The notes under the pieces: model-generated
What the model was told of the DNA's origin: nothing
Seen by the model: the letters and a program-made list of their open reading frames with translations, nothing else
The model's database searches: none
Part shown: in pieces, positions 1 to 64,000 of the stretch
How the letters are laid out: the number at the start of each line of letters is the position of its first letter
Position numbering within the stretch: the first letter of the stretch is position 1
Assembly: GCA_937880755.1 (NCBI GenBank)
Contig: CALGRX010000017.1
Span: 26,737 to 90,736, forward strand
DNA: 64,000 nucleotides
Source: an uncultured Clostridia bacterium
Lineage (GTDB): Bacteria; Bacillota; Clostridia; Christensenellales; UBA3700
Reading direction: 5' to 3'
Translations under genes and position numbers: made by a program

Positions 1-1
1 T

Positions 2-1681
2 AAGTTTATGGGGAATAAGTTTACTGAAAGTAACATTTGCAAGTGGATAGATAAGGTGGATGGCACCTTTGGTGTGGTAAAATACGATAAACGCACGAAG
101 TTCTTCGACGGTAAAATGGTGCAAAGTAGTTATCAATTTATCAACACTTTGGGTTTTAATGAAGAGCAAGTAGAAAAATTATTAAAGCCAAGCAAAGACT
201 ATTTAACTACGATTAGGGAAGATTACGATTTTATGCGCTATCATTATAGTAAAGCGTATAAAGGAGAAAAAGAAGAAGATAGAGAAGAAACGGCAGACGG
301 TTTAGAAGAAAGAAGTAAAGTTATTTTTGCTTTAATGAAAATCAATTACGATTTTAAGGATACTTTACTTTATTATAATTTTAGAGACAAGGTAGTTAAA
401 GCGCAAAAAGATAGATTAAAGCAAGGACATATTCTCTTGCCGGGAACAAATGCAACATTGTTTGGAAATGGACCTGAATTGTTATTAGCATTGTCGGGCG
501 AATTTGATTTACATAACAAGGATAATCAATCGGATATTTTGGATAAAGGCGAAATTGCTTGCAAAAAGTTTGAAAACGGCGAAAAGTTGGTTTGCGCGCG
601 TTCTCCACATATTACAATGGGTAATTTATATTGCGCAACAAATAATATATCAAATAGCATTTGGGATTATTTCGATTTGGGCGAGAATATCGTTTGCGTA
701 AATGCGATAGGCGAGAATATTCAACAACGCTTAAATGGTTGTGATTACGATTCGGACGCTATGCTTATCACGAACGATAAACTTATTGTAGAGACGGCGT
801 TTAATCAAAAAGACTTGTTCAAAGTTCCCGTATGTAGTATTGAGTCTGACGGCAAAAGAAAACCAATCCTTTCGGAATTAGATTATAATACGAGCGAAAA
901 CAAGATAGGCGAAATAGTAAATTTATCTCAAAAACTAAATAGTGTTTTATGGGACAAGTTAAGCCGTGGCTATGATTATGAAAGCATACAAGGTATTTAC
1001 GAAGACGTGTGTAAGCTTGCGGTACTTTCGGGTATTGAAATAGATAAGGCAAAGCGTGCATACGATAAGGTTAACGTCTCAAAAGAAATCAGTAAAATCA
1101 CGAAGAAACATAGTGTTGTTGCTCCTGAATTCTTCAGAGAGATAGATTTTGATTATGGCGTAAAAGAAAGACAATATGCTTTTTACAATACTCCTATGGA
1201 ATACGTTTATAAAAGCGTTCAAGATATTGATTATCGAAAAGGTAAAGAGAAAGAGATAGAATATATGCCTATTTCTAATATGTTAAAAGTGCCTGCGCCG
1301 AAATCCACGTCCACCGTTTATGAGCATAGAGATAAAGTGGTTGCTATTTGTAAAGAGTTTGAGAAGAAGTTAGACTATTTGTATAGCGAACTTAGGCGTG
1401 CTGACGATGACGAAAAGGAAGTTATTTACACAAGGATAAAACAAACGAAAGATGAGCGCAACGAACAAGTAAACGAACTGCTTTCCGAAGAATACATTTT
1501 ATATTTAGTATTGAAAGAGTATGAAAAAACTACGGGAGAGAATTGGCATCTTTACGCTCCGCTCCTTGAAAACGAACTCTTTAAGGGTATGTTAAAGATG
1601 AGCAAAGAAAAAATGCAAAAGGTTGCTCCAAAAGATGATGGCGAATACGATTTGTACGGCTTAAAATTTGCAAAAATCTAA
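2..1681 (+). CDS. YonO-like / RdRP-like double-psi-beta-barrel single-subunit RNA polymerase, C-terminal part (5' partial)
   Basis: The frame is open to the window edge. ARSPHITMGNLY...VCVNAIGENIQQRLNGCDYDSDAMLITND (DYDSD at 743-757) resembles the DxDxD metal loop and flanking strands of YonO / eukaryotic-type RdRP polymerases. Recognised from memory only. Confidence 0.5.
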   Translation, partial: KFMGNKFTESNICKWIDKVDGTFGVVKYDKRTKFFDGKMVQSSYQFINTLGFNEEQVEKLLKPSKDYLTTIREDYDFMRYHYSKAYKGEKEEDREETADGLEERSKVIFALMKINYDFKDTLLYYNFRDKVVKAQKDRLKQGHILLPGTNATLFGNGPELLLALSGEFDLHNKDNQSDILDKGEIACKKFENGEKLVCARSPHITMGNLYCATNNISNSIWDYFDLGENIVCVNAIGENIQQRLNGCDYDSDAMLITNDKLIVETAFNQKDLFKVPVCSIESDGKRKPILSELDYNTSENKIGEIVNLSQKLNSVLWDKLSRGYDYESIQGIYEDVCKLAVLSGIEIDKAKRAYDKVNVSKEISKITKKHSVVAPEFFREIDFDYGVKERQYAFYNTPMEYVYKSVQDIDYRKGKEKEIEYMPISNMLKVPAPKSTSTVYEHRDKVVAICKEFEKKLDYLYSELRRADDDEKEVIYTRIKQTKDERNEQVNELLSEEYILYLVLKEYEKTTGENWHLYAPLLENELFKGMLKMSKEKMQKVAPKDDGEYDLYGLKFAKI

Positions 1682-1715
1682 CAAAAATCCATAATACGAT
1701 TATAAACAAGAGTTT

Positions 1716-1751
1716 TACCCCTTATACATAGTATAAGGGGTATTTTATTTT
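1716..1751 (+). terminator. Rho-independent terminator after the polymerase gene
   Basis: 12-bp perfect stem TACCCCTTATAC/GTATAAGGGGTA with a 3-nt loop, followed by TTTTATTTT. Confidence 0.8.
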
Positions 1752-1838
1752 GAGTAGTTTTTGTTATGCTATCCCGATTGGACAAGGAGGTCGGGAAAGA
1801 TAATCTACAATATCTATTTTTTTACGGAGGAATTGCCG

Positions 1839-3125
1839 ATGGCAAAAATGGAACAGATTACAACGAAAACTAAAATTGCAGGCTACGAAAAAGAAGTGGC
1901 ACAGTTAGAACAATTAAAAGACTTTCTTCACAATGCGGAGAAATACGCAAATTGTGGGGTACATATTCCCAAAGGGGTACTGCTTTACGGATATCCCGGT
2001 GTGGGTAAAACGGTAATGGCAAAGTCCATTGCTGACGAACATATTAACATCGTTGAACTTCGCGCGGCAGATTGCACGAGAGATAATTCGGAAGAGTTTA
2101 TCCAAGAAGCATTTGCTAAAGCAAAAGAAATGAAACCGTGCCTTTTGCTTATTGATGAGTTTGATAAAATTGCAGGTTGTCGTGATGAATTTTATATGGA
2201 AATGAACGACAAAGCAATGAAAATTCTTCTTCAAGAACTTGATTCGCTTAAGGAAGAAAACGGAGTGTTGGTCGTTGCCACTTGTAATGATATTCGTCGT
2301 CTTGGTCCTGCGCTCGTTCGCTCGGGCAGATTTGATAGAATCTTCGAGATTGGCTTGCCATCACTTGAAGACAGAAAGAAAATCTTAAGCCTTTATTACG
2401 ATAAGATTACGATGGAAAAGAGTCTTGACGTGGATTACGTGGCGAGAGTAACTTCGGGATATTCAGGCGCACAACTTGAATGCCTTGTAAATGAATCGGG
2501 TATCCTTGCGATTGAAAGGGGGCAAGCGAGTATTGATTTTGATTGTTTCCAAACGGCGATGAATAGACTTGCTTTCCACGGTATAGAAGGGGAAATTAAG
2601 GACAACGAAAAGCATTTGGTTGCAGTTCACGAAGCGGGACACGCAATCGTTGCATTGTACTTAAAACCAGATAAATTATCGACGGCAACGATTATTCCGC
2701 AAGGTCAATCTAAAGGTCATACTCATATGATTTACGAAGAAGAAATCTATTGCTCAAAAAATAATGACGGTATAGACGATATCGCAATTGCTCTTGGCGG
2801 TAGAGTGGCTGAAATTATTGAATTTGGCGAAGCATCTTGTGGATGCTCAAACGATATGAGACAAGCTATAATGAGTCTTGATTTTATGATAACCGAAGGC
2901 GGTAAATTTGGATATGAGTATTTGCTTGATTTCTCTCGTCGTGGGGTTATTTCAGATTCGCAAGGCGAAAAAGTTATTGCAAAGCGAGTGGAAGTCTTAA
3001 ACGAAACGCACGAAAAAGTAAAGAATATCATTTTAGAACATAAAGGGGTATTCGATAAAATCGTGAGTGCATTAGAAACGAAACATCTTTTAAGTCGTGA
3101 CGAACTCTTAAAAATGGTAGCTTAA
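1839..3125 (+). CDS. Soluble FtsH-like AAA+ ATPase fused to an M41-type zinc metalloprotease (no transmembrane anchor)
   Basis: Walker A GYPGVGKT, Walker B LLLIDEFD, and the HEAGHA zinc site at 2628-2642. No hydrophobic N-terminus. ATG 1839 has GGAGG 8 nt upstream and is preferred over the track start 1761. Confidence 0.75.
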   Translation: MAKMEQITTKTKIAGYEKEVAQLEQLKDFLHNAEKYANCGVHIPKGVLLYGYPGVGKTVMAKSIADEHINIVELRAADCTRDNSEEFIQEAFAKAKEMKPCLLLIDEFDKIAGCRDEFYMEMNDKAMKILLQELDSLKEENGVLVVATCNDIRRLGPALVRSGRFDRIFEIGLPSLEDRKKILSLYYDKITMEKSLDVDYVARVTSGYSGAQLECLVNESGILAIERGQASIDFDCFQTAMNRLAFHGIEGEIKDNEKHLVAVHEAGHAIVALYLKPDKLSTATIIPQGQSKGHTHMIYEEEIYCSKNNDGIDDIAIALGGRVAEIIEFGEASCGCSNDMRQAIMSLDFMITEGGKFGYEYLLDFSRRGVISDSQGEKVIAKRVEVLNETHEKVKNIILEHKGVFDKIVSALETKHLLSRDELLKMVA

Positions 3126-3133
3126 ATTGAACA

Positions 3134-3170
3134 AGGGTGAGCTTGAACAAGGCTCGCCCTAATTATTTTA
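3134..3170 (+). terminator. Rho-independent terminator after the FtsH-like gene
   Basis: AGGGTGAGC / GCTCGCCCT stem (one G-U pair) followed by AATTATTTTATT. It overlaps the track start 3137, which argues for the 3206 start of the next gene. Confidence 0.6.
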
Positions 3171-3205
3171 TTAAAGTGGCACAGTTATTTTTCGGGAGGA
3201 TACAA

Positions 3206-3541
3206 ATGAAAAATTATATTTATTGTACAACCACTGCAAAAGGTGAACAAACCTTTTATTTAATGGCACAAGGAACAAAATTCTTTCTCTTTGTGCAAGC
3301 ATATAGAAGAAGTAATAAAGAAGTTTTTGAACAAGGAATTTCTTTATACGATTTAAGAAAACTAAAAAAGCAGTGTAGTTATAGCGTAAGGCATACGGCG
3401 GAGAAAATCCCTGCGCATATACGCTATATTGAACAAGAATATGGTATTTCCGTTATGGAAATGACCAAACGTAAGCAATCTAATTGGAAAAACAAGAAGA
3501 GATTTATAGTAAACAATTCTTTTGATTGGGAGGTTGCGTAA
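3206..3541 (+). CDS. Hypothetical 111-aa protein, translationally coupled to the ADP-ribosylglycohydrolase gene
   Basis: GGGAGG lies 6 nt upstream of ATG 3206. The stop TAA at 3539-3541 abuts ATG 3542. I recognise no family. Confidence 0.55.
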   Translation: MKNYIYCTTTAKGEQTFYLMAQGTKFFLFVQAYRRSNKEVFEQGISLYDLRKLKKQCSYSVRHTAEKIPAHIRYIEQEYGISVMEMTKRKQSNWKNKKRFIVNNSFDWEVA

Positions 3542-4375
3542 ATGATAGGAGCAATTATTGGAGATATCGTTGGTAGTAGATTTGAGTTTGTGGAAGATGG
3601 AAATCGTGGTAAGGATTTTGCGTTATTTGCAAGCGGATGTCGTTTTACGGACGATAGTTTAATGACGCTTGCCGTTACAAAATCATTACTGCTTAGTAAA
3701 GGGAATTACGATAATTTAGGAGAATTAACTACTCAAATAATGAAAGATATAGCTAAACCCTATCCGAGAATCGGATGGGGTGCTATGTTTTATAAATGGT
3801 TGTTTGAAAGAAGTGTTCCTTATAATAGTTATGGAAATGGGGCAGGTATGAGAATAAGCCCTGTTGGTTGGGTTGCTGAAACGGAAGAGGAAGTAAAAAT
3901 GCTTTCTAAAAAGGTGACGGAAATTTCGCATAATCATCCCGACGGAATAAAGGGCGCGGAAGCGATTGCTATGGCGGTATATCTTGCAAGAATCGGCAAA
4001 GATAAGGCTTATATTCGCGAAAGAATGAGTGAGTATTATCCAAAGTTGAAAGATAAATACTTTGCTATTAAATGGTTGATGGGGAATTACGGGTATGACG
4101 ATTGGGGCGCTTGGGTGACTTGTGAAGGGAGTATTCCACACGCTATTGTTGCGTTTTTAGACGGAGAAAACTTTGAAGACGTAATTCGTAATGCCGTTGG
4201 TATCGGTGGGGATTCTGATACAATCGGCGCGATGGCAGGAAGTATTGCCGAAGCGTATTATGGCGTTCCTATCGATTTGGAAGAAAAAGCATTAAGTTAT
4301 CTTCCTGAACACTTACAGGGATTGTGCCACGCTTTTAGGATGATAAAGAAGAAAAGAATACATATAAAGCAATAA
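3542..4375 (+). CDS. ADP-ribosylglycohydrolase family protein (DraG/ARH-like)
   Basis: The N-terminal MIGAIIGDIVGSRFEF and the segment GGDSDTIGAMAGSIAEAYYG are signature segments of the ARH family. Confidence 0.8.
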   Translation: MIGAIIGDIVGSRFEFVEDGNRGKDFALFASGCRFTDDSLMTLAVTKSLLLSKGNYDNLGELTTQIMKDIAKPYPRIGWGAMFYKWLFERSVPYNSYGNGAGMRISPVGWVAETEEEVKMLSKKVTEISHNHPDGIKGAEAIAMAVYLARIGKDKAYIRERMSEYYPKLKDKYFAIKWLMGNYGYDDWGAWVTCEGSIPHAIVAFLDGENFEDVIRNAVGIGGDSDTIGAMAGSIAEAYYGVPIDLEEKALSYLPEHLQGLCHAFRMIKKKRIHIKQ

Positions 4376-4441
4376 AAGAACAACATTATTGATATTTTTT
4401 GAAACGATAATAATATTTCTTTACTATCAACATAAAAACTG

Positions 4442-4494
4442 TTGCAAAATCTTTACTTTTGGGGTATAATATTACCATAAGAAGTAAAGATTTT
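4442..4494 (+). promoter_or_regulatory. Sigma-A-type promoter with a 13-bp perfect inverted repeat bracketing the -10 box (candidate operator for the HTH-Fic gene)
   Basis: TTGCAA (4442-4447), 17-nt spacer, TATAAT (4465-4470). The inverted repeat is AAAATCTTTACTT (4446-4458) / AAGTAAAGATTTT (4482-4494). A related half-site TCTTTACT sits at 4418-4425. Confidence 0.6.
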
Positions 4495-4511
4495 GTTTTT
4501 ATAGGTGAAAA

Positions 4512-5414
4512 ATGATAATCAATGAAGTTAAATTAAAAGAATTGCTTAAAAAGAAAGGCATTACAAAGTCAGCTCTTTGCAATGAAATTGGTATTTCTTC
4601 AAGAACTATTGCTAAAATCGGCAAAGGTGAAAATATTAACGATAAGGTTGCACAAAAGATAGCCGAGTTTTTAGGCGTAGAAAATATCGACTTGGTGGAA
4701 GACAACGGTATACTTAAAACCTTACAAGCAGAAAAGAAGTTAAAGGTTAGCGGTGGGCTTTATCACGAAACGCAAATTAAGTTAACGTATAATTCTAACC
4801 ACATAGAGGGAAGTAAATTAACGGAAGAACAAACCCGTTATATTTTCGAAACTAAAACGGTTGGCGAGTTGCCGTCTAACGTTCAAATAGATGACATTAT
4901 TGAAACGAATAATCACTTTAGGTGTATTGACTACGTTATAGATAATGCTATAGATGAGCTATCCGAAGATTTTATTTTAACTTTGCAAAAAATCTTAAAA
5001 GAAGGCACGGAGCACGCTAAAACTTACGGGGCAGGCAAGTATAAATCTTTACCGAACGTAGTAGGTGGTATAGAAACTGCAAAGCCTGCCGACGTTGCTT
5101 CCGAGATGAAGAAGCTTATCGCCTGGTATAATTCAATTAAAAAAGTTGCTTTTGAAGATATAGTTGAATTCCATTATCGTTTTGAGACGATTCACCCGTT
5201 CCAAGACGGAAATGGTAGAATTGGTCGTCTTATAGCATTTAAACAATGTTTAAAGAATAACTTTATTCCATTTTATATAGATGATGCAAACAAGTGGCTT
5301 TATTATCGTGGGCTTCGTGAATGGAAGAGCGAAAAGAACTATTTAATTGAAACATGCCGTTTTGGTCAAGACCAATATAAAATGTTATTAGATTATTTTG
5401 GTATAAAATACTAA
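4512..5414 (+). CDS. Fic-domain protein (AMPylase-type) with an N-terminal XRE-type HTH
   Basis: Exact Fic motif HPFQDGNGRIGR at 5193-5228. The N-terminal segment ELLKKKGITKSALCNEIGISSRTIAKIGKG is an HTH. Confidence 0.85.
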   Translation: MIINEVKLKELLKKKGITKSALCNEIGISSRTIAKIGKGENINDKVAQKIAEFLGVENIDLVEDNGILKTLQAEKKLKVSGGLYHETQIKLTYNSNHIEGSKLTEEQTRYIFETKTVGELPSNVQIDDIIETNNHFRCIDYVIDNAIDELSEDFILTLQKILKEGTEHAKTYGAGKYKSLPNVVGGIETAKPADVASEMKKLIAWYNSIKKVAFEDIVEFHYRFETIHPFQDGNGRIGRLIAFKQCLKNNFIPFYIDDANKWLYYRGLREWKSEKNYLIETCRFGQDQYKMLLDYFGIKY

Positions 5415-5427
5415 AGAGGGCTGAATT

Positions 5428-6339
5428 ATGTTTAAGCATTTAAGAGAAATTGATTATAAGTTATATGAACGTTATTTAACGTTGGAGAAAAATATCAAGG
5501 CAGATAGTAATTCGTTTTACGATGCTTACCTTGATTTGCAAGAGCAATTTGTAAAAGACGTTGCTGTTTTTTGTGAGTTTGATATTAAAGCAAGAGAAAC
5601 TTGTGGAGAACTTTTAAGAAGAGAAGATATAAAAAACTTCTTTAAAGATGTGCTTCGTGTGGATGATTTTACTTATACCAAAATGCAGGATTATACTTTA
5701 AAGGTTAATGCTCATAAACACAAAGGCGAGAAGAATATTCAAATAGATACGATAGTTAGCTATATGAGAATTATTTATGATGCAACAGTTTCTTTTGCTG
5801 TTTACAAACAAATTTCAGTAAAAGAGTTTGATGCTAACTATTTTATTTCGATTTTTTGTTCTTTTGAACGTGAGAATTCTGTATTAAAAACAGAGATGAT
5901 GAAACTAAAAGAAGAACTCTTGGTTTCTGTGGAAAGTGGAAGGCTGAAGGATAGCGATATCGCGGAATATAAAAGTCTACTTTCGCAGTCAGAAATAGAT
6001 AAATTAAGCTTAGAAGAACAAAACCAAGAATTACATAGACAGATTAGTAAACTAAAAGACATTAAACTTTCATCAATGGAAGAGAAGTTAAACAAAACAA
6101 TAGATTTACTACACGAATTAAGTGATAGCGTTGTAGAAAATAGGGCTGTTGCTTATGCTGCAGGTGATGCTATTTGCGGGAAGGAAAGATTCCAAAAATA
6201 CGTAGATGGAGCAAAGGAGTTATGGAAAAAGGCAAAAGCCGGCGTAGACAAGGTTAATGAAACGCTTGGGATAGGTGTTGCTGTAACTAAAGGGATAAAT
6301 GAGATAACTAAGTTATTTACGGGTGAAGAAGATGAATAG
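5428..6339 (+). CDS. Hypothetical protein: N-terminal helical domain plus C-terminal coiled coil
   Basis: Starts 13 nt after the Fic stop. It contains a KVNAHKH segment reminiscent of the N..aH motif of DUF4145/Abi-type helical domains. Residues 150-230 show heptad-like E/K/L-rich sequence. Confidence 0.5.
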   Translation: MFKHLREIDYKLYERYLTLEKNIKADSNSFYDAYLDLQEQFVKDVAVFCEFDIKARETCGELLRREDIKNFFKDVLRVDDFTYTKMQDYTLKVNAHKHKGEKNIQIDTIVSYMRIIYDATVSFAVYKQISVKEFDANYFISIFCSFERENSVLKTEMMKLKEELLVSVESGRLKDSDIAEYKSLLSQSEIDKLSLEEQNQELHRQISKLKDIKLSSMEEKLNKTIDLLHELSDSVVENRAVAYAAGDAICGKERFQKYVDGAKELWKKAKAGVDKVNETLGIGVAVTKGINEITKLFTGEEDE

Positions 6340-7120
6340 TTCAGATAATTTATACGATAGAGTGGACGGGGTAGAGTCTAAAGTAGATGATGTTTCGGCA
6401 AAAATGGATAGTCTTACGGCAAAAATTGATGGGCTATTAACGATAAAACAAACGACAACAACGACTCCTCAAACCGAAAATCCACAAGTTGTATTAAAGC
6501 GATTTATTTCAAAAGCAAAAAAAGAATATTGTTGGCTAGGTTCAGAAACTGATTTTCAAAAGGAAAAGAAAACGGCCCTAATACTTCTTGCCGCTTTAAT
6601 TGGGACAATTGTCCTTTCAATGATTTTTACGAGCATCGCTTTTGGGTTATATAGCACGTTTACGTTATTTGAAAATATTTGGCTTATTATGATGTGTTTT
6701 ATGGCTTTTTACTTGGTAAAAGCTAAGCGTTTTTATGATTGCTATGAATTTTCATTGACGAGTTGCTTTAAGTTTGAACCTGATGCGGACGGAGTGCTAC
6801 GCATGGGTGCTCCTAATAAAAAATACAAAGTATTTTTAGTCTTAACTTGTATATCTGCAATTTGCAATATTATAGTTGTTTGGATGGAAAATAAAAATGG
6901 GATGGCATTACCCGCTACGATTTTTGAATTAGCGGTTTTGGGGTTAAGTATATTTGTATTTAATTTTAAGGCATTAGATTTTTTCTATGGGTATTCGAAT
7001 TTGCGTTTTACGGGTGCAAATGAAACAACAGGGCAAAAGGTTGTTTTGATTTATGAACCGATAATGAATAAACTTTATACTGAAGAAGATTATTTAAAGC
7101 AATTTCCGTTTTGCAAATAA
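6323..7120 (+). CDS. Hypothetical membrane protein (coiled-coil N-terminus, about 4-5 TM helices)
   Basis: Overlaps the previous gene by 17 nt. Hydrophobic stretches include LILLAALIGTIVLSMIFTSIAFGLY, IWLIMMCFMAFYLV, VFLVLTCISAICNIIVVW and LAVLGLSIFVF. Confidence 0.55.
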   Translation: MKKMNSSDNLYDRVDGVESKVDDVSAKMDSLTAKIDGLLTIKQTTTTTPQTENPQVVLKRFISKAKKEYCWLGSETDFQKEKKTALILLAALIGTIVLSMIFTSIAFGLYSTFTLFENIWLIMMCFMAFYLVKAKRFYDCYEFSLTSCFKFEPDADGVLRMGAPNKKYKVFLVLTCISAICNIIVVWMENKNGMALPATIFELAVLGLSIFVFNFKALDFFYGYSNLRFTGANETTGQKVVLIYEPIMNKLYTEEDYLKQFPFCK

Positions 7121-7134
7121 AAAACGTTCTTCCC

Positions 7135-7356
7135 TTATACAGAGAAGAACGCCAAAAAGTCTATATCAAAAATTTTTGAAAGTTCTTGCAAGATACGAAT
7201 ATCGTAGATACCTTTGTTTACCCATCTTCCGATAGTGCGAACGTCAGTGCCGAATTCAAAAGCGAATTCTTCTTGCGTTTTATACTTTGAGTTTTTGATA
7301 AGACGTTTGAGATTTGCCCCAGCAACTAAGCCAGGGTCTTTGATATTTTGTTCCAT
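7135..7356 (-). CDS. XRE-family HTH transcriptional regulator
   Basis: LKRLIKNSKYKTQEEFAFEFGTDVRTIGRWVNK is a typical Cro/CI HTH. GGAGG SD upstream. It is divergent from the Abi gene. Confidence 0.7.
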   Translation of the reverse strand: MEQNIKDPGLVAGANLKRLIKNSKYKTQEEFAFEFGTDVRTIGRWVNKGIYDIRILQELSKIFDIDFLAFFSV

Positions 7357-7466
7357 AATATCTACCTCCTTTGCTTATCAAAAACGAAATGCTCCAGAGA
7401 TTTATATTAAGAACAAGTATATTATACAATAAAAACACAAAAATTACAATCGGTTTTGAGGTTTAT

Positions 7467-8210
7467 ATGAGTAAAGAGTGGTTGAAAAAAATTAAAATGA
7501 CATTAGAAGAAAGAGAAAATCTTCAAATGTGGTGTGAAAATATCGGGTATGAAAGATATGAAAAGATTTATGATTTAGTAGCATGTGTAAAACAAAATGA
7601 TTGCGTAAACTATGAAGAATTAAGAGCAATTGCAAAGTATGATTTTTCGCTTTCCGATATATTGCATTCGATGATGAAATTGGTCGAATTGCGTTTTCGT
7701 TCCTATTTAATCAATCGATATGGACCTATTAAATTAACTAAGACCGGTTATATACACGAAATAACGAGAGAACTTGGTAAAAATGAAAAAATGTTGGATT
7801 GTTCTACTTACTACGATAATAAATTAAAACCAACTACGACATTGAAAAATTTTCTTGAAGTTTCAGGTTTGGAAACGATGTTTAAGGTATTGCTAGTTTT
7901 AAGCGATGAGGAATTAAAAGCTTTTGAGCGAGATTCAAATACATTTAGAGACAATTTAACTATCATAAGGACAATGCGTAACAAAATCTCGCACGGACAA
8001 TATCTATTGGGTGAAAAGACTGAGTTAAAACAGGCTTTTATGTTGTTGTTAAAATATATGCCGACAAAGGAAACAAAGAATAGAAGAATAAACGAATTAG
8101 AAGACCTGAATAAGCGCCTTTTCTGTATAGAAAGTAATATACAAAAAGAATTAATGGAAGAGATACAAATAACATTAAACGACGACGAGCTTGAAGAAAT
8201 AGGATTATAG
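7467..8210 (+). CDS. Abi_2 (AbiD/AbiF-like) abortive-infection family protein
   Basis: YDFSLSDILHSMMKLVELRFRSYL and IIRTMRNKISHGQYL match the conserved Abi_2 blocks. ATG 7467 is preferred over the track start 7371. Confidence 0.65.
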   Translation: MSKEWLKKIKMTLEERENLQMWCENIGYERYEKIYDLVACVKQNDCVNYEELRAIAKYDFSLSDILHSMMKLVELRFRSYLINRYGPIKLTKTGYIHEITRELGKNEKMLDCSTYYDNKLKPTTTLKNFLEVSGLETMFKVLLVLSDEELKAFERDSNTFRDNLTIIRTMRNKISHGQYLLGEKTELKQAFMLLLKYMPTKETKNRRINELEDLNKRLFCIESNIQKELMEEIQITLNDDELEEIGL

Positions 8211-8286
8211 GACAAAACTTGTCCTGTTAAAAAGTTTTCGTTTCTTGTACAATGTAGTCAAGAAAAACGCAAGGAGCGAAAACAAA

Positions 8287-8718
8287 ATGGAAAAATACTT
8301 TTCAGTAAAAACAAAATGTGGACATGTTGGTAAATATCATTGTGTATGGATTAACTTTGCAATCTATGCAGAAACGGCAAAAGAGGCCGCAAGTAAAGTA
8401 AGAGAGATTGGTCGTGTAAAACGTCACCATAAAGATTTTATTAGCAGTATTGAAAAACTTGACTTTGATACATTTATGAAATTAAAAGCACAAAATGATG
8501 CAGATCCATATTTGCATTGTAAGAGTGTTCAAGAGCAGCGCGCCATAGAAGGTTTTGAAGAAAGAATCGAGCTTGATGAATATAACATTGCAAGATTTTC
8601 AAAAAAGACGACTAAGAAAGAATCGTTAGAGTTTAGGGTGAAGAGAGCGAACGCCAAAGAAAAAAGTCATAAACGAGCTTTGAAAGAATATTTTTACGAG
8701 GAGGCGATAGCATGGTAG
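8287..8718 (+). CDS. Hypothetical protein (first gene of the nucleotide-metabolism operon)
   Basis: AAGGAG SD before ATG 8287. Overlaps the nrdG start. I recognise no family. Confidence 0.5.
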   Translation: MEKYFSVKTKCGHVGKYHCVWINFAIYAETAKEAASKVREIGRVKRHHKDFISSIEKLDFDTFMKLKAQNDADPYLHCKSVQEQRAIEGFEERIELDEYNIARFSKKTTKKESLEFRVKRANAKEKSHKRALKEYFYEEAIAW

Positions 8719-9146
8719 TATATATCAATTCAATAAAATTTAATCGCAGTCTTGTAGATGGCCCGGGCGTAAGAACAGTTGTATTCTTTCAAGGATGTGA
8801 TTTGCATTGTAAAGGTTGTCAAAATCCTTCTACTTGGGAAATGAAAAACGGAACGGAAATGACAACAGACGAACTTGTGACAATTCTAAAAAAAGAAGTT
8901 ATTAACAAAAAGGTTACTTTCTCAGGTGGAGAACCTTTGATGCAAGTAAATGCACTTATTGATGTAGTAAAAAAACTTGAAGGGTTTGATATTGCTGTGT
9001 ATACAGGACATGCGTTTGAAGAAGTTCCGCAAGAACTTTTAGATAATATTACTTATATTAAAACGGGTTCTTTTAAGGAAGAATTTAAGTCTACGGTAAA
9101 ACCATACGTCGGTTCTACAAATCAAGAATTTAGGAGGGTGAAATAA
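8712..9146 (+). CDS. nrdG: Anaerobic ribonucleotide reductase activating protein (radical SAM)
   Basis: GPGVRTVVFFQGCDLHCKGCQNP contains the CxxxCxxC cluster motif. Small size, and it lies immediately upstream of nrdD. Confidence 0.85.
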   Translation: MVVYINSIKFNRSLVDGPGVRTVVFFQGCDLHCKGCQNPSTWEMKNGTEMTTDELVTILKKEVINKKVTFSGGEPLMQVNALIDVVKKLEGFDIAVYTGHAFEEVPQELLDNITYIKTGSFKEEFKSTVKPYVGSTNQEFRRVK

Positions 9147-10837
9147 TGCAAAAATGTAATGAAAATGCAGCTAATCGCTATAGTTACGTTGGCGAAGTTT
9201 ATAACGTTGGCGAAAGCAAAAGAAAAGAAGAAATACTAAATAGCCTTCCTAGTGAGTGGAGCGACCTTCATAAAAAAGGTTATATTCATATACACGACCT
9301 TGACGCTTACGGACTTACTTATAATTGCCTTACCTTTAATTTATTGAAAGATTTTCCGTATGAAAGATTTAAGGACATGAGCGAGCAAAGAAAAATCCTT
9401 GCTACGTTTGAATATATTAAGAAACTGTTTGCTGATATCGGCAACGAACAGTCGGGCGGTATGGCAATCGCTAACTTTGATAACGAAATTGCTTATATTT
9501 TAGAAAATTTAGGCGTTGATTTTAACGAAGATAATAAAAACACGATTGCAAACGTTATTTACAATCTAATCGTTTGGTGTAGCGAAACGCATACCCGTAT
9601 GGGACAAACTTCTTATTACGTTTCTCTTAATATCGGTCTTGCTAAAAATGAATTTGCACGCTTTATAGCATTTACGCTTATTGATGAGTTTGAAAAAGCA
9701 GGGGATTTAATCTTTAAACCAAACATTATTTTCAAAGTTAGAGGTGGGATAAATCGTTTTGAAGAAGATAAAAACTACGATTTGCTTAAAAAATCACTGC
9801 TATGTACGGCTAAAAAGATGATACCTACTTACGTTCTTTGCGACAGCGAGCCGAATAAAAACGTTGATGCCGAAAAGCTTGCCATTATGGGTTGTAGAAC
9901 GAGAGTTGTAGCAGATTTATTTGGCGAAAATTCTTCTATTGGCCGTGGAAATATTGACAACATTTCAATCAATCTTCCTAGACTTGCTTTAGAAGTAGAT
10001 AGAGATTTTGGTAAACTTTCCGTTGATGAGAAAATCGCAAAATTCATTGATAAATGGGATAGCGTTGCCAAAATTACTAAGGATATTTTGATTGATAGAT
10101 TTAATAAGGTGTGCGCTCGTACTTCAGAAGAATTTCCTATCAATAAAAAACATCATCTTTGGATAGAAGATTTTGATGACGTTAAGAACGTTTTCCGCCA
10201 CGGAACGTTATCTCTTGGATTTATAGGTCTTTCTGAAGCGTTTGAAGTGTTGACGGGCGAAAGATATTATAACAATGCGGACGTATACGTTTCAGCGCTT
10301 GGCTTTGTTAAGCATATGCGTGATTATTGTGAGTTTTTAAGAAAAGAGTATAACCTTAATTTCTCACTTTTGGCAACGAGTGGTGAACTTATATCGGGTA
10401 GATTCATTGATATGGATAGAACGGAATTTACGCCGTCTCCTCAAATCTTTAAAAAAGAGTTTTATACAAATTCTTTCCATATTAACGTTGATAGTGATTT
10501 ATCAGCATTTAGGAAAATTCAGTTAGAAGGTCTTTTCCACGAAGTTTGCAACGGTGGCTGTATTACCTACGTTGAACTTGGCGAAGCTCCACTTGGAAAC
10601 GACGAAGGCTTACTTGAATACGTTGAACATGCTATTAAATCAGGTGTTCACTATCTTGGGTTTAATTTCCCTAAGGACGTTTGTAACGGGTGTGGCGCAA
10701 GCGGAGTTTTTGACGAATGCCCCGTTTGTAAAAGTAAAGATATTACGAGAATTCGTCGAGTTAGTGGTTATTTAGAAATTTTAGACGGATTTACCAAAGG
10801 CAAAAAGAACGAAGAAAGAAATAGGAGAGCAAACTAA
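9146..10837 (+). CDS. nrdD: Anaerobic ribonucleoside-triphosphate reductase (class III)
   Basis: C-terminal glycyl-radical motif RIRRVSGYL preceded by the zinc ribbon CNGCG...CPVCKS. TAATG coupling with nrdG. Confidence 0.85.
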   Translation: MQKCNENAANRYSYVGEVYNVGESKRKEEILNSLPSEWSDLHKKGYIHIHDLDAYGLTYNCLTFNLLKDFPYERFKDMSEQRKILATFEYIKKLFADIGNEQSGGMAIANFDNEIAYILENLGVDFNEDNKNTIANVIYNLIVWCSETHTRMGQTSYYVSLNIGLAKNEFARFIAFTLIDEFEKAGDLIFKPNIIFKVRGGINRFEEDKNYDLLKKSLLCTAKKMIPTYVLCDSEPNKNVDAEKLAIMGCRTRVVADLFGENSSIGRGNIDNISINLPRLALEVDRDFGKLSVDEKIAKFIDKWDSVAKITKDILIDRFNKVCARTSEEFPINKKHHLWIEDFDDVKNVFRHGTLSLGFIGLSEAFEVLTGERYYNNADVYVSALGFVKHMRDYCEFLRKEYNLNFSLLATSGELISGRFIDMDRTEFTPSPQIFKKEFYTNSFHINVDSDLSAFRKIQLEGLFHEVCNGGCITYVELGEAPLGNDEGLLEYVEHAIKSGVHYLGFNFPKDVCNGCGASGVFDECPVCKSKDITRIRRVSGYLEILDGFTKGKKNEERNRRAN

Positions 10838-10844
10838 GTTGGCA
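10824..10844 (+). repeat. 21-nt gene-junction repeat, copy 1 (GGAGAGCAAACTAAGTTGGCA)
   Basis: Contains an SD, the stop TAA of nrdD and the TTG start of the next gene. It recurs 553 bp downstream with one mismatch. Confidence 0.9.
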
Positions 10845-11390
10845 ACGTTTTTTACGAGTGATATACATTTTAGCGACGAACGAATAATGAAACTATGTGA
10901 TAGACCATTTTCAAACGTTAAAGAAATGGACGAATACATTGTTGATAAATGGAATAAAAAAGTTTCTGATAACGATAAGGTTTGGATTTTAGGAGATATT
11001 GTTAGCCCAGAACACTTTGATAAAGATTTACTTAATAGGCTAAATGGTAAAATATATCTAATTTTAGGTAATCACGATTATCCTGTAAGAGAATTAATTG
11101 CGAGCGAAACAAAGATAGAACTTTGCGCTGAAAATGCCTTGTATTATGATAATAACATTGTTATGTTTCATTATCCAATTATGGATTGGAATGGTAGGGA
11201 TGTCGGAACTATTCACTTATATGGTCACGTTCATAATAAAAAAATTGCAGGGATGAAAGAATATTATGCAGATAAACTTGCATTTAACGTTTGTATGGAC
11301 GTAAACGATTTTGAGCCAAAAACGCTTGATGAATTAATAGAAAAAGAAGGCAAAAAAGATTTGATTAAAAAAATTGGGAGGGCAAACTAA
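10839..11390 (+). CDS. Calcineurin-like metallophosphoesterase
   Basis: FFTSDIHFSD, ILGDIVS, LGNHD and GHVH are metallophosphatase motifs. TTG start with an SD 9 nt upstream. Confidence 0.7.
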   Translation: MATFFTSDIHFSDERIMKLCDRPFSNVKEMDEYIVDKWNKKVSDNDKVWILGDIVSPEHFDKDLLNRLNGKIYLILGNHDYPVRELIASETKIELCAENALYYDNNIVMFHYPIMDWNGRDVGTIHLYGHVHNKKIAGMKEYYADKLAFNVCMDVNDFEPKTLDELIEKEGKKDLIKKIGRAN

Positions 11391-11397
11391 GTTGGCA
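11377..11397 (+). repeat. 21-nt gene-junction repeat, copy 2 (GGAGGGCAAACTAAGTTGGCA)
   Basis: Same SD-stop-TTG arrangement as copy 1. Together the two copies exactly flank the phosphoesterase gene. Confidence 0.9.
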
Positions 11398-11967
11398 CAT
11401 ATTGCTATTGAAGGAATGGACGGTGTTGGTAAAACTACGACTTGTAAATTATTAGCAGAGCGTCTTGGATATAAATTTATAGAAAAAAACTTACGTTTTT
11501 TGTTCGACGAAAACGACGAGTTTGATAACTATTTCAAAATTCGTGATAAGGTAAATGCTAATCCCGATAGATTGTTTACTTCGTGGTTTTATGGGCTTGG
11601 AAATATTTATCTTTACACGATGTTTAAGGACGAAAATATTATTACCGATAGACATTTCCTTTCTAACTATGCTTGGAGCGGAACGGACGATAATACCGAA
11701 GTTTATGATTTGCTTGTCAAAAAACTTGGATTTCCCGATTTAACGGTTATTTTATACGCTGATGAAACGGCAATATTTAATCGTTTAAGAAGTCGCGATG
11801 AACACGATAGCGACCTTGACAAAGTAAAAAAAGCAAAAGAGAAGTACGAAAAAATGGTTTTCTTCTGCGAAAAATATAAAATGCCGTACATGGTTGTGGA
11901 TACGAGCAATCTTACTCCCGACCAAACGGTAGAACTCATTATGAAACGTATAGAAGGTAGAGCGTAA
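11392..11967 (+). CDS. Thymidylate/deoxynucleotide kinase-like P-loop kinase (element-encoded)
   Basis: P-loop IAIEGMDGVGKTT at the N-terminus and a lid-like NRLRSRDEHD. The TTG 11392 start mirrors the upstream junction. The track start 11374 lies inside the SD. Confidence 0.65.
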   Translation: MAHIAIEGMDGVGKTTTCKLLAERLGYKFIEKNLRFLFDENDEFDNYFKIRDKVNANPDRLFTSWFYGLGNIYLYTMFKDENIITDRHFLSNYAWSGTDDNTEVYDLLVKKLGFPDLTVILYADETAIFNRLRSRDEHDSDLDKVKKAKEKYEKMVFFCEKYKMPYMVVDTSNLTPDQTVELIMKRIEGRA

Positions 11968-13631
11968 TGGCTATTAGTATGGATATGAAATACACCGCTT
12001 TATATTGGGCGCTTCGTTTTGTTGAAAACGAACTTGACGTTCACGTTAAAGATTATAGCGGTTATAAAATTATCATTGATGCCGAAAAGCAGTCGGTAAA
12101 CTATGGCGATAAAATCAGAGTGCTTGGTAAAGAGTTAAACTTTTTGAAAAGGCACAAAGATTTTGTTGTTTTAGAGTGCGTTGATAGGTTGCTACTTAAA
12201 GGCTTTAAGCCTACTGATATCGTTTTAGACGGCAGGGCAAATTGTCCTGATATTGTTCTTAATGGCAATATCGAAATTTACTGCGAACAGTGGGGTAAGG
12301 ATTATTTATCGGCTACAAAAACTTTTAATCCCGATAAGAACAACGTTGTTTTATATACGTCAAGACTCGTTAGTGGGCTTTTGGAATATAAAAACATTAT
12401 CAAAGTAGATAACGAGGCGTATAATTATGGTTTATTTGAGCCAAGCGTGCCTTTATATTCGATAATTCCGCAAAAAGCAAAAGAAGTCGTTATCGAGCAA
12501 ACAGCAGATATTGACGACTATGAAATTTTTGAAGATGAACTTATAACGTATAGGGGGAAATCAAAAGTAGTAAAACTTCCCGAAGGGATTACTACCATTG
12601 GTGCAAGCGCATTTTGGAATAATACGTTCGTAGAAGAAATTATTTTGCCAAAGTCGTTAAAAAGGCTTGGCGGTGATTGTTTTTATTACTGTACAAATCT
12701 AAAAAAAGTTAATATTCCAAGCGAAGTCTGGATTATGGGTAATAACCCTTTCGCAGGATGCCCAAGTCTTGAAATTATAAATGAAAGCCCGTATTTTGTT
12801 TTAGAAAACGGTGTTTTATATAATCAAGATAAAACCAATTTAATTCATTATACGATAAGCAAAACGGATAAAAAATTTATCGTTCCCAATGGCGTTACTT
12901 GTCTTGGTAAACATTGTTTCTTCGCTTGCGATAATTTAGAGAAAATCGTTGTTCCCGAAAGTGTTATTCGCTTTGAAAACAACCCGTTTTCAGGTTGTAC
13001 AAGGTTAAGTGTTGACAATAAAAGCCCATATTATCATTTTGGAAATGGTGTTATTTATAACAAATTCAAAACGACAATTATCGGCTGTTTGAACGGCAGT
13101 CAAATTGATAGGCTTGTAATTCCTGAAACCGTTACCCTTATTAGCCGAAATTCGTTTTGGAATTGTAAGGGCGTTAAAAATATCGTAATTACTAAAAACG
13201 TAGATAGAATCGGATATAATCCGTTTGCGGGTGCAGAAAATCTTTTATTAGAGAGCGAGAGTCCATTATTTATAGCCGAAAATGGTATCATTTATGACAA
13301 AGATAAAACACATATGCTTTGCGCTACAAACCGTGCGGTTGGCAAAACGTTCAAAGTTCCCGATAGCGTAACTCACATAAATCGCGGAGTGTTTAGTGGT
13401 TGTAAAGATTTGGAGCAAATTGACTTTAACGGTGTTACCTATATTGATAAAAGTTCTTTTACAAACTGCACGTCGCTAAAAGAAGTTTATATCCCCGATA
13501 GCGTTACGTATGTAGGGGAATGGGTGTTCTCTTATTGTAAAAACTTAAAAATGATAAGCATTAATAAAAACACGTTTGTAGATAAAAATGCTTTTAACGA
13601 GTGCCCGGCAGAAATTATTTGGAGAGATTAA
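11967..13631 (+). CDS. Cytoplasmic BspA-type leucine-rich-repeat protein with a unique ~190-aa N-terminal domain
   Basis: At least 11 repeats of the type IP.SVT.IG..AF..C..L, in three blocks separated by SPYFVLENGVLYNQDKT-like linkers. No signal peptide or TM segment. Confidence 0.7.
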   Translation: MAISMDMKYTALYWALRFVENELDVHVKDYSGYKIIIDAEKQSVNYGDKIRVLGKELNFLKRHKDFVVLECVDRLLLKGFKPTDIVLDGRANCPDIVLNGNIEIYCEQWGKDYLSATKTFNPDKNNVVLYTSRLVSGLLEYKNIIKVDNEAYNYGLFEPSVPLYSIIPQKAKEVVIEQTADIDDYEIFEDELITYRGKSKVVKLPEGITTIGASAFWNNTFVEEIILPKSLKRLGGDCFYYCTNLKKVNIPSEVWIMGNNPFAGCPSLEIINESPYFVLENGVLYNQDKTNLIHYTISKTDKKFIVPNGVTCLGKHCFFACDNLEKIVVPESVIRFENNPFSGCTRLSVDNKSPYYHFGNGVIYNKFKTTIIGCLNGSQIDRLVIPETVTLISRNSFWNCKGVKNIVITKNVDRIGYNPFAGAENLLLESESPLFIAENGIIYDKDKTHMLCATNRAVGKTFKVPDSVTHINRGVFSGCKDLEQIDFNGVTYIDKSSFTNCTSLKEVYIPDSVTYVGEWVFSYCKNLKMISINKNTFVDKNAFNECPAEIIWRD

Positions 13632-13632
13632 A

Positions 13633-14466
13633 TTGAAAAATCTAATTATTGAAAGTGATAACTTAATAGCAATGCAAAATTTGTTACCTGCATACGAAGG
13701 GAAAATCGACGTTATGCCGATTGACCCACCTTACAATACCGAGATAGATTATATCGAGTATAAGGACGGGAATTACGATAACGGGTGGATTAACTTTATG
13801 CAAGCGCGTTTAGAAGTAGCATATAAATTGCTATCTAAAAACGGTGTTATGTTTATCCATATAGACGAAAACGAATTGCTTTCACTTACGATGCTTTGCT
13901 CTAAGATATTCGGTGCGAAAAATATTCTTACTATGGTTTGGAAAAAGACAAATGAAAGATTTGACAAAAACCGTAAAGAGAAACCTTTAGAAAGTGGTAT
14001 TCGTAGAACGCACGAATACGTTTTGCTTTGTTTTAAGGATAGAGAACGTACGACCTTAAATTCTATTAAACAACCTGTTTGGAACGGCAAAGAATACGAA
14101 GAAAAAGAAAAGTCACTTGAGACGGTTATAGACGATTTAGGAACGACTTCTTCTGCAAAAGATGAACTTACTTGTCTTTTAGGCGATAGAAGCATTTTCT
14201 CAACACCAAAACCCGTAAAACTTATAAAAGAATTTGTTAGAGCGGGAAGCAATAAAAACTCTATTATCCTTGACTTTTTTGCAGGTAGTGGAACGACTGG
14301 ACACGCCGTTATGGACTTAAATAAAGAAGATGATGGCAATAGAAGGTTTATTCTTATAACGAATAACGAAAGCAATATTTGTAGAAAGGTTACAATTCCG
14401 AGGATTCAAAAAGCGATTGATAAGTTTGAATATAAAGAAGATTTAGAAATAGTATTATCGGAGTAG
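13633..14466 (+). CDS. DNA methyltransferase (N6-adenine/N4-cytosine, beta-class order), orphan
   Basis: DPPY at 13723-13734 precedes the SAM motif FFAGSGTTGHA near the C-terminus. TTG 13633 has GGAGAG upstream, 1 nt after the LRR gene stop. Confidence 0.8.
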   Translation: MKNLIIESDNLIAMQNLLPAYEGKIDVMPIDPPYNTEIDYIEYKDGNYDNGWINFMQARLEVAYKLLSKNGVMFIHIDENELLSLTMLCSKIFGAKNILTMVWKKTNERFDKNRKEKPLESGIRRTHEYVLLCFKDRERTTLNSIKQPVWNGKEYEEKEKSLETVIDDLGTTSSAKDELTCLLGDRSIFSTPKPVKLIKEFVRAGSNKNSIILDFFAGSGTTGHAVMDLNKEDDGNRRFILITNNESNICRKVTIPRIQKAIDKFEYKEDLEIVLSE

Positions 14467-14470
14467 CGTT

Positions 14471-14794
14471 ATGGCGATAAAAGAAATCAACGTGGAAAAC
14501 GGTTTTACTAGCGATGAGGCGCTCGCTTACGTTAAACAAGTCTTATCTAATAGTAAAAAGGCTTGTATTTACATTATTCACGGCTACGGCAGTAGTGGAA
14601 AAGGTGGCGTTATTCGTCAAAAAGTCAGAAGTTTTCTAAATGCTCAATTGAAAAATGGCAAAATAAAAGCCGTAATTAACGGCGAAGATTTTAACGTGTT
14701 CAATTTTAAGGCGTTAGAACTCAAAAATAAATATAAAGAGTTAGAGCAACTTTTTAGAGTTTGCAATCACGGTGTTACAGTGGTTGAAGTGTAG
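14471..14794 (+). CDS. Smr (small MutS-related) domain protein
   Basis: IYIIHGYGSSGKGGVIRQKVRSFL matches the Smr core (IHGkG...l...v..wL). Confidence 0.55.
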   Translation: MAIKEINVENGFTSDEALAYVKQVLSNSKKACIYIIHGYGSSGKGGVIRQKVRSFLNAQLKNGKIKAVINGEDFNVFNFKALELKNKYKELEQLFRVCNHGVTVVEV

Positions 14795-14811
14795 AAGGAA
14801 AAATTAAACTA

Positions 14812-15990
14812 ATGAAGTATTGTTTTTTTGATATAGAGTGCGCAAATTGCTTTAAGGACAATAATGGTGTTTCTCGTGGTAAGATTTGCGAGTTTGGATA
14901 TTTAATTACGGATGAGAATTTTAATAAAATTGAATCTGCTGAATATATAATTAATCCCAAGGCACCTTTTGATGAATACGTGTTGAACAATATGTTGGCG
15001 TATCCTAAACAAGTATATTTATCAGCGCAAGATTATAACACTTTCTATGATAAGATTAAACGTATATTTGAGCTTGATGAGATAATATTTATTGGACATA
15101 CGATAGATGCTGACGCTAAATATTTAAATGACGAGGCGTTACGATATAAAAAACCTTATTTTAATTATAAGTTTTATGATGCAAAGTATATGTATTCCGA
15201 TTATTCAAACATCAAAAAAAGTGTTGGTTTGGAAAAAATAAGTCAGACATTTGGAAATAAAACACGTCATCATGAACATCGTGCAGAAGATGATGCTTTT
15301 ACAACAATGCTTATAGTAAAAGAGATGTGCGAAAAATTAGATATGGATTTAATGTCACTTATAGAGCTTTCTGAAGATTGTGCAGGACAAACGATAGATG
15401 GTAAAATTACAACCGTAGCGAGAGAAAAAGCACAAGCTAGAAGGGAAGAATGTGAAAGAAACGGAACAGACCATTCTAATAGTTTATATAGCGATAATTA
15501 CATTAAATTTATGCAGTTCTTAGATGGTGTAAAAAGACAAGGAGAAATTATCCCTAGTGTGTTAAATGGAAAAAGTTTGACTATTACACTTAATTATCAA
15601 AACGTGCATTATAAAGAAATGCTTGCGCTTATTCAATTGTTGAAAAATCACGATTGCATATACAAATTAAAAGCTTCGGAATGCGATTATATGGTAACCA
15701 AAGTTGTTCTAAACGACGACGGAAGTGAAAGAACATGTTCAAAATTGAAATATGTAAATCAAGCGATAGAAAATGGTAAGAAAATTAATATAATAACGTT
15801 TGAAGAGCTGTTAGAGATATTAAAAGTGACGGACAAAGAATTAACTCAGATGCCATTCCCGGATGAGAGCTGTTTTCTTAAAAAGAGGAAAGAGAACAAT
15901 CTAAAAAAAGAAAAAATAAGGTATTCAAGTGTAGAAGATTCTACTACGACGATAGGAGATATCTTAAAAGCAAAAGGAATAACAATTTAA
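14812..15990 (+). CDS. DEDDh 3'-5' exonuclease (DnaQ-like) with a BRCT-like C-terminal domain
   Basis: ExoI FFDIECAN, ExoII IGHTIDADAKYL, ExoIII HRAEDDA. The C-terminal GKSLTITL...MVTKVV resembles a BRCT domain. Confidence 0.7.
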   Translation: MKYCFFDIECANCFKDNNGVSRGKICEFGYLITDENFNKIESAEYIINPKAPFDEYVLNNMLAYPKQVYLSAQDYNTFYDKIKRIFELDEIIFIGHTIDADAKYLNDEALRYKKPYFNYKFYDAKYMYSDYSNIKKSVGLEKISQTFGNKTRHHEHRAEDDAFTTMLIVKEMCEKLDMDLMSLIELSEDCAGQTIDGKITTVAREKAQARREECERNGTDHSNSLYSDNYIKFMQFLDGVKRQGEIIPSVLNGKSLTITLNYQNVHYKEMLALIQLLKNHDCIYKLKASECDYMVTKVVLNDDGSERTCSKLKYVNQAIENGKKINIITFEELLEILKVTDKELTQMPFPDESCFLKKRKENNLKKEKIRYSSVEDSTTTIGDILKAKGITI

Positions 15991-16005
15991 TAAAATTCAA
16001 CAATT

Positions 16006-16042
16006 AAGACTCTGTGCAAGGTTATCTTGTGCAGAGTCTTTT
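16006..16042 (+). terminator. Rho-independent terminator ending the long 8287-15990 transcription unit
   Basis: 15-bp stem AAGACTCTGTGCAAG / CTTGTGCAGAGTCTT (two G-U pairs), 5-nt loop, then a T-tract. Confidence 0.75.
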
Positions 16043-16100
16043 AATGCTTTCATTCCGTGGTGGATGAGAGAAAAACTTTAATAAATTTTAGCAAAGTGTA

Positions 16101-16132
16101 GCCCACTATACTTCGAGAATCGAAGTGTGGGC
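16101..16132 (+). other. Candidate oriT (imperfect inverted repeat next to a GTGTG motif upstream of the relaxase)
   Basis: GCCCAC-TAT-ACTTCGA GAA TCGAAGT-GTGGGC. MobV-family oriTs are inverted repeats adjacent to a GTGTG-type nick region. Assigned from position and shape only. Confidence 0.4.
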
Positions 16133-16180
16133 TCTGCGAGGCTAAATAAAGACTATAAAATAACAAGGAGGAAAACGAAA

Positions 16181-17209
16181 ATATCATATTTAGTATGCCA
16201 TATGGAGAAATACCATAAACAAGAAGTTTCGCCCGTTGAAGAAGAAAACGAACGCGACGAAACCTTTGAAGCGGACAATCCGCAAATAGATAGCGAAAGA
16301 ACGAAAAACAATTATCATATGAACTCTAACGCCTTTGGTGGTTATACTGAGTTCATTAACAAACGGTTAAAAGAATTAGGGCTTAAACCACGAAAAGATG
16401 CTGTTGTTATGAACTCTTTCGTGGTAGGCTCGGATAAGGCGTTTTTAGATAGTTTGCCTAAAATGCAACAATACAGTTTCTTTTCAGATTGCGCCAAGTT
16501 CTTTGAGAAGAGATATGGGGAAGAAAACGTAATATCGGCGGTTGTGCATTTAGACGAAACGACTCCGCATATGCACTTAAATCTTATTCCAATCACTCCA
16601 GATAGAAGACTTTGTAGCAAGGACTTATTTGATAAGCCGAAACTACAACAACTTCAAACGGACTTTTACGAAGCAGTCGGAAAGAAATACGGGCTGCAAC
16701 GTGGCAAAGAAGGAAGCCAAGCAAAACATCTATCAACAGCCGAATACAAAGCGAAAAAGATTATAGAAGAAGCGGAAGAAATTCGACGTGAAAATCAGGT
16801 GTATGCCGATGCTTTGGAAGAAGCCAAAAACAGAGCGATATCCAAAAAGCGTGGGAAACTGCAAGAACAAGTTGTAGCGTTAACGGTTGCCAATAAAGAC
16901 TTAACCGAGCGCCTTGACCGTTCTATGCAAGATACGCTTGATGTGGTAAAGGAAAACGGTAAACTCAAAGCGGAGAAAGATAAAGATGTCAAATACGCTC
17001 AAGTTGGTAAATACATAGCAAGCAATGCACCTAATTTATGTAGAAGTATATTAAATGGGGCAAGTGCTGTTAAGGTATTCTTTTCTGCAGTAGAAGATTT
17101 ATGTAAACCAAGTGTTACGTCGCAAGTTCCCCGACTTCAAGAAATAGAAGCGGAGATTGAAGAAGAACGTGTAAAACACGAACGTAAAAATAGAAATTAT
17201 AAATATTAG
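16181..17209 (+). CDS. MobV-family (Mob_Pre) plasmid mobilisation relaxase
   Basis: HLDETTPHMHLNLIPIT is the HxDE..PHxH relaxase motif. The conserved N-terminus SYLVCHMEK begins at ATA 16181, 9 nt after AGGAGG. Alternative starts are ATG 16202 and GTG 16127. Confidence 0.8.
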   Translation: MSYLVCHMEKYHKQEVSPVEEENERDETFEADNPQIDSERTKNNYHMNSNAFGGYTEFINKRLKELGLKPRKDAVVMNSFVVGSDKAFLDSLPKMQQYSFFSDCAKFFEKRYGEENVISAVVHLDETTPHMHLNLIPITPDRRLCSKDLFDKPKLQQLQTDFYEAVGKKYGLQRGKEGSQAKHLSTAEYKAKKIIEEAEEIRRENQVYADALEEAKNRAISKKRGKLQEQVVALTVANKDLTERLDRSMQDTLDVVKENGKLKAEKDKDVKYAQVGKYIASNAPNLCRSILNGASAVKVFFSAVEDLCKPSVTSQVPRLQEIEAEIEEERVKHERKNRNYKY

Positions 17210-17261
17210 GAGGTTATATATGAATAGGCAAAACAAATTTCTCGTAAAGGTATAAAACAGC

Positions 17262-17290
17262 TTGACTATCTCGTGATAGCACGGTATAAT
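17262..17290 (+). promoter_or_regulatory. Consensus-like sigma-A promoter for the small ORF / recombinase unit
   Basis: TTGACT, 17-nt spacer, TATAAT. The spacer contains the palindrome CTATCTCGTGATAG. Confidence 0.6.
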
Positions 17291-17321
17291 AGAGGCAAGA
17301 AAAACTTTTAGGAGTGAAAAA

Positions 17322-17540
17322 ATGGAAAAACAATTAACGCCAAAACAAAAGGCAAGACAAAAGTATGAAATCATACATAAGGAAGAGCGTGAAAAAGCAA
17401 CGAAGCAATTTAACACGAGGCTTCCCGTCAAAGAATATGACGAAATTACAGCGTTTCTTAAAAAGAAAAGAATTCCAAAGGTGGATTTGATTAGAATGGG
17501 ATATCAAAGACTTTTGGAAGAGTTTAAGGAAAGCAAATAA
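17322..17540 (+). CDS. Small basic hypothetical protein (72 aa) between relaxase and recombinase
   Basis: AGGAG SD before ATG 17322. Lys/Glu-rich and helical in character. I recognise no family. Confidence 0.5.
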   Translation: MEKQLTPKQKARQKYEIIHKEEREKATKQFNTRLPVKEYDEITAFLKKKRIPKVDLIRMGYQRLLEEFKESK

Positions 17541-17831
17541 CAGCGGAACGCATTATGCGCTTAACACACCCGTAATGGTCGGGAATTGATAAGGAGAAAA
17601 TATTGTAAGGGGAATCCGTATTTATCTTTCCGTTAAAAGTGCGGATAACAAACCCTAAAAATAAAAAATGATAAGGAGAATTGGAGCAACAAAATAATGT
17701 AAACAAAAAAGAAAATACAAAAAGGGAAAATGATGAAAATTTTAACGCGTTTATCAAAGTATTGGCGCGTTTAGTACAAAAATATGGTCCAACGGTGTTG
17801 GAAGAAATAAAAAAGGAAGAGGAGGGACAAT

Positions 17832-19514
17832 ATGAATAGAGAAGGTAAAAAGTGTTTATTGTATTCTCGTGTAAGTACGGAAATGCAGGTTGACGGTTAT
17901 AGCCTTGAAGCGCAAAAGAACTGCTTAAAAAGATTTGCCGAAAGAGAAGAGATGATGGTGGTAGATGCTTATGAAGATGCAGGAAAGTCGGGTAAATCTA
18001 TTGAAGGTCGTCCTGCTTTTAAAAGAATGCTTTCCGATATAGAAAACGGTAAAAATGTTGATTACGTTCTCGTTTATAAACTTTCTCGATTTGGAAGAAA
18101 TGCGGCAGATATATTGAATTCGTTGGCGTTATTGCAAACTTACGACGTGAATTTGATATGTATTGAAGAAGGAATTGACTCGTCTCAAACGAGCGGCAAA
18201 TTGCTTATTTCGGTACTGTCTGCCGTTGCAGAAATAGAAAGAGAAAATATATTAGAGCAAACTATGAATGGACGTAGAGAAAAGGCTCGCCAAGGTAAAT
18301 GGAATGGCGGGCCTGCTCCATACGGATATACGATTAACGATGGCGTTTTGCAGATTGATGAAGAAGAAGCAAAAATCGTTAGAACGATTTATGAAATGTA
18401 TGTAAACACGAAAATCGGATATACGGGAATAGCTAAATATCTCAATTTGCAAGGCATAACAAAGAGACCAAGAAAGGAAAGTGATGCTAAAGTTTTTAGC
18501 GGGCATTTTATACAAATTTTATTAGATAATCCCGTGTATTGCGGAAAGATAGCGTACGGAAGAAGAAAACACGAGCGTATTAAAGGAAGGAAAAATGAAT
18601 ATCACGTGGTACATCAAAAAGAGTTTTCGCTTACCGATGGGTTGCACGAAGGTATCGTAAGTAAAGAACTTTGGAAAAAGGCAAGGGATAAAAGAGTGGC
18701 AACAGGAATTAAATTAGCATCAAAAATAGGTAAAGACCGCACGTATTTACTTACGGGAATATTAAAATGTCCTAAATGCGGTAGTCCTATGTATGCCAAT
18801 AGAATAAGATGGACTAAAAAGGATGGTACGGAAAAGGAAGTAATGTATTATTCTTGTAGCCGAAATAAAATGAAGCGAGGGGGCTTTTGTGATTATAGCG
18901 CTAATCTAAAGAAAACGGATATCGAACCGCTTGTTATAGGCGTTATAAAACAAATTATAAACGACGAAAGATTTGTTGAAGGTGTAAAAAGTAGTATTGG
19001 TATTCACGTTGATGAGGATAAGATTGTGGAAGAAATTAAAAATTATGAAGCAAAACTGAAAGAAGTTCAACTGAATAAAAATCGACTTGAAACGGAACTT
19101 GACACCTTGCCGATAGATGCTAAATATAGAGATAGAAAAATAAAAGATATGACGACGAGAATTGATTATATGTACGATGTAATCGCGGAGATAGAAGAAA
19201 AGATTGATGACGCACGTTATAGAAAACACGCGATTGAAGAAAAATCACTAACATTTGAAAACATATATCGAATTTTAGAGCATTTTTCTAAAATATATGA
19301 TATAATAAATGATGAAGATAGAAAAGAATTGCTCGCGGAGTTAATCAAAGAGATACATATTTATCCCGAAGGGGAAAACGAGTACCCGTTGAAGTCAATA
19401 AAATTCGCTTTTCCTATACTGTTAGACGGAAAAGAAGTAGATGAAATTTTTTTGAACAAGCCGTCGAGTGTCGAGACTTTAGTCTGTTTAACCCGTGTAA
19501 ACCACAATATATAG
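17832..19514 (+). CDS. Large serine recombinase (integrase)
   Basis: N-terminal resolvase catalytic block LLYSRVSTEMQ...YSLEAQ, a recombinase domain, the zinc ribbon CPKCGSPM...YYSC, and a long coiled coil. Confidence 0.9.
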   Translation: MNREGKKCLLYSRVSTEMQVDGYSLEAQKNCLKRFAEREEMMVVDAYEDAGKSGKSIEGRPAFKRMLSDIENGKNVDYVLVYKLSRFGRNAADILNSLALLQTYDVNLICIEEGIDSSQTSGKLLISVLSAVAEIERENILEQTMNGRREKARQGKWNGGPAPYGYTINDGVLQIDEEEAKIVRTIYEMYVNTKIGYTGIAKYLNLQGITKRPRKESDAKVFSGHFIQILLDNPVYCGKIAYGRRKHERIKGRKNEYHVVHQKEFSLTDGLHEGIVSKELWKKARDKRVATGIKLASKIGKDRTYLLTGILKCPKCGSPMYANRIRWTKKDGTEKEVMYYSCSRNKMKRGGFCDYSANLKKTDIEPLVIGVIKQIINDERFVEGVKSSIGIHVDEDKIVEEIKNYEAKLKEVQLNKNRLETELDTLPIDAKYRDRKIKDMTTRIDYMYDVIAEIEEKIDDARYRKHAIEEKSLTFENIYRILEHFSKIYDIINDEDRKELLAELIKEIHIYPEGENEYPLKSIKFAFPILLDGKEVDEIFLNKPSSVETLVCLTRVNHNI

Positions 19515-19585
19515 TATCAATTAAATCATTTTAATACAAAATATTGATTTTTATTATTTCTAAATATGTTTCGTGTCCACCTTTT

Positions 19586-19620
19586 GTCCACGCTTTTGAA
19601 ACGGCGTGGACATTTTTATT
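19586..19620 (+). terminator. Rho-independent terminator after the recombinase
   Basis: GTCCACGC / GCGTGGAC stem followed by ATTTTTATT. Confidence 0.6.
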
Positions 19621-19621
19621 G

Positions 19622-19882
19622 TCAACCAACCGTGGTTCGCTCTTTGTATATTGAATCTAACCACTTCATTAAAACGGCTTTGCAGAAGTTTGCCGACATA
19701 AATTCGTCATCATAAGACCACTCTTTCGTTGCCGTATCGTAATATAATGTAAGTTCTCCAAAGCCTATATTTTTTGCGCCCCATTGAATCTTAAAACCAA
19801 TAGTATGTTGGAAGCGTTTATTACCCTTATACATTTCGACATCGACATATTCTATTTCATACAAAAATAGGGGATTTGTCAA
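19622..19882 (-). CDS. Hypothetical protein (weak call)
   Basis: 86-codon ORF with a TTG start and no clear SD. AT-rich. Confidence 0.35.
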   Translation of the reverse strand: MTNPLFLYEIEYVDVEMYKGNKRFQHTIGFKIQWGAKNIGFGELTLYYDTATKEWSYDDEFMSANFCKAVLMKWLDSIYKERTTVG

Positions 19883-19923
19883 TAATAATTGACGTTAATC
19901 AAAATACCAAGGATACTTCGATT

Positions 19924-20424
19924 TTAACTGCCTATATCTATCCAGCGATTTCTCTTCTTCTTGCATGTGGAGTCTTTACCATTGTAACTATAAACAAATC
20001 CAAGTTCTTTTAGCTTTTTAGTTGTGAGCAATCTGCACAGCTTAAATAATAAGCTTGATGCTTCATTATAAGAACCAATTTCTAAAAACCCTGTAACCCC
20101 GTAACTGGCTGTATTTGTTTTTAATGTAGCCCAATCTACGTCGTTATTATACGGGTAAATATCCGTTGTCAACTTTCTTTCCGTATTTGGCGTCCCGAAT
20201 AAAATGTCCTTATTTGTTGGGGGAATGGTTTGTTCTAAGAAAATTTTTCGAAGTAGGGGAACTTTTGCTGTAAAAATATATGCATTCTTATCTTTGGCGT
20301 TATATCCGTGTTCCCAATTATAAGCTGAATGGATGTGATGACCATAGTCAATGTATCGTTGTACTTGACTTGAGTATTTACACCTATCTTGTAAAATTTG
20401 TTCCGGGCTGGAACAAGAAGGCAA
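19924..20424 (-). CDS. Hypothetical protein, possibly a 5'-truncated remnant
   Basis: 166 codons with no Met codon at all. TTG start, no SD. The frame closes 3 codons upstream, at the compositional boundary. Confidence 0.3.
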   Translation of the reverse strand: MPSCSSPEQILQDRCKYSSQVQRYIDYGHHIHSAYNWEHGYNAKDKNAYIFTAKVPLLRKIFLEQTIPPTNKDILFGTPNTERKLTTDIYPYNNDVDWATLKTNTASYGVTGFLEIGSYNEASSLLFKLCRLLTTKKLKELGFVYSYNGKDSTCKKKRNRWIDIGS

Positions 20425-20650
20425 CGGTAGACTCTACAAGGGATTGTTGTACAAAAATATCCAAGAGGGAGTAAAAGTGGACTTCAACCATTCTTACACC
20501 TACAAAGCTCATTCAGAGACTGACGGCGCAGAGTCTTACAAGTATACTATCGGCAACATACAAGACGGCTAAGTATATCGAGTATCTCGCAAGGGTAGCA
20601 ACGTCGTAACGCCTATTGACGATATTACTTGCGATACCCGATTCGATTAT

Positions 20651-21094
20651 TTGACCGATATGCTTACCTACACGGTTGACGAAATAGATTGCATCAAAGT
20701 GTCTACCGACAAGGACGGCAATACGACTTATCAAATATTTGTCAAAGACACTAGCACGTATGCGCTTCAAAGCAATATCGTAGACGTCATCAATTCTTAC
20801 GATGCAGAGGGCGTGCCTGACGTAGACAATTACTTTAATGCCGAAGAAAACAAGATTTGCAAATCCAACTTGGCTATAGTGGTCAAGGATGGCAAACTAG
20901 TGTCTGCCGAGTGCACTTCAAAAATCAAGTATTATCCTACTGCGGGTGACAACCAAGATTATCGTGTTACTTTTCCCGATGAAGTTTCTATAGTGGTTGA
21001 CGAATGGTTGAACAATGCTCTCGACTACGAAGCACCTACTAAGGCCGAGGCGGCGCTCACGGGATTGTCTGCATCTAAGTACTATATTCTTTGA
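20651..21094 (+). CDS. Hypothetical protein; possibly the 3' part of a disrupted gene
   Basis: TTG 20651 or ATG 20660 start, no SD. The same frame is open from 20369 and is interrupted only by TAA at 20570-20572. Confidence 0.4.
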   Translation: MTDMLTYTVDEIDCIKVSTDKDGNTTYQIFVKDTSTYALQSNIVDVINSYDAEGVPDVDNYFNAEENKICKSNLAIVVKDGKLVSAECTSKIKYYPTAGDNQDYRVTFPDEVSIVVDEWLNNALDYEAPTKAEAALTGLSASKYYIL

Positions 21095-21120
21095 TATTTT
21101 ATTCAATATTCTCAATAAGA

Positions 21121-21148
21121 CTTGCCCGACGGCAAGCCTTATTTTATT
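21121..21148 (+). terminator. Possible terminator
   Basis: CTTGCC CGAC GGCAAG hairpin followed by CCTTATTTTATT. Confidence 0.4.
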
Positions 21149-21190
21149 GACAAAGCATATCGGTTGTGCTAACATAATATTATCAATAGT

Positions 21191-21367
21191 TTGACAGACC
21201 TGCCTTAGGGCTAAGAGCAGTGGGAAGAACGGTGAAAATCCGTCGCAACAGCCATTACCGTCACAGTCGGATAACCTGCCTGTCAATCACAACGCTAAGC
21301 AATTCTTGGGCAAGGAAGAATGGACTTACGTCTTGCTTGCCTACTCTCACGAGTAGGTTTTTCTTTT
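21191..21367 (+). promoter_or_regulatory. Cobalamin (B12) riboswitch with a terminator expression platform
   Basis: GGGAAGAACGGTGAAAATCCGT core and B12 box AGTCGGATAACCTGCC (21265-21280). P1 pairs TTGACAG (21191-21197) with CTGTCAA (21280-21286). Terminator CCTACTC-TCAC-GAGTAGG plus TTTTTCTTTT at 21340-21367. Confidence 0.85.
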
Positions 21368-21391
21368 GCCCTACAACAAAGGAGAATATAT

Positions 21392-21856
21392 ATGAAAAAT
21401 TTTAGCAAAGTAGCAGTCGTAGTATGTCTTGCGCTCGCACTCGTTTTGTGCGCCGTGGCTTGTCAGCCTGATACGCCATCCAAAGGAGAGGTAACTATCG
21501 TAATTGCACCGCTCGAGGGCGAAGCAACCGAATACACGGTAGACTTGTCCGATATCGCCGAGGACGGCGGAGTCGTTGCGATTTTGGACTATCTCAAAGA
21601 CAATAAAGGTCTTGAATACATCACCGAAGACAGCGGATACGGCGCATATCTTACCAAAGTCGGCGACTTGCAACAAAATTATGCCACGGGCGAATATATC
21701 TATATTTACACTTCGGTTGCCAAAGATTTTGACGTATCCGAGTATGCAAGTACCGTGGAATACCAAGGCAAAACCTTGACGAGCTCCGGCGTAGGCATAT
21801 CGTCTATGTCGGTAGAAGACGGAGCAATTATATACTTCACCATTATCGTTTATTGA
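21392..21856 (+). CDS. Lipoprotein, DUF4430-like (transcobalamin-like B12-binding fold family)
   Basis: Signal peptide with lipobox LCAVAC. The mature sequence resembles DUF4430 proteins that accompany B12 uptake genes. It lies directly downstream of the riboswitch. Confidence 0.6.
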   Translation: MKNFSKVAVVVCLALALVLCAVACQPDTPSKGEVTIVIAPLEGEATEYTVDLSDIAEDGGVVAILDYLKDNKGLEYITEDSGYGAYLTKVGDLQQNYATGEYIYIYTSVAKDFDVSEYASTVEYQGKTLTSSGVGISSMSVEDGAIIYFTIIVY

Positions 21857-21857
21857 T

Positions 21858-22439
21858 ATGTCGGCAAAGCAAACGGCGAGCATAGGTGCCAAAAAGGTTG
21901 CCCTAATAGCCATAATGACGGCTACTATCGAAGCGGGAAAGTTGGCGTTGTCCGCCATACCCAACGTAGAAGTCGTCAGTTTGCTTTGCGCGGTATACGG
22001 CTACGTCTTCGGGCTTATTGGGGTGGTGTCGATAGTGCTTTTCGTGGGGATAGAGACGCTGATATGGGGCGTCAACACGTGGGTACTGTCCTACCTTATC
22101 TATTGGCCTATGGTGTGTATGATATATTGGTTGCTTAGGATACTCAAGGTCCATAGTCGACTCATTATCACGGCGGTAATAGTGGTGCTGACGGCGTTTT
22201 TCGGCGTACTTACGTCACTCGTCGACGTAGGACTTTTTAGCGGTTTTTGGGAGGATTTTTGGCAGAGGTTTGCCATATACTATAGCCGAGGGATAGTCTT
22301 TTACGTAGTGCAAATCGCGTGCAACGCCATAGTTTTTCCACTCTTGTTTTTACCCCTTGTCAAGGTGCTTGCCAAGTTTAGGGATAAGTTTTTGGACAAA
22401 CCCAACTCTTTACCTCTGGCGGAAGAAACAAGCGAATAA
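21858..22439 (+). CDS. ECF-transporter S-component-like membrane protein (candidate cobalamin-specific)
   Basis: About six TM helices. The N-terminal KKVALIAIMTATIEAGKLALSAIPNVEVVSLL is typical of ECF S components. It shares the riboswitch-controlled unit. Confidence 0.5.
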   Translation: MSAKQTASIGAKKVALIAIMTATIEAGKLALSAIPNVEVVSLLCAVYGYVFGLIGVVSIVLFVGIETLIWGVNTWVLSYLIYWPMVCMIYWLLRILKVHSRLIITAVIVVLTAFFGVLTSLVDVGLFSGFWEDFWQRFAIYYSRGIVFYVVQIACNAIVFPLLFLPLVKVLAKFRDKFLDKPNSLPLAEETSE

Positions 22440-22544
22440 ACCGTCGGTCAATCTAAAACTTATTATCAACGCATTGGAAGAGCTTTCAAAATAGGCGATT
22501 AGAAGCGTTTTAAAGTATAAAGCAAATAGACTAATTGTTAGAAT

Positions 22545-22582
22545 AAAAACACACGCAAATTATGCGTGTGTTTTTGTTTTTT
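22545..22582. terminator. Bidirectional rho-independent terminator
   Basis: CACACGCA / TGCGTGTG stem flanked by an A-run and a T-run, between convergent genes. Confidence 0.75.
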
Positions 22583-22610
22583 GATTATACGTATCGACTT
22601 TTTGCGATAT

Positions 22611-24323
22611 TTATTGATTATTCTCGCCCTCGTCAACGATGCTTTCTTGCACTTCCACGGGCACTTCTTCTACGCTATCCGTGGTGTTTGTATCGCTTGG
22701 CGCGTCTTTGACGGATAGGAAGTCCTCACCACCGATACCCGTTTCCCTTACGTACTCGTTCAAGGCTTCCACGTCACCGCCCATCAATCTTTCTTCTAGA
22801 GAGGTAGCCGTTTCCGCGTCGACTATACCGTCTTGAGCCAAGGCTCTGACCTTGAGCGTTTCGATGATGCAGGCGTGTTTTTTCTCGGTGATATCCCAGA
22901 AGAACATAGGTATCGTGCCGAGTATACCACTGACTATACCGATTATTGCGCTCGTTGCAATAATTCCGTATAGCACGTCGGGGTTAGTTAGCACCGTTAC
23001 GTCGTCATTAAAGCCGTGCAACTTGTAGATAGCAGGATTGACGAACGATAGTCCGATACCTATCGCCATAGTAAATACGGCAACGCATTGCGAGATAAAG
23101 CCCTCTTGTCTTTCTCCCGTTTGGAATTGTTGATAGTCGTACATTTGAGTTTGGATAGCGGGAGTGGTAACGAGTTGCAACGAGTTGGCAAGCGTTATGA
23201 TAAAGGATATTATAATTATAAAGTACGGCGTAAATGCGTTGTAAGTCATCGATACGAATAGTAGAGGTATCGTCAATACTACGCATAGTATATTGGTAAA
23301 TATAATTATATTCTTTTTGCCGAACTTCTTGATAAAGAGCGGAGCAAGCACCATTCCAGGCACGCACGCCGAGCCCATTATCGTCACGAAGAGTGATTGC
23401 GCCCAGTTCTCTTGGATAGCGTAACTACACAACCAAACGACGAAGGTAGTACCGGCAAGTTTGAAAGTACTGAGAATAGAACTCGACGTAAAGAGCCAAA
23501 AGTATTTATTTTTAGCAGTCGACACGATACCGTGTTTGAAATTGACTTTTTGCTTGTATTGTTTGGAGGTTGCTGTTCTTTCTTTGGTACCGAAAGCCGT
23601 CCAATAACCTAGTGCAAGGCAAAGTATCATTGCGATAGGCATCACCCACTTAAAAGGTCCTACGGTATGGATACCCAGCATTTTATCGCCCGTCGTGAGG
23701 GTGTAGGTGTACAACAAATTGCCGATGAAAGGAATAATCATATTGACTAGAGACGGTCCGAGGGAATATACCGTTGCGCCGATACCCATCAACCATTCTT
23801 TTTCGCCTTGTGCGGGAGTAATGACTTGCAAAAGTGTGGTGAATGCCAAAGAATACAGACCAACGAAAAACTGTAACAACTGGAAGATTATCGTATAGAC
23901 AACCAACATCACCATATAGTGGTCCGTCAACATTTGCGGTATCCAACCTATGGCGAACATACATACCACTATAGGTATAGGCATCCATATCAGATACGGT
24001 CTAAATTTGCCGTACTTGGTATTGGTGTTGTCAATCAACATAGAGTAGATAGGCGCCCTAAGTATATTGACGATATTGCTTATGATACCTATGATGACGA
24101 TATGGTCAACGGCAATGTTGAGAGCCGCGGCTATATACATACCTGCTTGCAAGGTCACATAGCTAGGTATTATCGTTGCGCCGACGGCGCCCATTCCTCC
24201 CACGCAATAAGCGGCGGCTTCTTTGTAGGACAGATATCTGCCCTTAGGCGGTTTGTTCCAATAAGTTTTGAAACCTTTAACAACGTTTCCGAGTTTGCCA
24301 AAGGCGGTTTTGATTTTACCCAT
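22611..24323 (-). CDS. MFS / glycoside-pentoside-hexuronide (GPH) family cation symporter
   Basis: 12 TM-type hydrophobic profile. The N-terminus KPPKGRYLSYKEAAAYCVGGMG is typical of GPH-like sugar transporters. The C-terminal tail is acidic. Confidence 0.6.
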   Translation of the reverse strand: MGKIKTAFGKLGNVVKGFKTYWNKPPKGRYLSYKEAAAYCVGGMGAVGATIIPSYVTLQAGMYIAAALNIAVDHIVIIGIISNIVNILRAPIYSMLIDNTNTKYGKFRPYLIWMPIPIVVCMFAIGWIPQMLTDHYMVMLVVYTIIFQLLQFFVGLYSLAFTTLLQVITPAQGEKEWLMGIGATVYSLGPSLVNMIIPFIGNLLYTYTLTTGDKMLGIHTVGPFKWVMPIAMILCLALGYWTAFGTKERTATSKQYKQKVNFKHGIVSTAKNKYFWLFTSSSILSTFKLAGTTFVVWLCSYAIQENWAQSLFVTIMGSACVPGMVLAPLFIKKFGKKNIIIFTNILCVVLTIPLLFVSMTYNAFTPYFIIIISFIITLANSLQLVTTPAIQTQMYDYQQFQTGERQEGFISQCVAVFTMAIGIGLSFVNPAIYKLHGFNDDVTVLTNPDVLYGIIATSAIIGIVSGILGTIPMFFWDITEKKHACIIETLKVRALAQDGIVDAETATSLEERLMGGDVEALNEYVRETGIGGEDFLSVKDAPSDTNTTDSVEEVPVEVQESIVDEGENNQ

Positions 24324-24420
24324 AATTTTCTCCTATACAACATATGATATCATACATATTTTTTCATTGCAAGTAGGTTTTCAAAAAAAATCGAAATAGT
24401 ATAGCCAAAAATCGATGTAG

Positions 24421-24449
24421 TTGACAAAAGTCTATTATTCTATTATAAT
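24421..24449 (+). promoter_or_regulatory. Consensus sigma-A promoter of the GH18 gene
   Basis: TTGACA, 17-nt spacer, TATAAT. Confidence 0.65.
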
Positions 24450-24506
24450 TTTGTCGAGATGCTTTGCGATATAATATCGCCTTGTAGTGTCATGGGGGGA
24501 GAGATT

Positions 24507-25964
24507 ATGACTATCAAAGCCAAGATTTTGACTGTATTTATTGTTGTCGCAATGCTTGCGGTAGGCGTTGGTGTAGGCGTGTATTACACCGTCACCAATA
24601 CCGATGGCTATTTGGGTGATTATGCCGACCTGACGGCTAATGCCCAAGTCACCAAGACGAGTGATACCGTCACCGTCAAGTTTGACGCCGAGCAGACCTT
24701 CAACACGGTAGTGCTCAAAGAGCGCGACAACAACGTCGAGCAGTTCGAGATGTATTATTTGGACGGAGAGGACAACGAGATTTTCTTCTATCGTCAAGAC
24801 CTCATCGGGCCATATCGGTATTGCGCTTTCGACAGTATCACGACAGACCAACTCATCGTCAAAATCACGCCTATGGCTGGCAAGAGCGTCAAGATAAAGG
24901 ACGTGGAAGTCTTTGATATCCACGGCTCCTACGACGACGACTTTAGAGTAACGGCGTACGTCGTTGCGCCTTACGTGCAAAAGATAGGGTCATTGCACCC
25001 CGAGCACTTCGAGGTCATCAATCACGTCAATCTCATCACTTGCACCTACTTTGACGAGTACGGCAATTTGTACTTCAACGACTTTGAGGTAGACGGAGTG
25101 CTCAAGGACGGACAAGAGATTTTCGAGACGGCGCTTGCCAACGTAAGGGCAGTTGCTCAGCCGGGCACGACCATAGTATGCACTATACTAGGACAAGACC
25201 TCAAGGGCAATAGGTATCCCAACGAAATACACGACTCTGCCTTTACCACCAACAAGGACAACTTGCTTAAGAACGCCACGGCTTTTTGTGAAAAGTACGA
25301 CCTAGACGGGCTCTCCTTTGACTACGAATATCCTACCAATCCTACCGAGTACAAGCACCTTTTCGATTTTTGCGGAGCGTTGCAAGAGGCAATGCCACCG
25401 CAGAAACTCGTCACCGTAGCGCTCTGCTCGTGGGCAATTTACAAAATCGGTTTATTCGACCACAGCGGACTTGACAACGTGGATTGGGTAGAGGTGATGA
25501 ACTACGACGAAACCTACGAAGAGCACGGCTATCATTCCACTTTTGCCGAGTCGGCATATCGTGGCATACGCGATATGGAGAACCTCAACGCTCTAACCCT
25601 CAATCTTCCGTATGCCTACACCGACATATCCAAGATTGATATGGGCGTACCTTTCTATTCTCGTCCTATCGACACTGCTCCGTTCTGGGGAAATTACAAC
25701 GCGGTAGCTCATTCTCTCGGCAAGTTCGGCAATATCTACGACGGCAAAGTCGACGATTACGGCAACCCTCTCGTAGACGGACAAGGCAACGAAGTCAAGA
25801 GATTGTACTACAACGGCTGGCAATTGGTGTACGACAAGACGGCGTTTGCCATCGACCACGGCGTGGGCGGACTAATGGTATGGCATTACACTTGCGACTT
25901 GCCGCCCGAGGACGACCTGTCGCTATGGATGGCAATGAAAGCGGCAATCGACGCTCGCAAATAA
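24507..25964 (+). CDS. Membrane-anchored glycoside hydrolase family 18 (chitinase/endo-beta-N-acetylglucosaminidase-like)
   Basis: GH18 catalytic motif DGLSFDYEYP and an N-terminal TM anchor ILTVFIVVAMLAVGVGVGVYY. ATG 24507 has a G-rich SD. Confidence 0.75.
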   Translation: MTIKAKILTVFIVVAMLAVGVGVGVYYTVTNTDGYLGDYADLTANAQVTKTSDTVTVKFDAEQTFNTVVLKERDNNVEQFEMYYLDGEDNEIFFYRQDLIGPYRYCAFDSITTDQLIVKITPMAGKSVKIKDVEVFDIHGSYDDDFRVTAYVVAPYVQKIGSLHPEHFEVINHVNLITCTYFDEYGNLYFNDFEVDGVLKDGQEIFETALANVRAVAQPGTTIVCTILGQDLKGNRYPNEIHDSAFTTNKDNLLKNATAFCEKYDLDGLSFDYEYPTNPTEYKHLFDFCGALQEAMPPQKLVTVALCSWAIYKIGLFDHSGLDNVDWVEVMNYDETYEEHGYHSTFAESAYRGIRDMENLNALTLNLPYAYTDISKIDMGVPFYSRPIDTAPFWGNYNAVAHSLGKFGNIYDGKVDDYGNPLVDGQGNEVKRLYYNGWQLVYDKTAFAIDHGVGGLMVWHYTCDLPPEDDLSLWMAMKAAIDARK

Positions 25965-25984
25965 AGATTTGAATATAATAATAC

Positions 25985-26011
25985 AAAAAGACCGCTTTCT
26001 GCGGTCTTTTT
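25985..26011 (+). terminator. Rho-independent terminator after the GH18 gene
   Basis: AAAAAGACCGC TTTCT GCGGTCTTTTT. Confidence 0.8.
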
Positions 26012-26165
26012 GTCGTATATCACAGCCTCTCGCATTTTTTAACTAAGTTGTCCGAAATATCAAAGATCTTATCAAAGCGACACGGTCTTTTGTTTTATTT
26101 TGTATCGATATCATATATTATATAATCAATACATAGTCGTTCAATTTTTAATATTATTCAATATC

Positions 26166-26585
26166 CTAAATACTATAATCCACGCCTTGACCCACCAGCG
26201 AGTCGAGAGTAATGCCGTCAAGATATTCGTTGATAACTTTGTCGAGTCCCTTCCACACGCCGAGAGTTTTGCATTCGTTTTGTTTTGCGCAAGGCTCTGC
26301 GCCCTCTTTTAGGCACGCCACGGGAGCAAGCGAGCCTTCCGTCAATCTCAATATATCGCCCACGGTATAGTCGCAGGTGGCTTTGGTTAGCTTATATCCA
26401 CCGCCTTTGCCTCTCAAACCGTTGAGCATTCCGCCTCTGGTGAGTATGACCAAAATGCTCTCCAAGTATTTTTCCGATATCTGTTGTCTACTTGCAATCT
26501 CGTCTAACGGGATATATCTTACGTTGCCGTTTTCGGCTATATCTATCATCACTCTCAGTGCGTATCTTCCTCTCGTAGAAATCAT
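26166..26585 (-). CDS. Rrf2-family transcriptional regulator (CymR/IscR-like, three-Cys cluster site)
   Basis: MISTRGRYALRVMIDIAENG...ISEKYLESIL is the Rrf2 HTH. Also CLKEGAEPCAKQNEC. GGAGG lies 8 nt before ATG 26585. Confidence 0.8.
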   Translation of the reverse strand: MISTRGRYALRVMIDIAENGNVRYIPLDEIASRQQISEKYLESILVILTRGGMLNGLRGKGGGYKLTKATCDYTVGDILRLTEGSLAPVACLKEGAEPCAKQNECKTLGVWKGLDKVINEYLDGITLDSLVGQGVDYSI

Positions 26586-26650
26586 ATTTTTTTCCTCCGA
26601 AATCAGTGTAACACAAAACTTTTGAAAAAACAATAAATACACAAAACCTA

Positions 26651-26679
26651 TTGACATTCTATGTTTAATGTGATATTAT
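26651..26679 (+). promoter_or_regulatory. Sigma-A promoter (extended -10) for metY-cysK
   Basis: TTGACA, 17-nt spacer ending in TGA, then TATTAT. It leaves a leader of about 170 nt. Confidence 0.55.
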
Positions 26680-26851
26680 CTACTCAACATAGCAACAAGG
26701 TAGGTTGAACAAAATGCAAAATTACTTCACAAAGCTAGTGCGACATAACTTCAGATTCGGGCGAATGCGATGTCTACGTTGACAAAACGTTGCAAAATAG
26801 TAATCACAAAAAATCAAAACGCAAAAAACCGAAAAAAGAGAAATAAATATT

Positions 26852-28141
26852 ATGGCTAAATATAGATTCGAAACACAACAACTTCACGTAGGGCAAGAGA
26901 CGCCCGATATAGCAACCGATTCGAGAGCGGTTCCTATCTATGCAACCACGTCTTACGTTTTCAAAGATTGCGCGCAAGCGGCAGGCAGATTCGGACTCAC
27001 CGATGCGGGCAACATCTACGGTAGACTTACCAATTCCACCCAAGACGTTCTCGAAAAGAGAATAGCCGCTTTAGAGGGCGGAGTAGCGGGACTTGCACTC
27101 GCTTCGGGCGCCGCAGCGATAACTTACACCATACAAGCATTGGCTCAAAACGGCGGACACGTCGTATCGCAAAAGACGATATACGGTGGCAGTTACAATC
27201 TATTGCAACACACCTTGCCGGCTTTTGGTATCACCACGACCTTTGTCAATATCCACAATCTAGCCGAGGTAGAGAAGGCAATACAAGACAATACCAAACT
27301 CATTTACATTGAAACTTTGGGCAACCCAAACAGCGACATACCGGACATTGACGCATTGGCAAAACTTGCACACAAATACTCTTTGCCACTCGTCGTAGAC
27401 AACACATTCGGCACGCCTTTCCTCATCAGACCGATAGAGCACGGCGCAGACATCGTAGTTCATTCGGCAACTAAATTTATCGGCGGACACGGTACAACTC
27501 TCGGCGGTATTATCGTAGACTCGGGCAAATTCGATTGGGAGAAGTCGGGCAAATTCCCCGCTATTACCGACCCTACGCCAAGTTATCACGGCGTATCCTT
27601 TACCAAGGCGGTAGGTGCAGTGGCGTTCGTCACCTATATCAGAGCTATTTTGCTCAGAGATACGGGTGCGACTATATCTCCGTTTGCGGCATTTTTGCTC
27701 TTGCAAGGCACCGAAACATTGTCTTTGAGACTCGAGCGTCACGCCTACAACACCGCCAAGGTAGTAGAATATCTATCCAAGCATAGATTGGTAGCCAAGG
27801 TAAATCACCCTTCACTTCCCGACCACCCGGACAACGCCTTGTATCGCAAATATTTCCCTAACGGGGGAGGGTCGATATTCACTTTTGACATCAAGGGCGG
27901 ACAAAAAGAAGCTCACAAGTTTATCGACAACCTCAAGATTTTCTCGTTGCTTGCCAACGTAGCCGACGTCAAGAGCTTGGTCATTCACCCTGCGACCACT
28001 ACGCACAGCCAACTCAACGAGCAAGAATTGGAGGAGCAGAACATCAAACAAAGTACAATCAGACTTTCTATCGGCACCGAGCATATCGATGATATTTTGG
28101 AAGATTTAGAACAAGCATTCAAAGCAGTAGAGGAGGATTAA
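26852..28141 (+). CDS. metY: O-acetylhomoserine sulfhydrylase (PLP-dependent Cys/Met metabolism enzyme)
   Basis: FETQQLHVGQE...AVPIYATTSYVF and HSATKFIGGHG (PLP lysine) are typical of MetY/CysD. Confidence 0.85.
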   Translation: MAKYRFETQQLHVGQETPDIATDSRAVPIYATTSYVFKDCAQAAGRFGLTDAGNIYGRLTNSTQDVLEKRIAALEGGVAGLALASGAAAITYTIQALAQNGGHVVSQKTIYGGSYNLLQHTLPAFGITTTFVNIHNLAEVEKAIQDNTKLIYIETLGNPNSDIPDIDALAKLAHKYSLPLVVDNTFGTPFLIRPIEHGADIVVHSATKFIGGHGTTLGGIIVDSGKFDWEKSGKFPAITDPTPSYHGVSFTKAVGAVAFVTYIRAILLRDTGATISPFAAFLLLQGTETLSLRLERHAYNTAKVVEYLSKHRLVAKVNHPSLPDHPDNALYRKYFPNGGGSIFTFDIKGGQKEAHKFIDNLKIFSLLANVADVKSLVIHPATTTHSQLNEQELEEQNIKQSTIRLSIGTEHIDDILEDLEQAFKAVEED

Positions 28142-28143
28142 TT

Positions 28144-29076
28144 ATGAGTGCAATTTATCAATCGGCAGACAGTCTCATCGGCAAAACGCCTTTGTTGAGA
28201 CTCAACAAAATAGAAAAGCAACTTGGTCTTAAGGCGGCAATTATTGCCAAACTTGAGTACATCAACCTTTCGGGCTCTATAAAAGACAGAGTTGCCAAGG
28301 CAATGATAGACGACGCGGAGAAGAGCGGAAAACTCAAACCGGGCAGCACGATTATTGAACCGACTTCCGGCAATACCGGTATAGGTCTGGCAGCGGTAGG
28401 CAGAGCAAAGGGCTACAGAGTAGTTATCGTTATGCCGGAGACGATGTCGGTGGAACGTAGACAACTCATCAAGGCATACGGGGCAGAAATCGTCCTAAGC
28501 GACGGCTCCAAGGGTATGAAAGGCGCAATCCAGAAGGCAAACGAACTTGCGGCAACGATACCGGGCAGTTTCATACCTTCACAGTTTGACAACCCTGCAA
28601 ACCCTCAAACTCACTTTGAGAACACGGGCGTAGAAATTTACGACGATACCGACGGACAGGTAGATATCTTCGTGTCGGGTGTCGGCACGGGCGGTACCAT
28701 AACGGGTGTTGGTAAATATCTCAAATCCAAGAAACCTTCCGTTGAAGTGGTAGCGGTAGAGCCTGCAACTTCGGCAGTCCTATCTACGGGCGTAGCGGGC
28801 GCGCACAAGATACAAGGAATAGGCGCGGGATTCATTCCTAACGTTTTGGACACGGGCGTTTATGACAAGATTATTGCAGTCTCCAACGAAGAGGCCTTCG
28901 AGAAAGGCAAACTTATAGCCACAGTAGAAGGCGTATTGGTTGGCATCTCATCGGGAGCCGCTTTGGCAGCCGCCATCCAATTGGCGCAACAAAAAGAGAA
29001 TGAGGGCAAAAATATAGTCGTCGTATTCCCTGACGGTGGGGATAGGTATCTATCAACTCCACTCTTCGCCGATTGA
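28144..29076 (+). CDS. cysK: Cysteine synthase A (O-acetylserine sulfhydrylase)
   Basis: NLSGSIKDRVA (PLP lysine), TSGNTGIGLA and GVGTGGTITG. Confidence 0.9.
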   Translation: MSAIYQSADSLIGKTPLLRLNKIEKQLGLKAAIIAKLEYINLSGSIKDRVAKAMIDDAEKSGKLKPGSTIIEPTSGNTGIGLAAVGRAKGYRVVIVMPETMSVERRQLIKAYGAEIVLSDGSKGMKGAIQKANELAATIPGSFIPSQFDNPANPQTHFENTGVEIYDDTDGQVDIFVSGVGTGGTITGVGKYLKSKKPSVEVVAVEPATSAVLSTGVAGAHKIQGIGAGFIPNVLDTGVYDKIIAVSNEEAFEKGKLIATVEGVLVGISSGAALAAAIQLAQQKENEGKNIVVVFPDGGDRYLSTPLFAD

Positions 29077-29214
29077 ATATTTGACGACGTATTTACTTCG
29101 TAATACTTTGTCGAGTTTGCGGTAGCGTGTCGGTCACATACAACAAGTATGTTTCCTCACGCCGTCCTCACTCTCCTTGTCTTGCTCGTATCTCCACCGT
29201 CAACGATAGCACGA

Positions 29215-29246
29215 CAAAAATGCACCTATGGATTTTCCATAGGTGC
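29215..29246 (-). terminator. Rho-independent terminator downstream of tRNA-Thr
   Basis: On the minus strand: GCACCTATGG AAAAT CCATAGGTGC followed by ATTTTTG. Confidence 0.75.
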
Positions 29247-29251
29247 TAATA

Positions 29252-29327
<76 letters not shown>

Positions 29328-29370
29328 AATTTAGTTTGCTCACTTATTATATAGGACAAAATTGTCTTTG

Positions 29371-30303
29371 TCAATGTTTTGACTTTATTTTTCTCAAATC
29401 TATTCCGTCAATATAGGTAGCGAAAGCGTATGGTTTATTGCAAATGCGAGAAAAAGCCCTTTCGCCGTATCTATTGATGAATTGATCGGCAGTAAGGTTG
29501 GTGGACAAAATGGTCTTTTTTCCGTGGCTTATACGCCAGTCGACTATCGACAAAAAGTATTCGAGCGACACGTTTTTATACATTGGCTCTGTGCCTAAGT
29601 CGTCTATTATTAGCAAATCGCATTGGAATAGACAATCGAACAGTTCGTTCATCGTTTGTTCGTTTGAGGTGTGTTTGGCTAAAGTAATTCTACCCAATTC
29701 AAACGCCGTCACGTATATAACGTACTTGCCGTTTTCTATCATTTTGTTGGCAATGCAAGAGAGTAGGGAGGTTTTACCTATACCTACCGTACCTGAAATA
29801 TAAAACGAGAGCAATTTTGAGCTGTCAAAGTTGTCGCAAAACTTTTGGAACATAGGGTATAGCTCTTGCATTTTTTCGTTTACGCCCAATTCTTCAAATC
29901 TATTGTCTTCAAATCTAAAGTCGGGCAACGGTGAAAAACGCGCTTTATCTCTTAACAATTCTATATATGCCTTAAGGAAACATTTGCAAGGTTTATCGTC
30001 CACCCAACCCTTATCTTGACAAATAGGGCATTGATAGTGAGGCTCAATGTCTATGTTGTGGTTTGTTACGTATTCGTCGTAGGCTTTGGTGGCTTCGTCC
30101 AAGCGTTGTCTTAGGTCGCCCGCATCCAACTTGTAGACGCTTCTTCTAGACAGTTCGTTTTCGAGGCTTCTTTTGGCAGTATACAACTCGCAAAAACGCC
30201 TATCTTGCATAGCGCTGGCAACGCGAACCGAACGGTCGTGTTCGGCTTGTAGGCGCTTATTGCTAAATTTGGCGTTGAGTTTAGTTATAAATTGTTTATC
30301 CAT
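29371..30303 (-). CDS. dnaI: DnaI/DnaC-like helicase loader (AAA+)
   Basis: N-terminal zinc motif CPICQDKGW..KPCKC, Walker A GTVGIGKT, Walker B LLIIDDLG. Overlaps the stop of the upstream DnaD-domain gene. Confidence 0.7.
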   Translation of the reverse strand: MDKQFITKLNAKFSNKRLQAEHDRSVRVASAMQDRRFCELYTAKRSLENELSRRSVYKLDAGDLRQRLDEATKAYDEYVTNHNIDIEPHYQCPICQDKGWVDDKPCKCFLKAYIELLRDKARFSPLPDFRFEDNRFEELGVNEKMQELYPMFQKFCDNFDSSKLLSFYISGTVGIGKTSLLSCIANKMIENGKYVIYVTAFELGRITLAKHTSNEQTMNELFDCLFQCDLLIIDDLGTEPMYKNVSLEYFLSIVDWRISHGKKTILSTNLTADQFINRYGERAFSRICNKPYAFATYIDGIDLRKIKSKH

Positions 30304-31763
30304 TATACTAGTTCTCCCAAGTCGTCTATACTACTAAAGAATGCAGATAGTTCTTCTTTGGTATATTTTCTGTCGCTCACGTTAAAATAACTACACTTAT
30401 TGTTGCCAATAGTTTCATTTTTTTCGGTGGTTTTATTACTATACGCCTTGATTGCCTCCAAGTTGTCGAGCCCTGCTTGTCTCCAGCGCGATATCAAAGA
30501 ATGTACGTTGCCCATAGGGTAGTTCTTGCCCACGCTAAGAGAACAAGCGTATAGTATAATCTCGTCGTCGACGCACCAAGACTTCCACACGGCGTATTGT
30601 TCTCTATCGGTTTTATTGACTGTGCGACAAGTACCGCAAGCCTCCAACAATTTGGCGATAGTTTTGTCGATATCGGCAAGCTCGGATAGGTATTCGTTGA
30701 TAGCTTGCACGCTCAGTCTACCTTCTTTGACGAACTTATTTGCCACGTGGTTCATACCTTCCAGCGTGCGTATAGAGGTGGAGAAACAGTATTCCGCTAT
30801 CAATAGGATAGCGTCCTCTTCCAAGCCTTTGACAAGCCAAGGCGAGATATATTTTTCCACCACGCTTTCTACGTTTTCGTAGAATAGTCCTAGGTTCTTA
30901 TTGACGGCAATGGCGAGGTCTTTGAGGTGTTGCTTGTTTTTGATATAAGCCACCGCTTCGTTTTGACTTACGGCGTTGTTGCGGAAGCACTCGTCCAGCA
31001 TAGCGTCGAGCTTAGCCATACTCGTCTTGATTTTTGCCGTCTTGATTACGGCTAACACCGTCTGCAATTCAAAGCCCCAATTTTTGGTCCATTTGATATA
31101 TAGGTCTTTGTCGTCCACGCTCATGTCCGACTTTTTGTTTAGGGCTTTTCCTACTGCTCGCAGTCCTTCGCTAGTTAGCTCCAGCATAGTTATACGCGCT
31201 TCCACGTCTTCGATGCTTCTCACGCCGTCGCTCAGCCAATTTTTAGCTACTGCAATGACGTAATTAGCTTTGATTTTTTCGTTTTTGATACCGACGCAAT
31301 AGCGAGCAATCATCAATAGCACTTCGGGTGCCATTTTGCTCTCTTCCAAAAATTCGTAGTAAGGAAGATATTGCGAAGGAAGGGTAAGATTTTCGCCGAA
31401 TATGCTCTCTAGTTGTCTATTGAATTCTGCGTATTTCTCTGCTTTATAGTGCTTTTTGAAGCCCGCCTGCGAGAGGGTGTTGTACTTGACAGAGAGAGGA
31501 GAAAGCCCCGTCACGCTCACCAAGCCAAGTTCCGCCAAACCGCTATACGCTTTTTCCACGTCCTCGGCTTGCAACTCTAGTACGGCGCACATATTGTCCA
31601 CGCAGTTGTCAACCGACATCGGACAAGTGGACAAATACAAGCCGTAGAGGTACACCTTGAGTTGTATCTCGTCGCACAGTGGCATATAATCGGTTATAAA
31701 CTTGTTTTTCAGCAACGTATATCCGTTGTCGTCCAGCGTTGCCGAGGTTGTGCAAAAATTCAT
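30303..31763 (-). CDS. DnaD-domain replication initiation / membrane attachment protein (B. subtilis DnaB-type)
   Basis: The size, the N-terminus FITDYMPLCDEIQLKVYLYGLYL and repeated DnaD-like segments point this way. The pairing with dnaI matches the B. subtilis dnaB-dnaI operon. Confidence 0.6.
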   Translation of the reverse strand: MNFCTTSATLDDNGYTLLKNKFITDYMPLCDEIQLKVYLYGLYLSTCPMSVDNCVDNMCAVLELQAEDVEKAYSGLAELGLVSVTGLSPLSVKYNTLSQAGFKKHYKAEKYAEFNRQLESIFGENLTLPSQYLPYYEFLEESKMAPEVLLMIARYCVGIKNEKIKANYVIAVAKNWLSDGVRSIEDVEARITMLELTSEGLRAVGKALNKKSDMSVDDKDLYIKWTKNWGFELQTVLAVIKTAKIKTSMAKLDAMLDECFRNNAVSQNEAVAYIKNKQHLKDLAIAVNKNLGLFYENVESVVEKYISPWLVKGLEEDAILLIAEYCFSTSIRTLEGMNHVANKFVKEGRLSVQAINEYLSELADIDKTIAKLLEACGTCRTVNKTDREQYAVWKSWCVDDEIILYACSLSVGKNYPMGNVHSLISRWRQAGLDNLEAIKAYSNKTTEKNETIGNNKCSYFNVSDRKYTKEELSAFFSSIDDLGELV

Positions 31764-31918
31764 AAAACTCCTTGAAGTAGCGATAAAAATGTGTTACAAT
31801 CAAACTGCAGTATATAAAATAATACCATATTTATCAAAAATATCAAGTCTTTTGTCGAAAAGTTTTTTTGTATACAAAATATAGTGTCCAATGACTTTTT
31901 AGACCACAACGAGGGCAA

Positions 31919-32857
31919 ATGGCAATTATATCAATCAAGGGTCTTACCAAGACGTATAAGACCAAAAACAAAACGGCTAGCAAGCTTGACAGTCAACGTA
32001 TCACGGCTGTCGACAACGTGACCTTGGATATCGAAGAGGGCGAAATTTTCGGGCTTGTCGGTTCCAACGGCGCCGGCAAAACCACGCTCATCAAGCTTAT
32101 GCTCGGGCTTACTAAGGCCGACGGCGGTAACGTGACGATATGCGGATACGATAGCGCCAAGGACAGCGAACAAGTCTTGTCAAGGGTAGGTGCAATAGTA
32201 GAAGAACCTACCCTTTTCAAGGATATGACGGGTATGCAAAACCTTAGGTTGCTTGCAAAGCTTGGCGGCGGATTGCCACAGTCAAGGATAGACCAAGTGG
32301 TGGAGATTGTCGGCTTGAAGGAGCGTATCAACACCAAGTTTTCCACCTATTCTTTGGGCATGCGTCAAAGACTCGGCATTGCGCAGGCGATAATGCACTC
32401 TCCTAAGGTATTGTTGCTAGACGAGCCAATCAACGGCTTCGATCCTCAAGGCATAATCGAGATGAGAGATATTTTACGTAGACTAGCCAAAGAATACGGC
32501 ACGACGATACTCATATCCTCGCATATTTTGTCGGAGCTCGAAGAGTTGTGCGACAGAGTTGGCATAATGAAGCAAGGTAAACTCATTGCCGTCGACACGC
32601 TTGCCAATCTTCAAAAGGACAACAGCGAGATTATTTTGCGCTTGACTTGTAGCGACGTTGTCATGGCGGCGCAAATCATCGGAGAGTTGGAGGGCATACA
32701 AGTCAAGATTGTTGACCAATACGTCTACGTCAAATGCGCGACGGAGCAACAAATAAGCGACGTCACGGCGGCGTTGGTCGGGGCAGGCGTAGCCATTACT
32801 TCTATCAACACCAAGAAGAAAACGCTAGAACAGATTTATATGGAGACGGTAAAATGA
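31919..32857 (+). CDS. ABC transporter ATP-binding protein
   Basis: Walker A GSNGAGKTT, signature YSLGMRQRL, Walker B LLLDEP. Confidence 0.85.
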   Translation: MAIISIKGLTKTYKTKNKTASKLDSQRITAVDNVTLDIEEGEIFGLVGSNGAGKTTLIKLMLGLTKADGGNVTICGYDSAKDSEQVLSRVGAIVEEPTLFKDMTGMQNLRLLAKLGGGLPQSRIDQVVEIVGLKERINTKFSTYSLGMRQRLGIAQAIMHSPKVLLLDEPINGFDPQGIIEMRDILRRLAKEYGTTILISSHILSELEELCDRVGIMKQGKLIAVDTLANLQKDNSEIILRLTCSDVVMAAQIIGELEGIQVKIVDQYVYVKCATEQQISDVTAALVGAGVAITSINTKKKTLEQIYMETVK

Positions 32858-33852
32858 AGAGCTTTTCCAATGCCTTTGCGGGCGAGTGTTTCAAAATATT
32901 CAGAAAGGGCAAGATATTTATTTTGCTCGGCGTGCTCGTAGCGTTAGCGCTTCTGCTTACCTTTGGCTACGAGATATTGCAAGATTTTGGCGGTGCGTTC
33001 GATATCAATATTGATATGGAAACGATAGACGAAGAGATAGCTATGCTAGAGGAGAATATTGCCAACTATACTCCCGCTATCAAGGACGGACTTGTGAACA
33101 ACTCGTTGTACGAGCTCAAGGCAACTTTGGCGTATCTCAAATATCTCAAAGCTAACAATTTGCGCTCCGGCGACTTTGTCGTAGCAGGTCAAGAGGGGTT
33201 GGATAGCGCAGGCTATATTGACGCCGTTCTCAACTCGGCGTTTAGCATAATCACGCTTTTTGCAGTAATAATAATTTGCAGAAGTTGGGGTGGAGAAAAG
33301 TCCGACGGCACTCTCAAAATGCAATTATTGCGACCCGTCGGTAGAAAAAAGATGTACGGCGCCAAAGTGCTCAGCGTTTGGTGTATCAGCGCGCTGGCAT
33401 TTATCGCCTTGATATTGTTTGCACAAATAGTAGCTATGATCAAGTTCAGCGTTGCCACCAAGAAGGTGATTTACGTCTTAGGTGCAACTAAAGTGGGCGT
33501 GATGCCTTATATGGGGTATCTTGCTTTGCAGATAGTATTCAAGCTGTTCGCGCTATTTGCATATATCCAATTCGGCGCGTTAATGTGCAATCTTACGTGG
33601 AAAAAGGGCAACGGCATGGCGCTTGCAATTTTGGCGTGCATATTTGCTTCCAACTTGGAGACGTTGCTCGGCTACCTTTACGTGGGCTACGTAGGTATGT
33701 TTATCAACCTCGAATTTATGTCGGCTCTCAGCTTGACGGGTCCTGCACTCAGAGGTATGAATCTCGTTTCGATGATAATCATATCTATGGTCTATCAAGT
33801 AGCCTTTGCCATATTCAATCTCTATCACGCCGAGCGTTGCGATTTAGCTTAA
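32854..33852 (+). CDS. ABC-2 type transporter permease
   Basis: ATGA overlap with the ATPase gene. N-terminal TM, a large extracytoplasmic loop, then 5 TM helices. The track start 32734 lies inside the ATPase gene. Confidence 0.65.
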   Translation: MKSFSNAFAGECFKIFRKGKIFILLGVLVALALLLTFGYEILQDFGGAFDINIDMETIDEEIAMLEENIANYTPAIKDGLVNNSLYELKATLAYLKYLKANNLRSGDFVVAGQEGLDSAGYIDAVLNSAFSIITLFAVIIICRSWGGEKSDGTLKMQLLRPVGRKKMYGAKVLSVWCISALAFIALILFAQIVAMIKFSVATKKVIYVLGATKVGVMPYMGYLALQIVFKLFALFAYIQFGALMCNLTWKKGNGMALAILACIFASNLETLLGYLYVGYVGMFINLEFMSALSLTGPALRGMNLVSMIIISMVYQVAFAIFNLYHAERCDLA

Positions 33853-33919
33853 TAGATAGGCTAATATACGATTTTAGCGACACGTATCGAGTTTTTTCGA
33901 GTTTTTAAGTAGAGGACTG

Positions 33920-34177
33920 CTATTCTTTGCAGTCCTCTACTATCAATATATCGCCGTCAAAACTTTCTACGAAGTCGTCTTTTTTGAATTTGGCGTTGTG
34001 GAAATCTACGAAGTTGCGATAGTGCGTAGGCAATACTATCGGAGTAGGCAAATCGAGGTCGTGACATATTTCTCTTAGTACTTCTTCGAGGTCGGCGAGA
34101 CACCCGACGTTGTTGCAAACGACTATTTTGTCCTTTATCATTTTGTTGTCTTCTAACAATCGTATCCACAGTTTCAT
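33920..34177 (-). CDS. Hypothetical small protein
   Basis: 85-codon ORF starting from MKLWIRLLED. The start is uncertain. I recognise no family. Confidence 0.4.
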   Translation of the reverse strand: MKLWIRLLEDNKMIKDKIVVCNNVGCLADLEEVLREICHDLDLPTPIVLPTHYRNFVDFHNAKFKKDDFVESFDGDILIVEDCKE

Positions 34178-34239
34178 AGATATATTGTACGCAAATTTTG
34201 TCCTAATTGTCAACGAATAGTAATAGTAGTAACTTTTGT

Positions 34240-34282
34240 TTGTCAAAAAGGACTTGACAAAACTAGGTTATACGATTAAAAT
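34240..34282 (+). promoter_or_regulatory. rex promoter with an overlapping palindrome (candidate Rex operator)
   Basis: TTGTCAA-N7-TTGACAA at 34240-34260. The right half supplies the -35 TTGACA, followed by a 17-nt spacer and TAAAAT (34277-34282). Confidence 0.5.
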
Positions 34283-34306
34283 AATTATAATATTTTAGGG
34301 GGCGTT

Positions 34307-34930
34307 ATGCAAAAAAAAGTTGTTTCCGAAGCAGTCGTCAAGAGATTGCCCAAATATTACCGAGCAGTCAAAAACCTCTCCGACCAAGGCGTAACTAAGA
34401 TATCTTCCAACGCGCTAGCCGGTATGCTAGGCATCACTGCATCTCAAGTTAGGCAAGACTTTTGCAATTTCGGCGGATTTGGTCAGCAAGGATACGGATA
34501 CGACGTAGCCAAACTCAAACAAGAGCTGGCAACCATAATGGGGCTTGACCACGACTACAACGTAGTCATAATCGGCGCGGGCAACATAGGTAGAGCGTTG
34601 GGTGGCTATCAAGGCTTCGAAAAGTACGGATTTAAGGTAAGAGCAATGTTCGACTCCAATCCCGTCATCGACAACGTTGGCGGTATCAAGGTCTATAATA
34701 TGTCGCAATTCGAGTCCTACGTCAAGGACAACTCGGTAGATATGGCTGTTATTGCAACGCCTAAGTCCGCTGCACAGAGCGTCGCAGACAAAATAATAAG
34801 TTGTGGCATCAAGAGTATTTGGAATTTTGCACCTATTGATTTAGAGGTACCCGACTACGTTTCTATCGAGAACATATCTATGTCGGAGAGCCTATTGGTG
34901 CTGAGTTATAGAACGAAAAACAACGTATAA
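34307..34930 (+). CDS. rex: Redox-sensing transcriptional repressor Rex
   Basis: VKRLPKYYR...ISSNALAGMLGITASQVRQDF...GYGYDV and the Rossmann motif IIGAGNIGRAL. Confidence 0.9.
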   Translation: MQKKVVSEAVVKRLPKYYRAVKNLSDQGVTKISSNALAGMLGITASQVRQDFCNFGGFGQQGYGYDVAKLKQELATIMGLDHDYNVVIIGAGNIGRALGGYQGFEKYGFKVRAMFDSNPVIDNVGGIKVYNMSQFESYVKDNSVDMAVIATPKSAAQSVADKIISCGIKSIWNFAPIDLEVPDYVSIENISMSESLLVLSYRTKNNV

Positions 34931-34940
34931 GGAGTGAGTT

Positions 34941-35417
34941 ATGGCAGACGAATTTATCTTTTCTCAAGCAGGAAGAGACAAGCTGGAGCAAAAACTAAAA
35001 GAATACGAGACGGTCAAAAGGAGAGAGCTGATTGCCAGAATAGCCGAGGCTAGAGAGTACGGCGATCTTTCCGAGAACGCCGAGTACAAGTCGGCAAAGG
35101 AAGAGTACGATTTGCTCGAGCGCGCTATCGACGAGATGAAATATCAACTCGAGCACGCCGTCATCATCGACAGCAAAGACGGCGAGGAGGGCGTAGTCAA
35201 TATCGGCAACACCGTCACCTTCTACGATATGGATATGGAAGAAGAGTTTACCTATCAAATTCTCGGACACACCGAGGCTTCTATCGAAGACGGTATTATC
35301 AGCAACGAGTCGCCACTTGCGCAAGCCATTTTGGGACGCAAGACAGGTGAAGAGGTCGACGTGGTTATCAAAAACGGCGACTCTTACAAAATCAAAATTT
35401 TGGATATCAAAAAATAA
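34941..35417 (+). CDS. greA: Transcription elongation factor GreA
   Basis: [19 protein letters not shown] and the C-terminal [20 protein letters not shown]. Confidence 0.9.
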
Positions 35418-35437
35418 ACTACCCAAAGGACATAGAG

Positions 35438-36907
35438 ATGGAACAAGAAAATTTAAACGACATACTCAAGGCACGTAGAGAAAAACTCGACAATCTTATT
35501 GCTATGGGCAAAAATCCTTTTGAAATAGTCAAATTCGACAAGGACGCCTACGCCCAAGTTATCAAGGATAATTACGACGAGTACGCCGACAAAAAGGTGC
35601 GTATTGCCGGTCGTCTTATATCCAAGAGAGTTATGGGTAAGGCAAGCTTCGGACACGTGCTCGACGGCACGGGTAGTATCCAACTTTACGTCAGCAGAGA
35701 CTCTCTCGGCGAAGAAAACTACGCCGAGTTTAAGAAGTACGACATAGGCGACATCGTGGGCGTAGAGGGCGTGGTATTTACCACCAAGATGGGCGAGATA
35801 TCCATTCACGCCGAAAAGATGGTATTGCTCTCCAAATCGTTGTTGCCGTTGCCTGAGAAGTTTCACGGACTTACCAACACCGACCTTAGATATCGTCAAA
35901 GATACGTAGACCTCATCGCCAATCCCGAGGTTAAAGAAACCTTCGTTATGCGCAGTCGCATCATCAGTGCCATACGTTCTTTCTTGGACGGTGAGGGCTT
36001 CGTCGAGGTAGACACACCTATCCTCAACACCATAGCCGGCGGAGCGAGCGCAAGACCTTTTATCACCCACCACAACACCTTGGACATTGACATGTACATG
36101 CGCATTGCGCCCGAGCTTTATCTCAAGAGGCTCATCGTAGGCGGATTTGAAAAGGTGTACGAAATGGGTAGACTTTTCCGCAACGAGGGCATGGACCCTA
36201 AGCACAATCCGGAGTTCACCACGGTAGAGCTCTACGAAGCATATACCGACTATCATCATATGATGGACCTCACCGAGAGACTCTTCGAGCATATCGCGCT
36301 CACCACCAAAGGCACTACGGAGATAGAGTACCAAGGCACGCCTATATCCTTGGCAAGACCTTGGAAGAAGATGAGTATGGTAGAGGCGGTCAAAGAGTTT
36401 ACGGGTATAGACTTTGACGCAACGGACGACGTAGAAGCACTCAAAAAGCAAGCCGAAAGTGTAGGCGTAGGCTTGGCGGACAACTTGACTTGGGGCAAGC
36501 TTCTCTACGAAGTATTCGACCAAAAGGTAGAGGAGCATCTCGTTCAACCAACCTTTATTCTCGACTATCCCGTTGAGGTTTCGCCACTTGCTAAGCGCAA
36601 GCCAACCGACAACAGACTTACCGAGAGATTTGAGTTCTTTATCACGTCGAGAGAGATGGGCAACGCTTTCTCCGAGCTCAACGATCCAATCGATCAAAAG
36701 GCAAGATTTATGGCTCAAGTAGCCGAGAGAGAGAATGGCGACGACGAGGCTCAAATGATGGACGAAGATTACGTCAACGCATTGATGTACGGACTTCCAC
36801 CTACGGGCGGACTTGGCATCGGCGTGGATAGATTGGTAATGTTGTTTACCGACCAATTTAGTATCAGAGACGTTTTGTTGTTCCCGACGATGAAACCAAA
36901 CAAATAA
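35438..36907 (+). CDS. lysS: Lysine--tRNA ligase (class II)
   Basis: OB-fold N-domain, [15 protein letters not shown] (motif 2) and [11 protein letters not shown] (motif 3). Confidence 0.95.
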
Positions 36908-36912
36908 AATTC

Positions 36913-36936
36913 GGCAGTCCGAGGACTGCCTTTTTT
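36913..36936 (+). terminator. Rho-independent terminator after lysS
   Basis: GGCAGTCC GA GGACTGCC followed by TTTTTT. Confidence 0.8.
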
Positions 36937-36943
36937 GAGTGAT

Positions 36944-38230
36944 ATGCAAGATAGAGATAGACCGCTACTAGGCGCAATACAAGGGTACGTCGACCATTCC
37001 AAAGCACGCTTTCATATGCCGGGGCACAGTGGCAATTTGAATGGTGGCATTTGGGACGCATGTCCTTACGACGTTACGGAATTGGGCTATACCGACAACA
37101 TACTCAATCCCCAAGGCGTAATTGCCGAGCTGGAAGCCGACCTTGCCAAAGCGTACGGAGTGGATAGAAGCCTTATATTTACCACGGGCTCTACCACGGC
37201 CATATTGGCTTCGCTGGGGATTTTGTCACAGCTTGGCGGAGAGGTGGTCGTCTTAGGAGAAATGCATAAGGCTTTTTGGAACGGCGCTATGTTGCACAAT
37301 TTGCAAGTCAGCGTGTTTGATTGCCTCGACGATTTAATTCGTTATATGCAAAAAACTCGATACGTGTCGGCAATTTGCACGACTTCACCCGATTATTTCG
37401 GTATATGCAAAGATTTATTCAAGCTTAGGCAAATAGCCGACGACAAGGGTGCTATTTTGTGGGTGGACGGAGCGCATTCGGCGCATTTTGCCTTTGCCGA
37501 TTGTCTACCGGACAGCCCAAGTCAATACGCTCATCTTTGCGTTCATAGTTTGCATAAGACTCTTCCTTGTTACGGCGGAGCAAGCGTGCTCAACGTGACG
37601 GAGACTAATCTCGTTGACCTTGCCACCTACTATCGCAATTTTTTCCACACCTCGTCGCCGAGTTATCTCGTTATGCAGAGTATAGATTGGGCGATAGGTG
37701 AAATGAACGCCAAGGGCAACGTATATTACCGAGAGGTTGTCGCTAAGATCAAGAGTTTGGGTAGCGAGATAGGCAAGTGGAAGATACTGCCTACCGACGA
37801 CCCGACGAGGCTGGTATTGCATAGTCAAGGCGACGAGGCAAGCTTTACCGCCGAGTGGTTGTCGCAGCGTGGCATCGAGGTGGAGATGACGTACCTTGAC
37901 AAGATGGTGCTCATCGTTACGCCGTACAATTACACTAGTCTTGATTTTTTTGCCAAGTATTTGTCGGTAGCTCCTACCAAAAAGGCGGAAGGGATTTTGC
38001 TGGCACCGCCTCAGCCAAAGAGGGCTTATCGGGCAGAGGGGCAAGTTGCTTTCGTAGAGCTAAGCCAATGCGTGGGCAAGGTATGCGCTTGCGAGATAGG
38101 CGTATACCCACCGGGTATGCCGATAGTGAGAGCGGGAGAAATAATAGACGAAAAAGTCGCAGAATATATCACAGCCAACGCTACTCGTCTTTTTGGTCTT
38201 GTAAACGGGCACGTAGCTGTGCTACAATAA
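36944..38230 (+). CDS. Orn/Lys/Arg decarboxylase-family PLP enzyme (YaaO-like)
   Basis: FHMPGHSG and SLHKTLP (PLP lysine). Sits upstream of tmk as in B. subtilis. The TTG 36935 alternative start overlaps the terminator T-tract. Confidence 0.7.
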   Translation: MQDRDRPLLGAIQGYVDHSKARFHMPGHSGNLNGGIWDACPYDVTELGYTDNILNPQGVIAELEADLAKAYGVDRSLIFTTGSTTAILASLGILSQLGGEVVVLGEMHKAFWNGAMLHNLQVSVFDCLDDLIRYMQKTRYVSAICTTSPDYFGICKDLFKLRQIADDKGAILWVDGAHSAHFAFADCLPDSPSQYAHLCVHSLHKTLPCYGGASVLNVTETNLVDLATYYRNFFHTSSPSYLVMQSIDWAIGEMNAKGNVYYREVVAKIKSLGSEIGKWKILPTDDPTRLVLHSQGDEASFTAEWLSQRGIEVEMTYLDKMVLIVTPYNYTSLDFFAKYLSVAPTKKAEGILLAPPQPKRAYRAEGQVAFVELSQCVGKVCACEIGVYPPGMPIVRAGEIIDEKVAEYITANATRLFGLVNGHVAVLQ

Positions 38231-38239
38231 TAGGTGAGT

Positions 38240-38869
38240 ATGAAAAGAGGAAAGTTTATCACGTTTGAAGGTTGCGAAGGAGTGGGCAAATCCACTCAAA
38301 TTGCATTGCTGCGCGAGTATTTTCAAGACAACGGTATCAAGGCGTTGTTTTTGAGGGAGCCGGGCGGTAGCAAAATATCCGAAGAGATACGCAAACTAAT
38401 ATTGTCTACCGACAGCGTAGGCATGACCAAAGAATGCGAGGCGTTGTTGTACTCTGCCTCGAGAGCGCAGTTGATAGGACAAGTCATCAGACCTGCTTTG
38501 GAGAGAGGTGAAATCGTAGTATGCGATAGATTTACCGACTCCACCTTTGCCTATCAAGGCGTGGCGAGGGGCCTAGGAGAGGACTACGTGGACTCGCTCA
38601 ACAAGCTTGCGTGCGGAGAAGTAATGCCCGACCTCACGATATTTTTGGATTTAGAGCCTAAGCTTGGCTTTGCGCGCAAGGGCGGAGCCGACAAGGACGA
38701 CAGAATAGAACAAGAAAATCGAGCTTTTCACGACGAGGTGTATCGTGGATACAAGATTGCTTGCGATAGATACGAGGGACGCATAGTTGCGATAGACGCT
38801 AGTGGCGAAATATCACAAGTACACGAGGCGATAATACGCACGTTGCAACGACGCGGTATAGTTGACTAA
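38240..38869 (+). CDS. tmk: Thymidylate kinase (host copy)
   Basis: FITFEGCEGVGKSTQ P-loop, DRFTDSTFAYQG, and the tmk-holB synteny. Confidence 0.9.
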   Translation: MKRGKFITFEGCEGVGKSTQIALLREYFQDNGIKALFLREPGGSKISEEIRKLILSTDSVGMTKECEALLYSASRAQLIGQVIRPALERGEIVVCDRFTDSTFAYQGVARGLGEDYVDSLNKLACGEVMPDLTIFLDLEPKLGFARKGGADKDDRIEQENRAFHDEVYRGYKIACDRYEGRIVAIDASGEISQVHEAIIRTLQRRGIVD

Positions 38870-38881
38870 ACGAGAGGGTAG

Positions 38882-39847
38882 ATGATCAAGTATTCCAAAC
38901 TGCTTATGCAAAGCAAACCGTATAAGACGATGTTCACCGACAAGGCTCACGGCATGTTGGGGCATTGTTATATGCTTATATGCGACGACCAAGTGGCGTG
39001 TAGCAATCTATGCACGCTTTTGGCTAGGTTGGTTTTGTGTGACGACGGCTGTTGCGGAACGTGTCGCAGCTGTATCAGGGTGGACAACGATTCTCACACC
39101 GAGCTTATCAGACTTACCCAATACAACGCCGAGAGCGTGCGTGAGTTTGTCGATAGCGCCTATTACAGCATAGGAGAAGGTCAATACAAAGTAATGCTTG
39201 TCGATGCTTTTGACAAGATAGACCCTAGAGTACAAAACACCTTGCTCAAAACGCTGGAAGAGCCTTGCGACAACGTAGTCTTTATACTCGGCACTACCAA
39301 GCCGTCGGGGGTATTGACCACCATCAAATCGAGGGCAAACAAGCTATATCTCGACAAGTTTGACGACGAGACGATTGCCACTGCATTGCAACAAGAGGGC
39401 ATAGAAGAAGAATTGGCAAGCAAAGCCACGATATGTGCCTTAGGCAGTCTTGGCAGAGCAGAAAAGATTGTATCGGATCAGCAATTTATTACGGCGTTCT
39501 CTACAATGATAGAGGTGCTTACGACGATGAAATCGTCCAAAAACGTCGTCGACTCAATGGCAATAATGCGTCAAAACGATATCGAACTCAAAGTATATCT
39601 CGATGCGCTTGAGATTATACTTCAGCTAATGCTAAATATTCTCAACGGCAAGAAGTATGATTTTCAAGACCAAGACTTGCGTAACGTTGAGTCTTTGAGC
39701 GAAACTTTTAACAACGCAATGATAGTCAACGTACATCGTTTGGTGTGCGATAGTAGAAAAAGACTCGAAAGCAACTGCCGAAAGGACGTTGTGGAAGAGA
39801 GCTTGCTTATGGGCATTTTGGAGGTAAAATATATATGCCGATTATAG
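38882..39847 (+). CDS. holB: DNA polymerase III subunit delta'
   Basis: HCYMLICDD (degenerate P-loop position), zinc module CGTCRSC, LLKTLEEP. Synteny with tmk. Confidence 0.8.
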   Translation: MIKYSKLLMQSKPYKTMFTDKAHGMLGHCYMLICDDQVACSNLCTLLARLVLCDDGCCGTCRSCIRVDNDSHTELIRLTQYNAESVREFVDSAYYSIGEGQYKVMLVDAFDKIDPRVQNTLLKTLEEPCDNVVFILGTTKPSGVLTTIKSRANKLYLDKFDDETIATALQQEGIEEELASKATICALGSLGRAEKIVSDQQFITAFSTMIEVLTTMKSSKNVVDSMAIMRQNDIELKVYLDALEIILQLMLNILNGKKYDFQDQDLRNVESLSETFNNAMIVNVHRLVCDSRKRLESNCRKDVVEESLLMGILEVKYICRL

Positions 39848-40707
39848 TAGGCGTCAGATTTGGCGCGTCAAGTAAAATTTATTATTTCGATCCCAAGTCG
39901 GAGCAGTTTAGCGTAGGCGACAACGTTATCGTAGAGACCGTTAGGGGACTCGAGTTTGCCAAGATAGGTCAAGCCAACACCGAGGTTGATGCCGGCAAGA
40001 TAGTGGGAGAGCTCAAACCCGTAGTACGCAAAGCCACCAAAGAGGACGAAAAGCGTCACCAAGAAAACCTAGACAAAAAGGCGGCGGCTTTTGCTCTTTG
40101 CAACAAGAAGATAGCGGCTCACGGGCTCAAAATGCACCTTGTGGACGCGGAATATACCTTTGACAGAAGCAAGGTGGTATTTAGCTTTACCGCCGACGGC
40201 AGGGTTGACTTTAGAGAATTGGTCAAAGATTTAGCCGGCGAGATGAAGATGCGTATCGAGCTAAGACAAATCTACGAGCGCGACGACGTCAAAATCAAGG
40301 GCGCAATGGGCATGTGCGGTAGAGAATGCTGCTGTTTGACGTGCCTGTCTCACAACGAAAAAGCCACCGTCAAAATGGCAAAAAACCAAAACATATCCCT
40401 CAATCCAACCAAAGTCAGCGGCATGTGCGGTAAGCTTATGTGCTGTCTAAAATACGAAAACGACTACTACGCTTCTATGGCAAAGGTTATGCCTAAGGTG
40501 GGGGCAAGCGTCAAGGTGGACAAGGGCGTAGGTAAGGTGGTAGAGACCGACGTTTTGAGAGAAAGAATCAAGGTCGCTATCCAAAAGGAAGACGGCATAA
40601 CGCAAGAATACTACAAGGTCGGCGAGTTTAGCGTGATAGGCAAAGGCGAGCCTAGAGTTGTCGAGGACAAGGACGACGAGGCGGATACGCTCAAAGAGGA
40701 AGAATAA
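39835..40707 (+). CDS. ricT: PSP1-domain protein RicT (YaaT)
   Basis: VGVRFGASSKIYYFDP, Cys-rich MGMCGRECCC...GMCGKLMCCLKYE. Sits downstream of holB. Confidence 0.85.
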   Translation: MPIIVGVRFGASSKIYYFDPKSEQFSVGDNVIVETVRGLEFAKIGQANTEVDAGKIVGELKPVVRKATKEDEKRHQENLDKKAAAFALCNKKIAAHGLKMHLVDAEYTFDRSKVVFSFTADGRVDFRELVKDLAGEMKMRIELRQIYERDDVKIKGAMGMCGRECCCLTCLSHNEKATVKMAKNQNISLNPTKVSGMCGKLMCCLKYENDYYASMAKVMPKVGASVKVDKGVGKVVETDVLRERIKVAIQKEDGITQEYYKVGEFSVIGKGEPRVVEDKDDEADTLKEEE

Positions 40708-40732
40708 TTTTCGCAATAGTTTTTGCAATGTG

Positions 40733-40761
40733 TTTACAAACCCGAAATTATGTGATATCAT
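40733..40761 (+). promoter_or_regulatory. Sigma-A promoter (extended -10) for the ferredoxin gene
   Basis: TTTACA, 17-nt spacer ending in TGA, then TATCAT. Confidence 0.5.
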
Positions 40762-40795
40762 ATAGTCACCAACAATACAAAAGGAGATTATGACT

Positions 40796-40966
40796 ATGGC
40801 ATATGTTATCAGCGATGCTTGCATCAAATGCGGTTCTTGTGCAGAAAGCTGCCCTGTTAGCGCAATCACCGAAGGCGATACCCAATTCGTAATCGATGCA
40901 GATACTTGCATTAGTTGCGGAACTTGCGCTGCCGGCTGTCCTGTGGACGCAATCAGCGAAGACTAA
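40796..40966 (+). CDS. fdx: 2x[4Fe-4S] ferredoxin, 56 aa (absent from the ORF track because shorter than 60 aa)
   Basis: Own translation: MAYVISDACIKCGSCAESCPVSAITEGDTQFVIDADTCISCGTCAAGCPVDAISED, with two CxxCxxCxxxCP motifs. AAGGAG lies 9 nt upstream. Confidence 0.9.
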   Translation: MAYVISDACIKCGSCAESCPVSAITEGDTQFVIDADTCISCGTCAAGCPVDAISED

Positions 40967-40974
40967 TCTTAATC

Positions 40975-41013
40975 AAAAACAACCGTCCGCTACTCGCGGG
41001 CGGTTGTTTTTTT
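40975..41013 (+). terminator. Rho-independent terminator after the ferredoxin gene
   Basis: AAAAACAACCGTCCGC ... GCGGGCGGTTGTTTTT stem followed by a T-run. Confidence 0.8.
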
Positions 41014-41180
41014 ATCTAAAAAATTACTTATTTATATTTTTTAAGCAATTTTTAAGGTTGCAAGACAAAAAATGTAAATTTACTGTCCTAGTTTAATTGT
41101 TTACACGGCAATGTTATGTTATTATATTTATATACCAACATACGCAAAATTATAGGCGTAAGAAATATCGGGAGATAACG

Positions 41181-42089
41181 ATGGCAATCAAAGATTTTTT
41201 ACAACTCAAAGGCGTAGACGAGGCTACACTCACGGCGCTTCTTGACAGAGCGGGAGAACTCAAGGCGCTTATGCGTAAGGGCAATCCTCCCAAGGATATT
41301 CTTGAGGGCAAGACGGTGGTCAATATGTTTTTTGAGAATTCCACTCGCACCAGATGCTCGTTTGAGGCGGCGGGCAAAAATCTCGGCGCGGAAGTAATAA
41401 GTATGTCCACGGCGGGCTCGAGCGTGCAAAAGGGAGAGAACCTAATCGACACGGCAATTACGCTTGACAAGCTTATGCCGTCGGCGATAGTCATTAGACA
41501 CGCCGTAGCGGGCTCGGCGCATATGGTAGCAAACCACGTCAACGCAAGCGTCATCAACGCGGGTGACGGAATGCACGCCCACCCGACTCAAGCGCTGTTG
41601 GATATGTTTACTATGCGAGAGATTTTCGGCGGATTACAAGGCTTGAGCGTTGCGATAGTCGGCGATATCAAGCACAGTAGAGTGGCTAGGAGCAATATCG
41701 AGGGCTTGGCGACTATGGGCGCCAAAGTTAAGGTTTACGGACCTGCCACGCTTATGCCTAAGGATATGGACAAGTTGTGCAAGGTTTGCTCGAGTATCGA
41801 AGAGGCGTTCGTAGGCAGTGACGTCGTTATGGGCTTGAGAATACAACTAGAAAGACAGCAAAAAGGACTCTTCCCAAGCGCGGGAGAATACAACAAATTC
41901 TACGGTATCAACTTAGAGCGTATGAAGCTTGCCAACAAGGGAGCGGTGGTTATGCATCCGGGACCTGTCAACAGGGGCATAGAGCTATCGCACGACGTAC
42001 TTGACAGCCCTATATGCGTCAAGGACGAGCAAGTAACCAACGGTATGGTTACGAGAATGGCGTTGTTAGAAATGCTTTGTAAGGAGTAA
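41181..42089 (+). CDS. pyrB: Aspartate carbamoyltransferase catalytic subunit
   Basis: FFENSTRTRCSFE and HPTQALLD motifs. GGGAGA SD before ATG 41181. Confidence 0.95.
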   Translation: MAIKDFLQLKGVDEATLTALLDRAGELKALMRKGNPPKDILEGKTVVNMFFENSTRTRCSFEAAGKNLGAEVISMSTAGSSVQKGENLIDTAITLDKLMPSAIVIRHAVAGSAHMVANHVNASVINAGDGMHAHPTQALLDMFTMREIFGGLQGLSVAIVGDIKHSRVARSNIEGLATMGAKVKVYGPATLMPKDMDKLCKVCSSIEEAFVGSDVVMGLRIQLERQQKGLFPSAGEYNKFYGINLERMKLANKGAVVMHPGPVNRGIELSHDVLDSPICVKDEQVTNGMVTRMALLEMLCKE

Positions 42090-42092
42090 AAT

Positions 42093-43364
42093 ATGGGATT
42101 TTGTATCAAAAACGCTAACGTTTTAGGCAAAAGAGCCGACGTGTTGATTGAGAGTGACAGAATAGTCGCAATAGGTCAGATAGACGAGTTTACCGAAGGT
42201 TGCGGGGTTATTCAAGCCGACGGCTTGACCTTGTTGCCGGCTTTCGTGGATATGCATACCCACCTAAGAGAGCCGGGCTTTGAGGCTAAAGAAACCATTG
42301 CCACGGGCAGTATGGCGGCGGTTGCGGGAGGCTACGCAAGCGTATGCTGTATGCCTAACACCAAGCCCGTTACCGACAACGCTTATATCGTCAATTATAT
42401 CATAGACAGGGCGAGAGAAGCCGACAAGGCTAGAGTTTATCCTATAGGTGCAATAAGCGTAGGGCTCAAGGGCGAAACTATGGCTGAGATGGGCAAGATG
42501 AAGAGCGCGGGCGCAGTTGCGATGAGTGACGACGGACAACCCGTGACGACGGCTCAAATGATGAGATTGGCTCTAGAATACGCCAAGGACTTCAACCTAC
42601 TTCTCATCAGTCATTGCGAGGACAAGGGGCTTGTAAACGAGGGCGTTATGAACGAGGGCTACAACTCTACCAGACTTGGACTCAAGGGCATACCTAGTGC
42701 CGCCGAGGACGTGATGATTGCAAGAGAAATAATACTCGCGGAGATGTTAGACACGCGCGTGCATATAGCGCACGTAAGTACGGCTAGCGGTGTGCAACTC
42801 ATCAGAGAAGCCAAGGCAAGGGGAGTCAAAGTTACGGCGGAGACTTGTCCGCACTATATCGCGGGTACCGACGACCTAGTCGAAGGCTACGACACTATGG
42901 CCAAGGTCAACCCTCCTCTGAGAGAAGAAAAGGATAGACAAGCGGTGATAGCGGGACTTGCCGACGGTACTATCGACTGTATTGCCACCGACCACGCGCC
43001 TCACACCAAAGAGGACAAAAATTGCGAGTTCAACTTTGCCGCCAACGGAATATCGGGCATAGAGACGGCTTTTGCCTTGTGCTACACCTACCTCGTAGAC
43101 AGCGGAATTATGAGTCTTGACAAGTTGTCTATGCTTATGACCAAGACCCCTGCCGAAATCGTGGGCATACCTTACGGTCAAATCGAGGTGGGAGGACTTG
43201 CCGACTTGACGCTCGTAGACCTTGACGCCAAGTACACGATAGACAGTAGCAAATTCTATTCCAAGGGCAAAAACACACCTTTCAATGGCTTTGTAGTCAA
43301 AGGAAAAGTCAAATATACCGTCGTAGGCGGAAAAATAAAATACCAAAGCGAGGACGTACGATGA
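42093..43364 (+). CDS. pyrC: Dihydroorotase
   Basis: DMHTHLREPG, and DHAPH near the C-terminal half. Confidence 0.9.
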   Translation: MGFCIKNANVLGKRADVLIESDRIVAIGQIDEFTEGCGVIQADGLTLLPAFVDMHTHLREPGFEAKETIATGSMAAVAGGYASVCCMPNTKPVTDNAYIVNYIIDRAREADKARVYPIGAISVGLKGETMAEMGKMKSAGAVAMSDDGQPVTTAQMMRLALEYAKDFNLLLISHCEDKGLVNEGVMNEGYNSTRLGLKGIPSAAEDVMIAREIILAEMLDTRVHIAHVSTASGVQLIREAKARGVKVTAETCPHYIAGTDDLVEGYDTMAKVNPPLREEKDRQAVIAGLADGTIDCIATDHAPHTKEDKNCEFNFAANGISGIETAFALCYTYLVDSGIMSLDKLSMLMTKTPAEIVGIPYGQIEVGGLADLTLVDLDAKYTIDSSKFYSKGKNTPFNGFVVKGKVKYTVVGGKIKYQSEDVR

Positions 43365-44260
43365 TTATCGACCAACTTATCGACAAAATTCAACTGACTA
43401 ACAACCCTTCCGTCATAGGTCTTGACACTTGTATAGACTATCTCCCACAGGAGATGCAAGAGGTTTGCACGACCTTAGAAGAAGCGGGCAAACAAATCAC
43501 CAAGTTCAACTTCGATCTCATCGACACGCTCAAAGACGTCGTTCCCGCAGTCAAAGTGCAAGTGGCGTATTACGAAATGTACGGCGTCGAGGGTATGAAA
43601 GCCTTTAGAGATACTATCGCTTACGCTAGGAGCAACGGACTCATCGTCATTGCCGACGTCAAGCGTAACGATATCGGCTCTACCGCCGCTGCGTACAGTA
43701 AGGCTTATATAGGCAAATGCAAGCTTGCGGGCGGAGAGGTTACTCCTTACGAGAGTGACTTTATCACCGTCAACGGCTATCTCGGCAGCGACGGCATTTT
43801 GCCTTTCGTAGAAGATTGCAAAAAGTACGACAAGGGCTTGTTTGCCCTCGTCAAGACTTCCAATCCGACAAGCGGAGAGTTGCAAGACAAGATTATGGAC
43901 AACGGCAAGACGTTGTACGGCAATATGGCTACTCTCGTCGACGGTTGGGGCGCGGAGCTGGTAGGTAAATACGGTTACAGCAGCATAGGCGGAGTCGTAG
44001 GCGCAACTCACAAAGAGCAGGCACAAGCAATCCGCAAGGCTCACCCTAATATGTTTTTCCTCATTCCGGGATACGGAGCGCAAGGTGGCAAGGCAGAAGA
44101 CCTCGCAGTGTGCTTCGAGAACAAAACGGGTGGTATAGTCAATTCGTCCAGAGGCATTTTGTGCGCTTATCGCAAGCCTCAATATGCGGGAATGGACTAC
44201 AAGCAAGCAGCGCTCGCCGCGGCTATAGATATGCAAAAGGATATAACGAGATGTCTGTAA
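43361..44260 (+). CDS. pyrF: Orotidine 5'-phosphate decarboxylase (long type 2)
   Basis: IADVKRNDIGSTA, PGYGAQGG, and the position in the pyr operon. Confidence 0.85.
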   Translation: MIIDQLIDKIQLTNNPSVIGLDTCIDYLPQEMQEVCTTLEEAGKQITKFNFDLIDTLKDVVPAVKVQVAYYEMYGVEGMKAFRDTIAYARSNGLIVIADVKRNDIGSTAAAYSKAYIGKCKLAGGEVTPYESDFITVNGYLGSDGILPFVEDCKKYDKGLFALVKTSNPTSGELQDKIMDNGKTLYGNMATLVDGWGAELVGKYGYSSIGGVVGATHKEQAQAIRKAHPNMFFLIPGYGAQGGKAEDLAVCFENKTGGIVNSSRGILCAYRKPQYAGMDYKQAALAAAIDMQKDITRCL

Positions 44261-45027
44261 GAGAAACGACTTGTCAAGTAGTGTACAACGTAGAGGTTGC
44301 TAGCGGAATATACGAGATGAAACTAGTTACCGATAGAGTAGACGATATATTGGGCGGACAATTCGTCAATATCAAGCTTCCTACTAGCGACACCCTTCTG
44401 AGACGCCCTTTTTGTCTTTGCGACTTTGACTCAAGCGACAATACCTTCGTCATTTGTTACGCCGTAGTAGGCAAGGGTACGGAAACATTGTCGCAAGTCA
44501 AGACGGGAGAAATTCTCAAGGCTACTCTACCGCTCGGCAACGGTTGGGACCCTCGTGGCAAGTATTCTAAGATAATGCTCGTCGGCGGAGGTATGGGTAG
44601 CGCCGTACTTCCTGCCGTGGCAAGGCGTAGCGAGGGGGTAGATTGCGTATGCTATCTCGGCTTTGCCGACAAGAGCAAGGTGGTGCTTGAAGATAGACTT
44701 CGTGGTTTGTGTTCCGAGGTAGTGGTAGCCACCGACAACGGCAGTTACGGTCGCAAGGGCTTCGTCACCGACGTGGTCGCAGAGGATATAATCAAGTCGG
44801 GCGTAGAGGCAGTATTCTGTTGTGGGCCTGAGGTAATGTATAAGGCGCTCAAAAGAGCACTTGCCAAGGTGGATATACCCGTATATATATCGCTCGAACA
44901 AAGAATGGGTTGCGGAATAGGCGCGTGCCTCGTGTGCAACTGTATGATAGAGAGGGATGGCAAGCAAGGCTATTACCGAGTTTGCAAGGACGGTCCCGTA
45001 TTCGAGCTGAGCGAGGTGGTACTATGA
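44251..45027 (+). CDS. pyrK: Dihydroorotate dehydrogenase B electron-transfer subunit
   Basis: FAD/NAD-binding fold and C-terminal 2Fe-2S motif CGIGACLVC...C. ATG 44251 overlaps the pyrF stop. Confidence 0.85.
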   Translation: MSVRETTCQVVYNVEVASGIYEMKLVTDRVDDILGGQFVNIKLPTSDTLLRRPFCLCDFDSSDNTFVICYAVVGKGTETLSQVKTGEILKATLPLGNGWDPRGKYSKIMLVGGGMGSAVLPAVARRSEGVDCVCYLGFADKSKVVLEDRLRGLCSEVVVATDNGSYGRKGFVTDVVAEDIIKSGVEAVFCCGPEVMYKALKRALAKVDIPVYISLEQRMGCGIGACLVCNCMIERDGKQGYYRVCKDGPVFELSEVVL

Positions 45028-45932
45028 ATCTCAAAGTAAATATTGCAGGTGTAGAATTCAAAAATCCTATCATCACGGCTAGCGGTACTTTCGGCTTTGG
45101 CAAAGAATATTCGCAATTCTATCCGCTGTCGGCTTTGGGCGGAATTTGCACCAAGGGCTTGACGCTCAATCCAAAGCTTGGCAATCCACCGCCACGCATA
45201 GCCGAGACGAGGTCGGGCATAATCAACAGCGTAGGGCTCCAAAACCCCGGCATCGACCACTATCTTGCCGAGGACGACGTCAGACTGACAGTAGAAGACG
45301 TGGTTGTCATAGCCAACGTAGCGGGGGCGTGCCTCGAGGACTATATCGCAATGGGCGAAAAAATCAACGAGAGCAAAGCACAAATGGTAGAACTCAACAT
45401 ATCTTGTCCCAACGTCAAGGCGGGCGGAATGGCTTTTGGAATTTTGCCCGAGAGCGTGGAGAGAGTGACGAGGGCGGTCAAGGACGTGTGCAAAAAGCCC
45501 GTCATCACCAAGCTAAGTCCCAACGTGTCGTGCATAGCCGACAACGCAAGAGCGGCGGAAGCGGGTGGAGCCGACGGAATATCTCTCATCAATACCCTAT
45601 CGGCAATGGCAATCAACTACAAGACTCGCCGTCCTATTCTATACAACAACCACGGTGGACTTAGCGGTGCGTGCGTCAAACCCGTCGCACTCAAGATGGT
45701 GTGGGATTGCTTCAACGCCGTCAAGATACCTATCATAGGTATGGGCGGTGTACAGAGTTACACCGACGTGTTAGAGTTTATGATATGCGGATCAAGGGCG
45801 GTGCAAGTCGGCACGTACAACTTCACCGAGCCAATGGGCGCATATAATATCGTCAAGGACTTGGAAGAATACGTCAAGGCGCAAGATATGGATATCAACG
45901 ACTTGGTGGGTAGCCTTATCGTCAACGGTTGA
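45024..45932 (+). CDS. pyrD: Dihydroorotate dehydrogenase B catalytic subunit
   Basis: FKNPIITASGTFGFG, ELNISCPNVK, GGLSG. ATGA overlap with pyrK. Confidence 0.9.
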   Translation: MNLKVNIAGVEFKNPIITASGTFGFGKEYSQFYPLSALGGICTKGLTLNPKLGNPPPRIAETRSGIINSVGLQNPGIDHYLAEDDVRLTVEDVVVIANVAGACLEDYIAMGEKINESKAQMVELNISCPNVKAGGMAFGILPESVERVTRAVKDVCKKPVITKLSPNVSCIADNARAAEAGGADGISLINTLSAMAINYKTRRPILYNNHGGLSGACVKPVALKMVWDCFNAVKIPIIGMGGVQSYTDVLEFMICGSRAVQVGTYNFTEPMGAYNIVKDLEEYVKAQDMDINDLVGSLIVNG

Positions 45933-45948
45933 CGAGGTCAACTTTTTT
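45928..45948 (+). terminator. Terminator at the end of pyrD
   Basis: GTTGAC GAG GTCAAC followed by TTTTTT, overlapping the stop codon. Confidence 0.55.
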
Positions 45949-46409
45949 ACTCTAATAGATAGGCAAACACGGCAGGCAATTACGTCTGCTAGCAAAGCAA
46001 AAAACAAAGTTTAGCAACCGATAAGGTATAATATCGATGAAAGCGGTGTTAGGTCGAGTGCGGGAGCGAGTAGGTACGCAACGTGCAATATTGCACTAAT
46101 CGGCTCTATAACAACACGCAAAAAGGGTATTATTATAATAGATAACTATTTAGAGAAGTTGACGATATTATAATTATATTGCGTATGGCGCGTATAGTTT
46201 TGACAACACGCGACAGTCGCTAAGATTATAATTATATCTCGGTTGTGTATTATGTAATGACGACAATAGGTACTTACGTTTCGGCTACGAATAGACGAGG
46301 GCGCCGCCGAGTAGAACAAAGCGAGCAAACCAATAATTATCGAAAGTAACTTTGGACGACAAAGTAAAACAAAAAAATACGAAATAGGATTAGACAAAAG
46401 GAGTAAACT

Positions 46410-46994
46410 ATGACCCAACAAGAAGCATTGGAAATTTACAAAAAGACGGGAGCAATTCTCAAAGGACATTTTCGTCTGACTTCGGGTAGACACTCGGACA
46501 CTTATATGCAGAGCGCTAAGGTGTTCGTTAATCCCGAGTACAGCGAAGCGTTGTGCAAAGGACTTGCCGAGAAGTTGCAAGGCACCGAGGTTGATATGGT
46601 TATCTCGCCTGCTATCGGCGGTATTCTCATGGGATACGAGGTAGCTAGACAACTTGGCAAACCTAATATCTTTGCCGAGAGAGAGAACGGCGAGATGACT
46701 TTACGTAGAGGCTTTAGCGTAGAGCCAGGCACCAAAGTTATCGTGTGCGAAGACGTAGTTACTACGGGTGGCTCGGTCAAAGAAGTTATCGCATTGATGC
46801 AATCTATGGGCGCAAAAGTTACGGCTGTCGCTTCAATCGTAGACAGAAGCAACGGCAAGGTTGACTTCGGAGTTAAGTACGTCAACCTCATCAGCATGGA
46901 CGTAGTATCCTACGAGCCTGAGGATTGTCCTATATGCAAAGAGGGCAAGCTCCCTCTCGTCAAGCCGGGTAGTAGACAAATCTTTACTAAATAA
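46410..46994 (+). CDS. pyrE: Orotate phosphoribosyltransferase
   Basis: [11 protein letters not shown] and the PRPP loop [13 protein letters not shown]. Confidence 0.9.
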
Positions 46995-47372
46995 AGCAAA
47001 TATAACGCCGTAGAAGCGTGATTATGACGCGAATATCTCGCAACAACGCACGTAACGCGACGGTTGCGACCGAAGACTTTGTTTGTGATGGCGTAGTTAT
47101 CGACACGCCCGATTCAATAGTCTAATCGCGGAGTGCGCATATTGACCGAAAGGATGAAAAGGTTGATACGTATCGACTTATCGACGTTGATAGGGCGTTG
47201 TATCGCGAGCAATACGGCGTGATACACGGGGTAAGTTAGACTTTATACAAACAACATACACGTTGCGTTGCGTGTAGTACGACGCCATTGTTCGCAATAC
47301 ATAGGCGTATGGTCAACGATATTGCAAGATATATCGTGCGATAGTATCGAGAATATAACTAGGGGAAGGATT

Positions 47373-48200
47373 ATGCAAGAGTGGAAGATTCAACTTGATA
47401 AGGCTTATGCAAGCTTGAGGGCGCAAGTCGACTTCGAGCCCAAGGTAGGTATAGTGCTCGGCTCGGGATTGGGCGGATTTGCAAACTCTATCGAGGTAGT
47501 CAAGATCTTGCCGTATAGCTTAATCGATGGTATGCCGCTTAGCACCGTAGAGGGACACGCGGGACAATTCGTCTTCGGCTATATAGGTGAGGTTCCCGTA
47601 GTGGCTATGCAAGGAAGACTGCACATGTACGAGGGCTACACTTCTCAAGAGGTCGTAATGCCTATTAGGCTTATGGCTAAGGCGGGGGCTAAGTATCTCG
47701 TAGTTACCAACGCCGCGGGCGGAATAAGCTTTAGAGATATAGGCACGCTTATGCTCATCACCGACCATATATCGAGTTTGGTTGCCTCTCCTCTCATCGG
47801 CACCAACTACGAGGAGATGGGTGTGCGCTTCCCCGATATGACGCACGCATATTCGCAAGAACTTGCCGATATCGCTAAGGGGGTGGCTGTAGAGCATAAT
47901 ATAGACCTCAAAGAGGGCGTATATATGCAATTCTACGGACCACAATTCGAGACTCCCGCCGAAATAAGAATGGCGCGCGCAATGGGCGCGGACGCGGTTG
48001 GTATGAGTACTACGGTAGAGGTAATTGCCGCAAAACATATGGGTATGCAAGTACTTGGAATATCTTGTATCACCAACCCCGCCGCAGGACTGTCGCAAGG
48101 CACGCTGTCGCACGTTGACGTTCAACACGCCGCCGATATAGCCGGGGAGAAGCTGGGACTTCTCATTAGAGAAACGATAAAGAGATTGTCTAGCGAGTAA
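47373..48200 (+). CDS. punA: Purine nucleoside phosphorylase (trimeric PNP family)
   Basis: GIVLGSGLG, VEGHAGQFVFG, QGRLHMYEGY, GADAVGMSTVxE-type block. AGGGGAAGGA SD before ATG 47373. Confidence 0.85.
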   Translation: MQEWKIQLDKAYASLRAQVDFEPKVGIVLGSGLGGFANSIEVVKILPYSLIDGMPLSTVEGHAGQFVFGYIGEVPVVAMQGRLHMYEGYTSQEVVMPIRLMAKAGAKYLVVTNAAGGISFRDIGTLMLITDHISSLVASPLIGTNYEEMGVRFPDMTHAYSQELADIAKGVAVEHNIDLKEGVYMQFYGPQFETPAEIRMARAMGADAVGMSTTVEVIAAKHMGMQVLGISCITNPAAGLSQGTLSHVDVQHAADIAGEKLGLLIRETIKRLSSE

Positions 48201-48302
48201 GGTATTACCACCAAAGTAAATATATACGGTAGCCGACCGCCTATAACAAGCAACCGACTACTTAATAAGCGCGACAAACAATCGACCACCTTTTTGGTCT
48301 TC

Positions 48303-48536
48303 GACAGCGAGTGAATAGCGTAATGCAACAAGTATAATAAGAAGCCGCAAAGTGCTTGACAAACATCGACTACTCTATAGACGCACGACAGCGAGTGCTT
48401 AGCGTAATGCAACAAGTATAATAATAAGCCGCAAAGTGCTTGACAAACATCGACTACTCTATAGACGCACGTCAGCGAGTGCTTAGCGTAATGCAACAAG
48501 TATAATATTAAGAAGTTGCAAAGTGCTTGACAAACA
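48303..48536. repeat. 84-bp tandem repeat, about 2.8 copies (units start at 48303, 48387, 48471), with a degenerate partial copy upstream around 48272
   Basis: Direct reading: GACAGCGAGTG(A/C)(A/T)TAGCGTAATGCAACAAGTATAATAA..GCCGCAAAGTGCTTGACAAACATCGACTACTCTATAGACGCAC repeats with few substitutions. The third unit has a 3-nt insertion. Confidence 0.9.
48334..48533 (-). promoter_or_regulatory. Three tandem promoter-like elements on the minus strand, one per repeat unit
   Basis: On the minus strand: TTGTCA-17 nt-TATTAT (48334-48362), the same (48418-48446), and TTGTCA-17 nt-TAATAT (48505-48533). Hexamers and spacing are kept while the spacer bases vary. Confidence 0.4.
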
Positions 48537-48662
48537 GTCGGCATACGATAAAACAACTTTAATGCGATTGCTCACAATACTACTAAGAAAAGAAAATTTG
48601 TTAGTCAAAGCGACGGCAAATCAATATAAAATCACGCCTAATAATAGACGAAAGGGAAAGCA

Positions 48663-49961
48663 ATGAAGTATAGAATCTACAATGCAAAAATATTGACTGC
48701 CGAGCACGGCTTAATTGACGGAGAAATGTGGGTAGAAGGGGGCAAAATCACCTTTTTGTCACAATGCTCGCCACTTATTCTCAAGCCGTGGGATAGAGAG
48801 ATAGATATGCAAGGCAATCTGGTGATGCCGTCTTTCAAGGACGCGCACGCCCATTCGCCTATGACCTTCCTAAGGTCGTTTGCCGATGATTTACCACTCG
48901 ATAGGTGGCTGTTTGACAAGGTTTTTCCTTACGAAGCTTGCCTTACGGGCGAGGATTGCTATTGGCTTAGTAGACTTGCGATTTTGGAGTATTTGTCTAG
49001 CGGTATCAGCGCAGTGAGCGACATGTACTTCTATTTGGACGACATAGCAGGTGCATTCGTAGACAGCGGTATGCGCAACGTAATTATGGAAGGCATAACG
49101 CAAGGCAACGGACCTAAGGACAAGATGTGGGTAAGGCTAGACGAGGGTAGAAGAAACCTTGACGGCAAGGGCGGACTAATAGAATATAGATTGGGTATAC
49201 ACGCCGAATACACCAACGACCTAAGCAATATAGAAGCATTCGCCGAGTATAGCAAGGTCAACGATATGCCCGTATGTATGCACATATCCGAGACCAAGTC
49301 GGAAGTGGACAACTGTATCAAGAAGTACGGAAAGTCGCCTATAAAACTAATGCACGATATGGGTATGTTGGATAGAGGCGCAACGTTATATCATTGCGTG
49401 CATCTATCCGACGAGGATATAGATATCATAGCGCAAGACGGGGCAAGCGTGGTGAGTTGTCCTGCCAGCAATCTAAAACTTGCAAGCGGTATCGCGCCAC
49501 TAGAAAAGCTTAGGAAAAAGGGCATTAATATAGGACTTGGCACCGACGGCGCGGCTAGCAACAATAGCCTTGATATGTTGAGAGAAACCTATCTTGCAAC
49601 CACCTTGCAAAAGTATCTAAATAACGACGCTTCCGCCCTACCTGCCGACGTTGTGCTCGATATGGCGACAAAGGGTTCGGCTAAGGCAATGGGACTCAAA
49701 GATTTGGACGGACTATACGTGGGCGCGCAAGCCGACCTATGCGTAATCGACCTAAATAAACCTAATATGCGACCTATCAACAATATCGTCAAAAACGTGG
49801 TATACGCAGGTAGCAAAGCCGACGTGTTGATGACGATGGTTGCGGGAAAAATCAAGTATGAAAAGGGCGAGTACTTCGTAGGCGAGAGCGTGGACAAGAT
49901 ATATTCAATGGCGGAGAAAATTACCGCGCGCATCAAAAAGCAAGTCAAATCGGGCAAATAA
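48663..49961 (+). CDS. mtaD: Amidohydrolase, 5-methylthioadenosine/S-adenosylhomocysteine deaminase-like
   Basis: PSFKDAHAHSPMT, GLGTDGAASNNSLDM, HCVHLSDEDI. Confidence 0.75.
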   Translation: MKYRIYNAKILTAEHGLIDGEMWVEGGKITFLSQCSPLILKPWDREIDMQGNLVMPSFKDAHAHSPMTFLRSFADDLPLDRWLFDKVFPYEACLTGEDCYWLSRLAILEYLSSGISAVSDMYFYLDDIAGAFVDSGMRNVIMEGITQGNGPKDKMWVRLDEGRRNLDGKGGLIEYRLGIHAEYTNDLSNIEAFAEYSKVNDMPVCMHISETKSEVDNCIKKYGKSPIKLMHDMGMLDRGATLYHCVHLSDEDIDIIAQDGASVVSCPASNLKLASGIAPLEKLRKKGINIGLGTDGAASNNSLDMLRETYLATTLQKYLNNDASALPADVVLDMATKGSAKAMGLKDLDGLYVGAQADLCVIDLNKPNMRPINNIVKNVVYAGSKADVLMTMVAGKIKYEKGEYFVGESVDKIYSMAEKITARIKKQVKSGK

Positions 49962-50177
49962 TAGCGACAACCCAAGTCCAATAGAAATAGCTGCCAAAAG
50001 TGTGTTTTGCGGACAATCACTAATATGGCTCGAATATAAGCAAAAGTACGACCAACGACTATGATTAAGATAGTATGGCGATGACCAAAAGTGCGACTAG
50101 CGACTAGAATTAAGATAGCGCGATAACGGACAGAAAGCACGGCTTATGAAAAATAAAATAAGCGTGAAACAGTAAAA

Positions 50178-50213
50178 CTTGGCAAAACAACCAAACTTGG
50201 CAAAACAACCAAA
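50178..50213 (+). repeat. 18-bp perfect tandem duplication CTTGGCAAAACAACCAAA x2
   Basis: Read directly from the sequence. It produces the AKQPNLAKQPN repeat in the long version of the next ORF. Confidence 0.9.
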
Positions 50214-50238
50214 CACGATAAGGAAGATTAGTGACCAT

Positions 50239-50727
50239 ATGAGTACTGTCAAAGACAACAAAAAACTAAAAATAGCAATGCTCGTGATAGTTACGCTATT
50301 AGTCGTGACGGCGGTGTTTTTGACGATATTCCTCGTGGAAAAAAACGACAAGAGCAGATGGGAGAAGAGCTATATCGGTCAAGTCAATGACGGTAGCGCA
50401 ATGCAGTGGTCGGTAGCGAGCGTGGACTTTGCAAGGACCATAGACGGCAAGAACGCAAGCGAGGGCAAGATATGGGCGGTGGTGCAGATAGATATGACGA
50501 TGCTCAAGGATAAGACTATCTCCCCTATTGACTTTGAGCTTAGCGGTGTATCTCCCGACACTACGATAGAGAGTTGCCTTGCGAGTAAAATCAAAGCCAA
50601 AAAGGGCGAAACAAAAGTAATTAAACTTGCCTTTGAGGTAGAGGAAAGCGGAGCGGAACTAAAACTGTATTACGGCGAATACGCAGTAAATATTGGCAGT
50701 AGTATGCAAGGCACGCCTATACAATAA
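50239..50727 (+). CDS. Membrane-anchored extracytoplasmic protein (DUF4352-like beta-sandwich)
   Basis: N-terminal TM IAMLVIVTLLVVTAVFLTIFLV. The mature part has a KGETKVIKLAFEV...LKLYYGEY pattern. ATG 50239 is preferred over TTG 50179. Confidence 0.55.
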   Translation: MSTVKDNKKLKIAMLVIVTLLVVTAVFLTIFLVEKNDKSRWEKSYIGQVNDGSAMQWSVASVDFARTIDGKNASEGKIWAVVQIDMTMLKDKTISPIDFELSGVSPDTTIESCLASKIKAKKGETKVIKLAFEVEESGAELKLYYGEYAVNIGSSMQGTPIQ

Positions 50728-51056
50728 ATGTCGAAAAGTCGATACGTATCGCAAATAACACACGTTTAGGTAGTCACGCTATTTGGTGATCGAGTAAATA
50801 TTAGACTTATATAAGTTAATGCGTAATGACGATTATACAGAAAAACGTAAGAGCTTGGTCGACAGACGGATTGGATAAATCACAAGGGTATGCGTCAAAC
50901 GATAAAAAAGTAAAATCGCATACGGCAAAAAATTGAGACTACTTACCATTGACTAACTCAAGTCAAAGAGGTATGCAAAATATTACAAAAACGGTAGTGC
51001 CAAAATAGTGCAATACCAAAGATAACAAAATAACTAGAATTAGATAGGAGCAACAA

Positions 51057-52631
51057 ATGTTACAAGTCAACGACCTTTATTTGCAATTCGGAGGAAGAAA
51101 ACTCTTCGAGGACGTCAACCTCAAGTTTACCGAGGGCAACTGCTACGGCGTGATAGGTGCCAACGGAGCGGGTAAGTCCACCTTCCTCAAAATTTTGTCG
51201 GGAGAACTCGAGCCAACCAGAGGCACCGTGTCCATAGGCAAAAATCAAAGAATAAGCGTGCTGGAACAAAACCAAAACAAGTACGACGACTGCACCGTGT
51301 TGAGAACGGTGTTGATGGGACACAAGCGACTCGTGGAGATTATGGACGAAAAGGACGCTTTGTATTGCAAGGAGGACTTTGACGAAGCCGACGGTCTCAA
51401 AGCCTCCAAACTCGAAGAGGAATTTGCCGAACTCGGCGGTTGGGAAGCCGAGAGCGACGCGGCGTCACTGCTCAATGAACTAAAGTTTGGCGAAGAATAC
51501 CACTATATGTTGATGAGCGAGCTTGACGGTAAACAAAAAGTCAAGATTTTGCTTGCGCAAGCCTTGTTTGGCAATCCCGACATTTTGATACTAGACGAGC
51601 CTACCAACAACCTTGACGCCAAGACGATAATGTGGCTGGAAAAGTACCTTATGGAGTTCAAAAACACCCTCATCATCGTGTCGCACAACCGTCACTTCCT
51701 CAACAAGGTGTGTACTCACATCTGCGACGTGGACTACGGTCAAATCAATATGTTCGTGGGCAACTACGACTTTTGGTACGAGACCAACCAACTGCTGGCT
51801 AAGCAGGCGAGAGAAGCCAACAAGAAAGCCGAAGCGAGAGCCAAAGAATTGCAAGAATTTATCGCAAGATTTTCTGCCAATGCAAGTAAGTCAAGGCAAG
51901 CAACTTCACGTAAAAAGGAACTTGAAAAACTCACTCTCGAAGATATCAAGCCGTCTAGTAGAAAGTATCCTTATATCAACTTCGACTTTGACGGAGAACC
52001 GGGTAAGGACACCTTGACGGTGGAAGGTCTAACCAAAAAGGGTTTCTTCGAGGACGTGAGCTTTACCGTGCAAAAGGGCGAAAAGATTGCCATCTTGTCC
52101 GACAAATCCATTGCCGTATCTATGTTGTTTGACGTTATTATGGGCAAAGAGCAACCCGACGCGGGCATAGTAAAATGGGGCAAGACGATAAATCCTAGTT
52201 ACGTACCGCAAAACTTCGACAGTTTCTTCGACGGGGTGGACTTGACGCTCGTGCAATGGCTCAACCAATACAGCAAGGACAATACCGAAAGTTACCTGAG
52301 AAGTTGGCTGGGTAGAATGCTCTTCTCGGGAGAAGAGGCACTCAAAAAGGCTAAGGTACTGTCGGGTGGCGAAAAGGTGAGATGTATGATGGCAAGGGCT
52401 ATGCTACAAGCCGGCAACTTCCTAATCTTGGACGAGCCTACCAACCACCTCGACCTCGAGTCGATACAAGCCCTCAATAAGGGTATGATAAACTATAAAG
52501 GCAGTATGCTGTTTGCCTCGCACGACCAAGAACTTATGCAAACGGTGGCAAACAGAATAATAGAAATCAACGGCACTAAGACCTTTGATAAACTGACAAC
52601 GTACGAGGAATATCTCGATATGATAGACTGA
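51057..52631 (+). CDS. ABC-F family ATPase (two ABC domains, no TM)
   Basis: Two Walker A sites (GANGAGKST and a degenerate second), two LSGG signatures (MSELDGKQK / LSGGEKVR), and a Lys/Glu-rich interdomain linker. Confidence 0.8.
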   Translation: MLQVNDLYLQFGGRKLFEDVNLKFTEGNCYGVIGANGAGKSTFLKILSGELEPTRGTVSIGKNQRISVLEQNQNKYDDCTVLRTVLMGHKRLVEIMDEKDALYCKEDFDEADGLKASKLEEEFAELGGWEAESDAASLLNELKFGEEYHYMLMSELDGKQKVKILLAQALFGNPDILILDEPTNNLDAKTIMWLEKYLMEFKNTLIIVSHNRHFLNKVCTHICDVDYGQINMFVGNYDFWYETNQLLAKQAREANKKAEARAKELQEFIARFSANASKSRQATSRKKELEKLTLEDIKPSSRKYPYINFDFDGEPGKDTLTVEGLTKKGFFEDVSFTVQKGEKIAILSDKSIAVSMLFDVIMGKEQPDAGIVKWGKTINPSYVPQNFDSFFDGVDLTLVQWLNQYSKDNTESYLRSWLGRMLFSGEEALKKAKVLSGGEKVRCMMARAMLQAGNFLILDEPTNHLDLESIQALNKGMINYKGSMLFASHDQELMQTVANRIIEINGTKTFDKLTTYEEYLDMID

Positions 52632-52645
52632 TAAGGAGAACAATT

Positions 52646-53134
52646 ATGAACGACATCGACAAAAAAATTCTTGACATTTTGAAAAACGACAGCCGTATTT
52701 CGGCGGGTGCAATCGCGGCAATGCTCGGTATGGAAGAGAGCGAAGTGACCAAGAGGATAGAGGATATGCAAGATAGCGGAGTGTTGGTCAAATATACCGC
52801 CGTCATCAATAGCGAACTCACTCAAGACGAGAGCGTGACGGCTCTAATCGAGGTCAAAGTTACGCCTCAATCCACTCACGGCTTTGACAATATCGCAAGG
52901 GAGATTATGGCTTACGAAGAAGTGTCGAGCGTGTACCTTATGAGCGGAGCGTATGACCTCGTAGTGATAGTCGAAGGCAAGACTATCAAACAAGTAGCGG
53001 GATTTATCTCCGAGAAGCTGTCGGTAATGGAAAACGTTTTGTCTACGGCAACCCACTTTATACTCAAAAAGTATAAGTCTGAAGGCATTATTCTAGACAA
53101 AAAATATACAAAGAAAAGAGAAGTGATAGCATGA
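52646..53134 (+). CDS. Lrp/AsnC family transcriptional regulator
   Basis: DKKILDILKNDSRISAGAIAAMLGMEESEVTKRI HTH plus a C-terminal RAM-like domain. Confidence 0.8.
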   Translation: MNDIDKKILDILKNDSRISAGAIAAMLGMEESEVTKRIEDMQDSGVLVKYTAVINSELTQDESVTALIEVKVTPQSTHGFDNIAREIMAYEEVSSVYLMSGAYDLVVIVEGKTIKQVAGFISEKLSVMENVLSTATHFILKKYKSEGIILDKKYTKKREVIA

Positions 53135-54318
53135 ATTACGACAAGTATCTAAGCGAGAAGGTCAAGAATATCAAGCCTTCCGGTATAAGAAAGTTCTTCG
53201 ATATGGCGGCAACGAGCAAGGATATCATATCCTTGGGCGTGGGCGAGCCCGACTTCGAGACGCCGTGGGGCGCAAGAGAGAGAGCCGTCAAATCGATAAG
53301 ACAGGGCGAGACGCAATACACCGCCAACAGCGGTCTGATTGCTCTTAGAAAAAAAATTGCCGAATATCAAAAAGTGCGATACGGTTTGACTTATGACGCC
53401 GAAAAGGAAATAGTGGTGACGGTGGGTGCAAGCGAAGCAATCGACCTTGCTTTCCGTGCCTTAATAGACCCCGGGGACGAGATTATCATACCCGACCCAA
53501 GCTACGTGTCTTATGCGCCTAGCGTGGTGATGGCGGGCGGTGTGCCGGTGGGTGTAAAGTGCGAGATGAAGGACAAGTTTGCCCTCGGCGTTGAAAACCT
53601 AAAAAAAGCTATTACGTCAAAGACCAAAGCTATCGTGTTGCCTTATCCTAACAATCCTACGGGCGCGATTATGACCAAAGAGGAGCTGGAAGCCATAGCT
53701 CCGATTATCATAGAAAACGACTTGATGGTGATAAGCGACGAAATATACAGCGAGCTGACCTACGGTATGGTACATACGTCTATTGCAAGCCTGCCTGATA
53801 TGAGAGAGAGAACTATCGTAATCAACGGATTTAGTAAGGCATTTGCCATGACGGGTTGGAGATTGGGATACTTCTGCGCTCCCGAGCCTCTCACTAAACA
53901 AATGCTCAAAATTCATCAATACGTCATTATGTGCGCGCCGACCGCAGCTCAATACTGTGCCCTCGAAGCTTTGGAATCGGGACTGAAGAACGACTTTACC
54001 GACGTGGCTAGAATGAGGGACGAGTACGATATGCGTAGACGCTACCTGGTGCACGAGCTCAACGAGATTGGACTTGAAACCTTCGAGCCGAGAGGAGCTT
54101 TTTACGTCTTCCCGAAAGTGAGCAGTCTTGGTATGACGGGCGAGGAGTTCGCAAGTAGACTTATCAAGGAGCAAAAGCTTGCCGTAGTGCCGGGAAATGC
54201 CTTTGGCGACAACGGCGAAGACTTCGTAAGGATTAGTTACGCATACTCTATAGACAGTCTACAAAAGGCTATGGTTAAGATTAGAGAGTTTGTAAAACAA
54301 AACGTTATCAAAAAATAA
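53131..54318 (+). CDS. Class I/II PLP aminotransferase (AlaT/AspC-like)
   Basis: SKAFAMTGWRLGY (PLP lysine) and PNNPTG. The pairing with an AsnC regulator resembles B. subtilis alaR-alaT. Confidence 0.8.
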   Translation: MNYDKYLSEKVKNIKPSGIRKFFDMAATSKDIISLGVGEPDFETPWGARERAVKSIRQGETQYTANSGLIALRKKIAEYQKVRYGLTYDAEKEIVVTVGASEAIDLAFRALIDPGDEIIIPDPSYVSYAPSVVMAGGVPVGVKCEMKDKFALGVENLKKAITSKTKAIVLPYPNNPTGAIMTKEELEAIAPIIIENDLMVISDEIYSELTYGMVHTSIASLPDMRERTIVINGFSKAFAMTGWRLGYFCAPEPLTKQMLKIHQYVIMCAPTAAQYCALEALESGLKNDFTDVARMRDEYDMRRRYLVHELNEIGLETFEPRGAFYVFPKVSSLGMTGEEFASRLIKEQKLAVVPGNAFGDNGEDFVRISYAYSIDSLQKAMVKIREFVKQNVIKK

Positions 54319-54375
54319 ATTATGATTATAAAAATAATCTTTTTGTAAAAAAAATAAAAGTTTGTCGAAAAAGTA

Positions 54376-54404
54376 TTGACTATGGAAAATATGAGTGATA
54401 TACT
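54376..54404 (+). promoter_or_regulatory. Strong sigma-A promoter with extended -10 in a gene-free region
   Basis: TTGACT (54376-54381), 17-nt spacer ending in TGA, then TATACT (54399-54404). Confidence 0.6.
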
Positions 54405-54410
54405 GTCCTT

Positions 54411-54503
54411 GACGATAGAAAAAGAAAGCTATCGCACAAAGTTACTCATAATTTTCCCCCTTATATAAAGAATTGCGCAATCGCTGAGGTTGCGCTTTTC
54501 TTT
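54411..54503 (+). ncRNA. Candidate ~90-nt small RNA with an exposed C-rich motif
   Basis: Predicted transcript from the promoter above. 5' hairpin CGATAG..CTATCG (54413-54434), single-stranded UUUUCCCCCUUAU (C5 at 54456-54460), and terminator GCGCAA..TTGCGC plus TTTTCTTT (54475-54503). No ORF. Confidence 0.45.
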
Positions 54504-54911
54504 AGTGCTTTAGATTTCTTATTGGTTATATTATTTTCGGTAACCAGGTCTTTTTTAATCTTTTTTGCTTATTTTTGGCGATAAAACTAAGAGTATAAGA
54601 GGAATTATAACGATTTGCTATGGTAAGAGAGATAAAATAAGCAGATTTGGTCGTAGACTCAAAGGATAGAATAGGATTTGACAACCCTTCCACCGCGGAG
54701 CGGTCTTTCTTACGGCATAGGTACGAGTTAGGCAAGAAAGAAGCGAGGATTGGGCGATAGGAGCATACTTGTCGTATGCGACTAAGCACAACCGCACACT
54801 CGATAAAGCAAAACGAAGTAGATATGCCCTAAGACACCCTTCTAGAACACATAGGGCGGCTTTTTGTAAGGATAGAGATTCCCACGCCTTACAAGTAAGG
54901 CTCGGAATGAC

Positions 54912-54979
54912 AAAAAACCTACGTCTTGCCGTTCGGCAAGCCACCTCCATTTGGACGAAAGAGGCTTTTGCAATTTTCT
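54912..54979. terminator. Composite hairpin flanked by an A-run and a U-rich tract (possible bidirectional terminator)
   Basis: CCT/AGG and CGTC/GACG outer pairs enclose CTTGCC-GTTC-GGCAAG (54918-54964). AAAAAA lies upstream and TTTTGCAATTTT downstream. Confidence 0.35.
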
Positions 54980-55027
54980 ATGTGGATATATTTATATTTT
55001 TTCGACACGCTATGTCAATTGTGCTAG

Positions 55028-55067
55028 TAAAATAAAAATGAGGAGAAAAGTCGTCTTCTCTCCTCAT
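55028..55067 (-). terminator. Rho-independent terminator of the 32-aa ORF
   Basis: On the minus strand: ATGAGGAGA ... TCTCCTCAT, a 9-bp stem, followed by TTTTTATTTT. Confidence 0.75.
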
Positions 55068-55117
55068 TACCACTTATCAGGTGGTCAGTCGTCATTTAGA
55101 CGATATATGCAACGTCA

Positions 55118-55216
55118 TTAGTCGTTGCTTTTGGTGCATTTGCCATTCTTTTCGGTACTTTCGGCTTTGCATTTGCAGCCTTTGGTAGCCTTGTTTTGCA
55201 TCTTGTTCTTAGTCAT
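55118..55216 (-). CDS. Unlisted 32-aa Lys/Cys-rich microprotein
   Basis: Own translation: MTKNKMQNKATKGCKCKAESTEKNGKCTKSND. Perfect AAGGAGG lies 7 nt upstream of the ATG, and a dedicated terminator follows. Confidence 0.6.
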   Translation of the reverse strand: MTKNKMQNKATKGCKCKAESTEKNGKCTKSND

Positions 55217-55419
55217 CGTGCAACCTCCTTTGATAAGCTAATTATATTGTTGGCAATTATAAGAAAAATATCCGTGATAGTGATGGTGACAAATTTTGGG
55301 TTTTGTATGGTGCAGTGTTGTTGTCGTAGTACTAAAAATTAGGTTGGATCGAATTGATAAATAGTAGGTTGGAAAAATATTGAAAATAAAATTTGAAAAT
55401 AAAAAATGTCGAATGGATA

Positions 55420-55448
55420 TTGACGGACAAAAAAAATAGAATTATAAT
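55420..55448 (+). promoter_or_regulatory. Sigma-A promoter of the SPFH operon
   Basis: TTGACG, 17-nt spacer, TATAAT. It leaves a structured leader of about 110 nt. Confidence 0.6.
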
Positions 55449-55564
55449 TAAAAGAGGTGATACATATAAATGTACGCATGCGTCGGATTGACCGAGTGAT
55501 GAAAAGCGTTGATTGGTCATACTCGAGCCGACTAATATTACGCAAGTAGGTTGAGGAGTAAATT

Positions 55565-56689
55565 ATGGCAGGATGGTTTAGCAGACAATTTAGAAAAGTA
55601 ATACAATGGGAAAACGACAACCCAAATACTATCGTGTGGAAATATCCGCTTGAGAGAAAAGAAGAGATTATGAAAAAATCTCAACTTGTGGTGAGAGAGG
55701 GGCAAAAGGCTCTATTTATCCAAGAGGGTAAACTTGCCGACGTATTCGGTCCCGGCACATACGAACTAAGCGACGTGCGCAATATCCCAATCCTTACTTC
55801 CCTTAATAGTTGGAAGTACGCGTGGGAAAGCCCGTATACGGGTGACGTCTACTTTATATCCACCAAGCAGTTTATCAACAACAAGTGGGGTACGGCTAAC
55901 CCCGTGATGATGAGAGATAACGACTTCGGAATGATTAGAGTGAGAGGCTTCGGTACCTATTCCTTTGCCGTGGGTACGCCTACGCAAGCTATGAACGAGC
56001 TCTTTGGCTCGATGGGCGAGCTTACCGTCAGGAATGTAGACGAATACTTCAAGAAGATTATCACCTCTACCCTCAGCAACGTCATTGCGGAGTCTAAGGT
56101 GGCTGCGCTCGACCTAGCTATGCACTACGACGAAATCACCGATATGGCTAAGGTCAAGCTGCAAGAAGAGTTTGACAAAATAGGTATAGAAATCAAGGCG
56201 CTGTTTATCGAAAATCTCTCCTTGCCTGAAGAAGTGGAGAAGATGATGGATAAGCGTGCTTCCGTGGGCGTGATGAACGGCGCTATGCAAGGATACGCTC
56301 AAATGGAGAGTATCGAGGCTATGAAATCAGCCGCAAAGAACCCCGGAGGACTTGCGGGCGCGGGCATTGGACTTGGCGCGGGACTCGGCGTTGGCAGAGT
56401 TTTTGCAGACGGTATGAGCAGTATCGCAAACGGCATCGCCGACGTGGAAGCTAAAGACACTTGTCCTAGCTGTGGCGCAAAGGTTAAGAAGGGCGCAAAA
56501 TTTTGCCCGGAATGCGGAAAGAGTATGGAAAGCACTCAAAAGTGCCCTAAGTGTGGAGCTAGCGTCAAGGTCGGTGCAAAATTTTGCCACGAGTGTGGCG
56601 CAAGCCTAGGTAGCGTTAAGTGCCCAAAATGCGGAGCCGACGTCAAAGTAGGCGCAAAATTTTGCCCTGAATGTGGTGAGAAACTGTAA
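55565..56689 (+). CDS. SPFH-domain protein (YdjI-like) with three C-terminal zinc-ribbon repeats
   Basis: The N-terminal FRKVIQWEN...LVVREGQKALFIQEGKLADVFGPGTY is typical of YdjI-like SPFH proteins. The C-terminus has CPSCGAKVKKGAKFCPECG repeated three times. Confidence 0.75.
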   Translation: MAGWFSRQFRKVIQWENDNPNTIVWKYPLERKEEIMKKSQLVVREGQKALFIQEGKLADVFGPGTYELSDVRNIPILTSLNSWKYAWESPYTGDVYFISTKQFINNKWGTANPVMMRDNDFGMIRVRGFGTYSFAVGTPTQAMNELFGSMGELTVRNVDEYFKKIITSTLSNVIAESKVAALDLAMHYDEITDMAKVKLQEEFDKIGIEIKALFIENLSLPEEVEKMMDKRASVGVMNGAMQGYAQMESIEAMKSAAKNPGGLAGAGIGLGAGLGVGRVFADGMSSIANGIADVEAKDTCPSCGAKVKKGAKFCPECGKSMESTQKCPKCGASVKVGAKFCHECGASLGSVKCPKCGADVKVGAKFCPECGEKL

Positions 56690-57765
56690 TGCAAGAGGAA
56701 AGTAAAACAATAACTTCGCGCACGTATAAATGCAAAAGTTGCGGAAACTTTTTGCACTACGACCCTACGAGTAAGAGGCTCAAGTGCGACCATTGTTCGT
56801 CGTTCTACGACTTAGAACCCGTGGGTGACGCAATGGAAGTTAGTTACGACGACAATACCGAGCAAGGCTTTGAAGCGTGGGGCGAGGTCAAGTGCGTTAA
56901 ATGCAAAAGCTGTGGCGCCGTTACCGTGCTGAACGAGTACGATATGACGGGCAATTGTCCGTTTTGCGGTGCCAACAACGTCGTGTCCGCCGACGAATTG
57001 CCGGGCCTTAAGCCAACGGGTATCTTGCCTTTTGGGGTTGCCAAAGAGACGGCGGTACAAAACTTTAAGACTTGGATCAAGAAAAAGCTCTTTGCTCCGA
57101 GTAAGTTTAAGAAAAACAACAAAAAAGAGGACGTGAGCGGTATATATCTGCCCGTGTTTACCTTCGATTGCAACGCAAGTACGCCTTATACTATCAGATA
57201 CGGCGAGTATTATTACGTCACCGTGGGTAGCGGAAAAAATAGGCGTACCGTGCAAAAAACAAGATGGTACGTGGACAGCGGTTTCGTAACTCGCGGTTAT
57301 GACGATATCCAGATAGAAGCCAGCAAGATGATAGAGCAAAATGACCTTGTCGGTATGGGCGGATTTGACTCGGGCAACTCTTGCGGATACCATTCGCAAT
57401 TTTTGGCAGGCTATCAAGGAGAGAGGTATAGCACTAGCCTCGATGATTGTTGGAATAGGGCAGTCGGCATTATCAACGACAACCTAGAAGAAGTGATAAA
57501 AAGCAAATATACCTACGACGTGTTGGATTACGTCAAGATAAATCCGTCGTACGCTAACAAAAAGTATAAGTACATATTCGTGCCGATTTGGCTGATTAGT
57601 TATCACTATAACAAAAAGCTGTACAACGATTACGTCAACGGTAGGTCGGGCATCGTAACGGGGAAGTATCCAAAATCCGCACCAAAGATTGCAAGCTTTT
57701 GCATATTTGCCCTCGCGGTGATATTTGGATTAGCTTATATAGCGTATAGGTTTTTTGCAGGGTGA
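56689..57765 (+). CDS. Zinc-ribbon protein with a C-terminal TM anchor (YdjG-like)
   Basis: CKSCGN...CDHC, CVKCKSCG...CPFCG, and a terminal TM FCIFALAVIFGLAYIAY. ATGA-type overlap with the SPFH gene. Confidence 0.55.
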   Translation: MQEESKTITSRTYKCKSCGNFLHYDPTSKRLKCDHCSSFYDLEPVGDAMEVSYDDNTEQGFEAWGEVKCVKCKSCGAVTVLNEYDMTGNCPFCGANNVVSADELPGLKPTGILPFGVAKETAVQNFKTWIKKKLFAPSKFKKNNKKEDVSGIYLPVFTFDCNASTPYTIRYGEYYYVTVGSGKNRRTVQKTRWYVDSGFVTRGYDDIQIEASKMIEQNDLVGMGGFDSGNSCGYHSQFLAGYQGERYSTSLDDCWNRAVGIINDNLEEVIKSKYTYDVLDYVKINPSYANKKYKYIFVPIWLISYHYNKKLYNDYVNGRSGIVTGKYPKSAPKIASFCIFALAVIFGLAYIAYRFFAG

Positions 57766-57768
57766 GTT

Positions 57769-58236
57769 ATGGAAAATCAAGTAAAATATAAATGCGACAA
57801 TTGTGGCGCCAATCAATTTATCGTTTTGCCAAATAACGTCATCGAATGCGAATATTGCCACACTAGGTATAAACTCAAAAATAATTCGCCAAAAGCAGAA
57901 TTTACCGTGGGCGGTAACAAGGCGACCTTTGACTTCGGCGACGTGGGCGAAAAGATAAGCGAAAAAATCGATAACGCCAAGGAGAAATTGAATAGCAACT
58001 CTGCGATTAGACAAAAGACTATATTCTGCGTGTTGTCGATATTTTTGGGAAGCATCGGCGCACACGACCTACTTAGGGGCAATATAATGGGATTTGTGTT
58101 TAGCTTGATATTCTGCTGGACGGGTATACCTATGATATTAGGACTGATTTGGGGCATCAAGGCGCTGTGTATGACCGACGAAAAATGGCAAGAGTTGATT
58201 GAGGAACACAAAGGTTGTCTCATCAGTCGCTTGTAA
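57769..58236 (+). CDS. Zinc-ribbon plus TM2-domain membrane protein
   Basis: CDNCG...CEYCH, then VLSIFLGSIGAHDLLRGN...GIPMILGLIWGI, which resembles the TM2 domain. Confidence 0.55.
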   Translation: MENQVKYKCDNCGANQFIVLPNNVIECEYCHTRYKLKNNSPKAEFTVGGNKATFDFGDVGEKISEKIDNAKEKLNSNSAIRQKTIFCVLSIFLGSIGAHDLLRGNIMGFVFSLIFCWTGIPMILGLIWGIKALCMTDEKWQELIEEHKGCLISRL

Positions 58237-58295
58237 AAAATAGTAAAATAATATATAATATAAATATCTATAACAATATAGTAAAGGAGAATAAT

Positions 58296-58502
58296 ATGGA
58301 AATAACCAAAGATATGTTGATAGCAGACGCTCTTAGAGCAGGCAATACCGAAGCAATCGCTTCGACTCTCCAATCCATCGGTATGCATTGCTTCGGCTGT
58401 GCAATGGCTAGAGGGGAAACGGTAGAAGAGGCCGCTATGGTGCACGGAATGGACGTGGACGACCTCGTAAAGCAACTCAACGTTGCCGCTAAGAGCGAGT
58501 AA
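58296..58502 (+). CDS. DUF1858 / hybrid-cluster-protein-associated redox disulfide domain protein
   Basis: ITKDMLIADAL...GMHCFGCAMARGETVEEAAMVHG is the characteristic CxxC-containing small domain. AAAGGAGA SD before ATG 58296. Confidence 0.65.
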   Translation: MEITKDMLIADALRAGNTEAIASTLQSIGMHCFGCAMARGETVEEAAMVHGMDVDDLVKQLNVAAKSE

Positions 58503-58525
58503 GAAATGAGATTGTATTGAAAAAA

Positions 58526-58557
58526 TGCCCATTCTTGTTGGAATGGGTATTTTTTTT
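58526..58557 (+). terminator. Rho-independent terminator
   Basis: TGCCCATTC TTGTTG GAATGGGTA followed by TTTTTTTT. Confidence 0.8.
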
Positions 58558-58683
58558 GAGTGAGATTGCCACAGACGCTATGCACCTTTTGGCTAACGCA
58601 TAACGTAGACAACGGAATGACACCACAACTATTGTCTACGATCCACCGCACGACGTAAAAGTAATGACGTTGGATTTGTACGA

Positions 58684-59100
58684 TTATTGCTCAGGCATAT
58701 CTTGCAGGTAAGAACCGAGCAACGTGTGGACAGCGTTCCCGATGTGGTAGTATTTGCCGCCGACTATCATATATTGACCTAAAATGGAGATGGATTGCTC
58801 CTTTTGCGCGCCTATGAGGTTGGTACGGTAGACACTACCGTCAAGGTAAGGATTGCCACACGCTTTGACTTGGCTAGATTGCAATATTGCAACGAATAGT
58901 TGGACGTCGGTAGAAGAAAGTTCGAATTGGATATTATCGTCGGGGGAACAAGAAGAAAGGGTGACTTGCACTTTTTCTATGTCGTCCAACTCTACTATTT
59001 TGTCGATTGGGGGGTGGGTTGCTACATTGTAAATCAATATAATCGCCAAAACTATCGTAACTATTGCCAAGAGACTAACTATAATGGTTGATTTTTTCAT
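58684..59100 (-). CDS. Membrane-anchored hypothetical protein
   Basis: N-terminal TM/signal anchor MKKSTIIVSLLAIVTIVLAIILIY. I recognise no family. Confidence 0.5.
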   Translation of the reverse strand: MKKSTIIVSLLAIVTIVLAIILIYNVATHPPIDKIVELDDIEKVQVTLSSCSPDDNIQFELSSTDVQLFVAILQSSQVKACGNPYLDGSVYRTNLIGAQKEQSISILGQYMIVGGKYYHIGNAVHTLLGSYLQDMPEQ

Positions 59101-59632
59101 AATAAGATACCTCGCGTATTGTATTATTTCGTTTTCATATTACTTTGAATATTCATTTTGATTATTACTCTTTCTACTATAAAGGTACAAAAAATCGTCA
59201 TTTTGTTACAGCAATATCAGTTTTTATTTATTTTGATTTACCGTATCATATTTTACTGCTTAGGGGAGGGGATGTTAGAGAGCCAAACACGCCTTGCTCG
59301 CTCACAATGACATAATCAATACCTCCGTCTCGGCACAGCCGCGCTACCTCAAATTGCACGAAGGAGGCTTTTAGTCGTTTGCCGTAACTTTGATTCGATT
59401 GCAGTTATTGTGTAATCATCGTTTATCGTTTGGCTTACTCTTCTATCTACGACCTATTTGTGAACCTACGGCACACTCTAACATCATATCTACTACGCAA
59501 TACTGCGATATATATACAGTCAAAATTGTGTCAAGTATAGGTCAAACACCACAAGATATTGGAAAAATTACCAAAAATAGTAAATTTTACATAAATTTTA
59601 CAAAACTTTTTTACAAAATTATTTCCAAACGT

Positions 59633-59661
59633 TTGACAGGTTTTTCAATTTAATATAAGAT
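59633..59661 (+). promoter_or_regulatory. Candidate S10-operon promoter preceded by an AT-rich UP-like region
   Basis: TTGACA, 17-nt spacer, TAAGAT. ATTTTACA is repeated three times upstream. Confidence 0.45.
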
Positions 59662-59749
59662 AAACGAGCATTGTGAGGAATGATGCGGGAGGTTACTGCC
59701 TTGGCAGAGAACTTTCGCTGACAAGAGTCCGACAATCGGGCGACTAACG

Positions 59750-59774
59750 AGGACTACTGCTGGTCCTTTTTATT
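59750..59774 (+). terminator. Terminator-like hairpin inside the rpsJ leader (possible attenuator)
   Basis: AGGAC(T) ACTGCT (G)GTCCT followed by TTTTTATT, about 60 nt before the rpsJ ATG. Confidence 0.4.
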
Positions 59775-59831
59775 AGAGGCAATGCGAAACACACGGATGC
59801 GTGAATACAAGTTAGGAAAGGAGAAACAAAA

Positions 59832-60140
59832 ATGGCAGGACAAAAAATCAGAATAAGACTTAGAGCTTATGATCACAACCTCATCGACGTTGCGGCTGAC
59901 AAAATCGTTGAGACGGCAAAGAGAAGCGGTGTTAAGGTCGCAGGACCTATCCCACTCCCAACTGATAAAGAAGTTATTACTATTATCAGAGCAGTGCACA
60001 AGTATAAGGATAGCAGAGAGCAATTCGAACTTAGAACGCACAAGAGAATTATCGATATCTACAACCCAACCCCTAAGTCGGTAGACGCCTTGATGAAGTT
60101 GGATTTGCCTGCAGGCGTTGATATCAATATCAAATTTTAA
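59832..60140 (+). CDS. rpsJ: 30S ribosomal protein S10
   Basis: Unmistakable S10 sequence ([11 protein letters not shown]...). Confidence 0.97.
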
Positions 60141-60193
60141 TTGACACAAAGATTGCATCGCAATCAGAAAATATTTGGAGGTGAACTTTATCT

Positions 60194-60823
60194 ATGAATA
60201 AAGCAATCATTGGAAAGAAATTGGGAATGAGTCAAATTTTTGCAAAAGACGGCAAAGTTATCCCTGTAACCGTTGTGGAAGCAGGTCCTTGCCCTGTCGT
60301 GCAAAAGAAAACTCTTGAAAAGGACGGCTATCAGGCTGTTCAACTCGCTTACGGCGACGTAAAAGAGAAGAACGTCAACAAGCCACTCAAGGGTCACTAC
60401 AAAAAGGCGGGAGTTGCCGTACGCAAAGTCCTCAAAGAGTTGAAACTCGACAACATTGACAGCCTCGAAGTCGGACAAGAAATCAAGTGCGACGTATTCG
60501 CAGAGGGCGACGTGGTTGACGTAGTAGGTACTTCGAAGGGACACGGTTTTACCGGCGTAGTTAAGAGATGGAATCATCACTGCGGTCCTATGGCTCACGG
60601 TTCGGGCTACCACAGAGGCGTTGGTTCTATGGGCGCAAACTCTTCTCCTTCGAGAGTTTTCAAAAACAAGAAGATGTCAGGTCAGTGGGGTAACGAGAGA
60701 GTAACCGTCAAGAACCTCACCGTAGTAAAAGTCGATGCAAACCGCAATCTTCTGCTTATCAAGGGTGCTATACCGGGCGCAAAGGGCGGTATCGTAGTCG
60801 TTAAGCAAACCAAGAACGGTTAA
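60194..60823 (+). CDS. rplC: 50S ribosomal protein L3
   Basis: [10 protein letters not shown]...VTVVEAGPC. Confidence 0.97.
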
Positions 60824-60833
60824 GGAGTGAATT

Positions 60834-61454
60834 ATGAAAATAGACGTTTTTAATCTTGAAGCTAAGAAAGTCGGCGATATGGAATTGAACGAGGCTGTGT
60901 TCGGTCAAGAATACAACGAGGCTCTCATTCATCAAGTAGTCGTTGCTCAACTGGCAAATAAAAGACAAGGCAATAAAAGCACTTTGACCCGTTCGGAAGT
61001 TAGAGGCGGAGGCGCTAAGCCTTGGAGACAAAAGGGCACAGGTCGTGCTAGACAAGGTAGCATCAGAAGTCCACAATGGACGGGCGGTGGAGTGGTATTT
61101 GCACCAAAGCAAAGAGACTTTAGCCAAAAAATCAACAAGAAGATGAGAGTTGCGGCTACGATCAGCGCGCTCAGCGCAAAAGTTGCGGACAACAAGATGG
61201 TAGTAGTAGAAAACCTTGCTTTCGAGCAAGCTAAGACCAAGCTCGCCGCTCAAATGCTCAAAGCATTCGATATCAAAGGCAGAGTCATCGTGTTGACCGA
61301 CAAGGACGACGAAACCGTTTTGAGAGCTTGTGCTAACATCCAAAACGTGACGGTATGCAACGTAGATCTCATCAACGTATACGACCTCGTTGCCAACGCA
61401 GATTGCATCGCAACACAGGCCGCTATCCGTAAACTCGAGGAGGTATATGCATAA
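60834..61454 (+). CDS. rplD: 50S ribosomal protein L4
   Basis: GGGAKPWRQKGTGRARQGSIRSPQW. Confidence 0.97.
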   Translation: MKIDVFNLEAKKVGDMELNEAVFGQEYNEALIHQVVVAQLANKRQGNKSTLTRSEVRGGGAKPWRQKGTGRARQGSIRSPQWTGGGVVFAPKQRDFSQKINKKMRVAATISALSAKVADNKMVVVENLAFEQAKTKLAAQMLKAFDIKGRVIVLTDKDDETVLRACANIQNVTVCNVDLINVYDLVANADCIATQAAIRKLEEVYA

Positions 61455-61744
61455 TGAATAAGTACGATATTATTATTTGTCCTATTCTTACAGAAAAGAG
61501 CTTCGACTCTATCCCTGATAAGAAATATACTTTCAAAGTTGCTAAGGACGCTACCAAAACTCAAATCAAAGTGGCTATCGAGGACATCTTTGGAGTGAAG
61601 GTTGCAAAAGTAAACACCACTAACGTTGACGGTAAGAAGAAGAGAATGGGAAGATACGAAGGTACTACCGCTCCTTACAAGAAGGCTATCGTTCAACTCA
61701 AAGCAGACAGCAAGGCAATCGAATTCTTCGAGAGTCTGGCTTAA
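61454..61744 (+). CDS. rplW: 50S ribosomal protein L23
   Basis: Position in the operon and ILTEKS...YTFKV. Confidence 0.95.
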
Positions 61745-61761
61745 TCGGGAGGGAATATACA

Positions 61762-62586
61762 ATGGCTATAAAAAGATTTAAACCGACTTCTCCTGCTCGT
61801 CGTTTTATGACGGTTTCGACCTTTAGCGAAATAACCACGACAAAGCCAGAAAAGAGCTTGTTGGAGTCGAAAAACAGAACCGGCGGTAGAAACGCTAACG
61901 GTAGAATTACCGTAAGACATATCGGCGGTGGCAATAGAAACAAGTACAGAATTATTGACTTTAAGCGTAATAAGGACGACGTAGTAGCAACCGTTGCTTC
62001 TATCGAATACGATCCAAACCGCAGCGCAAATATCGCTTTGCTCAACTACGCAGACGGCGAGAAGAGATATATTCTTGCTCCCGTAGGACTCAACAAGGGC
62101 GACAAAGTGATGAGCGGTGAAAACGCAGACATCAAAGTGGGCAACGCGCTTCCTTTGGAAAAGATACCTGTAGGTACCATGCTCCACAACATAGAGATGC
62201 AACCAGGCAAGGGCGGTCAAATCGCTCGTTCTGCAGGCAACGCGGCTCAGTTGATGGCTAAGGAAGGCAAGTACGCAACGCTCAGACTGCCAAGCGGAGA
62301 AATGAGATACATTCCTCTCAAGTGCAGAGCAACTATCGGTCAGGTAGGCAATCTCGAACACGAGATAGTTTCTATCGGTAAGGCAGGACGTAAACGTCAT
62401 ATGGGTGTTAAGCCAACCGTCCGTGGTGTGGTTATGAACCCTTGCGATCACCCACACGGTGGTGGTGAAGGTAAGAGCCCTATCGGTATGCCAAGCCCTG
62501 TAACTCCTTGGGGTGTACCAACCATGGGTTACAAGACCAGAAAGAAGAACAAGAGCAACAAGTATATTGTTAAGCGTATTAACTAG
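61762..62586 (+). CDS. rplB: 50S ribosomal protein L2
   Basis: [16 protein letters not shown]. Confidence 0.97.
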
Positions 62587-62600
62587 GAGGAACGGTATAA

Positions 62601-62879
62601 ATGAGCAGATCAGTTAAAAAAGGACCTTTCGTAGAAGAAAGATTGATTAAAAGAATCATTGCCATGAACCAAGCAAATGAGAAAAAGTTGGTAAAGACCT
62701 GGTCCAGATCTTCGACGATTTTCCCTGATATGGTAGGACATACCATCGCAGTTCATGACGGAAGAAAACACGTTCCTGTATATATCACCGAAGATATGGT
62801 AGGCTGCAAGCTCGGCGAGTTCGCTCCGACCAGAACCTTCAAAGGCCATGCCGGCGAAAAGACAACAGGCAAGAAATAA
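62601..62879 (+). CDS. rpsS: 30S ribosomal protein S19
   Basis: [11 protein letters not shown]...[17 protein letters not shown]. Confidence 0.97.
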
Positions 62880-62891
62880 TAGGAGGATAAT

Positions 62892-63281
62892 ATGGCTACT
62901 AGAATTAGAGAAAAAGCTATTGCTCGTCAAGAGAACGCCGACAAGCGTCCGAGAGCGGTTGCAAAATATATAAGAATATCTCCTGACAAAGTGCGTGTAG
63001 TGCTTGACGTTATCAGAGGTCAGAAATATACGGACGCAGTTGCAATTCTCAAGACTTTGAGAAAAGCTGCTAGCGAACCTCTCCTCAAAGTGTTGAATTC
63101 GGCTGCCGCTAATGCGGAAAACAACCTCAACATGAACAAGAGTGAGTTGTACGTAGCAGAATGTTTTGCCAACGCAGGTCCTATCCTTAAGAGAATTACT
63201 CCAAAGGCTAAGGGAAGCGCAGGCAGAATAAACAAAAGAACAAGCCACATCACGATTATTCTTGATGCTGTGGCTGAGTAA
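62892..63281 (+). CDS. rplV: 50S ribosomal protein L22
   Basis: Operon position and the [15 protein letters not shown] motif. Confidence 0.95.
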
Positions 63282-63295
63282 GAAGGAGGTATAAG

Positions 63296-63979
63296 ATGGG
63301 TCAAAAAGTTAGTCCACACGGATTGAGAGTAGGCGTTATTAAAGATTGGAATGCTCAATGGTTTGCAGACAAGAAGAATTTTTCTACCAATCTTGTAGAA
63401 GACCACAAAATCAGAGAGTTTTTGAAGAACAAATACTATCAAAATGGTATCTCCAAAATTACTATCAACAGAGTTCTTTCTTCTGCTAACGATATCGTTA
63501 CGGTAAACATCTATACGTCCAAACCTGCTACCTTGATTGGTAAAGCCGGCGCAAACGTAGAAGAAATCAAGAAAGAAGTTATGAAAATTGCTCCTAAGAA
63601 GAGCGTAGTTATCAACATCATCGAAGTAAAGAGACCTGATACCGACGCTCAACTCATCGCCGAGAACATTGCCGAGCAACTCGAAAAGCGCGTAGCTTTT
63701 AGAAGAGCTATGAAGCAAGTGATTTCTCGTGCTATGAAAGGTGGCGTTAAGGGTATCAAAACTATGGTATCCGGTCGTCTTGACGGAGCAGAAATCGCAA
63801 GAAGCGAAAACTATCACGAAGGTTCTATCCCACTTCAAACCATTAGAGCCGACATCGAATACGGTGTTGCTACCGCAAGAACTACTTACGGTGCTATCGG
63901 CGTAAAGGTATGGGTTTATAAGGGAGAAGTTCTTGGCGGTAAGACTGTAGTCGATGCTAAAGAAGGAGGTAACGCGTAA
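63296..63979 (+). CDS. rpsC: 30S ribosomal protein S3
   Basis: [13 protein letters not shown]... Confidence 0.97.
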
Positions 63980-64000
63980 TGTTGATGCCTAAGAGAGTAA
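63979..64000 (+). CDS. rplP: 50S ribosomal protein L16 (3' truncated by the window end)
   Basis: TAATG overlap with rpsC. Begins MLMPKRV. Confidence 0.85.

Follow-up and report, generated by a model that had tools for sequence, protein, structure and literature searches.

Gene content of the locus

We analyzed a 64,000-nt stretch of DNA (the window) from an uncultured Clostridia bacterium; it is part of contig C17 of a genome of 1.5 Mb in 23 contigs that is 96% complete. Coordinates are those of the window, and features lie on the forward (+) strand, unless a contig or locus is named. The first 19.5 kb carries, in order, the 3' part of a polymerase gene, a gene for an FtsH-like protease, a small gene, an ADP-ribosylglycohydrolase (ARH) gene, a gene with helix-turn-helix (HTH) and Fic domains (HTH-Fic; 4512-5414; PADLOC PDC-S04, 1e-100), Abi_2, NrdG/NrdD and nucleotide-metabolism genes, an LRR-methylase pair, and genes for a Smr protein and a DEDDh exonuclease, and it closes with a mobility module (16127..19514) in which Pfam identifies a Mob_Pre relaxase (16127-17209) and a large serine recombinase (17832-19514). 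A phage-borne ARH had been suggested by the first-pass annotation of this DNA, but the genome is bacterial and the element concerned has its own relaxase and recombinase, and we conclude that the locus is an integrative mobilizable element in a Clostridia MAG and not a phage. A phage origin was rejected after the first 12 kb, compared with phage genomes by megablast, gave a match only for the NrdD gene. Relatives were found in MAGs of uncultured Clostridia and Christensenellales obtained from gut samples.

The window begins inside the polymerase gene and holds its 3' two thirds (1..1681); the full gene (C17:25829-28414 in genome G000, which is 11093-13681 of locus L007) encodes 862 aa. The motifs RSPH and DYDSD are invariant in 18 homologues of this protein, and an hhalign comparison of the polymerase profile with YonO of SPbeta aligned 513 columns (E value, 6.4e-5; probability, 64%) and kept both motifs in register. 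The homologue also matches phrog_8308 and a gene annotated as RdRP in phage PMBT24, and we predict that it is a YonO-like two-barrel polymerase. A consensus scan placed a terminator-like hairpin (1716..1742) 3' of the polymerase gene, and the protease gene (1761..3125) follows. Its 454-aa product has AAA+ (PF00004, 4e-31) and M41 (PF01434, 1e-26) domains and an HEAGH motif and no membrane anchor; it scored 280 bits against TIGR01241 (cut-off, 600), with a match that begins only at profile position 155. Since the membrane part is absent and the score falls under the cut-off, we describe the enzyme as FtsH-like and soluble rather than as FtsH proper. Its true start is probably near codon 27. A canonical FtsH paralogue, 30% identical, is encoded elsewhere in the genome, on contig C21.

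The small ORF (3206..3541) runs from an ATG at 3206 to a TAA at 3539-3541 and encodes 111 aa, and the ATG at 3542 of the 277-codon ARH frame (3542..4375) stands directly 3' of that TAA. A GGGAGG Shine-Dalgarno sequence ends 6 nt 5' of the small-gene ATG, and a second GGGAGG lies within the final codons of the small gene, 8 nt 5' of the ATG at 3542. The abutment of the two genes that the first-pass annotation described was thereby borne out in the sequence, as were the terminator that it placed upstream and the next promoter that it placed at 4442: the consensus scan gives a terminator-like hairpin (3134..3160) that separates the protease gene from the small gene, with a hairpin at the equivalent place in related loci, and a promoter-like site of the HTH-Fic gene (TTGCAA-17-TATAAT, 4442..4470). 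The TAAATG junction is kept in six related loci, and in L013 its place is taken by a spacer of ~60 nt with a hairpin. Stop-start abutments are frequent in operons and unremarkable by themselves; the small gene and the ARH gene probably form one transcription unit, in agreement with the coupling proposed earlier.

The ARH enzyme

The 277-aa product of the second gene was assigned to the ARH/DraG superfamily on first inspection, and this call holds: it scored 121 bits against PF03747 (curated cut-off, 26.2), covering residues 1-242, and matched phrog_6572 with an E value of 1e-48. Sequence matches to proteins of solved structure included MJ1187 (1e-14), ARH3 (4e-13), DraG (4e-7), and the ARH of T. 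thermophilus. The segments GDIVGSRFEF, FTDDS, and GGDSDT align with the corresponding motifs of ARH3 and MJ1187; following the residue roles known for ARH3, we take GDIVGSRFEF to supply the N-terminal catalytic Glu and TDD and D-x-D-T to bind metal, and by these motifs the enzyme looks catalytically intact. It is the single PF03747 match in its genome.

No cognate transferase was found beside the ARH gene or detected in the 1.5-Mb genome, contrary to the pairing that had been envisaged. Family searches of the genome for DarT and DraT gave no match, which is a weak negative, as control genomes were equally silent; a local tblastn of the genome with DarT sequences from related loci was also negative. 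The most likely role of the ARH would be to remove ADP-ribose that foreign transferases have put on macromolecules of the cell or of the element.

Sequence and predicted fold of the small protein

Homologues of the small protein fall into 86 clusters at 55-95% identity, nearly all of ~111 aa, and a profile that includes distant members extends the family to at least 374 clusters, counted in a representative library clustered at 50% identity. With these 86 homologue clusters and the 374 in the representative library, the small ORF is a real gene, and it belongs to an unnamed family of leader proteins. In the best 150 of the 374 clusters every protein stands alone, without fusions, at a length of 74-162 aa. 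The window protein matched nothing in Pfam, PHROGs, or NCBIfam, and its profile found nothing below an E value of 0.5 among PDB sequences; a PADLOC PDC-S63 match (15 bits, E = 0.004) was treated as noise. Only C7, Y18, L28, Q31, K67, and P69 are invariant in an alignment of 16 sequences, and an alignment of 61 sequences has no invariant column; the residues that stay conserved with distant homologues are C7, Y18, L28, F29, Q31, T64, K67, P69, Y74, E76, and E78.

AlphaFold2 predicts a folded core of residues 1-88 (pLDDT, ~90) consisting of three strands and then four helices, followed by a basic tail ending in ...DWEVA that is predicted to be disordered (residues 90-111; pLDDT, <50). The full-length model has a pLDDT of 78, and a model trimmed to residues 1-89 has a pLDDT of 90 and a pTM of 0.80. 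Foldseek searches with the models, two against PDB and one against BFVD, returned nothing significant and no ADP-ribosyltransferase (ART); the best E values were 0.17 and 0.30 against PDB and 0.08 against BFVD. Many of the weak matches are to RNase H-like or actin-like ATPase folds, which have only a strand meander and one helix in common with the models, and we did not build on them.

These results bear on the idea, put forward in the first-pass annotation, that the small protein is a miniature ART toxin and the ARH its antidote. The idea drew on the adjoining stop and start codons and on an R-S-E signature, and R34/R35, S58-Y-S60, and E76-Q-E78 are indeed present at those positions in the window copy; ARH or macrodomain genes also recur in some loci of the family. 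R34, S58, and S60 nevertheless vary once distant homologues are aligned, the model of three strands and helices has no ART-type sheet, structure prediction followed by Foldseek gave no match, ART or otherwise, and a protein of 111 aa, 88 of them folded, is far below the size of any known ART. The R-S-E reading therefore fails, with fold, conservation, and size all against it. The notion of an obligate pair fares no better: ARH and macrodomain genes are both missing from the neighborhood of most family members, an ARH gene behind the small gene is confined to the window's clade and a few other arrangements, and the divergence of the two proteins is discordant within that clade. Of the broader ADP-ribose theme, what stands is the recurrence of ARH and macrodomain genes near the family; as a general property it falls, since most members have no ARH nearby. 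A toxin with its antidote is hardly credible here, and we do not consider the idea worth further follow-up effort.

The tail is the other recurrent trait of the family. Of 145 family representatives, 80 end in Ala (55%, against a background Ala frequency of 5.7%), mostly as VA, AA, IA, or CA after a disordered stretch rich in Lys/Arg. ClpX and FtsH read C-terminal tags, e.g., the ssrA tag and the MuA tail, and the Ala-ended tail resembles such tags.

Gene arrays headed by the small gene

We surveyed ~100 loci of the family, labeling their genes with profiles built from those same loci, which may miss weakly similar genes, and cross-checking representative genes with Pfam and PADLOC; the loci are not phylogenetically independent. 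In these ~100 loci the small gene almost always heads a same-strand array whose content varies. The commonest order (class a, ~30 loci) is the small gene, a stand-alone CARF gene, a gene for a 291-aa protein with weak similarity to sigma-70 region 3 or an HTH, often a vWA-PP2C-kinase triad of the TerY type, and an SF1 (UPF1-like) helicase gene; the CARF protein matches PADLOC CARF2 (2e-78) and the helicase matches MkoA (4e-78). Five loci (class b) keep this order with an inserted DEDDh exonuclease and a GreA-N-like protein, and there an HTH-Fic gene often lies just 5' of the small gene. In four loci (class c) the small gene is followed by genes for an AraC-type HTH protein, DarT, and a macrodomain protein, and in three (class d) by an SF1 helicase gene. 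The window's own clade (class e, ~20 loci) has the order polymerase, FtsH-like protease, small gene, ARH, and L001, L020, L021, L023, L027, L030, and L034 (class f) have the polymerase with an FtsH-like/AAA gene in other orders and no ARH.

The ARH gene is found in five arrangements, and macrodomain or DarT-macrodomain genes are found in three. Besides the window's clade, the ARH gene occurs in L077 (small gene, FtsH-like protease, ARH, DEDDh exonuclease, polymerase), L059 (small gene, 203-aa protein, DEDDh exonuclease, CARF, 291-aa protein, ARH, FtsH-like protease, 169-aa protein, helicase), L022 (small gene, 138-aa protein, ARH, 154-aa protein, macrodomain protein), and L089 (ARH, small gene, CARF). 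The ARH is a recurrent but minority component of small-gene loci, and we regard it as swappable cargo, one of several interchangeable passengers.

An AAA/FtsH-like gene adjoins the small gene in the window's clade, in all of the class f loci, and in L077. Together, this repeated adjacency and the Ala-ended tail suggest that the small protein is under regulated proteolysis.

An array-heading gene whose product has a degron-like tail also recalls many toxin-antitoxin operons, and the small protein might be a labile antitoxin-like neutralizer that binds the downstream effector and frees it on being degraded. Such a role would suit neighbors that are toxic or abortive modules, such as DarT, the helicase systems, and Fic, but the downstream partners are too varied for a single binding specificity, the DarT loci already have a macrodomain antidote, and the next gene in the window encodes a hydrolase and not a toxin. 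We consider this explanation quite unlikely.

Distribution and divergence

Of 301 genomes from the same order, 5 have a clear copy of the small gene and 12 have the polymerase gene, and both genes are scattered across families; in six genomes of the order the polymerase gene occurs alone, with the small gene, the FtsH-like gene, and the ARH gene all absent within 7 kb. In pairwise comparisons inside the clade of the window, identities of the small protein correlate less with those of the ARH (r = 0.74) than with those of the polymerase (r = 0.94) or the protease (r = 0.91), and the correlation between polymerase and ARH identities is lower again (r = 0.44). In L008, for example, the small protein is 95% identical and the ARH 74%, and in L004 the values are 68% and 88%. 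This discordant divergence suggests, at the level of sequence comparison, that the ARH module has been exchanged within the clade.

The close tracking of polymerase and protease by the small protein is what could be expected if it were dedicated to the YonO-like polymerase, as a subunit or as its specificity factor, and worked with the FtsH-like protease, and if the ARH were unrelated cargo. The three genes occur together in several arrangements, and promoter recognition by YonO is described as an open question (PMC5467207). Most family members, however, are in loci without the polymerase; the six order genomes described above have the polymerase and none of the other three genes within 7 kb of it; and a phage record with a distant homologue of the small protein has no polymerase match. 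We consider a polymerase factor unlikely. An obligate system of small protein and polymerase was rejected outright on account of the six related genomes in which the polymerase stands alone.

The discordant history of the ARH also bears on how its position should be understood. The enzyme may be a lone counter-defense of the mobilizable element, reversing ADP-ribosylation by systems of the recipient cell, and its place behind the small gene may reflect operon packaging with no functional tie. This explanation fits an orphan ARH gene whose element encodes both a relaxase and a recombinase, and a sequence history that is discordant with that of the neighbors and suggests module swapping; it also has a precedent in orphan phage NADAR enzymes that neutralize DarT1 (bioRxiv 10.1101/2024.07.11.602962). 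It sits less well with the four other small-gene-led arrangements that hold the ARH (L022, L059, L077, and L089), which argue against pure coincidence, or with scores far below the NCBIfam equivalog cut-offs for DraG (55.5 against 337) and Tri1 (32.8 against 490). We regard a lone counter-defense as a serious possibility, though on balance an unlikely one; it concerns the ARH only and is compatible with the regulatory role of the small protein that we favor below.

DNA motifs upstream of the small gene

Upstream motifs were counted in 79 non-redundant upstream regions, with expectations taken from shuffles. GTTAAG occurs in 35 of the 79 loci, mostly 57-76 nt before the ATG (shuffle mean, 3.9), and the longer pattern GTTAAS-N14-20-TATRWA in 17 of 79, 60-76 nt before the ATG (shuffle, 0.17). 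A third motif, GTGGCACA, is found 29-35 nt before the ATG in 14 of 79 loci (shuffle, 0.06), namely, in the window's clade, L020, and L023; in the window it lies at 3176..3183, ~30 nt 5' of the small-gene ATG, and L020 and L023 share it though their small protein is only 45% identical. Where the polymerase gene is the immediate 5' neighbor of the small gene, the loci have GAGTAGTT in common, with a short hairpin after it, and the helicase loci have the upstream motif TGTTAAGT-N17-CTATATA. A sigma-54 promoter at TGGCAC was considered and rejected, the -12 GC element being absent.

A labile leader regulator as the favored reading

For the small protein we tentatively favor the role of a leader regulator that is labile to proteolysis, and we see the ARH as its swappable cargo. 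The small protein would serve as a short-lived switch that regulates whatever genes are transcribed behind its own, here the ARH gene. The folded core would bind a partner, either the conserved promoter-proximal DNA motif or a protein of the module, and the basic disordered tail, with its non-polar and usually Ala end, would mark the protein for AAA+ proteolysis, in this locus likely by the soluble FtsH-like protease whose gene lies immediately 5' of the small gene. The level of the small protein, and hence the output of the module, would shift under stress or invasion.

Several observations agree with a labile leader. The gene stands first in a co-directional array across ~100 loci while the content of the array changes from locus to locus, the upstream DNA motifs are conserved far above shuffles, the tail is disordered and in 80 of 145 representatives ends in Ala, and an AAA/FtsH-like neighbor recurs in several independent arrangements. 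The protein also stands alone, with no fusions in the best 150 of the 374 clusters, and the cargo in this locus has its ARH motifs and is the only ARH of the genome. Other points weigh against it: no DNA-binding or other known fold was recognized, so that the regulatory role is read from gene position; two Glu, a Cys, and several Tyr are among the residues conserved best, a mix atypical of surfaces that bind DNA; some other factor could read the upstream motifs as a shared promoter; and the terminal Ala could have a purpose other than degradation. The consensus scan found no sigma-70-type site from 3160 to 3206, that is, between the terminator of the window and the small gene. In two related MAGs the small gene has an in-frame TGA, and in one of them the ARH is also decayed; the small gene can therefore apparently be lost. 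Since the basis is gene position, cis-motifs, and the tail, with no recognized fold, we rate a labile leader as plausible but somewhat short of an even chance.

A far-reaching version joins these elements. In it, the small protein would represent a new, widespread class of leader switch for RNA- and transcription-centered defense in Firmicutes, made unstable by an ssrA-like tail and coupling infection stress to the module that follows; here, together with the FtsH-like protease, it would control a transcription-rescue set composed of a spare YonO-like polymerase and an ARH that strips phage-placed ADP-ribose from the host transcription machinery. We offer this combination as speculation, with a low probability of being right in full.

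Whatever its role, the small-protein family is unnamed, has a clear genomic signature and a confidently predicted fold without a match among solved structures, and heads arrays with DarT-macrodomain pairs, CARF/UPF1-like helicase sets, and YonO-like polymerases. For defense-system genetics the family offers a concrete and cheap target.

Comparison with known systems

DraT/DraG and Tre1/Tri1, the pairs with which the locus had been compared at first, share with the window an enzyme of the ARH superfamily that keeps the TDD and D-x-D-T motifs. They differ in that the window has no adjacent or detected transferase and its small protein has no ART fold.

ImmR/ImmA of ICEBs1 and CapH/CapP of CBASS are HTH repressors controlled by proteases of the ImmA type. 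The window resembles them in having a small leading gene next to a metalloprotease gene and before defense or mobile-element genes, and the proposed logic, in which proteolysis of a small regulator would switch the module, is analogous; unlike them, the window has a small protein without a recognized DNA-binding fold and an AAA+ FtsH-like protease.

YonO of Bacillus phage SPbeta is a single-chain two-barrel RNA polymerase (PMC5467207, PMC2919709), and neither of these papers mentions a link between YonO and an FtsH-like protease or a small protein. The 862-aa neighbor aligns with it across the R-x-P and DxDxD catalytic motifs but is only remotely similar and is encoded on a mobilizable element rather than in a prophage. 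YonO-like polymerases are known in firmicute chromosomes, and the link of one of them to a soluble FtsH-like protease is a new handle on these enzymes.

Accessory parts described for CoCoNuT types II and III include the UPF1-like helicase CnuH, the TerY-P triad, and CARF, and the sections of that paper to which we refer make no mention that we found of a small leader protein (PMC10542128). The commonest small-gene loci hold parts like those in the sections cited, namely, a stand-alone CARF, a vWA-PP2C-kinase triad, and an SF1 helicase; the window locus differs from what is described there in having no CARF, triad, or UPF1-like helicase.

One precedent for the ARH itself is AdfN, a phage-encoded orphan NADAR enzyme that neutralizes DarT1 and has a proven DNA substrate (bioRxiv 10.1101/2024.07.11.602962). 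AdfN belongs to the NADAR superfamily and the window enzyme to the ARH superfamily, but the window ARH, too, is predicted to remove ADP-ribose, is carried by a mobile element, and comes without a transferase of its own.

Neighbours of the small gene, the ADP-ribosylglycohydrolase gene and the polymerase gene

The YonO-like polymerase gene (window 1-1681, with the full gene at L007:11093-13681; also at L116-L121, polymerase loci in other genomes) occurs in only 12 of 301 genomes, scattered over families. Six further genomes of the window's order carry a polymerase gene, 54-60% identical in five of them and 38% in one, that stands by itself, with the protease, the small gene and the ADP-ribosylglycohydrolase (ARH) gene all absent beside it. 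The DEDDh exonuclease of the window's element (14812-15990) is 34-40% identical to exonucleases that adjoin small, FtsH-like and polymerase genes at two other loci, L001 and L057. It may be a member of that functional set, despite lying 11 kb away here.

Two metagenome-assembled genomes carry an in-frame TGA within the small gene, at codon 79 in one (L009:6228-6230) and codon 73 in the other (L012:8217-8219), and the ARH behind the latter is full of stops; such interruptions may stem from decay or from a faulty assembly, with recoding the less likely reading. In the sub-lineage of L013 (8334-8395) and L046, the small gene and ARH are separated by roughly 60 nt of spacer instead of meeting at the TAAATG junction. 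The L013 spacer holds a hairpin and then a T-run, so coupling between the pair may be lost at that locus.

An HTH-Fic gene (window 4512-5414, and L054-L102; PADLOC PDC-S04 at 1e-100) is a recurring small-family neighbour on either side: it lies immediately 3' of ARH in the window and immediately 5' of the small gene in more than 10 helicase-type loci. Small-family genes also have neighbours whose products contain the C-terminal domain of RNA polymerase alpha (L005:8859-9905, L030:4784-5362, and L096); together with GreA-N-like and sigma-like neighbours, these give the loci a transcription theme. Elsewhere (L105, L109, L112 [5995-9148], and L113), a small-family gene, a gene for a 321-aa AraC-type HTH protein and a DarT-macrodomain (DarTG-like) pair follow one another in a single co-directional array.

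CARF/helicase arrays led by small-family genes

At L028 (6331-12309), L057 (8001-15639) and about 30 more loci, the small protein is followed by a stand-alone CARF protein (PADLOC CARF2 match at 2e-78), a 291-aa protein, a vWA-PP2C-kinase and an MkoA/UPF1-like SF1 helicase. The small-family genes heading these arrays share a conserved promoter-like element on their 5' side, TGTTAAGT-N16-17-CTATATA, whose -35-like part is unusual (L057:7940-8000; same place in L019, L053, L058-L061, L067-L072, and L079-L092), and L057, L059, L061, L067 and L068 have two tandem copies. The 291-aa protein has weak matches to sigma-70 region 3 and HTH and might be the factor that reads this element. The accessory genes of type II/III CoCoNuT systems encode parts of the same kinds as these CARF/helicase arrays, and it is in these accessory parts that the likeness lies.

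Follow-up and report, generated by a model that had tools for sequence, protein, structure and literature searches.

Class-beta DNA methyltransferases act as dimers in which recognition and catalysis are divided between subunits (PMC7544214, PMC5778455). In the Mod subunits of type III restriction-modification (R-M) systems (EcoP15I Mod, PDB 4zcf; H. pylori Mod, 6k0w; Mbo45V Mod, 7dsu), the catalytic core has the class-beta order, with DPPY first and FxGxG later, and holds a central target-recognition domain (TRD) as an insert. Type IIG/IIB enzymes such as BsaXI (8w2q) place an N-terminal PD-(D/E)xK domain, a spacer and a gamma-class methylase in one polypeptide. M.EcoGII, a prophage-borne orphan adenine methylase of class beta (PF01555), has no cognate endonuclease and is non-specific; orphans of this kind are presumed to protect phage DNA against restriction (PMC5778455, PMC7544214). 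Its TRD region is not unusually small (PMC7544214), and it is not reported to have a partner with leucine-rich repeats (LRRs) or of nuclease origin. BspA-type LRRs (LRR_5) are familiar from gut surface proteins (4gt6 of F. prausnitzii, 4h09 of E. ventriosum, PcpA 4cp6).

We analysed a 64,000-nucleotide stretch of DNA from an uncultured Clostridia bacterium (contig CALGRX010000017.1; hereafter the window) that encodes relatives of all of these in one place, as an N-domain, an LRR solenoid and a methylase. Our literature searches found no description of this architecture. An earlier note had proposed that the LRR protein, the methylase and the two genes downstream form an LRR-based DNA-surveillance, R-M-like module. 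Our comparisons do not support that proposal. The LRR protein is probably the non-catalytic partner of the adjacent adenine methylase, within a nucleotide-supply and DNA-marking block of a phage or mobile element, rather than part of a new defence system.

Gene layout in the window and its relatives

The features are listed below in window coordinates, all on the forward (+) strand.

8245..8718, +, orf8245, conserved protein of unknown family that opens the conserved block
8712..9146, +, nrdG, anaerobic ribonucleotide reductase activase (homologues, synteny)
9146..10837, +, nrdD, anaerobic ribonucleotide reductase (PF13597 NRDD in homologues)
10839..11390, +, calcineurin-like metallophosphoesterase (Pfam Metallophos 5.5e-9; phrog_547 1.5e-45)
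11374..11967, +, dTMP-kinase-like / deoxynucleoside(-monophosphate) kinase, dNK (Thymidylate_kin 4e-14, dNK 5e-9, phrog_761 1e-23)
11967-13631, +, LRR protein, 554 aa (LRR_5 E 3e-53)
11967..12446, +, N-domain of the LRR protein, residues 1-160 (PADLOC REase_MTase_IIG E 4e-12)
12555..13631, +, BspA-type LRR solenoid, residues 197-554 (LRR_5 E 3e-53)
13633-14466, +, N6-adenine DNA methyltransferase, class beta, 277 aa, TTG start (N6_N4_Mtase 1e-37)
14471-14794, +, small Smr-domain protein, 107 aa (Pfam Smr 1.4e-7, 32 bits, cutoff 25.7)
14812-15990, +, DEDDh (DnaQ/epsilon-like) 3'-5' exonuclease with C-terminal extension, 392 aa (PADLOC DEDDh 7e-10)
16006..16040, +, intrinsic-terminator-like hairpin that closes the transcription unit (folding against shuffles)

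The last four genes are indeed tightly packed and followed by a hairpin, as the earlier note had described. The dNK stop and the LRR start overlap in TAATG (11965-11969), and the LRR stop codon (TAA, 13629-13631) lies 1 nt from the methylase TTG at 13633, which is preceded by a ribosome-binding site (GGAGAG, 13621-13626); an in-frame ATG at 13588 has no Shine-Dalgarno sequence. Gaps of 4 nt and 17 nt separate methylase from Smr and Smr from DEDDh. The hairpin has a 15-bp stem (dG -21.9 kcal/mol; z -6.3 against shuffles) followed by UUUUAAU.

For comparison we used 73 genomic loci related to the window, together with the complete genome of a gut phage, NatCom_17901 (Ca. Heliusvirales). The conserved unit that emerges is orf8245–nrdG–nrdD–(phosphoesterase)–dNMP-kinase–[N-domain+LRR]–methylase. 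The product of orf8245 has no match in Pfam, NCBIfam, PHROGs or PADLOC. A homologue lies directly 5' of nrdG in most of the loci and in the phage. The nrdG homologues of L077-L079 contain Radical_SAM/Fer4_12, its phage counterpart carries the annotation of anaerobic ribonucleotide reductase small subunit, and the gene is syntenic in the loci. Of the 59 loci with enough upstream sequence, 57 have nrdD no more than 2.5 kb ahead of the LRR gene, and in 51 dNK adjoins that gene. The phosphoesterase gene varies among loci, being present in most relatives and absent from several (for example L006-L010, L013 and L016). Hosts of the block include Clostridia, Bacilli and, further afield, bins of spirochaetes and archaea.

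The N-domain, LRR and methylase form a single ORF of ~800–840 aa in 38 of 58 loci, and the other 20 encode LRR and methylase as adjacent genes, like the window. A functional tie between LRR protein and methylase, suggested by the earlier note, is thereby borne out. P0393, a fused relative of 846 aa, shares 62% identity with the LRR protein of the window, where the two are split, so that fusion and fission must have recurred. In three loci the N-domain–LRR protein is paired with GT4-Sel1-LRR and AAA_14-LRR proteins and no methylase, a hint that the LRR module serves more than DNA methylation.

By this comparison, the Smr and DEDDh genes are variable downstream cargo, outside the conserved unit. 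Where enough downstream sequence is available (37 loci), DEDDh follows in about 13-15 and Smr in 4-5; Smr homologues are limited to L002, L004, L005, L007 and L048. L005 is the only locus besides the window that has all four genes, so the conserved neighbourhood on which the earlier proposal depended is lacking. The slot 3' of the methylase holds DEDDh, Smr, Abi_2, AAA_15/21, Schlafen-AlbA_2, 5'-nucleotidase and others. In the window, the DEDDh ORF matches phrog_192 ('DNA polymerase exonuclease subunit', 1e-21) and NCBIfam PRK06195 (7e-7), and the motifs FFDIE, IDAD and HRAEDD are readable in its translation. The Smr ORF has no significant match among PDB sequences.

Beside serine recombinases, the same block recurs in a complete phage genome of Ca. 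Heliusvirales (PV036423.1). This favours the alternative that the earlier note had itself offered, of a phage replication or anti-restriction module in one transcription unit with nrdDG. The window's own copy lies on an island of low GC content that also encodes a Mob_Pre relaxase and a large serine recombinase. The L077 block is a 12-kb island without integrase or phage structural genes, and only one viral contig in IMG/VR carries the block; phage are therefore not its sole vehicle. The linkage with nrdDG and dNK may reflect plain co-inheritance within one element lineage. The window's island also bears defence-like cargo, an AbiD-like gene and a Fic gene matching PDC-S04 at 1e-100.

The LRR protein and the methylase

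As the earlier note had claimed, the LRR protein is cytoplasmic: a search for a signal peptide or transmembrane segment found neither (maximum Kyte-Doolittle 19-residue mean, 0.9). It shares its repeat type, fold and '..F...DGVLY.KD.T' inter-block linkers with BspA-type surface proteins. Unlike them, it has no signal peptide, anchor or transmembrane segment, is joined to a DNA methylase by fusion or translational coupling, and belongs to a nucleotide-metabolism operon. The count of about 11 units stands (8 fit the strict pattern), whereas the layout in three super-repeats does not: three SPYF..NG.(L/I)Y-type linkers (residues 274-290, 353-369 and 432-448) delimit four LRR blocks.

An AF2 model of a fused relative is confident across the LRR region, and Foldseek matches it to 4gt6, 4h09 and 4cp6. 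In that model LRR and methylase are joined only via a flexible tether (pTM 0.59; residues 556-567 with pLDDT < 50); the model therefore offers no well-defined surface on which the two would bind DNA jointly. The LRR is conserved as much as the methylase (mean pairwise identity 0.535 and 0.545), and it is subject to purifying, not diversifying, selection. Over 54 members, the N-domain is on the acidic side, with a median net charge of -5 and a pI of 5.1, and the LRR is neutral; in bulk composition, this half of the pair gives no indication that it binds DNA.

The N-domain is genuinely related by descent to the restriction-endonuclease domain of type IIG/IIB enzymes. Residues 20-92 match PADLOC REase_MTase_IIG (E 4e-12), distant homologues bear HSDR_N_2, and L066 is a full type IIG enzyme with the same N-domain (HSDR_N_2 + N6_Mtase/Eco57I + Methylase_S). 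AF2 models it with a pLDDT of 72.8 alone and 84-93 inside the full-length protein, and Foldseek returns BsaXI (8w2q_B, E 8e-4) as best match, followed by Hjc resolvase; a nuclease-like fold is thus found, with the catalytic ExK missing. Indeed, 'PDIVL...IEIYCEQWGK' in the window aligns to the restriction-enzyme D...ExK with E replaced by Y and K by E. Throughout the family the E position is K, Y, R, T or N and the K position Y, F, E, V or I, and D95 is retained in only 32 of 54 members. The earlier note was right to see an HsdR_N or PD-(D/E)xK-like pattern, which is degenerate rather than weak; the domain is apparently nuclease-dead family-wide.

The fused relatives match the nuclease-type, spacer, methylase order of type IIG/IIB enzymes. 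They differ from those enzymes in that the N-domain lacks ExK and has its 'QLFTY' segment deleted, an LRR solenoid serves as spacer, the methylase belongs to class beta (N6_N4_Mtase) and not gamma, and there is no Methylase_S-type TRD.

The methylase (N6_N4_Mtase 1e-37; PADLOC MTase_III 4e-60, matching in separate stretches) finds its best sequence and structure matches in the PDB, and its best PADLOC models, among type III Mod subunits, and aligns in pieces to 6k0w, 7dsu and 4zcf. The span between the catalytic and SAM-binding halves is 9-13 residues here and 91-128 in Mod chains. By these alignments it is a type III Mod catalytic core of class beta from which the target-recognition insert (~90-125 aa) is missing; it likewise lacks the N- and C-terminal extensions of Mod, and the core is joined instead to the N-domain and LRR. 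It looks active: all 54 members keep the D and first P of DPPY, and the DPPY and FxGxG columns fall in the top conservation class. No Res subunit lies nearby, and PADLOC models detected no Res-like or other restriction endonuclease among the island genes, in agreement with the earlier description of a methylase without cognate endonuclease.

Weighing the explanations

Could the four genes nevertheless protect the host, with the LRR sensing foreign DNA or protein, Smr and DEDDh degrading and the methylase marking self? They are tightly packed up to the hairpin, the methylase adjoins two nuclease-family proteins, the N-domain derives from a restriction nuclease, the island has defence-like cargo, and defence-type genes occupy the post-methylase slot of other loci. 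We regard this as very unlikely, given that Smr is rare and DEDDh found in about a third of loci, that ExK is lost and LRR selection is not diversifying, that the genes conserved beside the pair serve nucleotide metabolism and a complete phage genome contains the block, and that PADLOC matched no known multi-gene defence system among the island's genes. An anti-defence role is less improbable, if still unlikely. The LRR and dead nuclease domain would bind and inhibit some conserved protein of the host, such as a restriction complex or another nuclease complex, much as the LRR of ribonuclease inhibitor blocks RNases, or would dock the methylase on the replisome, with methylation secondary or coupled. 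LRRs are protein-binding scaffolds, and an acidic N-domain with a neutral LRR suits a protein ligand more than DNA. Strong LRR conservation implies a conserved ligand, the N-domain would mimic a type I/IIG nuclease domain without its catalytic residues, and variant loci have LRR_5 joined to GT4 and AAA_14 enzymes as well. However, a single host target would have to be very widespread to suit hosts from Clostridia to archaeal bins, and the strong conservation of the catalytic motifs implies that methylation itself is under selection.

We give least credence, and very little, to modification before replication, in which the phosphoesterase would make a dNMP, the TRD-less methylase modify the free nucleotide and the dNMP kinase re-phosphorylate it on an LRR scaffold, following the logic of T4 dCTPase, hydroxymethylase and gp1 kinase. 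The methylase has no DNA target-recognition insert and is near-obligately linked with nrdDG and the kinase-like gene, usually with the phosphoesterase too; and methylation of adenine derivatives by non-specific class-beta enzymes is untested, according to a review (PMC7544214). Against this, we know of no PF01555 or Mod-family enzyme that acts on free nucleotides, the phosphoesterase is absent from several loci, and co-inheritance can account for the synteny.

We therefore favour a reading in which a phage or mobile element carries an orphan N6-adenine methylase, for self-protection or marking, that is accompanied by a novel accessory module. We infer that 11967-14466 encodes two halves of one enzyme of a temperate gut phage or integrative mobile element: a non-catalytic subunit, with a putatively nuclease-dead type IIG-like N-domain and a cytoplasmic BspA-type LRR solenoid, and a minimal type III Mod-like N6-adenine DNA methyltransferase without its own TRD. 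The pair is the final conserved gene of a DNA-precursor operon (nrdG, nrdD, phosphoesterase, dNMP kinase), which would be switched on during replication of the element or on its entry into a cell. The LRR/N-domain half may stand in for the missing Mod parts, the TRD and the dimerization or partner contacts, by anchoring the core to its substrate or to a conserved partner protein. The methylase would mark adenines in the DNA of the element and, as prophage, in that of the host. DNA so marked would escape cutting by restriction systems, and it is on this ground that we propose an orphan protective methylase.

Gene layout and genomic setting

The four co-directional reading frames described in the earlier note were recovered with the same coordinates and lengths. 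They end at a hairpin and are followed by two mobility genes:

11967-13631, + strand: LRR protein, 554 aa
13633-14466, + strand: methylase, 277 aa, TTG start
14471-14794, + strand: Smr-domain protein, 107 aa
14812-15990, + strand: DEDDh protein, 392 aa
16006-16040: hairpin (15-bp stem, dG -21.9 kcal/mol, z -6.3), then UUUUAAU; end of the unit
16127-17209, + strand: Mob_Pre relaxase (E 2e-53), near the end of the low-GC stretch
17832-19514, + strand: large serine recombinase (CcrB-like, phrog_95 integrase), at the end of the low-GC stretch

The junctions were also as previously noted. The upstream kinase gene ends, and the LRR gene begins, within a shared TAATG; the LRR stop (TAA, 13629-13631) is followed by one base and then by the methylase TTG (13633), which has GGAGAG seven bases upstream; and the remaining gaps are 4 nt (methylase/Smr) and 17 nt (Smr/DEDDh). 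Promoter-like sites are not enriched within the unit (39, against 37.8 in shuffled sequence). We rejected a programmed frameshift at the LRR/methylase junction, where a stop, 1 nt and a TTG with its own GGAGAG site stand in succession. It is also disfavoured because the overlap is not kept in other loci with split genes (none in L008 or L026).

The genes for nrdG, nrdD, a metallophosphoesterase and a dTMP-kinase-like kinase lie 5' of the four genes. Farther upstream are AbiD-like, HTH-Fic and ADP-ribosylglycohydrolase genes and one for a soluble FtsH-like AAA+M41 protein. Together with the relaxase and recombinase, these neighbours indicate that the four genes are an operon tail on an integrated mobile element, the left end of which is outside the window. 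From position 1 to ~20000 the GC content is 0.33-0.38 and every gene is on the + strand; beyond, the GC content is 0.43-0.50. This step (from ~0.35 to 0.43-0.50, at ~19500-20500) falls just past the large serine recombinase and is probably the right end of the element. The left end must precede position 1 because the first reading frame (8-1681, phrog_8308) covers only profile positions 342-789 of 847.

An inverted repeat at 16100-16133 (GCCCAC-TAT-ACTTCGA gaa TCGAAGT-GTGGGC, dG -20.9 kcal/mol) overlaps the GTG listed as the start of the Mob_Pre reading frame. It looks like an oriT hairpin, and the true mob start is probably an ATG (MEKYHK...) inside the frame, just downstream of the listed 5' end.

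Other genes of the island resemble defence components. The HTH-Fic gene (4512-5414) matches the PADLOC defence candidate PDC-S04 (1e-100), the FtsH-like protease (1761-3125, no TM segment noted) matches IetA models (3e-27), and the AbiD-like gene is at 7371-8210. The island therefore bears several defence-type cargo genes that are unrelated to the LRR-methylase finding. The thymidylate-kinase-like kinase (11374-11967) also matches PDC-M51B (6e-16) and VakA (2e-15), probably through generic P-loop kinase similarity.

The methylase and its LRR partner

The methylase is related to the Mod subunits of type III restriction-modification systems. It matches N6_N4_Mtase (E 1e-37) and PADLOC MTase_III (4e-60), and its top PDB sequence matches are the Mod subunits 6k0w, 7dsu and 4zcf (E 1e-33 to 1e-25), aligned in separate pieces. 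It shares with type III enzymes the class-beta N6-adenine core with DPPY and FxGxG, but Mod's central target-recognition domain (TRD) is absent: the spacer between the catalytic and SAM-binding halves is 9-13 residues here, whereas the TRD makes it 91-128 residues in Mod chains (254 to 382 in EcoP15I Mod, 270 to 361 in 6k0w). A Foldseek search with the full-length predicted model agrees on both the Mod relationship and the missing TRD. The DPPY motif points to N6-adenine methylation. The DPPY and FxGxG columns are conserved throughout an aligned family of 54 members, with the D and first P of DPPY identical in 54/54, so selection is acting on the enzyme as an amino-methyltransferase.

Type III systems also have a Res subunit; none is adjacent to the methylase in the window. 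No Res-like reading frame (SF2 helicase plus PD-(D/E)xK nuclease) was found in 1-20000 or in PADLOC and Pfam scans of the island genes, among which PADLOC detected no other endonuclease. The methylase thus resembles orphan protective methylases, being carried on a mobile element (low-GC island, relaxase, serine recombinase) with no endonuclease found.

The LRR protein begins with a domain (residues 1-160, hereafter the N-domain) that is homologous to restriction enzymes. Its residues 20-92 match the N-terminus of the PADLOC REase_MTase_IIG model (E 4e-12). Searching for homologues of residues 1-190 brought up both close relatives in which LRR_5 follows the N-domain and distant HSDR_N_2 proteins, some of them named 'type I restriction enzyme M protein'. 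L066, a genomic relative, has the full make-up of a type IIG enzyme, with HSDR_N_2, N6_Mtase/Eco57I and Methylase_S domains. A PDB sequence search with the N-domain gave nothing significant, and only a structure-based search produced matches. With the AF2 model of residues 1-190 (pLDDT 72.8, pTM 0.73), the best Foldseek match in the PDB is the type IIB enzyme BsaXI (E 8e-4, probability 1.0), followed by Hjc resolvase. The 'HsdR_N-like' label given earlier therefore holds as homology, and the predicted fold is nuclease-like.

The nuclease motif proposed for this domain survives in part: homology and fold support it, but the catalytic ExK has been lost across all 54 members. In the alignment, 'RLDI...LIECK' of the restriction enzymes corresponds to 'PDIV...EIYCE' of the window protein, in which Y105-C-E107 stands where restriction enzymes have E-C-K. 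Family members have K/Y/R/T/N at the catalytic E position and Y/F/E/V/I at the catalytic K position, and D95 is kept in 32/54. The structural residues E70, C106 and W109 are conserved. Judged from these residues, the N-domain is the relic of a nuclease. It has the N-terminal PD-(D/E)xK domain of type IIG and IIB enzymes in common by fold and homology, whereas the intact D...(D/E)xK is absent. The methylase differs from theirs too, being PF01555 class beta rather than gamma N6_Mtase/Eco57I and having no Methylase_S domain.

The remainder of the protein is an LRR solenoid (residues 197-554; LRR_5 match E 3e-53). Its ~11 units are divided by three SPYF..NG.(L/I)Y linkers into four blocks, and not into the three super-repeats of the earlier note. 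LRR_5 repeats are shared with BspA-type surface proteins and adhesins, but the window protein has no export signal or surface anchor. It has no hydrophobic N-terminus or TM segment (maximum 19-residue hydropathy 0.9), in agreement with the cytoplasmic location first proposed, and its N-terminus is predicted by AF2 to be a folded nuclease-like domain. Bulk charge gave no support for DNA binding (median net charge -5 for the N-domain and 0 for the LRR). An exact-sequence look-up of the window LRR protein returned no record.

Relatives, neighbours and vehicles

A profile scan with the N-domain over one genome per species yielded 73 loci, in gut Clostridia, Bacilli/Mollicutes-like bacteria, a Treponema, a Brachyspira and Bacteroidales bins; two of their contigs are labelled Methanomassiliicoccales. 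We searched the window proteins against six-frame reading frames of these 73 loci. The N-domain and LRR are joined to the methylase in all complete cases but three, as a single reading frame of ~800-840 aa in 38 loci and as adjacent genes in 20. The upstream genes are kept as well: nrdD in 57/59 loci and an adjacent kinase in 51/59, preceded by orf8245 and nrdG. The product of orf8245 (8245-8718) has no match in Pfam, NCBIfam, PHROGs or PADLOC. In most related loci, and likewise in the gut phage NatCom_17901, this gene stands immediately 5' of nrdG; it is a constant, as yet uncharacterised, part of the block.

Members of the family abound in gut metagenomes. The fused form has 956 clusters (90% identity, E<=1e-30), a number that includes other LRR_5 proteins lower in the list; the window LRR protein has 1243 (E<=1e-40), which likewise include other LRR_5 proteins and may overlap the 956. 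Source names for the family are only 'DNA modification methylase', 'leucine-rich repeat domain-containing protein' or 'hypothetical protein'. The fused relative P0393 (846 aa) is 62% identical to the window LRR protein and has the same neighbours, a closeness to the split form which implies that fusion and fission are recurrent. AF2 models it (pLDDT 81.6, pTM 0.59) as two confident parts, the methylase and a body formed by the N-domain and LRR, and the LRR part has structural matches to 4gt6 and 4h09. A low-confidence tether (residues 556-567) joins body to methylase with no fixed geometry between them. The flexibility suggested by this model is consistent with the split-gene form.

The position 3' of the methylase is variable. 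DEDDh follows in ~13-15 loci and Smr in 4-5; elsewhere the slot holds Abi_2, AAA_15/21, Schlafen-AlbA_2, 5'-nucleotidase, an HTH protein, ADP-ribosylglycohydrolase or nothing. The window's own Smr domain scores 32.0 bits, above the Pfam gathering score of 25.7 and thus in common with Smr (MutS2/SmrA/SmrB-type) nucleases, over profile positions 5-53 of 77; a PDB sequence search with the protein gave nothing significant. Smr nucleases pair a catalytic N-terminal D-x-H/R motif with HGxG. The window protein bears 'IIHGYGSSG', and by eye its N-terminal motif appears to read 'NVENG', where Smr domains have 'DLHG' or 'DLRG'. The DEDDh protein matches PADLOC DEDDh (7e-10), phrog_192 (1e-21), PRK06195 (7e-7) and DEDDh_C (5.5e-7). 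Like DEDDh (DnaQ-like) 3'-5' exonucleases it has the Exo I-III motifs, with FFDIE, IDAD and HRAEDD supplying the DEDD residues and the His.

In the phage collection, the only record matching the N-domain is the complete 57-kb genome of NatCom_17901 (PV036423.1; Ca. Heliusvirales, human faeces). Here orf8245-nrdG-nrdD-thymidylate kinase-LRR-methylase adjoins serine recombinases, homologues of the window Fic and orf5428 are present, and the LRR and methylase genes are annotated hypothetical. The plasmid collection gave no match to the N-domain, and IMG/VR viral contigs gave one locus only. In GCA_900198705.1 (L077, 3853-16040) the block, DEDDh and Fic form a compact island of ~12 kb flanked by housekeeping genes, namely a HAD hydrolase at one end and L28, TPK, RsgA, PknB and PP2C at the other; it contains neither an integrase nor phage structural genes. 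The plasmid, IMG/VR and GCA_900198705.1 results together show that phages are not the sole vehicle: the block is carried by temperate phages and by a mobilisable island (that of the window), and also occurs as remnants. The nrdDG-kinase-LRR block is also present on the two long Methanomassiliicoccales-labelled contigs, LJKL01000016.1 (L032, 202 kb) and MVRC01000006.1 (L036, 243 kb), the flanking genes of which (AddAB-like, radical SAM, RloB) are non-diagnostic for cross-domain transfer versus mis-binning.

Three loci have other genes in place of the methylase after the N-domain-LRR protein (L027, 9445-15039; L032, 11626-16607; L054, 5942-8590). The replacement encodes a GT4 glycosyltransferase with Sel1 and LRR_5 repeats; one of these glycosyltransferases matches PF20706 ('GT4 in conflict systems'). 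L027 and L032 additionally carry an AAA_14-LRR_5 protein. All of these are cytoplasmic LRR-enzyme fusions, so the LRR may be a general assembly or targeting device.

Function of the LRR-methylase unit

The LRR-methylase unit is a variant of the orphan phage methylase and not a new class of defence system. In the reading that we favour as probable, a phage or mobile element carries an orphan N6-adenine DNA methylase that combines a Mod core with an accessory half of a novel kind and would mark and protect the element's DNA. The methylase would be co-expressed with the dNTP-supply genes. The enzyme could be non-specific or its recognition could be supplied by the accessory half; both are plausible. 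Class-beta methylases act as dimers with recognition and catalysis divided, and the phage-borne class-beta enzyme M.EcoGII is non-specific (PMC7544214, PMC5778455).

The four-gene LRR-based defence module of the earlier note is improbable. The genes are tightly packed, but all four occur together only in the window and L005, so that conservation of the set as neighbours was not found. A PADLOC run over the region matched no multi-gene defence system, and in PADLOC-DB v2 no neighbouring gene set fits one described system. Single components alone matched: MTase_III, a stand-alone DEDDh 'cas-associated' model and kinase models here, and AbiD, Fic/PDC-S04 and an IetA-like AAA elsewhere in the island. 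Methylation of nucleotides before replication is a still more distant prospect, and we consider it very improbable. A somewhat better, though minor, candidate is that the LRR binds a protein, in anti-defence or in docking to the replisome. Mean pairwise identity is 0.535 for the LRR, 0.545 for the methylase and 0.43 for the N-domain; such conservation of the LRR, on a par with that of the methylase, points to a ligand that is itself conserved and speaks against a diversifying receptor.

Slightly less likely again, and speculative, is that the dead-nuclease N-domain and conserved cytoplasmic solenoid form a module, so far unrecognised, that targets the nucleic-acid-modifying enzymes of gut phages or sets their specificity. 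The N-domain and LRR would then replace the classical TRD of a Mod-type methylase, and the GT4 glycosyltransferase-Sel1-LRR and AAA_14-LRR proteins would be the partners in variant loci. If true, the LRR would guide a modular modification platform that acts on either DNA or a conserved host protein.

Literature searches yielded no account of a fusion between LRR_5 and methylase or of the nrdDG-linked block, and the Heliusvirales paper mentions only generic methyltransferases. For annotation, one false candidate is struck from the list of new defence systems. Returning to the orphan methylase that we favour, a non-specific enzyme would be a new phage anti-restriction methylase beside M.EcoGII; should substrate choice lie with the LRR half, this would represent a new methylase-targeting principle and a possible tool. 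The family shows that a type III Mod core can lack its recognition domain and be linked to another module instead, and that BspA-type LRRs, generally taken for surface adhesins, also act inside the cell, coupled to an enzyme.

What the first reader, a model, noticed from the sequence alone, without database searches (positions are those of the whole stretch)
48272..48560. 84-bp tandem repeat between punA and mtaD carrying three phased promoter-like elements that point antisense into punA
**Seen.**
- About 2.8 near-identical 84-bp units (48303, 48387, 48471), plus a degenerate partial unit upstream.
- Each unit is itself built from two related ~42-bp halves (AGTGCTTAGCG... and AGTGCTTGACA...).
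- On the minus strand every unit keeps TTGTCA, exactly 17 nt, and TATTAT or TAATAT. The spacer bases differ between units, which suggests selection on the hexamers and spacing.
- Because 84 is 28 codons, a 144-codon minus ORF with a thrice-repeated peptide appears. It has a TTG start, no SD, and overlaps punA antisense.

**Inference.** This could be an array of antisense or small-RNA promoters, or repeated regulator-binding sites. It could also be a copy-number-variable control region for punA or mtaD.
Basis: seen in the sequence. Interest (0 to 1): 0.6.

Follow-up and report, generated by a model that had tools for sequence, protein, structure and literature searches.

The report
Variable tandem repeat between punA and mtaD
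The 84-base repeat between two nucleoside-salvage genes of an uncultured Christensenellales bacterium is a real but ordinary non-coding minisatellite with one to three units in different strains, and the three "promoters" are one chance-level match copied by the duplication.

Summary
**Observation.** It is confirmed. TRF finds 2.8 units of 84 bp at 48302-48536, plus a half-diverged unit upstream. Each unit has TTGTCA-17-TATTAT or TAATAT on the minus strand.

**What it is.** It is a locus-specific, non-coding VNTR.
- It lies in a spacer that only the four closest species have. More distant congeners have punA and mtaD about 10 bp apart.
- In 25 contigs of conspecific strains the array has 1 unit (13 contigs) or 2 units (12 contigs). 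Only this genome has 3.
- Copy number is polyphyletic. One 1-unit allele is a chimera of the two units of its sister strain, which is the signature of slippage or unequal crossover.

**What it is not.**
- The 144-codon minus ORF is broken in other strains and species.
- The unit is unique in the genome, and has no Rfam, phage or plasmid match and no unusual RNA fold.

**Promoter reading.** It is not supported beyond plausibility.
- A 10/12 match arises in about 10% of shuffled spacers.
- The -10 sits in an (ATA)n tract, so 3-nt indels keep it.
- The hexamers vary as much as their surroundings.
- Sister species G002 has no match. G001 and G005 have a sense-strand match at the homologous place.

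Interest is low.

The parts
47370..48200 (+). punA, purine-nucleoside phosphorylase (276 aa counted from the ATG at 47370)
   Evidence: NCBIfam NF006054, 343.7 bits against a cut-off of 218. Synteny pyrE-punA-mtaD is conserved across the family.
48201..48662 (+). Lineage-specific non-coding spacer between punA and mtaD (462 nt, 39% A on the sense strand)
   Evidence: The gap is about 10 bp in G006, G003, G004, G011, G015 and G009, about 200 bp in G001 and G005, 406 bp in G002 and 462 bp here. There is no plus-strand terminator-like site, no Rfam family and no phage or plasmid match.
48229..48261 (-). G.U-rich hairpin that forms only on the minus-strand RNA, followed by a partly U-rich tail (terminator-like)
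   Evidence: Free energy is -16.3 kcal/mol with z -3.05 on the minus strand, against -5.7 with z -0.86 on the plus strand. The terminator scan flags it. It is kept in most conspecific alleles, weakened by a 2-nt deletion in L054 and L058, and absent in G002.
48267..48349 (.). Unit u0 (83 nt). Its left half is diverged and carries its own small hairpin GACCA-N6-TGGTC; its right half is near-identical to the later units.
   Evidence: Unit alignment. It is orthologous to u0 of G002 (local alignment z 6.9).
48302..48536 (.). The young, near-identical part of the array: 2.8 copies of 84 bp
   Evidence: TRF score 401, 93% matches. The unit occurs nowhere else in the 1.5-Mb genome, and the whole spacer gave only two short weak matches, outside this locus, in the 40 relatives.
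48334..48362 (-). Promoter-like site 1: TTGTCA-17-TATTAT (10/12, no TG extension)
   Evidence: Consensus scan. Kept in conspecific strains. Chance level about 0.10 per spacer.
48418..48446 (-). Promoter-like site 2: TTGTCA-17-TATTAT (10/12), a copy of site 1
48505..48533 (-). Promoter-like site 3: TTGTCA-17-TAATAT (9/12), a copy of site 1
48122..48556 (-). Spurious 144-codon ORF produced by the in-frame repeat
   Evidence: Listed. It is interrupted or frame-shifted in L040, L043, L054, G002, G005 and G001.
48635..48650 (.). Short inverted repeat CGCCTA-N4-TAGACG just upstream of the mtaD ribosome-binding site
   Evidence: CGYCTA-N4-7-TAGRCG is present in all four species with a variable loop (sequences). 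Flagged on the minus strand.
48663..49961 (+). mtaD-like amidohydrolase (432 aa)
   Evidence: best matches are chlorohydrolase, TRZ/ATZ and 5'-deoxyadenosine or MTA/SAH deaminase models, all below their curated cut-offs. Pfam PF01979 and PF07969.
47165..47174 (.). Degenerate copy of the genus-wide palindrome GATACGTATC, between pyrE and punA
50741..50750 (.). Copy of the palindrome (aaaagtcGATACGTATCg) 14 nt after the ORF that follows mtaD. It is the likely end of a punA-mtaD-orf182 transcription unit.

Best explanation
The feature is a locus-specific, non-coding minisatellite (VNTR) inside the untranslated spacer between punA and mtaD. The organism is an uncultured Christensenellales bacterium with a genome of about 1.5 Mb.

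**History, shown by comparison**
- The ancestor had punA and mtaD about 10 bp apart.
- The common ancestor of the four closest species acquired a spacer of about 200 bp.
- A segment of about 85 bp was duplicated before this species split from G002.
- In this species the units are still being gained and lost, so strains carry 1, 2 or 3 units.

**Mechanism, inferred from a chimeric allele**
- Neighbouring units misalign, by replication slippage or unequal homologous exchange.

**Promoter-like sites and ORF**
- The minus-strand TTGTCA-17-TATTAT sites are one moderate consensus match that each duplication copies.
- The long minus ORF is a by-product of unit lengths divisible by three.

**Likely effect, inferred**
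- There is no plus-strand terminator in the spacer.
- The genus's conserved terminator-like palindrome appears only before punA and after the gene downstream of mtaD.
- The array is therefore probably transcribed as part of a punA-mtaD message.
- Unit number then mainly changes the length of the untranslated gap, to about 295, 385 or 462 nt.
- No dedicated function needs to be assumed.
For: **Array**
- It is real and unique in the genome.

**Spacer is lineage-specific**
- The punA-mtaD gap is about 10 bp in six more distant relatives, about 200 bp in G001 and G005, 406 bp in G002 and 462 bp here.

**Copy-number polymorphism**
- There are 25 conspecific contigs, with mtaD 97.5-98.4% identical in protein.
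- 13 contigs have one unit (spacer 298-301 nt, 6 alleles). 12 contigs have two units (389-390 nt, 3 alleles). Only this genome has three.

**Recurrent change**
- In a punA+mtaD tree the 1-unit and 2-unit alleles are intermixed.
- L041 (1 unit) is sister to L040 and L042 (2 units), with 99/99 support and 15 differences in 2130 nt.
- The L041 unit is a chimera of u0 and u1 of L040, with the switch inside the shared GTAGCGTAATG.

**Age**
- G002 has a diverged two-unit structure (u0 against u1, z 12.4).
- Orthology is unit for unit: u0-u0 z 6.9 and u1-u1 z 3.7.

**Not coding**
- The minus ORF is broken elsewhere.

**Not a known or structured RNA**
- Rfam gives nothing.
- Fold z-scores are -0.9 on the plus strand and -0.5 on the minus strand.

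**Promoter match is chance-level and not conserved**

**Other arrays**
- The genome holds 13 other intergenic arrays with periods of 36-128 bp.
- The ten whose units were compared are unrelated in sequence to this one.
Against: - No transcript data could be consulted. An active promoter on either strand is therefore not excluded.
- TTGTCA-17-TATTAT has the optimal spacing and the most important bases (TTG, A2, T6). It is the best promoter candidate in the spacer.
- A hairpin that forms only on the minus strand (z -3.05) lies just downstream of it, as a small-RNA terminator would.
- A two-unit structure has persisted since before the split from G002. That could hint at constraint.
- All the strain data come from short-read metagenome assemblies, which can collapse tandem repeats.
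Confidence: 0.7

Rival explanations
1. This is an antisense or small-RNA promoter array. Each unit carries a working sigma-A-type promoter on the minus strand. Transcripts start near 48327, 48411 and 48498, run leftwards and stop at the minus-strand hairpin 48261-48229, before punA. The product would be a non-coding RNA of about 105-280 nt, complementary to the punA-mtaD spacer RNA. Its dose would rise with unit number.
For: - The match is 10/12 at the optimal 17-nt spacing, with TTG, A2 and T6 present.
- It is kept in 14 of 15 units of conspecific alleles and seen again in a strain locus.
- A T-to-C change common in strains removes the plus-strand TATAAT but leaves the minus TATTAT intact.
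- The downstream hairpin is strand-specific: -16.3 against -5.7 kcal/mol, z -3.05. Two strain substitutions keep its pairing on the minus strand only.
Against: - One such match is expected in about 10% of shuffled spacers, and there are 1053 genome-wide.
- There is no TG extension.
- The hexamers are no more conserved than their surroundings, and the -10 is regenerated by the (ATA)n tract.
- G002 has no promoter-like or terminator-like site. G001 and G005 have none at the homologous place on that strand.
- The hairpin is weakened by a 2-nt deletion in two alleles and is absent in G002.
- Its tail is only partly U-rich.
Confidence: 0.15
2. This is a sense-strand promoter or regulatory repeat for mtaD. 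The unit would descend from an internal promoter that arose with the spacer. Unit number would tune mtaD transcription, like the promoter tandem repeats of M. tuberculosis.
For: - G005 and G001 carry sense-strand TCGTCA-16-TATAAT (10/12) and TCGCCA-16-TATATT (9/12), about 75 nt (from the end of the -10 hexamer) upstream of mtaD.
- L055 strains keep it.
- In the alignment its -10 is homologous to the plus-strand TATAAT in each unit here.
- An AT-rich box GTATWATAA is kept between the G000 and G002 units.
- Copy-number-variable promoter repeats of 57 bp and similar sizes are documented in M. tuberculosis (PMC12817950).
Against: - In this species no sense-strand site reaches 9/12 in the spacer.
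- The plus TATAAT has no usable -35: the homologous GCGAGT lies 20 nt away.
- The plus TATAAT is CATAAT in about half of the strain units.
- The perfect plus TTGACA has only TATAGA at 14 nt or TAAAAC at 16 nt, both lacking the conserved final T (read).
Confidence: 0.11
3. This is an assembly artefact. The three units here, or the 1-unit and 2-unit forms elsewhere, would come from mis-assembly of short reads.
For: - All sequences are short-read metagenome assemblies.
- Read-level checks were impossible.
- The three-unit form is seen only in this genome.
Against: - The units here differ from each other at several positions and by 3-nt indels, so they are distinguishable.
- The 1-unit and 2-unit forms recur in 25 contigs assembled independently from about two dozen samples, with lineage-specific SNPs.
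- The contigs run through the array without breaking.
Confidence: 0.03
4. The 144-codon minus ORF encodes a real repeat protein.
For: There is an open frame of 144 codons with a thrice-repeated peptide.
Against: - It has a TTG start and no ribosome-binding site, and it is antisense to the punA 3' end.
- The frame is broken or shifted in three conspecific alleles and in all three sister species.
Confidence: 0.01

Closest known systems
Bacterial intergenic minisatellites or VNTR loci, of the kind used for MLVA strain typing (own knowledge; examples in PMC3689786, listed but not read)
   Same: - Head-to-tail units of tens of bases.
- Non-coding and locus-specific.
- Copy number differs between close strains.
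- Changes are explained by slippage or unequal exchange between units.
   Different: Nothing essential. It is simply an undescribed locus in an uncultured Christensenellales species.
MIRU, the mycobacterial interspersed repetitive units (Supply et al. 1997, as summarised in PMC3184786)
   Same: - Units of 40-100 bp in tandem.
- They lie between genes of one operon and are transcribed within the polycistronic message.
- They are absent from the homologous site of relatives.
- Copy number is variable.
   Different: - MIRUs are one sequence family dispersed at about 40-50 loci, whereas this unit occurs once in the genome.
- MIRUs carry small ORFs that overlap the flanking genes' stop and start. 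No conserved ORF exists here.
Promoter tandem repeats of M. tuberculosis at dop, lpdA and cysG (PMC12817950)
   Same: - Tandem units of similar size (57 bp at dop) containing promoter elements.
- They lie upstream of a gene.
- Copy number is polyphyletic among strains.
   Different: - There, the repeated promoters are mapped by transcription start sites and face the downstream gene.
- Here, the only good consensus match faces away from mtaD, is at chance level, and no transcript data exist.
REP/BIME and MITE-type intergenic repeats (PMC3184786)
   Same: Small non-coding repeats in spacers between co-directional genes.
   Different: - Those are dispersed palindromic families.
- This unit is not palindromic, has no significant fold and is not dispersed.

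Membership tests
Bacterial intergenic VNTR or minisatellite | Head-to-tail copies of a unit of about 10-100+ bp | tested here: met
   TRF finds period 84, 2.8 copies and 93% matches.
Bacterial intergenic VNTR or minisatellite | Copy number differs among strains of one species | tested here: met
   Alleles with 1, 2 and 3 units occur in 26 sequences (25 contigs plus this genome). They are polyphyletic on the flanking-gene tree.
Bacterial intergenic VNTR or minisatellite | Non-coding | tested here: met
   The minus ORF is broken in other strains and species. The plus ORF 48523-48666 is stopped at its third codon in all nine strain alleles, read.
MIRU-type interspersed minisatellite | The same unit is dispersed at many loci of the genome | tested here: not met
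   Only this locus matches in the own genome. The whole spacer gave no homologous locus in 40 relatives, only two short weak matches (E about 0.006-0.008) outside this locus. It is unrelated to the ten other arrays compared.
MIRU-type interspersed minisatellite | Lies between cistrons of one operon and is co-transcribed | tested here: inconclusive
   The genes are adjacent, about 10 bp apart, in relatives. No plus-strand terminator-like site lies in the spacer. Transcription itself could not be tested.
MIRU-type interspersed minisatellite | Small ORFs in the unit overlap the stop and start of the flanking genes | tested here: not met
   No conserved ORF exists on either strand.
Promoter tandem repeat (as in the M. 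tuberculosis dop promoter) | Each unit holds a promoter with a mapped start site that drives the downstream gene | not testable with these tools
By sequence, no sense-strand site reaches 9/12 in the spacer.
Promoter tandem repeat (as in the M. tuberculosis dop promoter) | Recurrent copy-number change among lineages | tested here: met
Cis-antisense or small RNA gene | Promoter and terminator conserved together in related genomes | tested here: not met
   Both are kept within the species, except that the hairpin is weakened in two alleles. Both are absent in G002 and are not at the homologous place or strand in G001 and G005.
Cis-antisense or small RNA gene | A transcript is detected | not testable with these tools
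Known RNA family (riboswitch, leader, sRNA) | A match to an Rfam covariance model | tested here: not met
   The best match is uxuA at 18.5 bits against a gathering score of 66.8, E 4.5.
REP/BIME or MITE | Palindromic or terminal-inverted-repeat unit, dispersed in the genome | tested here: not met
   Unit folds are no better than shuffles, with z between -1.1 and +2.0. The unit is single-locus.

The most novel reading that the evidence does not exclude
The array is a strain-variable battery of one to three antisense promoters.
- They would make a short non-coding RNA ended by the G.U-rich, minus-strand-only hairpin at 48261-48229.
- This RNA is fully complementary to the untranslated punA-mtaD spacer of the sense message.
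- It could direct cleavage or block read-through.
- Unit number would then set the punA:mtaD expression ratio, acting as a heritable and reversible dosage knob for nucleoside and methylthioadenosine salvage in a small-genome gut bacterium.
Probability: 0.1. Interest if true: 0.5.

Novelty: new member of a known kind. Interest (0 to 1): 0.17.

Why it matters
- **Strain marker.** As it stands, this is a useful marker with alleles of 1, 2 and 3 units for an uncultured Christensenellales species.
- **Operon loosening.** It is a clear example of a tightly coupled gene pair (punA and mtaD about 10 bp apart in relatives) being pulled apart by a lineage-specific spacer that then grows by tandem duplication.
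- **If unit number affected expression.** It would join the promoter tandem repeats recently described in M. tuberculosis as a case of copy-number phase variation, here in a commensal anaerobe.
- **Caution for sequence-only reading.** Phased promoter-like hexamers in a young tandem repeat are inherited by copying and are not evidence of selection.

Tried and rejected
**Rejected readings**
- **Protein-coding minus ORF.** The frame is broken in other strains and species.
- **Plus-strand ORF 48523-48666 overlapping the mtaD start.** The inner ATG frame reads ATG CGA TAG in all nine strain alleles.
- **Known RNA family.** Rfam finds nothing at E up to 10.
- **Structured RNA.** The whole spacer folds with z -0.9 on the plus strand and -0.5 on the minus strand. 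Single units fold no better than shuffles.
- **Dispersed repeat family.**
  - The own genome has no second locus.
  - The spacer gave only two short weak matches, outside this locus, in 40 relatives.
  - Exact-core scans of genome contigs and metagenome contigs gave no hits.
  - The apparent resemblance to the 118-bp array on contig 3 is not significant.
- **Mobile-element origin.** There is no phage or plasmid similarity.
- **Two related 42-bp halves.** Only a shared 7-9-mer is found.
- **GTGCTTGACA as a recurrent promoter word.** Most of its other 14 copies appear to lie inside coding sequence, judged by eye from their context.
- **Operator CGWCTA-N5-TAGWCG inside the unit.** It occurs nowhere else in the genome.
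- **Rho-dependent polarity.** rho is present, but the spacer is A-rich and not C-rich, with C/G 1.1. This remains an unsupported idea only.

**Searches that gave nothing or were closed**
- The search for related loci in metagenome contigs returned only distant relatives.
- The exact mtaD protein of the window is not on record.
No transcript or read-level evidence could be obtained.

Full report
**1. The observation**

The sequence at 48267-48537 is a tandem array.
- Tandem Repeats Finder gives one row: 48302-48536, period 84, 2.8 copies, 93% matches, score 401.
- The repeat finder shows the same three copies and a diverged upstream copy.
- I used the register that begins AAG(T/C)GC. In it, the units are u0 48267-48349 (83 nt), u1 48350-48433 (84 nt) and u2 48434-48520 (87 nt), followed by a terminal stub.
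- The left half of u0 is different and has its own small hairpin. Its right half is nearly identical to the others.
- The 144-codon minus ORF is there.
- The flanking genes are a purine-nucleoside phosphorylase, matched above its cut-off, and an amidohydrolase. The amidohydrolase matches MTA/SAH deaminase-type and chlorohydrolase models, all below their cut-offs.
- The claim that each unit consists of two related 42-bp halves does not hold. The halves share the word (A/G)AGTGCTT and nothing else (P = 0.64 without that word).

**2. Where the spacer came from**

Public sources label close relatives of the mtaD protein as Christensenellales or Clostridia MAGs. The genome held for the window has 1.5 Mb in 23 contigs.
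- The order pyrE-punA-mtaD is conserved across the family.
- In six more distant relatives (G006, G003, G004, G011, G015, G009) the punA stop and the mtaD start are about 5-16 bp apart. That is the ancestral, operon-like state.
- Only the four closest species have a spacer: about 200 bp in G001 and G005, 406 bp in G002 and 462 bp here.
- The four spacers are homologous but fast-evolving.
- TRF finds no repeat in G002. Even so, its spacer holds two diverged units of about 88 bp (u0 against u1, z 12.4).
- These units pair one-to-one with those here (u0-u0 z 6.9; u1-u1 z 3.7; cross pairs are lower).
- The first duplication therefore predates the split of the two species. The near-identical units here are young copies or have been homogenised.

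**3. Copy number varies among strains**

The 90% cluster of the mtaD protein has 57 members.
- I fetched 25 contigs of conspecific strains, with mtaD 97.5-98.4% identical.
- Counting the stop and start codons, the spacer is 298-301 nt with one full unit in 13 contigs (6 alleles).
- It is 389-390 nt with two units in 12 contigs (3 alleles), and 468 nt with three units only here.
- On a tree of punA+mtaD the two states are intermixed.
- L041 (one unit) is sister to L040 and L042 (two units), with 99/99 support and 15 differences in 2130 nt.
- The single unit of L041 carries the u0-type bases up to GTAGCGTAATG and the u1-type bases after it. That is what a deletion by misaligned pairing of neighbouring units leaves.
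- This is the behaviour of a VNTR.
- The caveat is that all the data are short-read assemblies and I could not lay reads. However, the alleles recur across about two dozen independently assembled samples with lineage-specific SNPs.

**4. What it is not**

- **Not a gene.** The minus ORF is frame-shifted or stopped in L040, L043, L054, G002, G005 and G001.
- **Not a known RNA.** Rfam gives no hit at E up to 10 apart from noise.
- **Not a structured RNA.** The spacer folds no better than shuffles on either strand (z -0.9 and -0.5), and so do single units.
- **Not a dispersed element.**
  - The unit is unique in the genome.
  - The spacer found no homologous locus in 40 relatives, only two short weak matches elsewhere.
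  - It is absent from two public collections as an exact core.
  - It is unrelated to the ten other arrays compared.
  - It has no phage or plasmid similarity.

**5. The promoter question**

The minus-strand site is a fair candidate: 10/12, 17-nt spacing, with TTG, A2 and T6 present. The argument for selection fails on four points.
- A match of at least 10/12 appears in 10% of dinucleotide shuffles of a one-unit spacer, and there are 1053 such matches in the genome. The three sites are copies of one event.
- The -10 lies in an ATAATAATAAGAAG tract, where the observed 3-nt indels regenerate TATTAT at 17 nt. Keeping the hexamer while the spacer changes therefore needs no selection.
- Over 15 units from 10 alleles, the hexamer columns vary about as often as the other shared columns. 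Examples are TTGACA to TTGATA in one unit and ATAATA to ATATTA in another. This is my count by eye on the alignment.
- The site is not conserved. G002 has no promoter-like or terminator-like site on either strand.

G005 and G001 instead have a sense-strand site, TCGTCA-16-TATAAT and TCGCCA-16-TATATT. Its -10 aligns with the plus-strand TATAAT of the units here. In this species, however, that plus-strand box has no usable -35 and reads CATAAT in about half of the strain units.

One point favours the antisense reading.
- A hairpin at 48261-48229 forms only on the minus strand (-16.3 against -5.7 kcal/mol, z -3.05).
- It is followed by a partly U-rich tail, where a terminator for a short minus-strand RNA would be.
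- Two strain substitutions keep its pairing on the minus strand only.
- Against it, two alleles weaken it by a 2-nt deletion, and G002 lacks it.

I rate an active antisense promoter at about 0.15 and a sense promoter or regulatory repeat at about 0.11.

**6. Most likely working**

Shown:
- The array is a non-coding, strain-variable tandem duplication in a lineage-specific spacer.

Inferred:
- It arises and changes by slippage or unequal exchange between units.
- It is probably part of a punA-mtaD(-orf182) message, for these reasons:
  - The spacer has no plus-strand terminator-like site.
  - The sense strand is A-rich and T-poor, as is the spacer after mtaD; the pyrE-punA spacer is much less so.
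  - The genus's conserved terminator-like palindrome occurs before punA (47165) and 14 nt after the gene downstream of mtaD (50741), but not between punA and mtaD.
- Unit number then changes the length of the untranslated gap. It also changes the number of copies of whatever weak signals the unit holds.
- I found nothing that requires a selected function.

**7. Comparison with known systems**

- It meets every defining feature of a bacterial intergenic VNTR.
- It works like a MIRU in position (between cistrons, absent from relatives' homologous sites, variable). It fails MIRU membership because it is not a dispersed family and has no ORFs that overlap the flanking genes (PMC3184786).
- It resembles the promoter tandem repeats of M. 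tuberculosis in unit size and in polyphyletic copy number (PMC12817950). The defining mapped promoter facing the downstream gene could not be tested, and the sequence does not suggest one.

**8. Verdict**

It is a new member of a known kind, and interest is low.

Earlier notes of this scan on other Christensenellales and gut genomes reached the same kind of verdict for similar arrays. I did not use them as evidence.

Noticed in passing
window 47165-47174 and 50741-50750; genome-wide list: A 12-nt perfect palindrome, CGATACGTATCG, occurs 28 times in this 1.5-Mb genome, and its core GATACGTATC occurs 37 times. About 0.1 copies are expected by chance. It is usually embedded as AAAAAGTCGATACGTATCGACTTTTT, and the outer stem bases co-vary (gtc/gac, ctc/gag, gcc/ggc). 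It lies mostly just after gene 3' ends or between convergent genes. It is genus-specific: 27-28 copies in G000, G001, G002 and G005, 16 in G006, 6 in G003 and G004, and 0-2 in 34 genomes outside the genus. It looks like a bidirectional terminator with a conserved core. Why the core is conserved is unexplained; possibilities are a protein site, an uptake-sequence-like signal or spread by copying.
   Followed up: partly
own genome G000, for example C2:84721-84825, C2:105391-105499, C3:3988-4245, C3:5555-5787, C8:106975-107103, C13:15748-15873, C13:59834-60108, C19:4601-4776, C21:1-234, C21:9209-9353: The 1.5-Mb genome holds 13 other tandem arrays with periods of 36-128 bp that lie outside long ORFs. 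The ten compared are unrelated in sequence to the punA-mtaD unit. This lineage seems prone to intergenic tandem duplication.
   Followed up: partly
G000 C2:132154-132393, C14:16675-16919, C20:43535-44128: Three of those arrays share a composite unit (…ATATGCGTCGCAATAC…GTCGAGTTTGCGGTAGCGTGTCGGTCAC… and …CCTCACTCTCCTTGTCTTGC…CATCTCCACCGTCAAA…) in opposite orientations. They form a small dispersed family of tandemly repeated elements. Two of them abut a copy of the GATACGTATC palindrome (read directly). In addition, the 9-mer CGCAATGAC occurs 80 times against about 11 expected and recurs in several other arrays.
   Followed up: no
window 46995-51056, and loci L031-L036 and L019-L021: Spacers in the pyrE-punA-mtaD cluster have expanded stepwise within the genus. 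The pyrE-punA gap is about 20 bp in G003 and G004, about 160 bp in G006 and 378 bp here. The punA-mtaD gap is about 10 bp, then about 200, 406 and 462 bp.
   Followed up: partly
window 48635-48650, and the same place in L031, L032 and L033: An inverted repeat CGYCTA-N4-7-TAGRCG lies directly upstream of the mtaD ribosome-binding site in all four species that have a spacer. Its loop length varies. One species has a wobble that works only on the plus strand (G005), and this genome has one that works only on the minus strand. G001 and G005 also have the overlapping palindrome TAGACGTCTA. It may be a small regulatory hairpin or an operator.
   Followed up: partly
window 48523-48666 (+): A 47-codon plus-strand ORF (34 codons counted from the inner ATG at 48563) ends in an ATGA overlap with the mtaD start. 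This looks like translational coupling, but the inner ATG frame reads ATG CGA TAG in all nine strain alleles, so the ORF is not real.
   Followed up: yes
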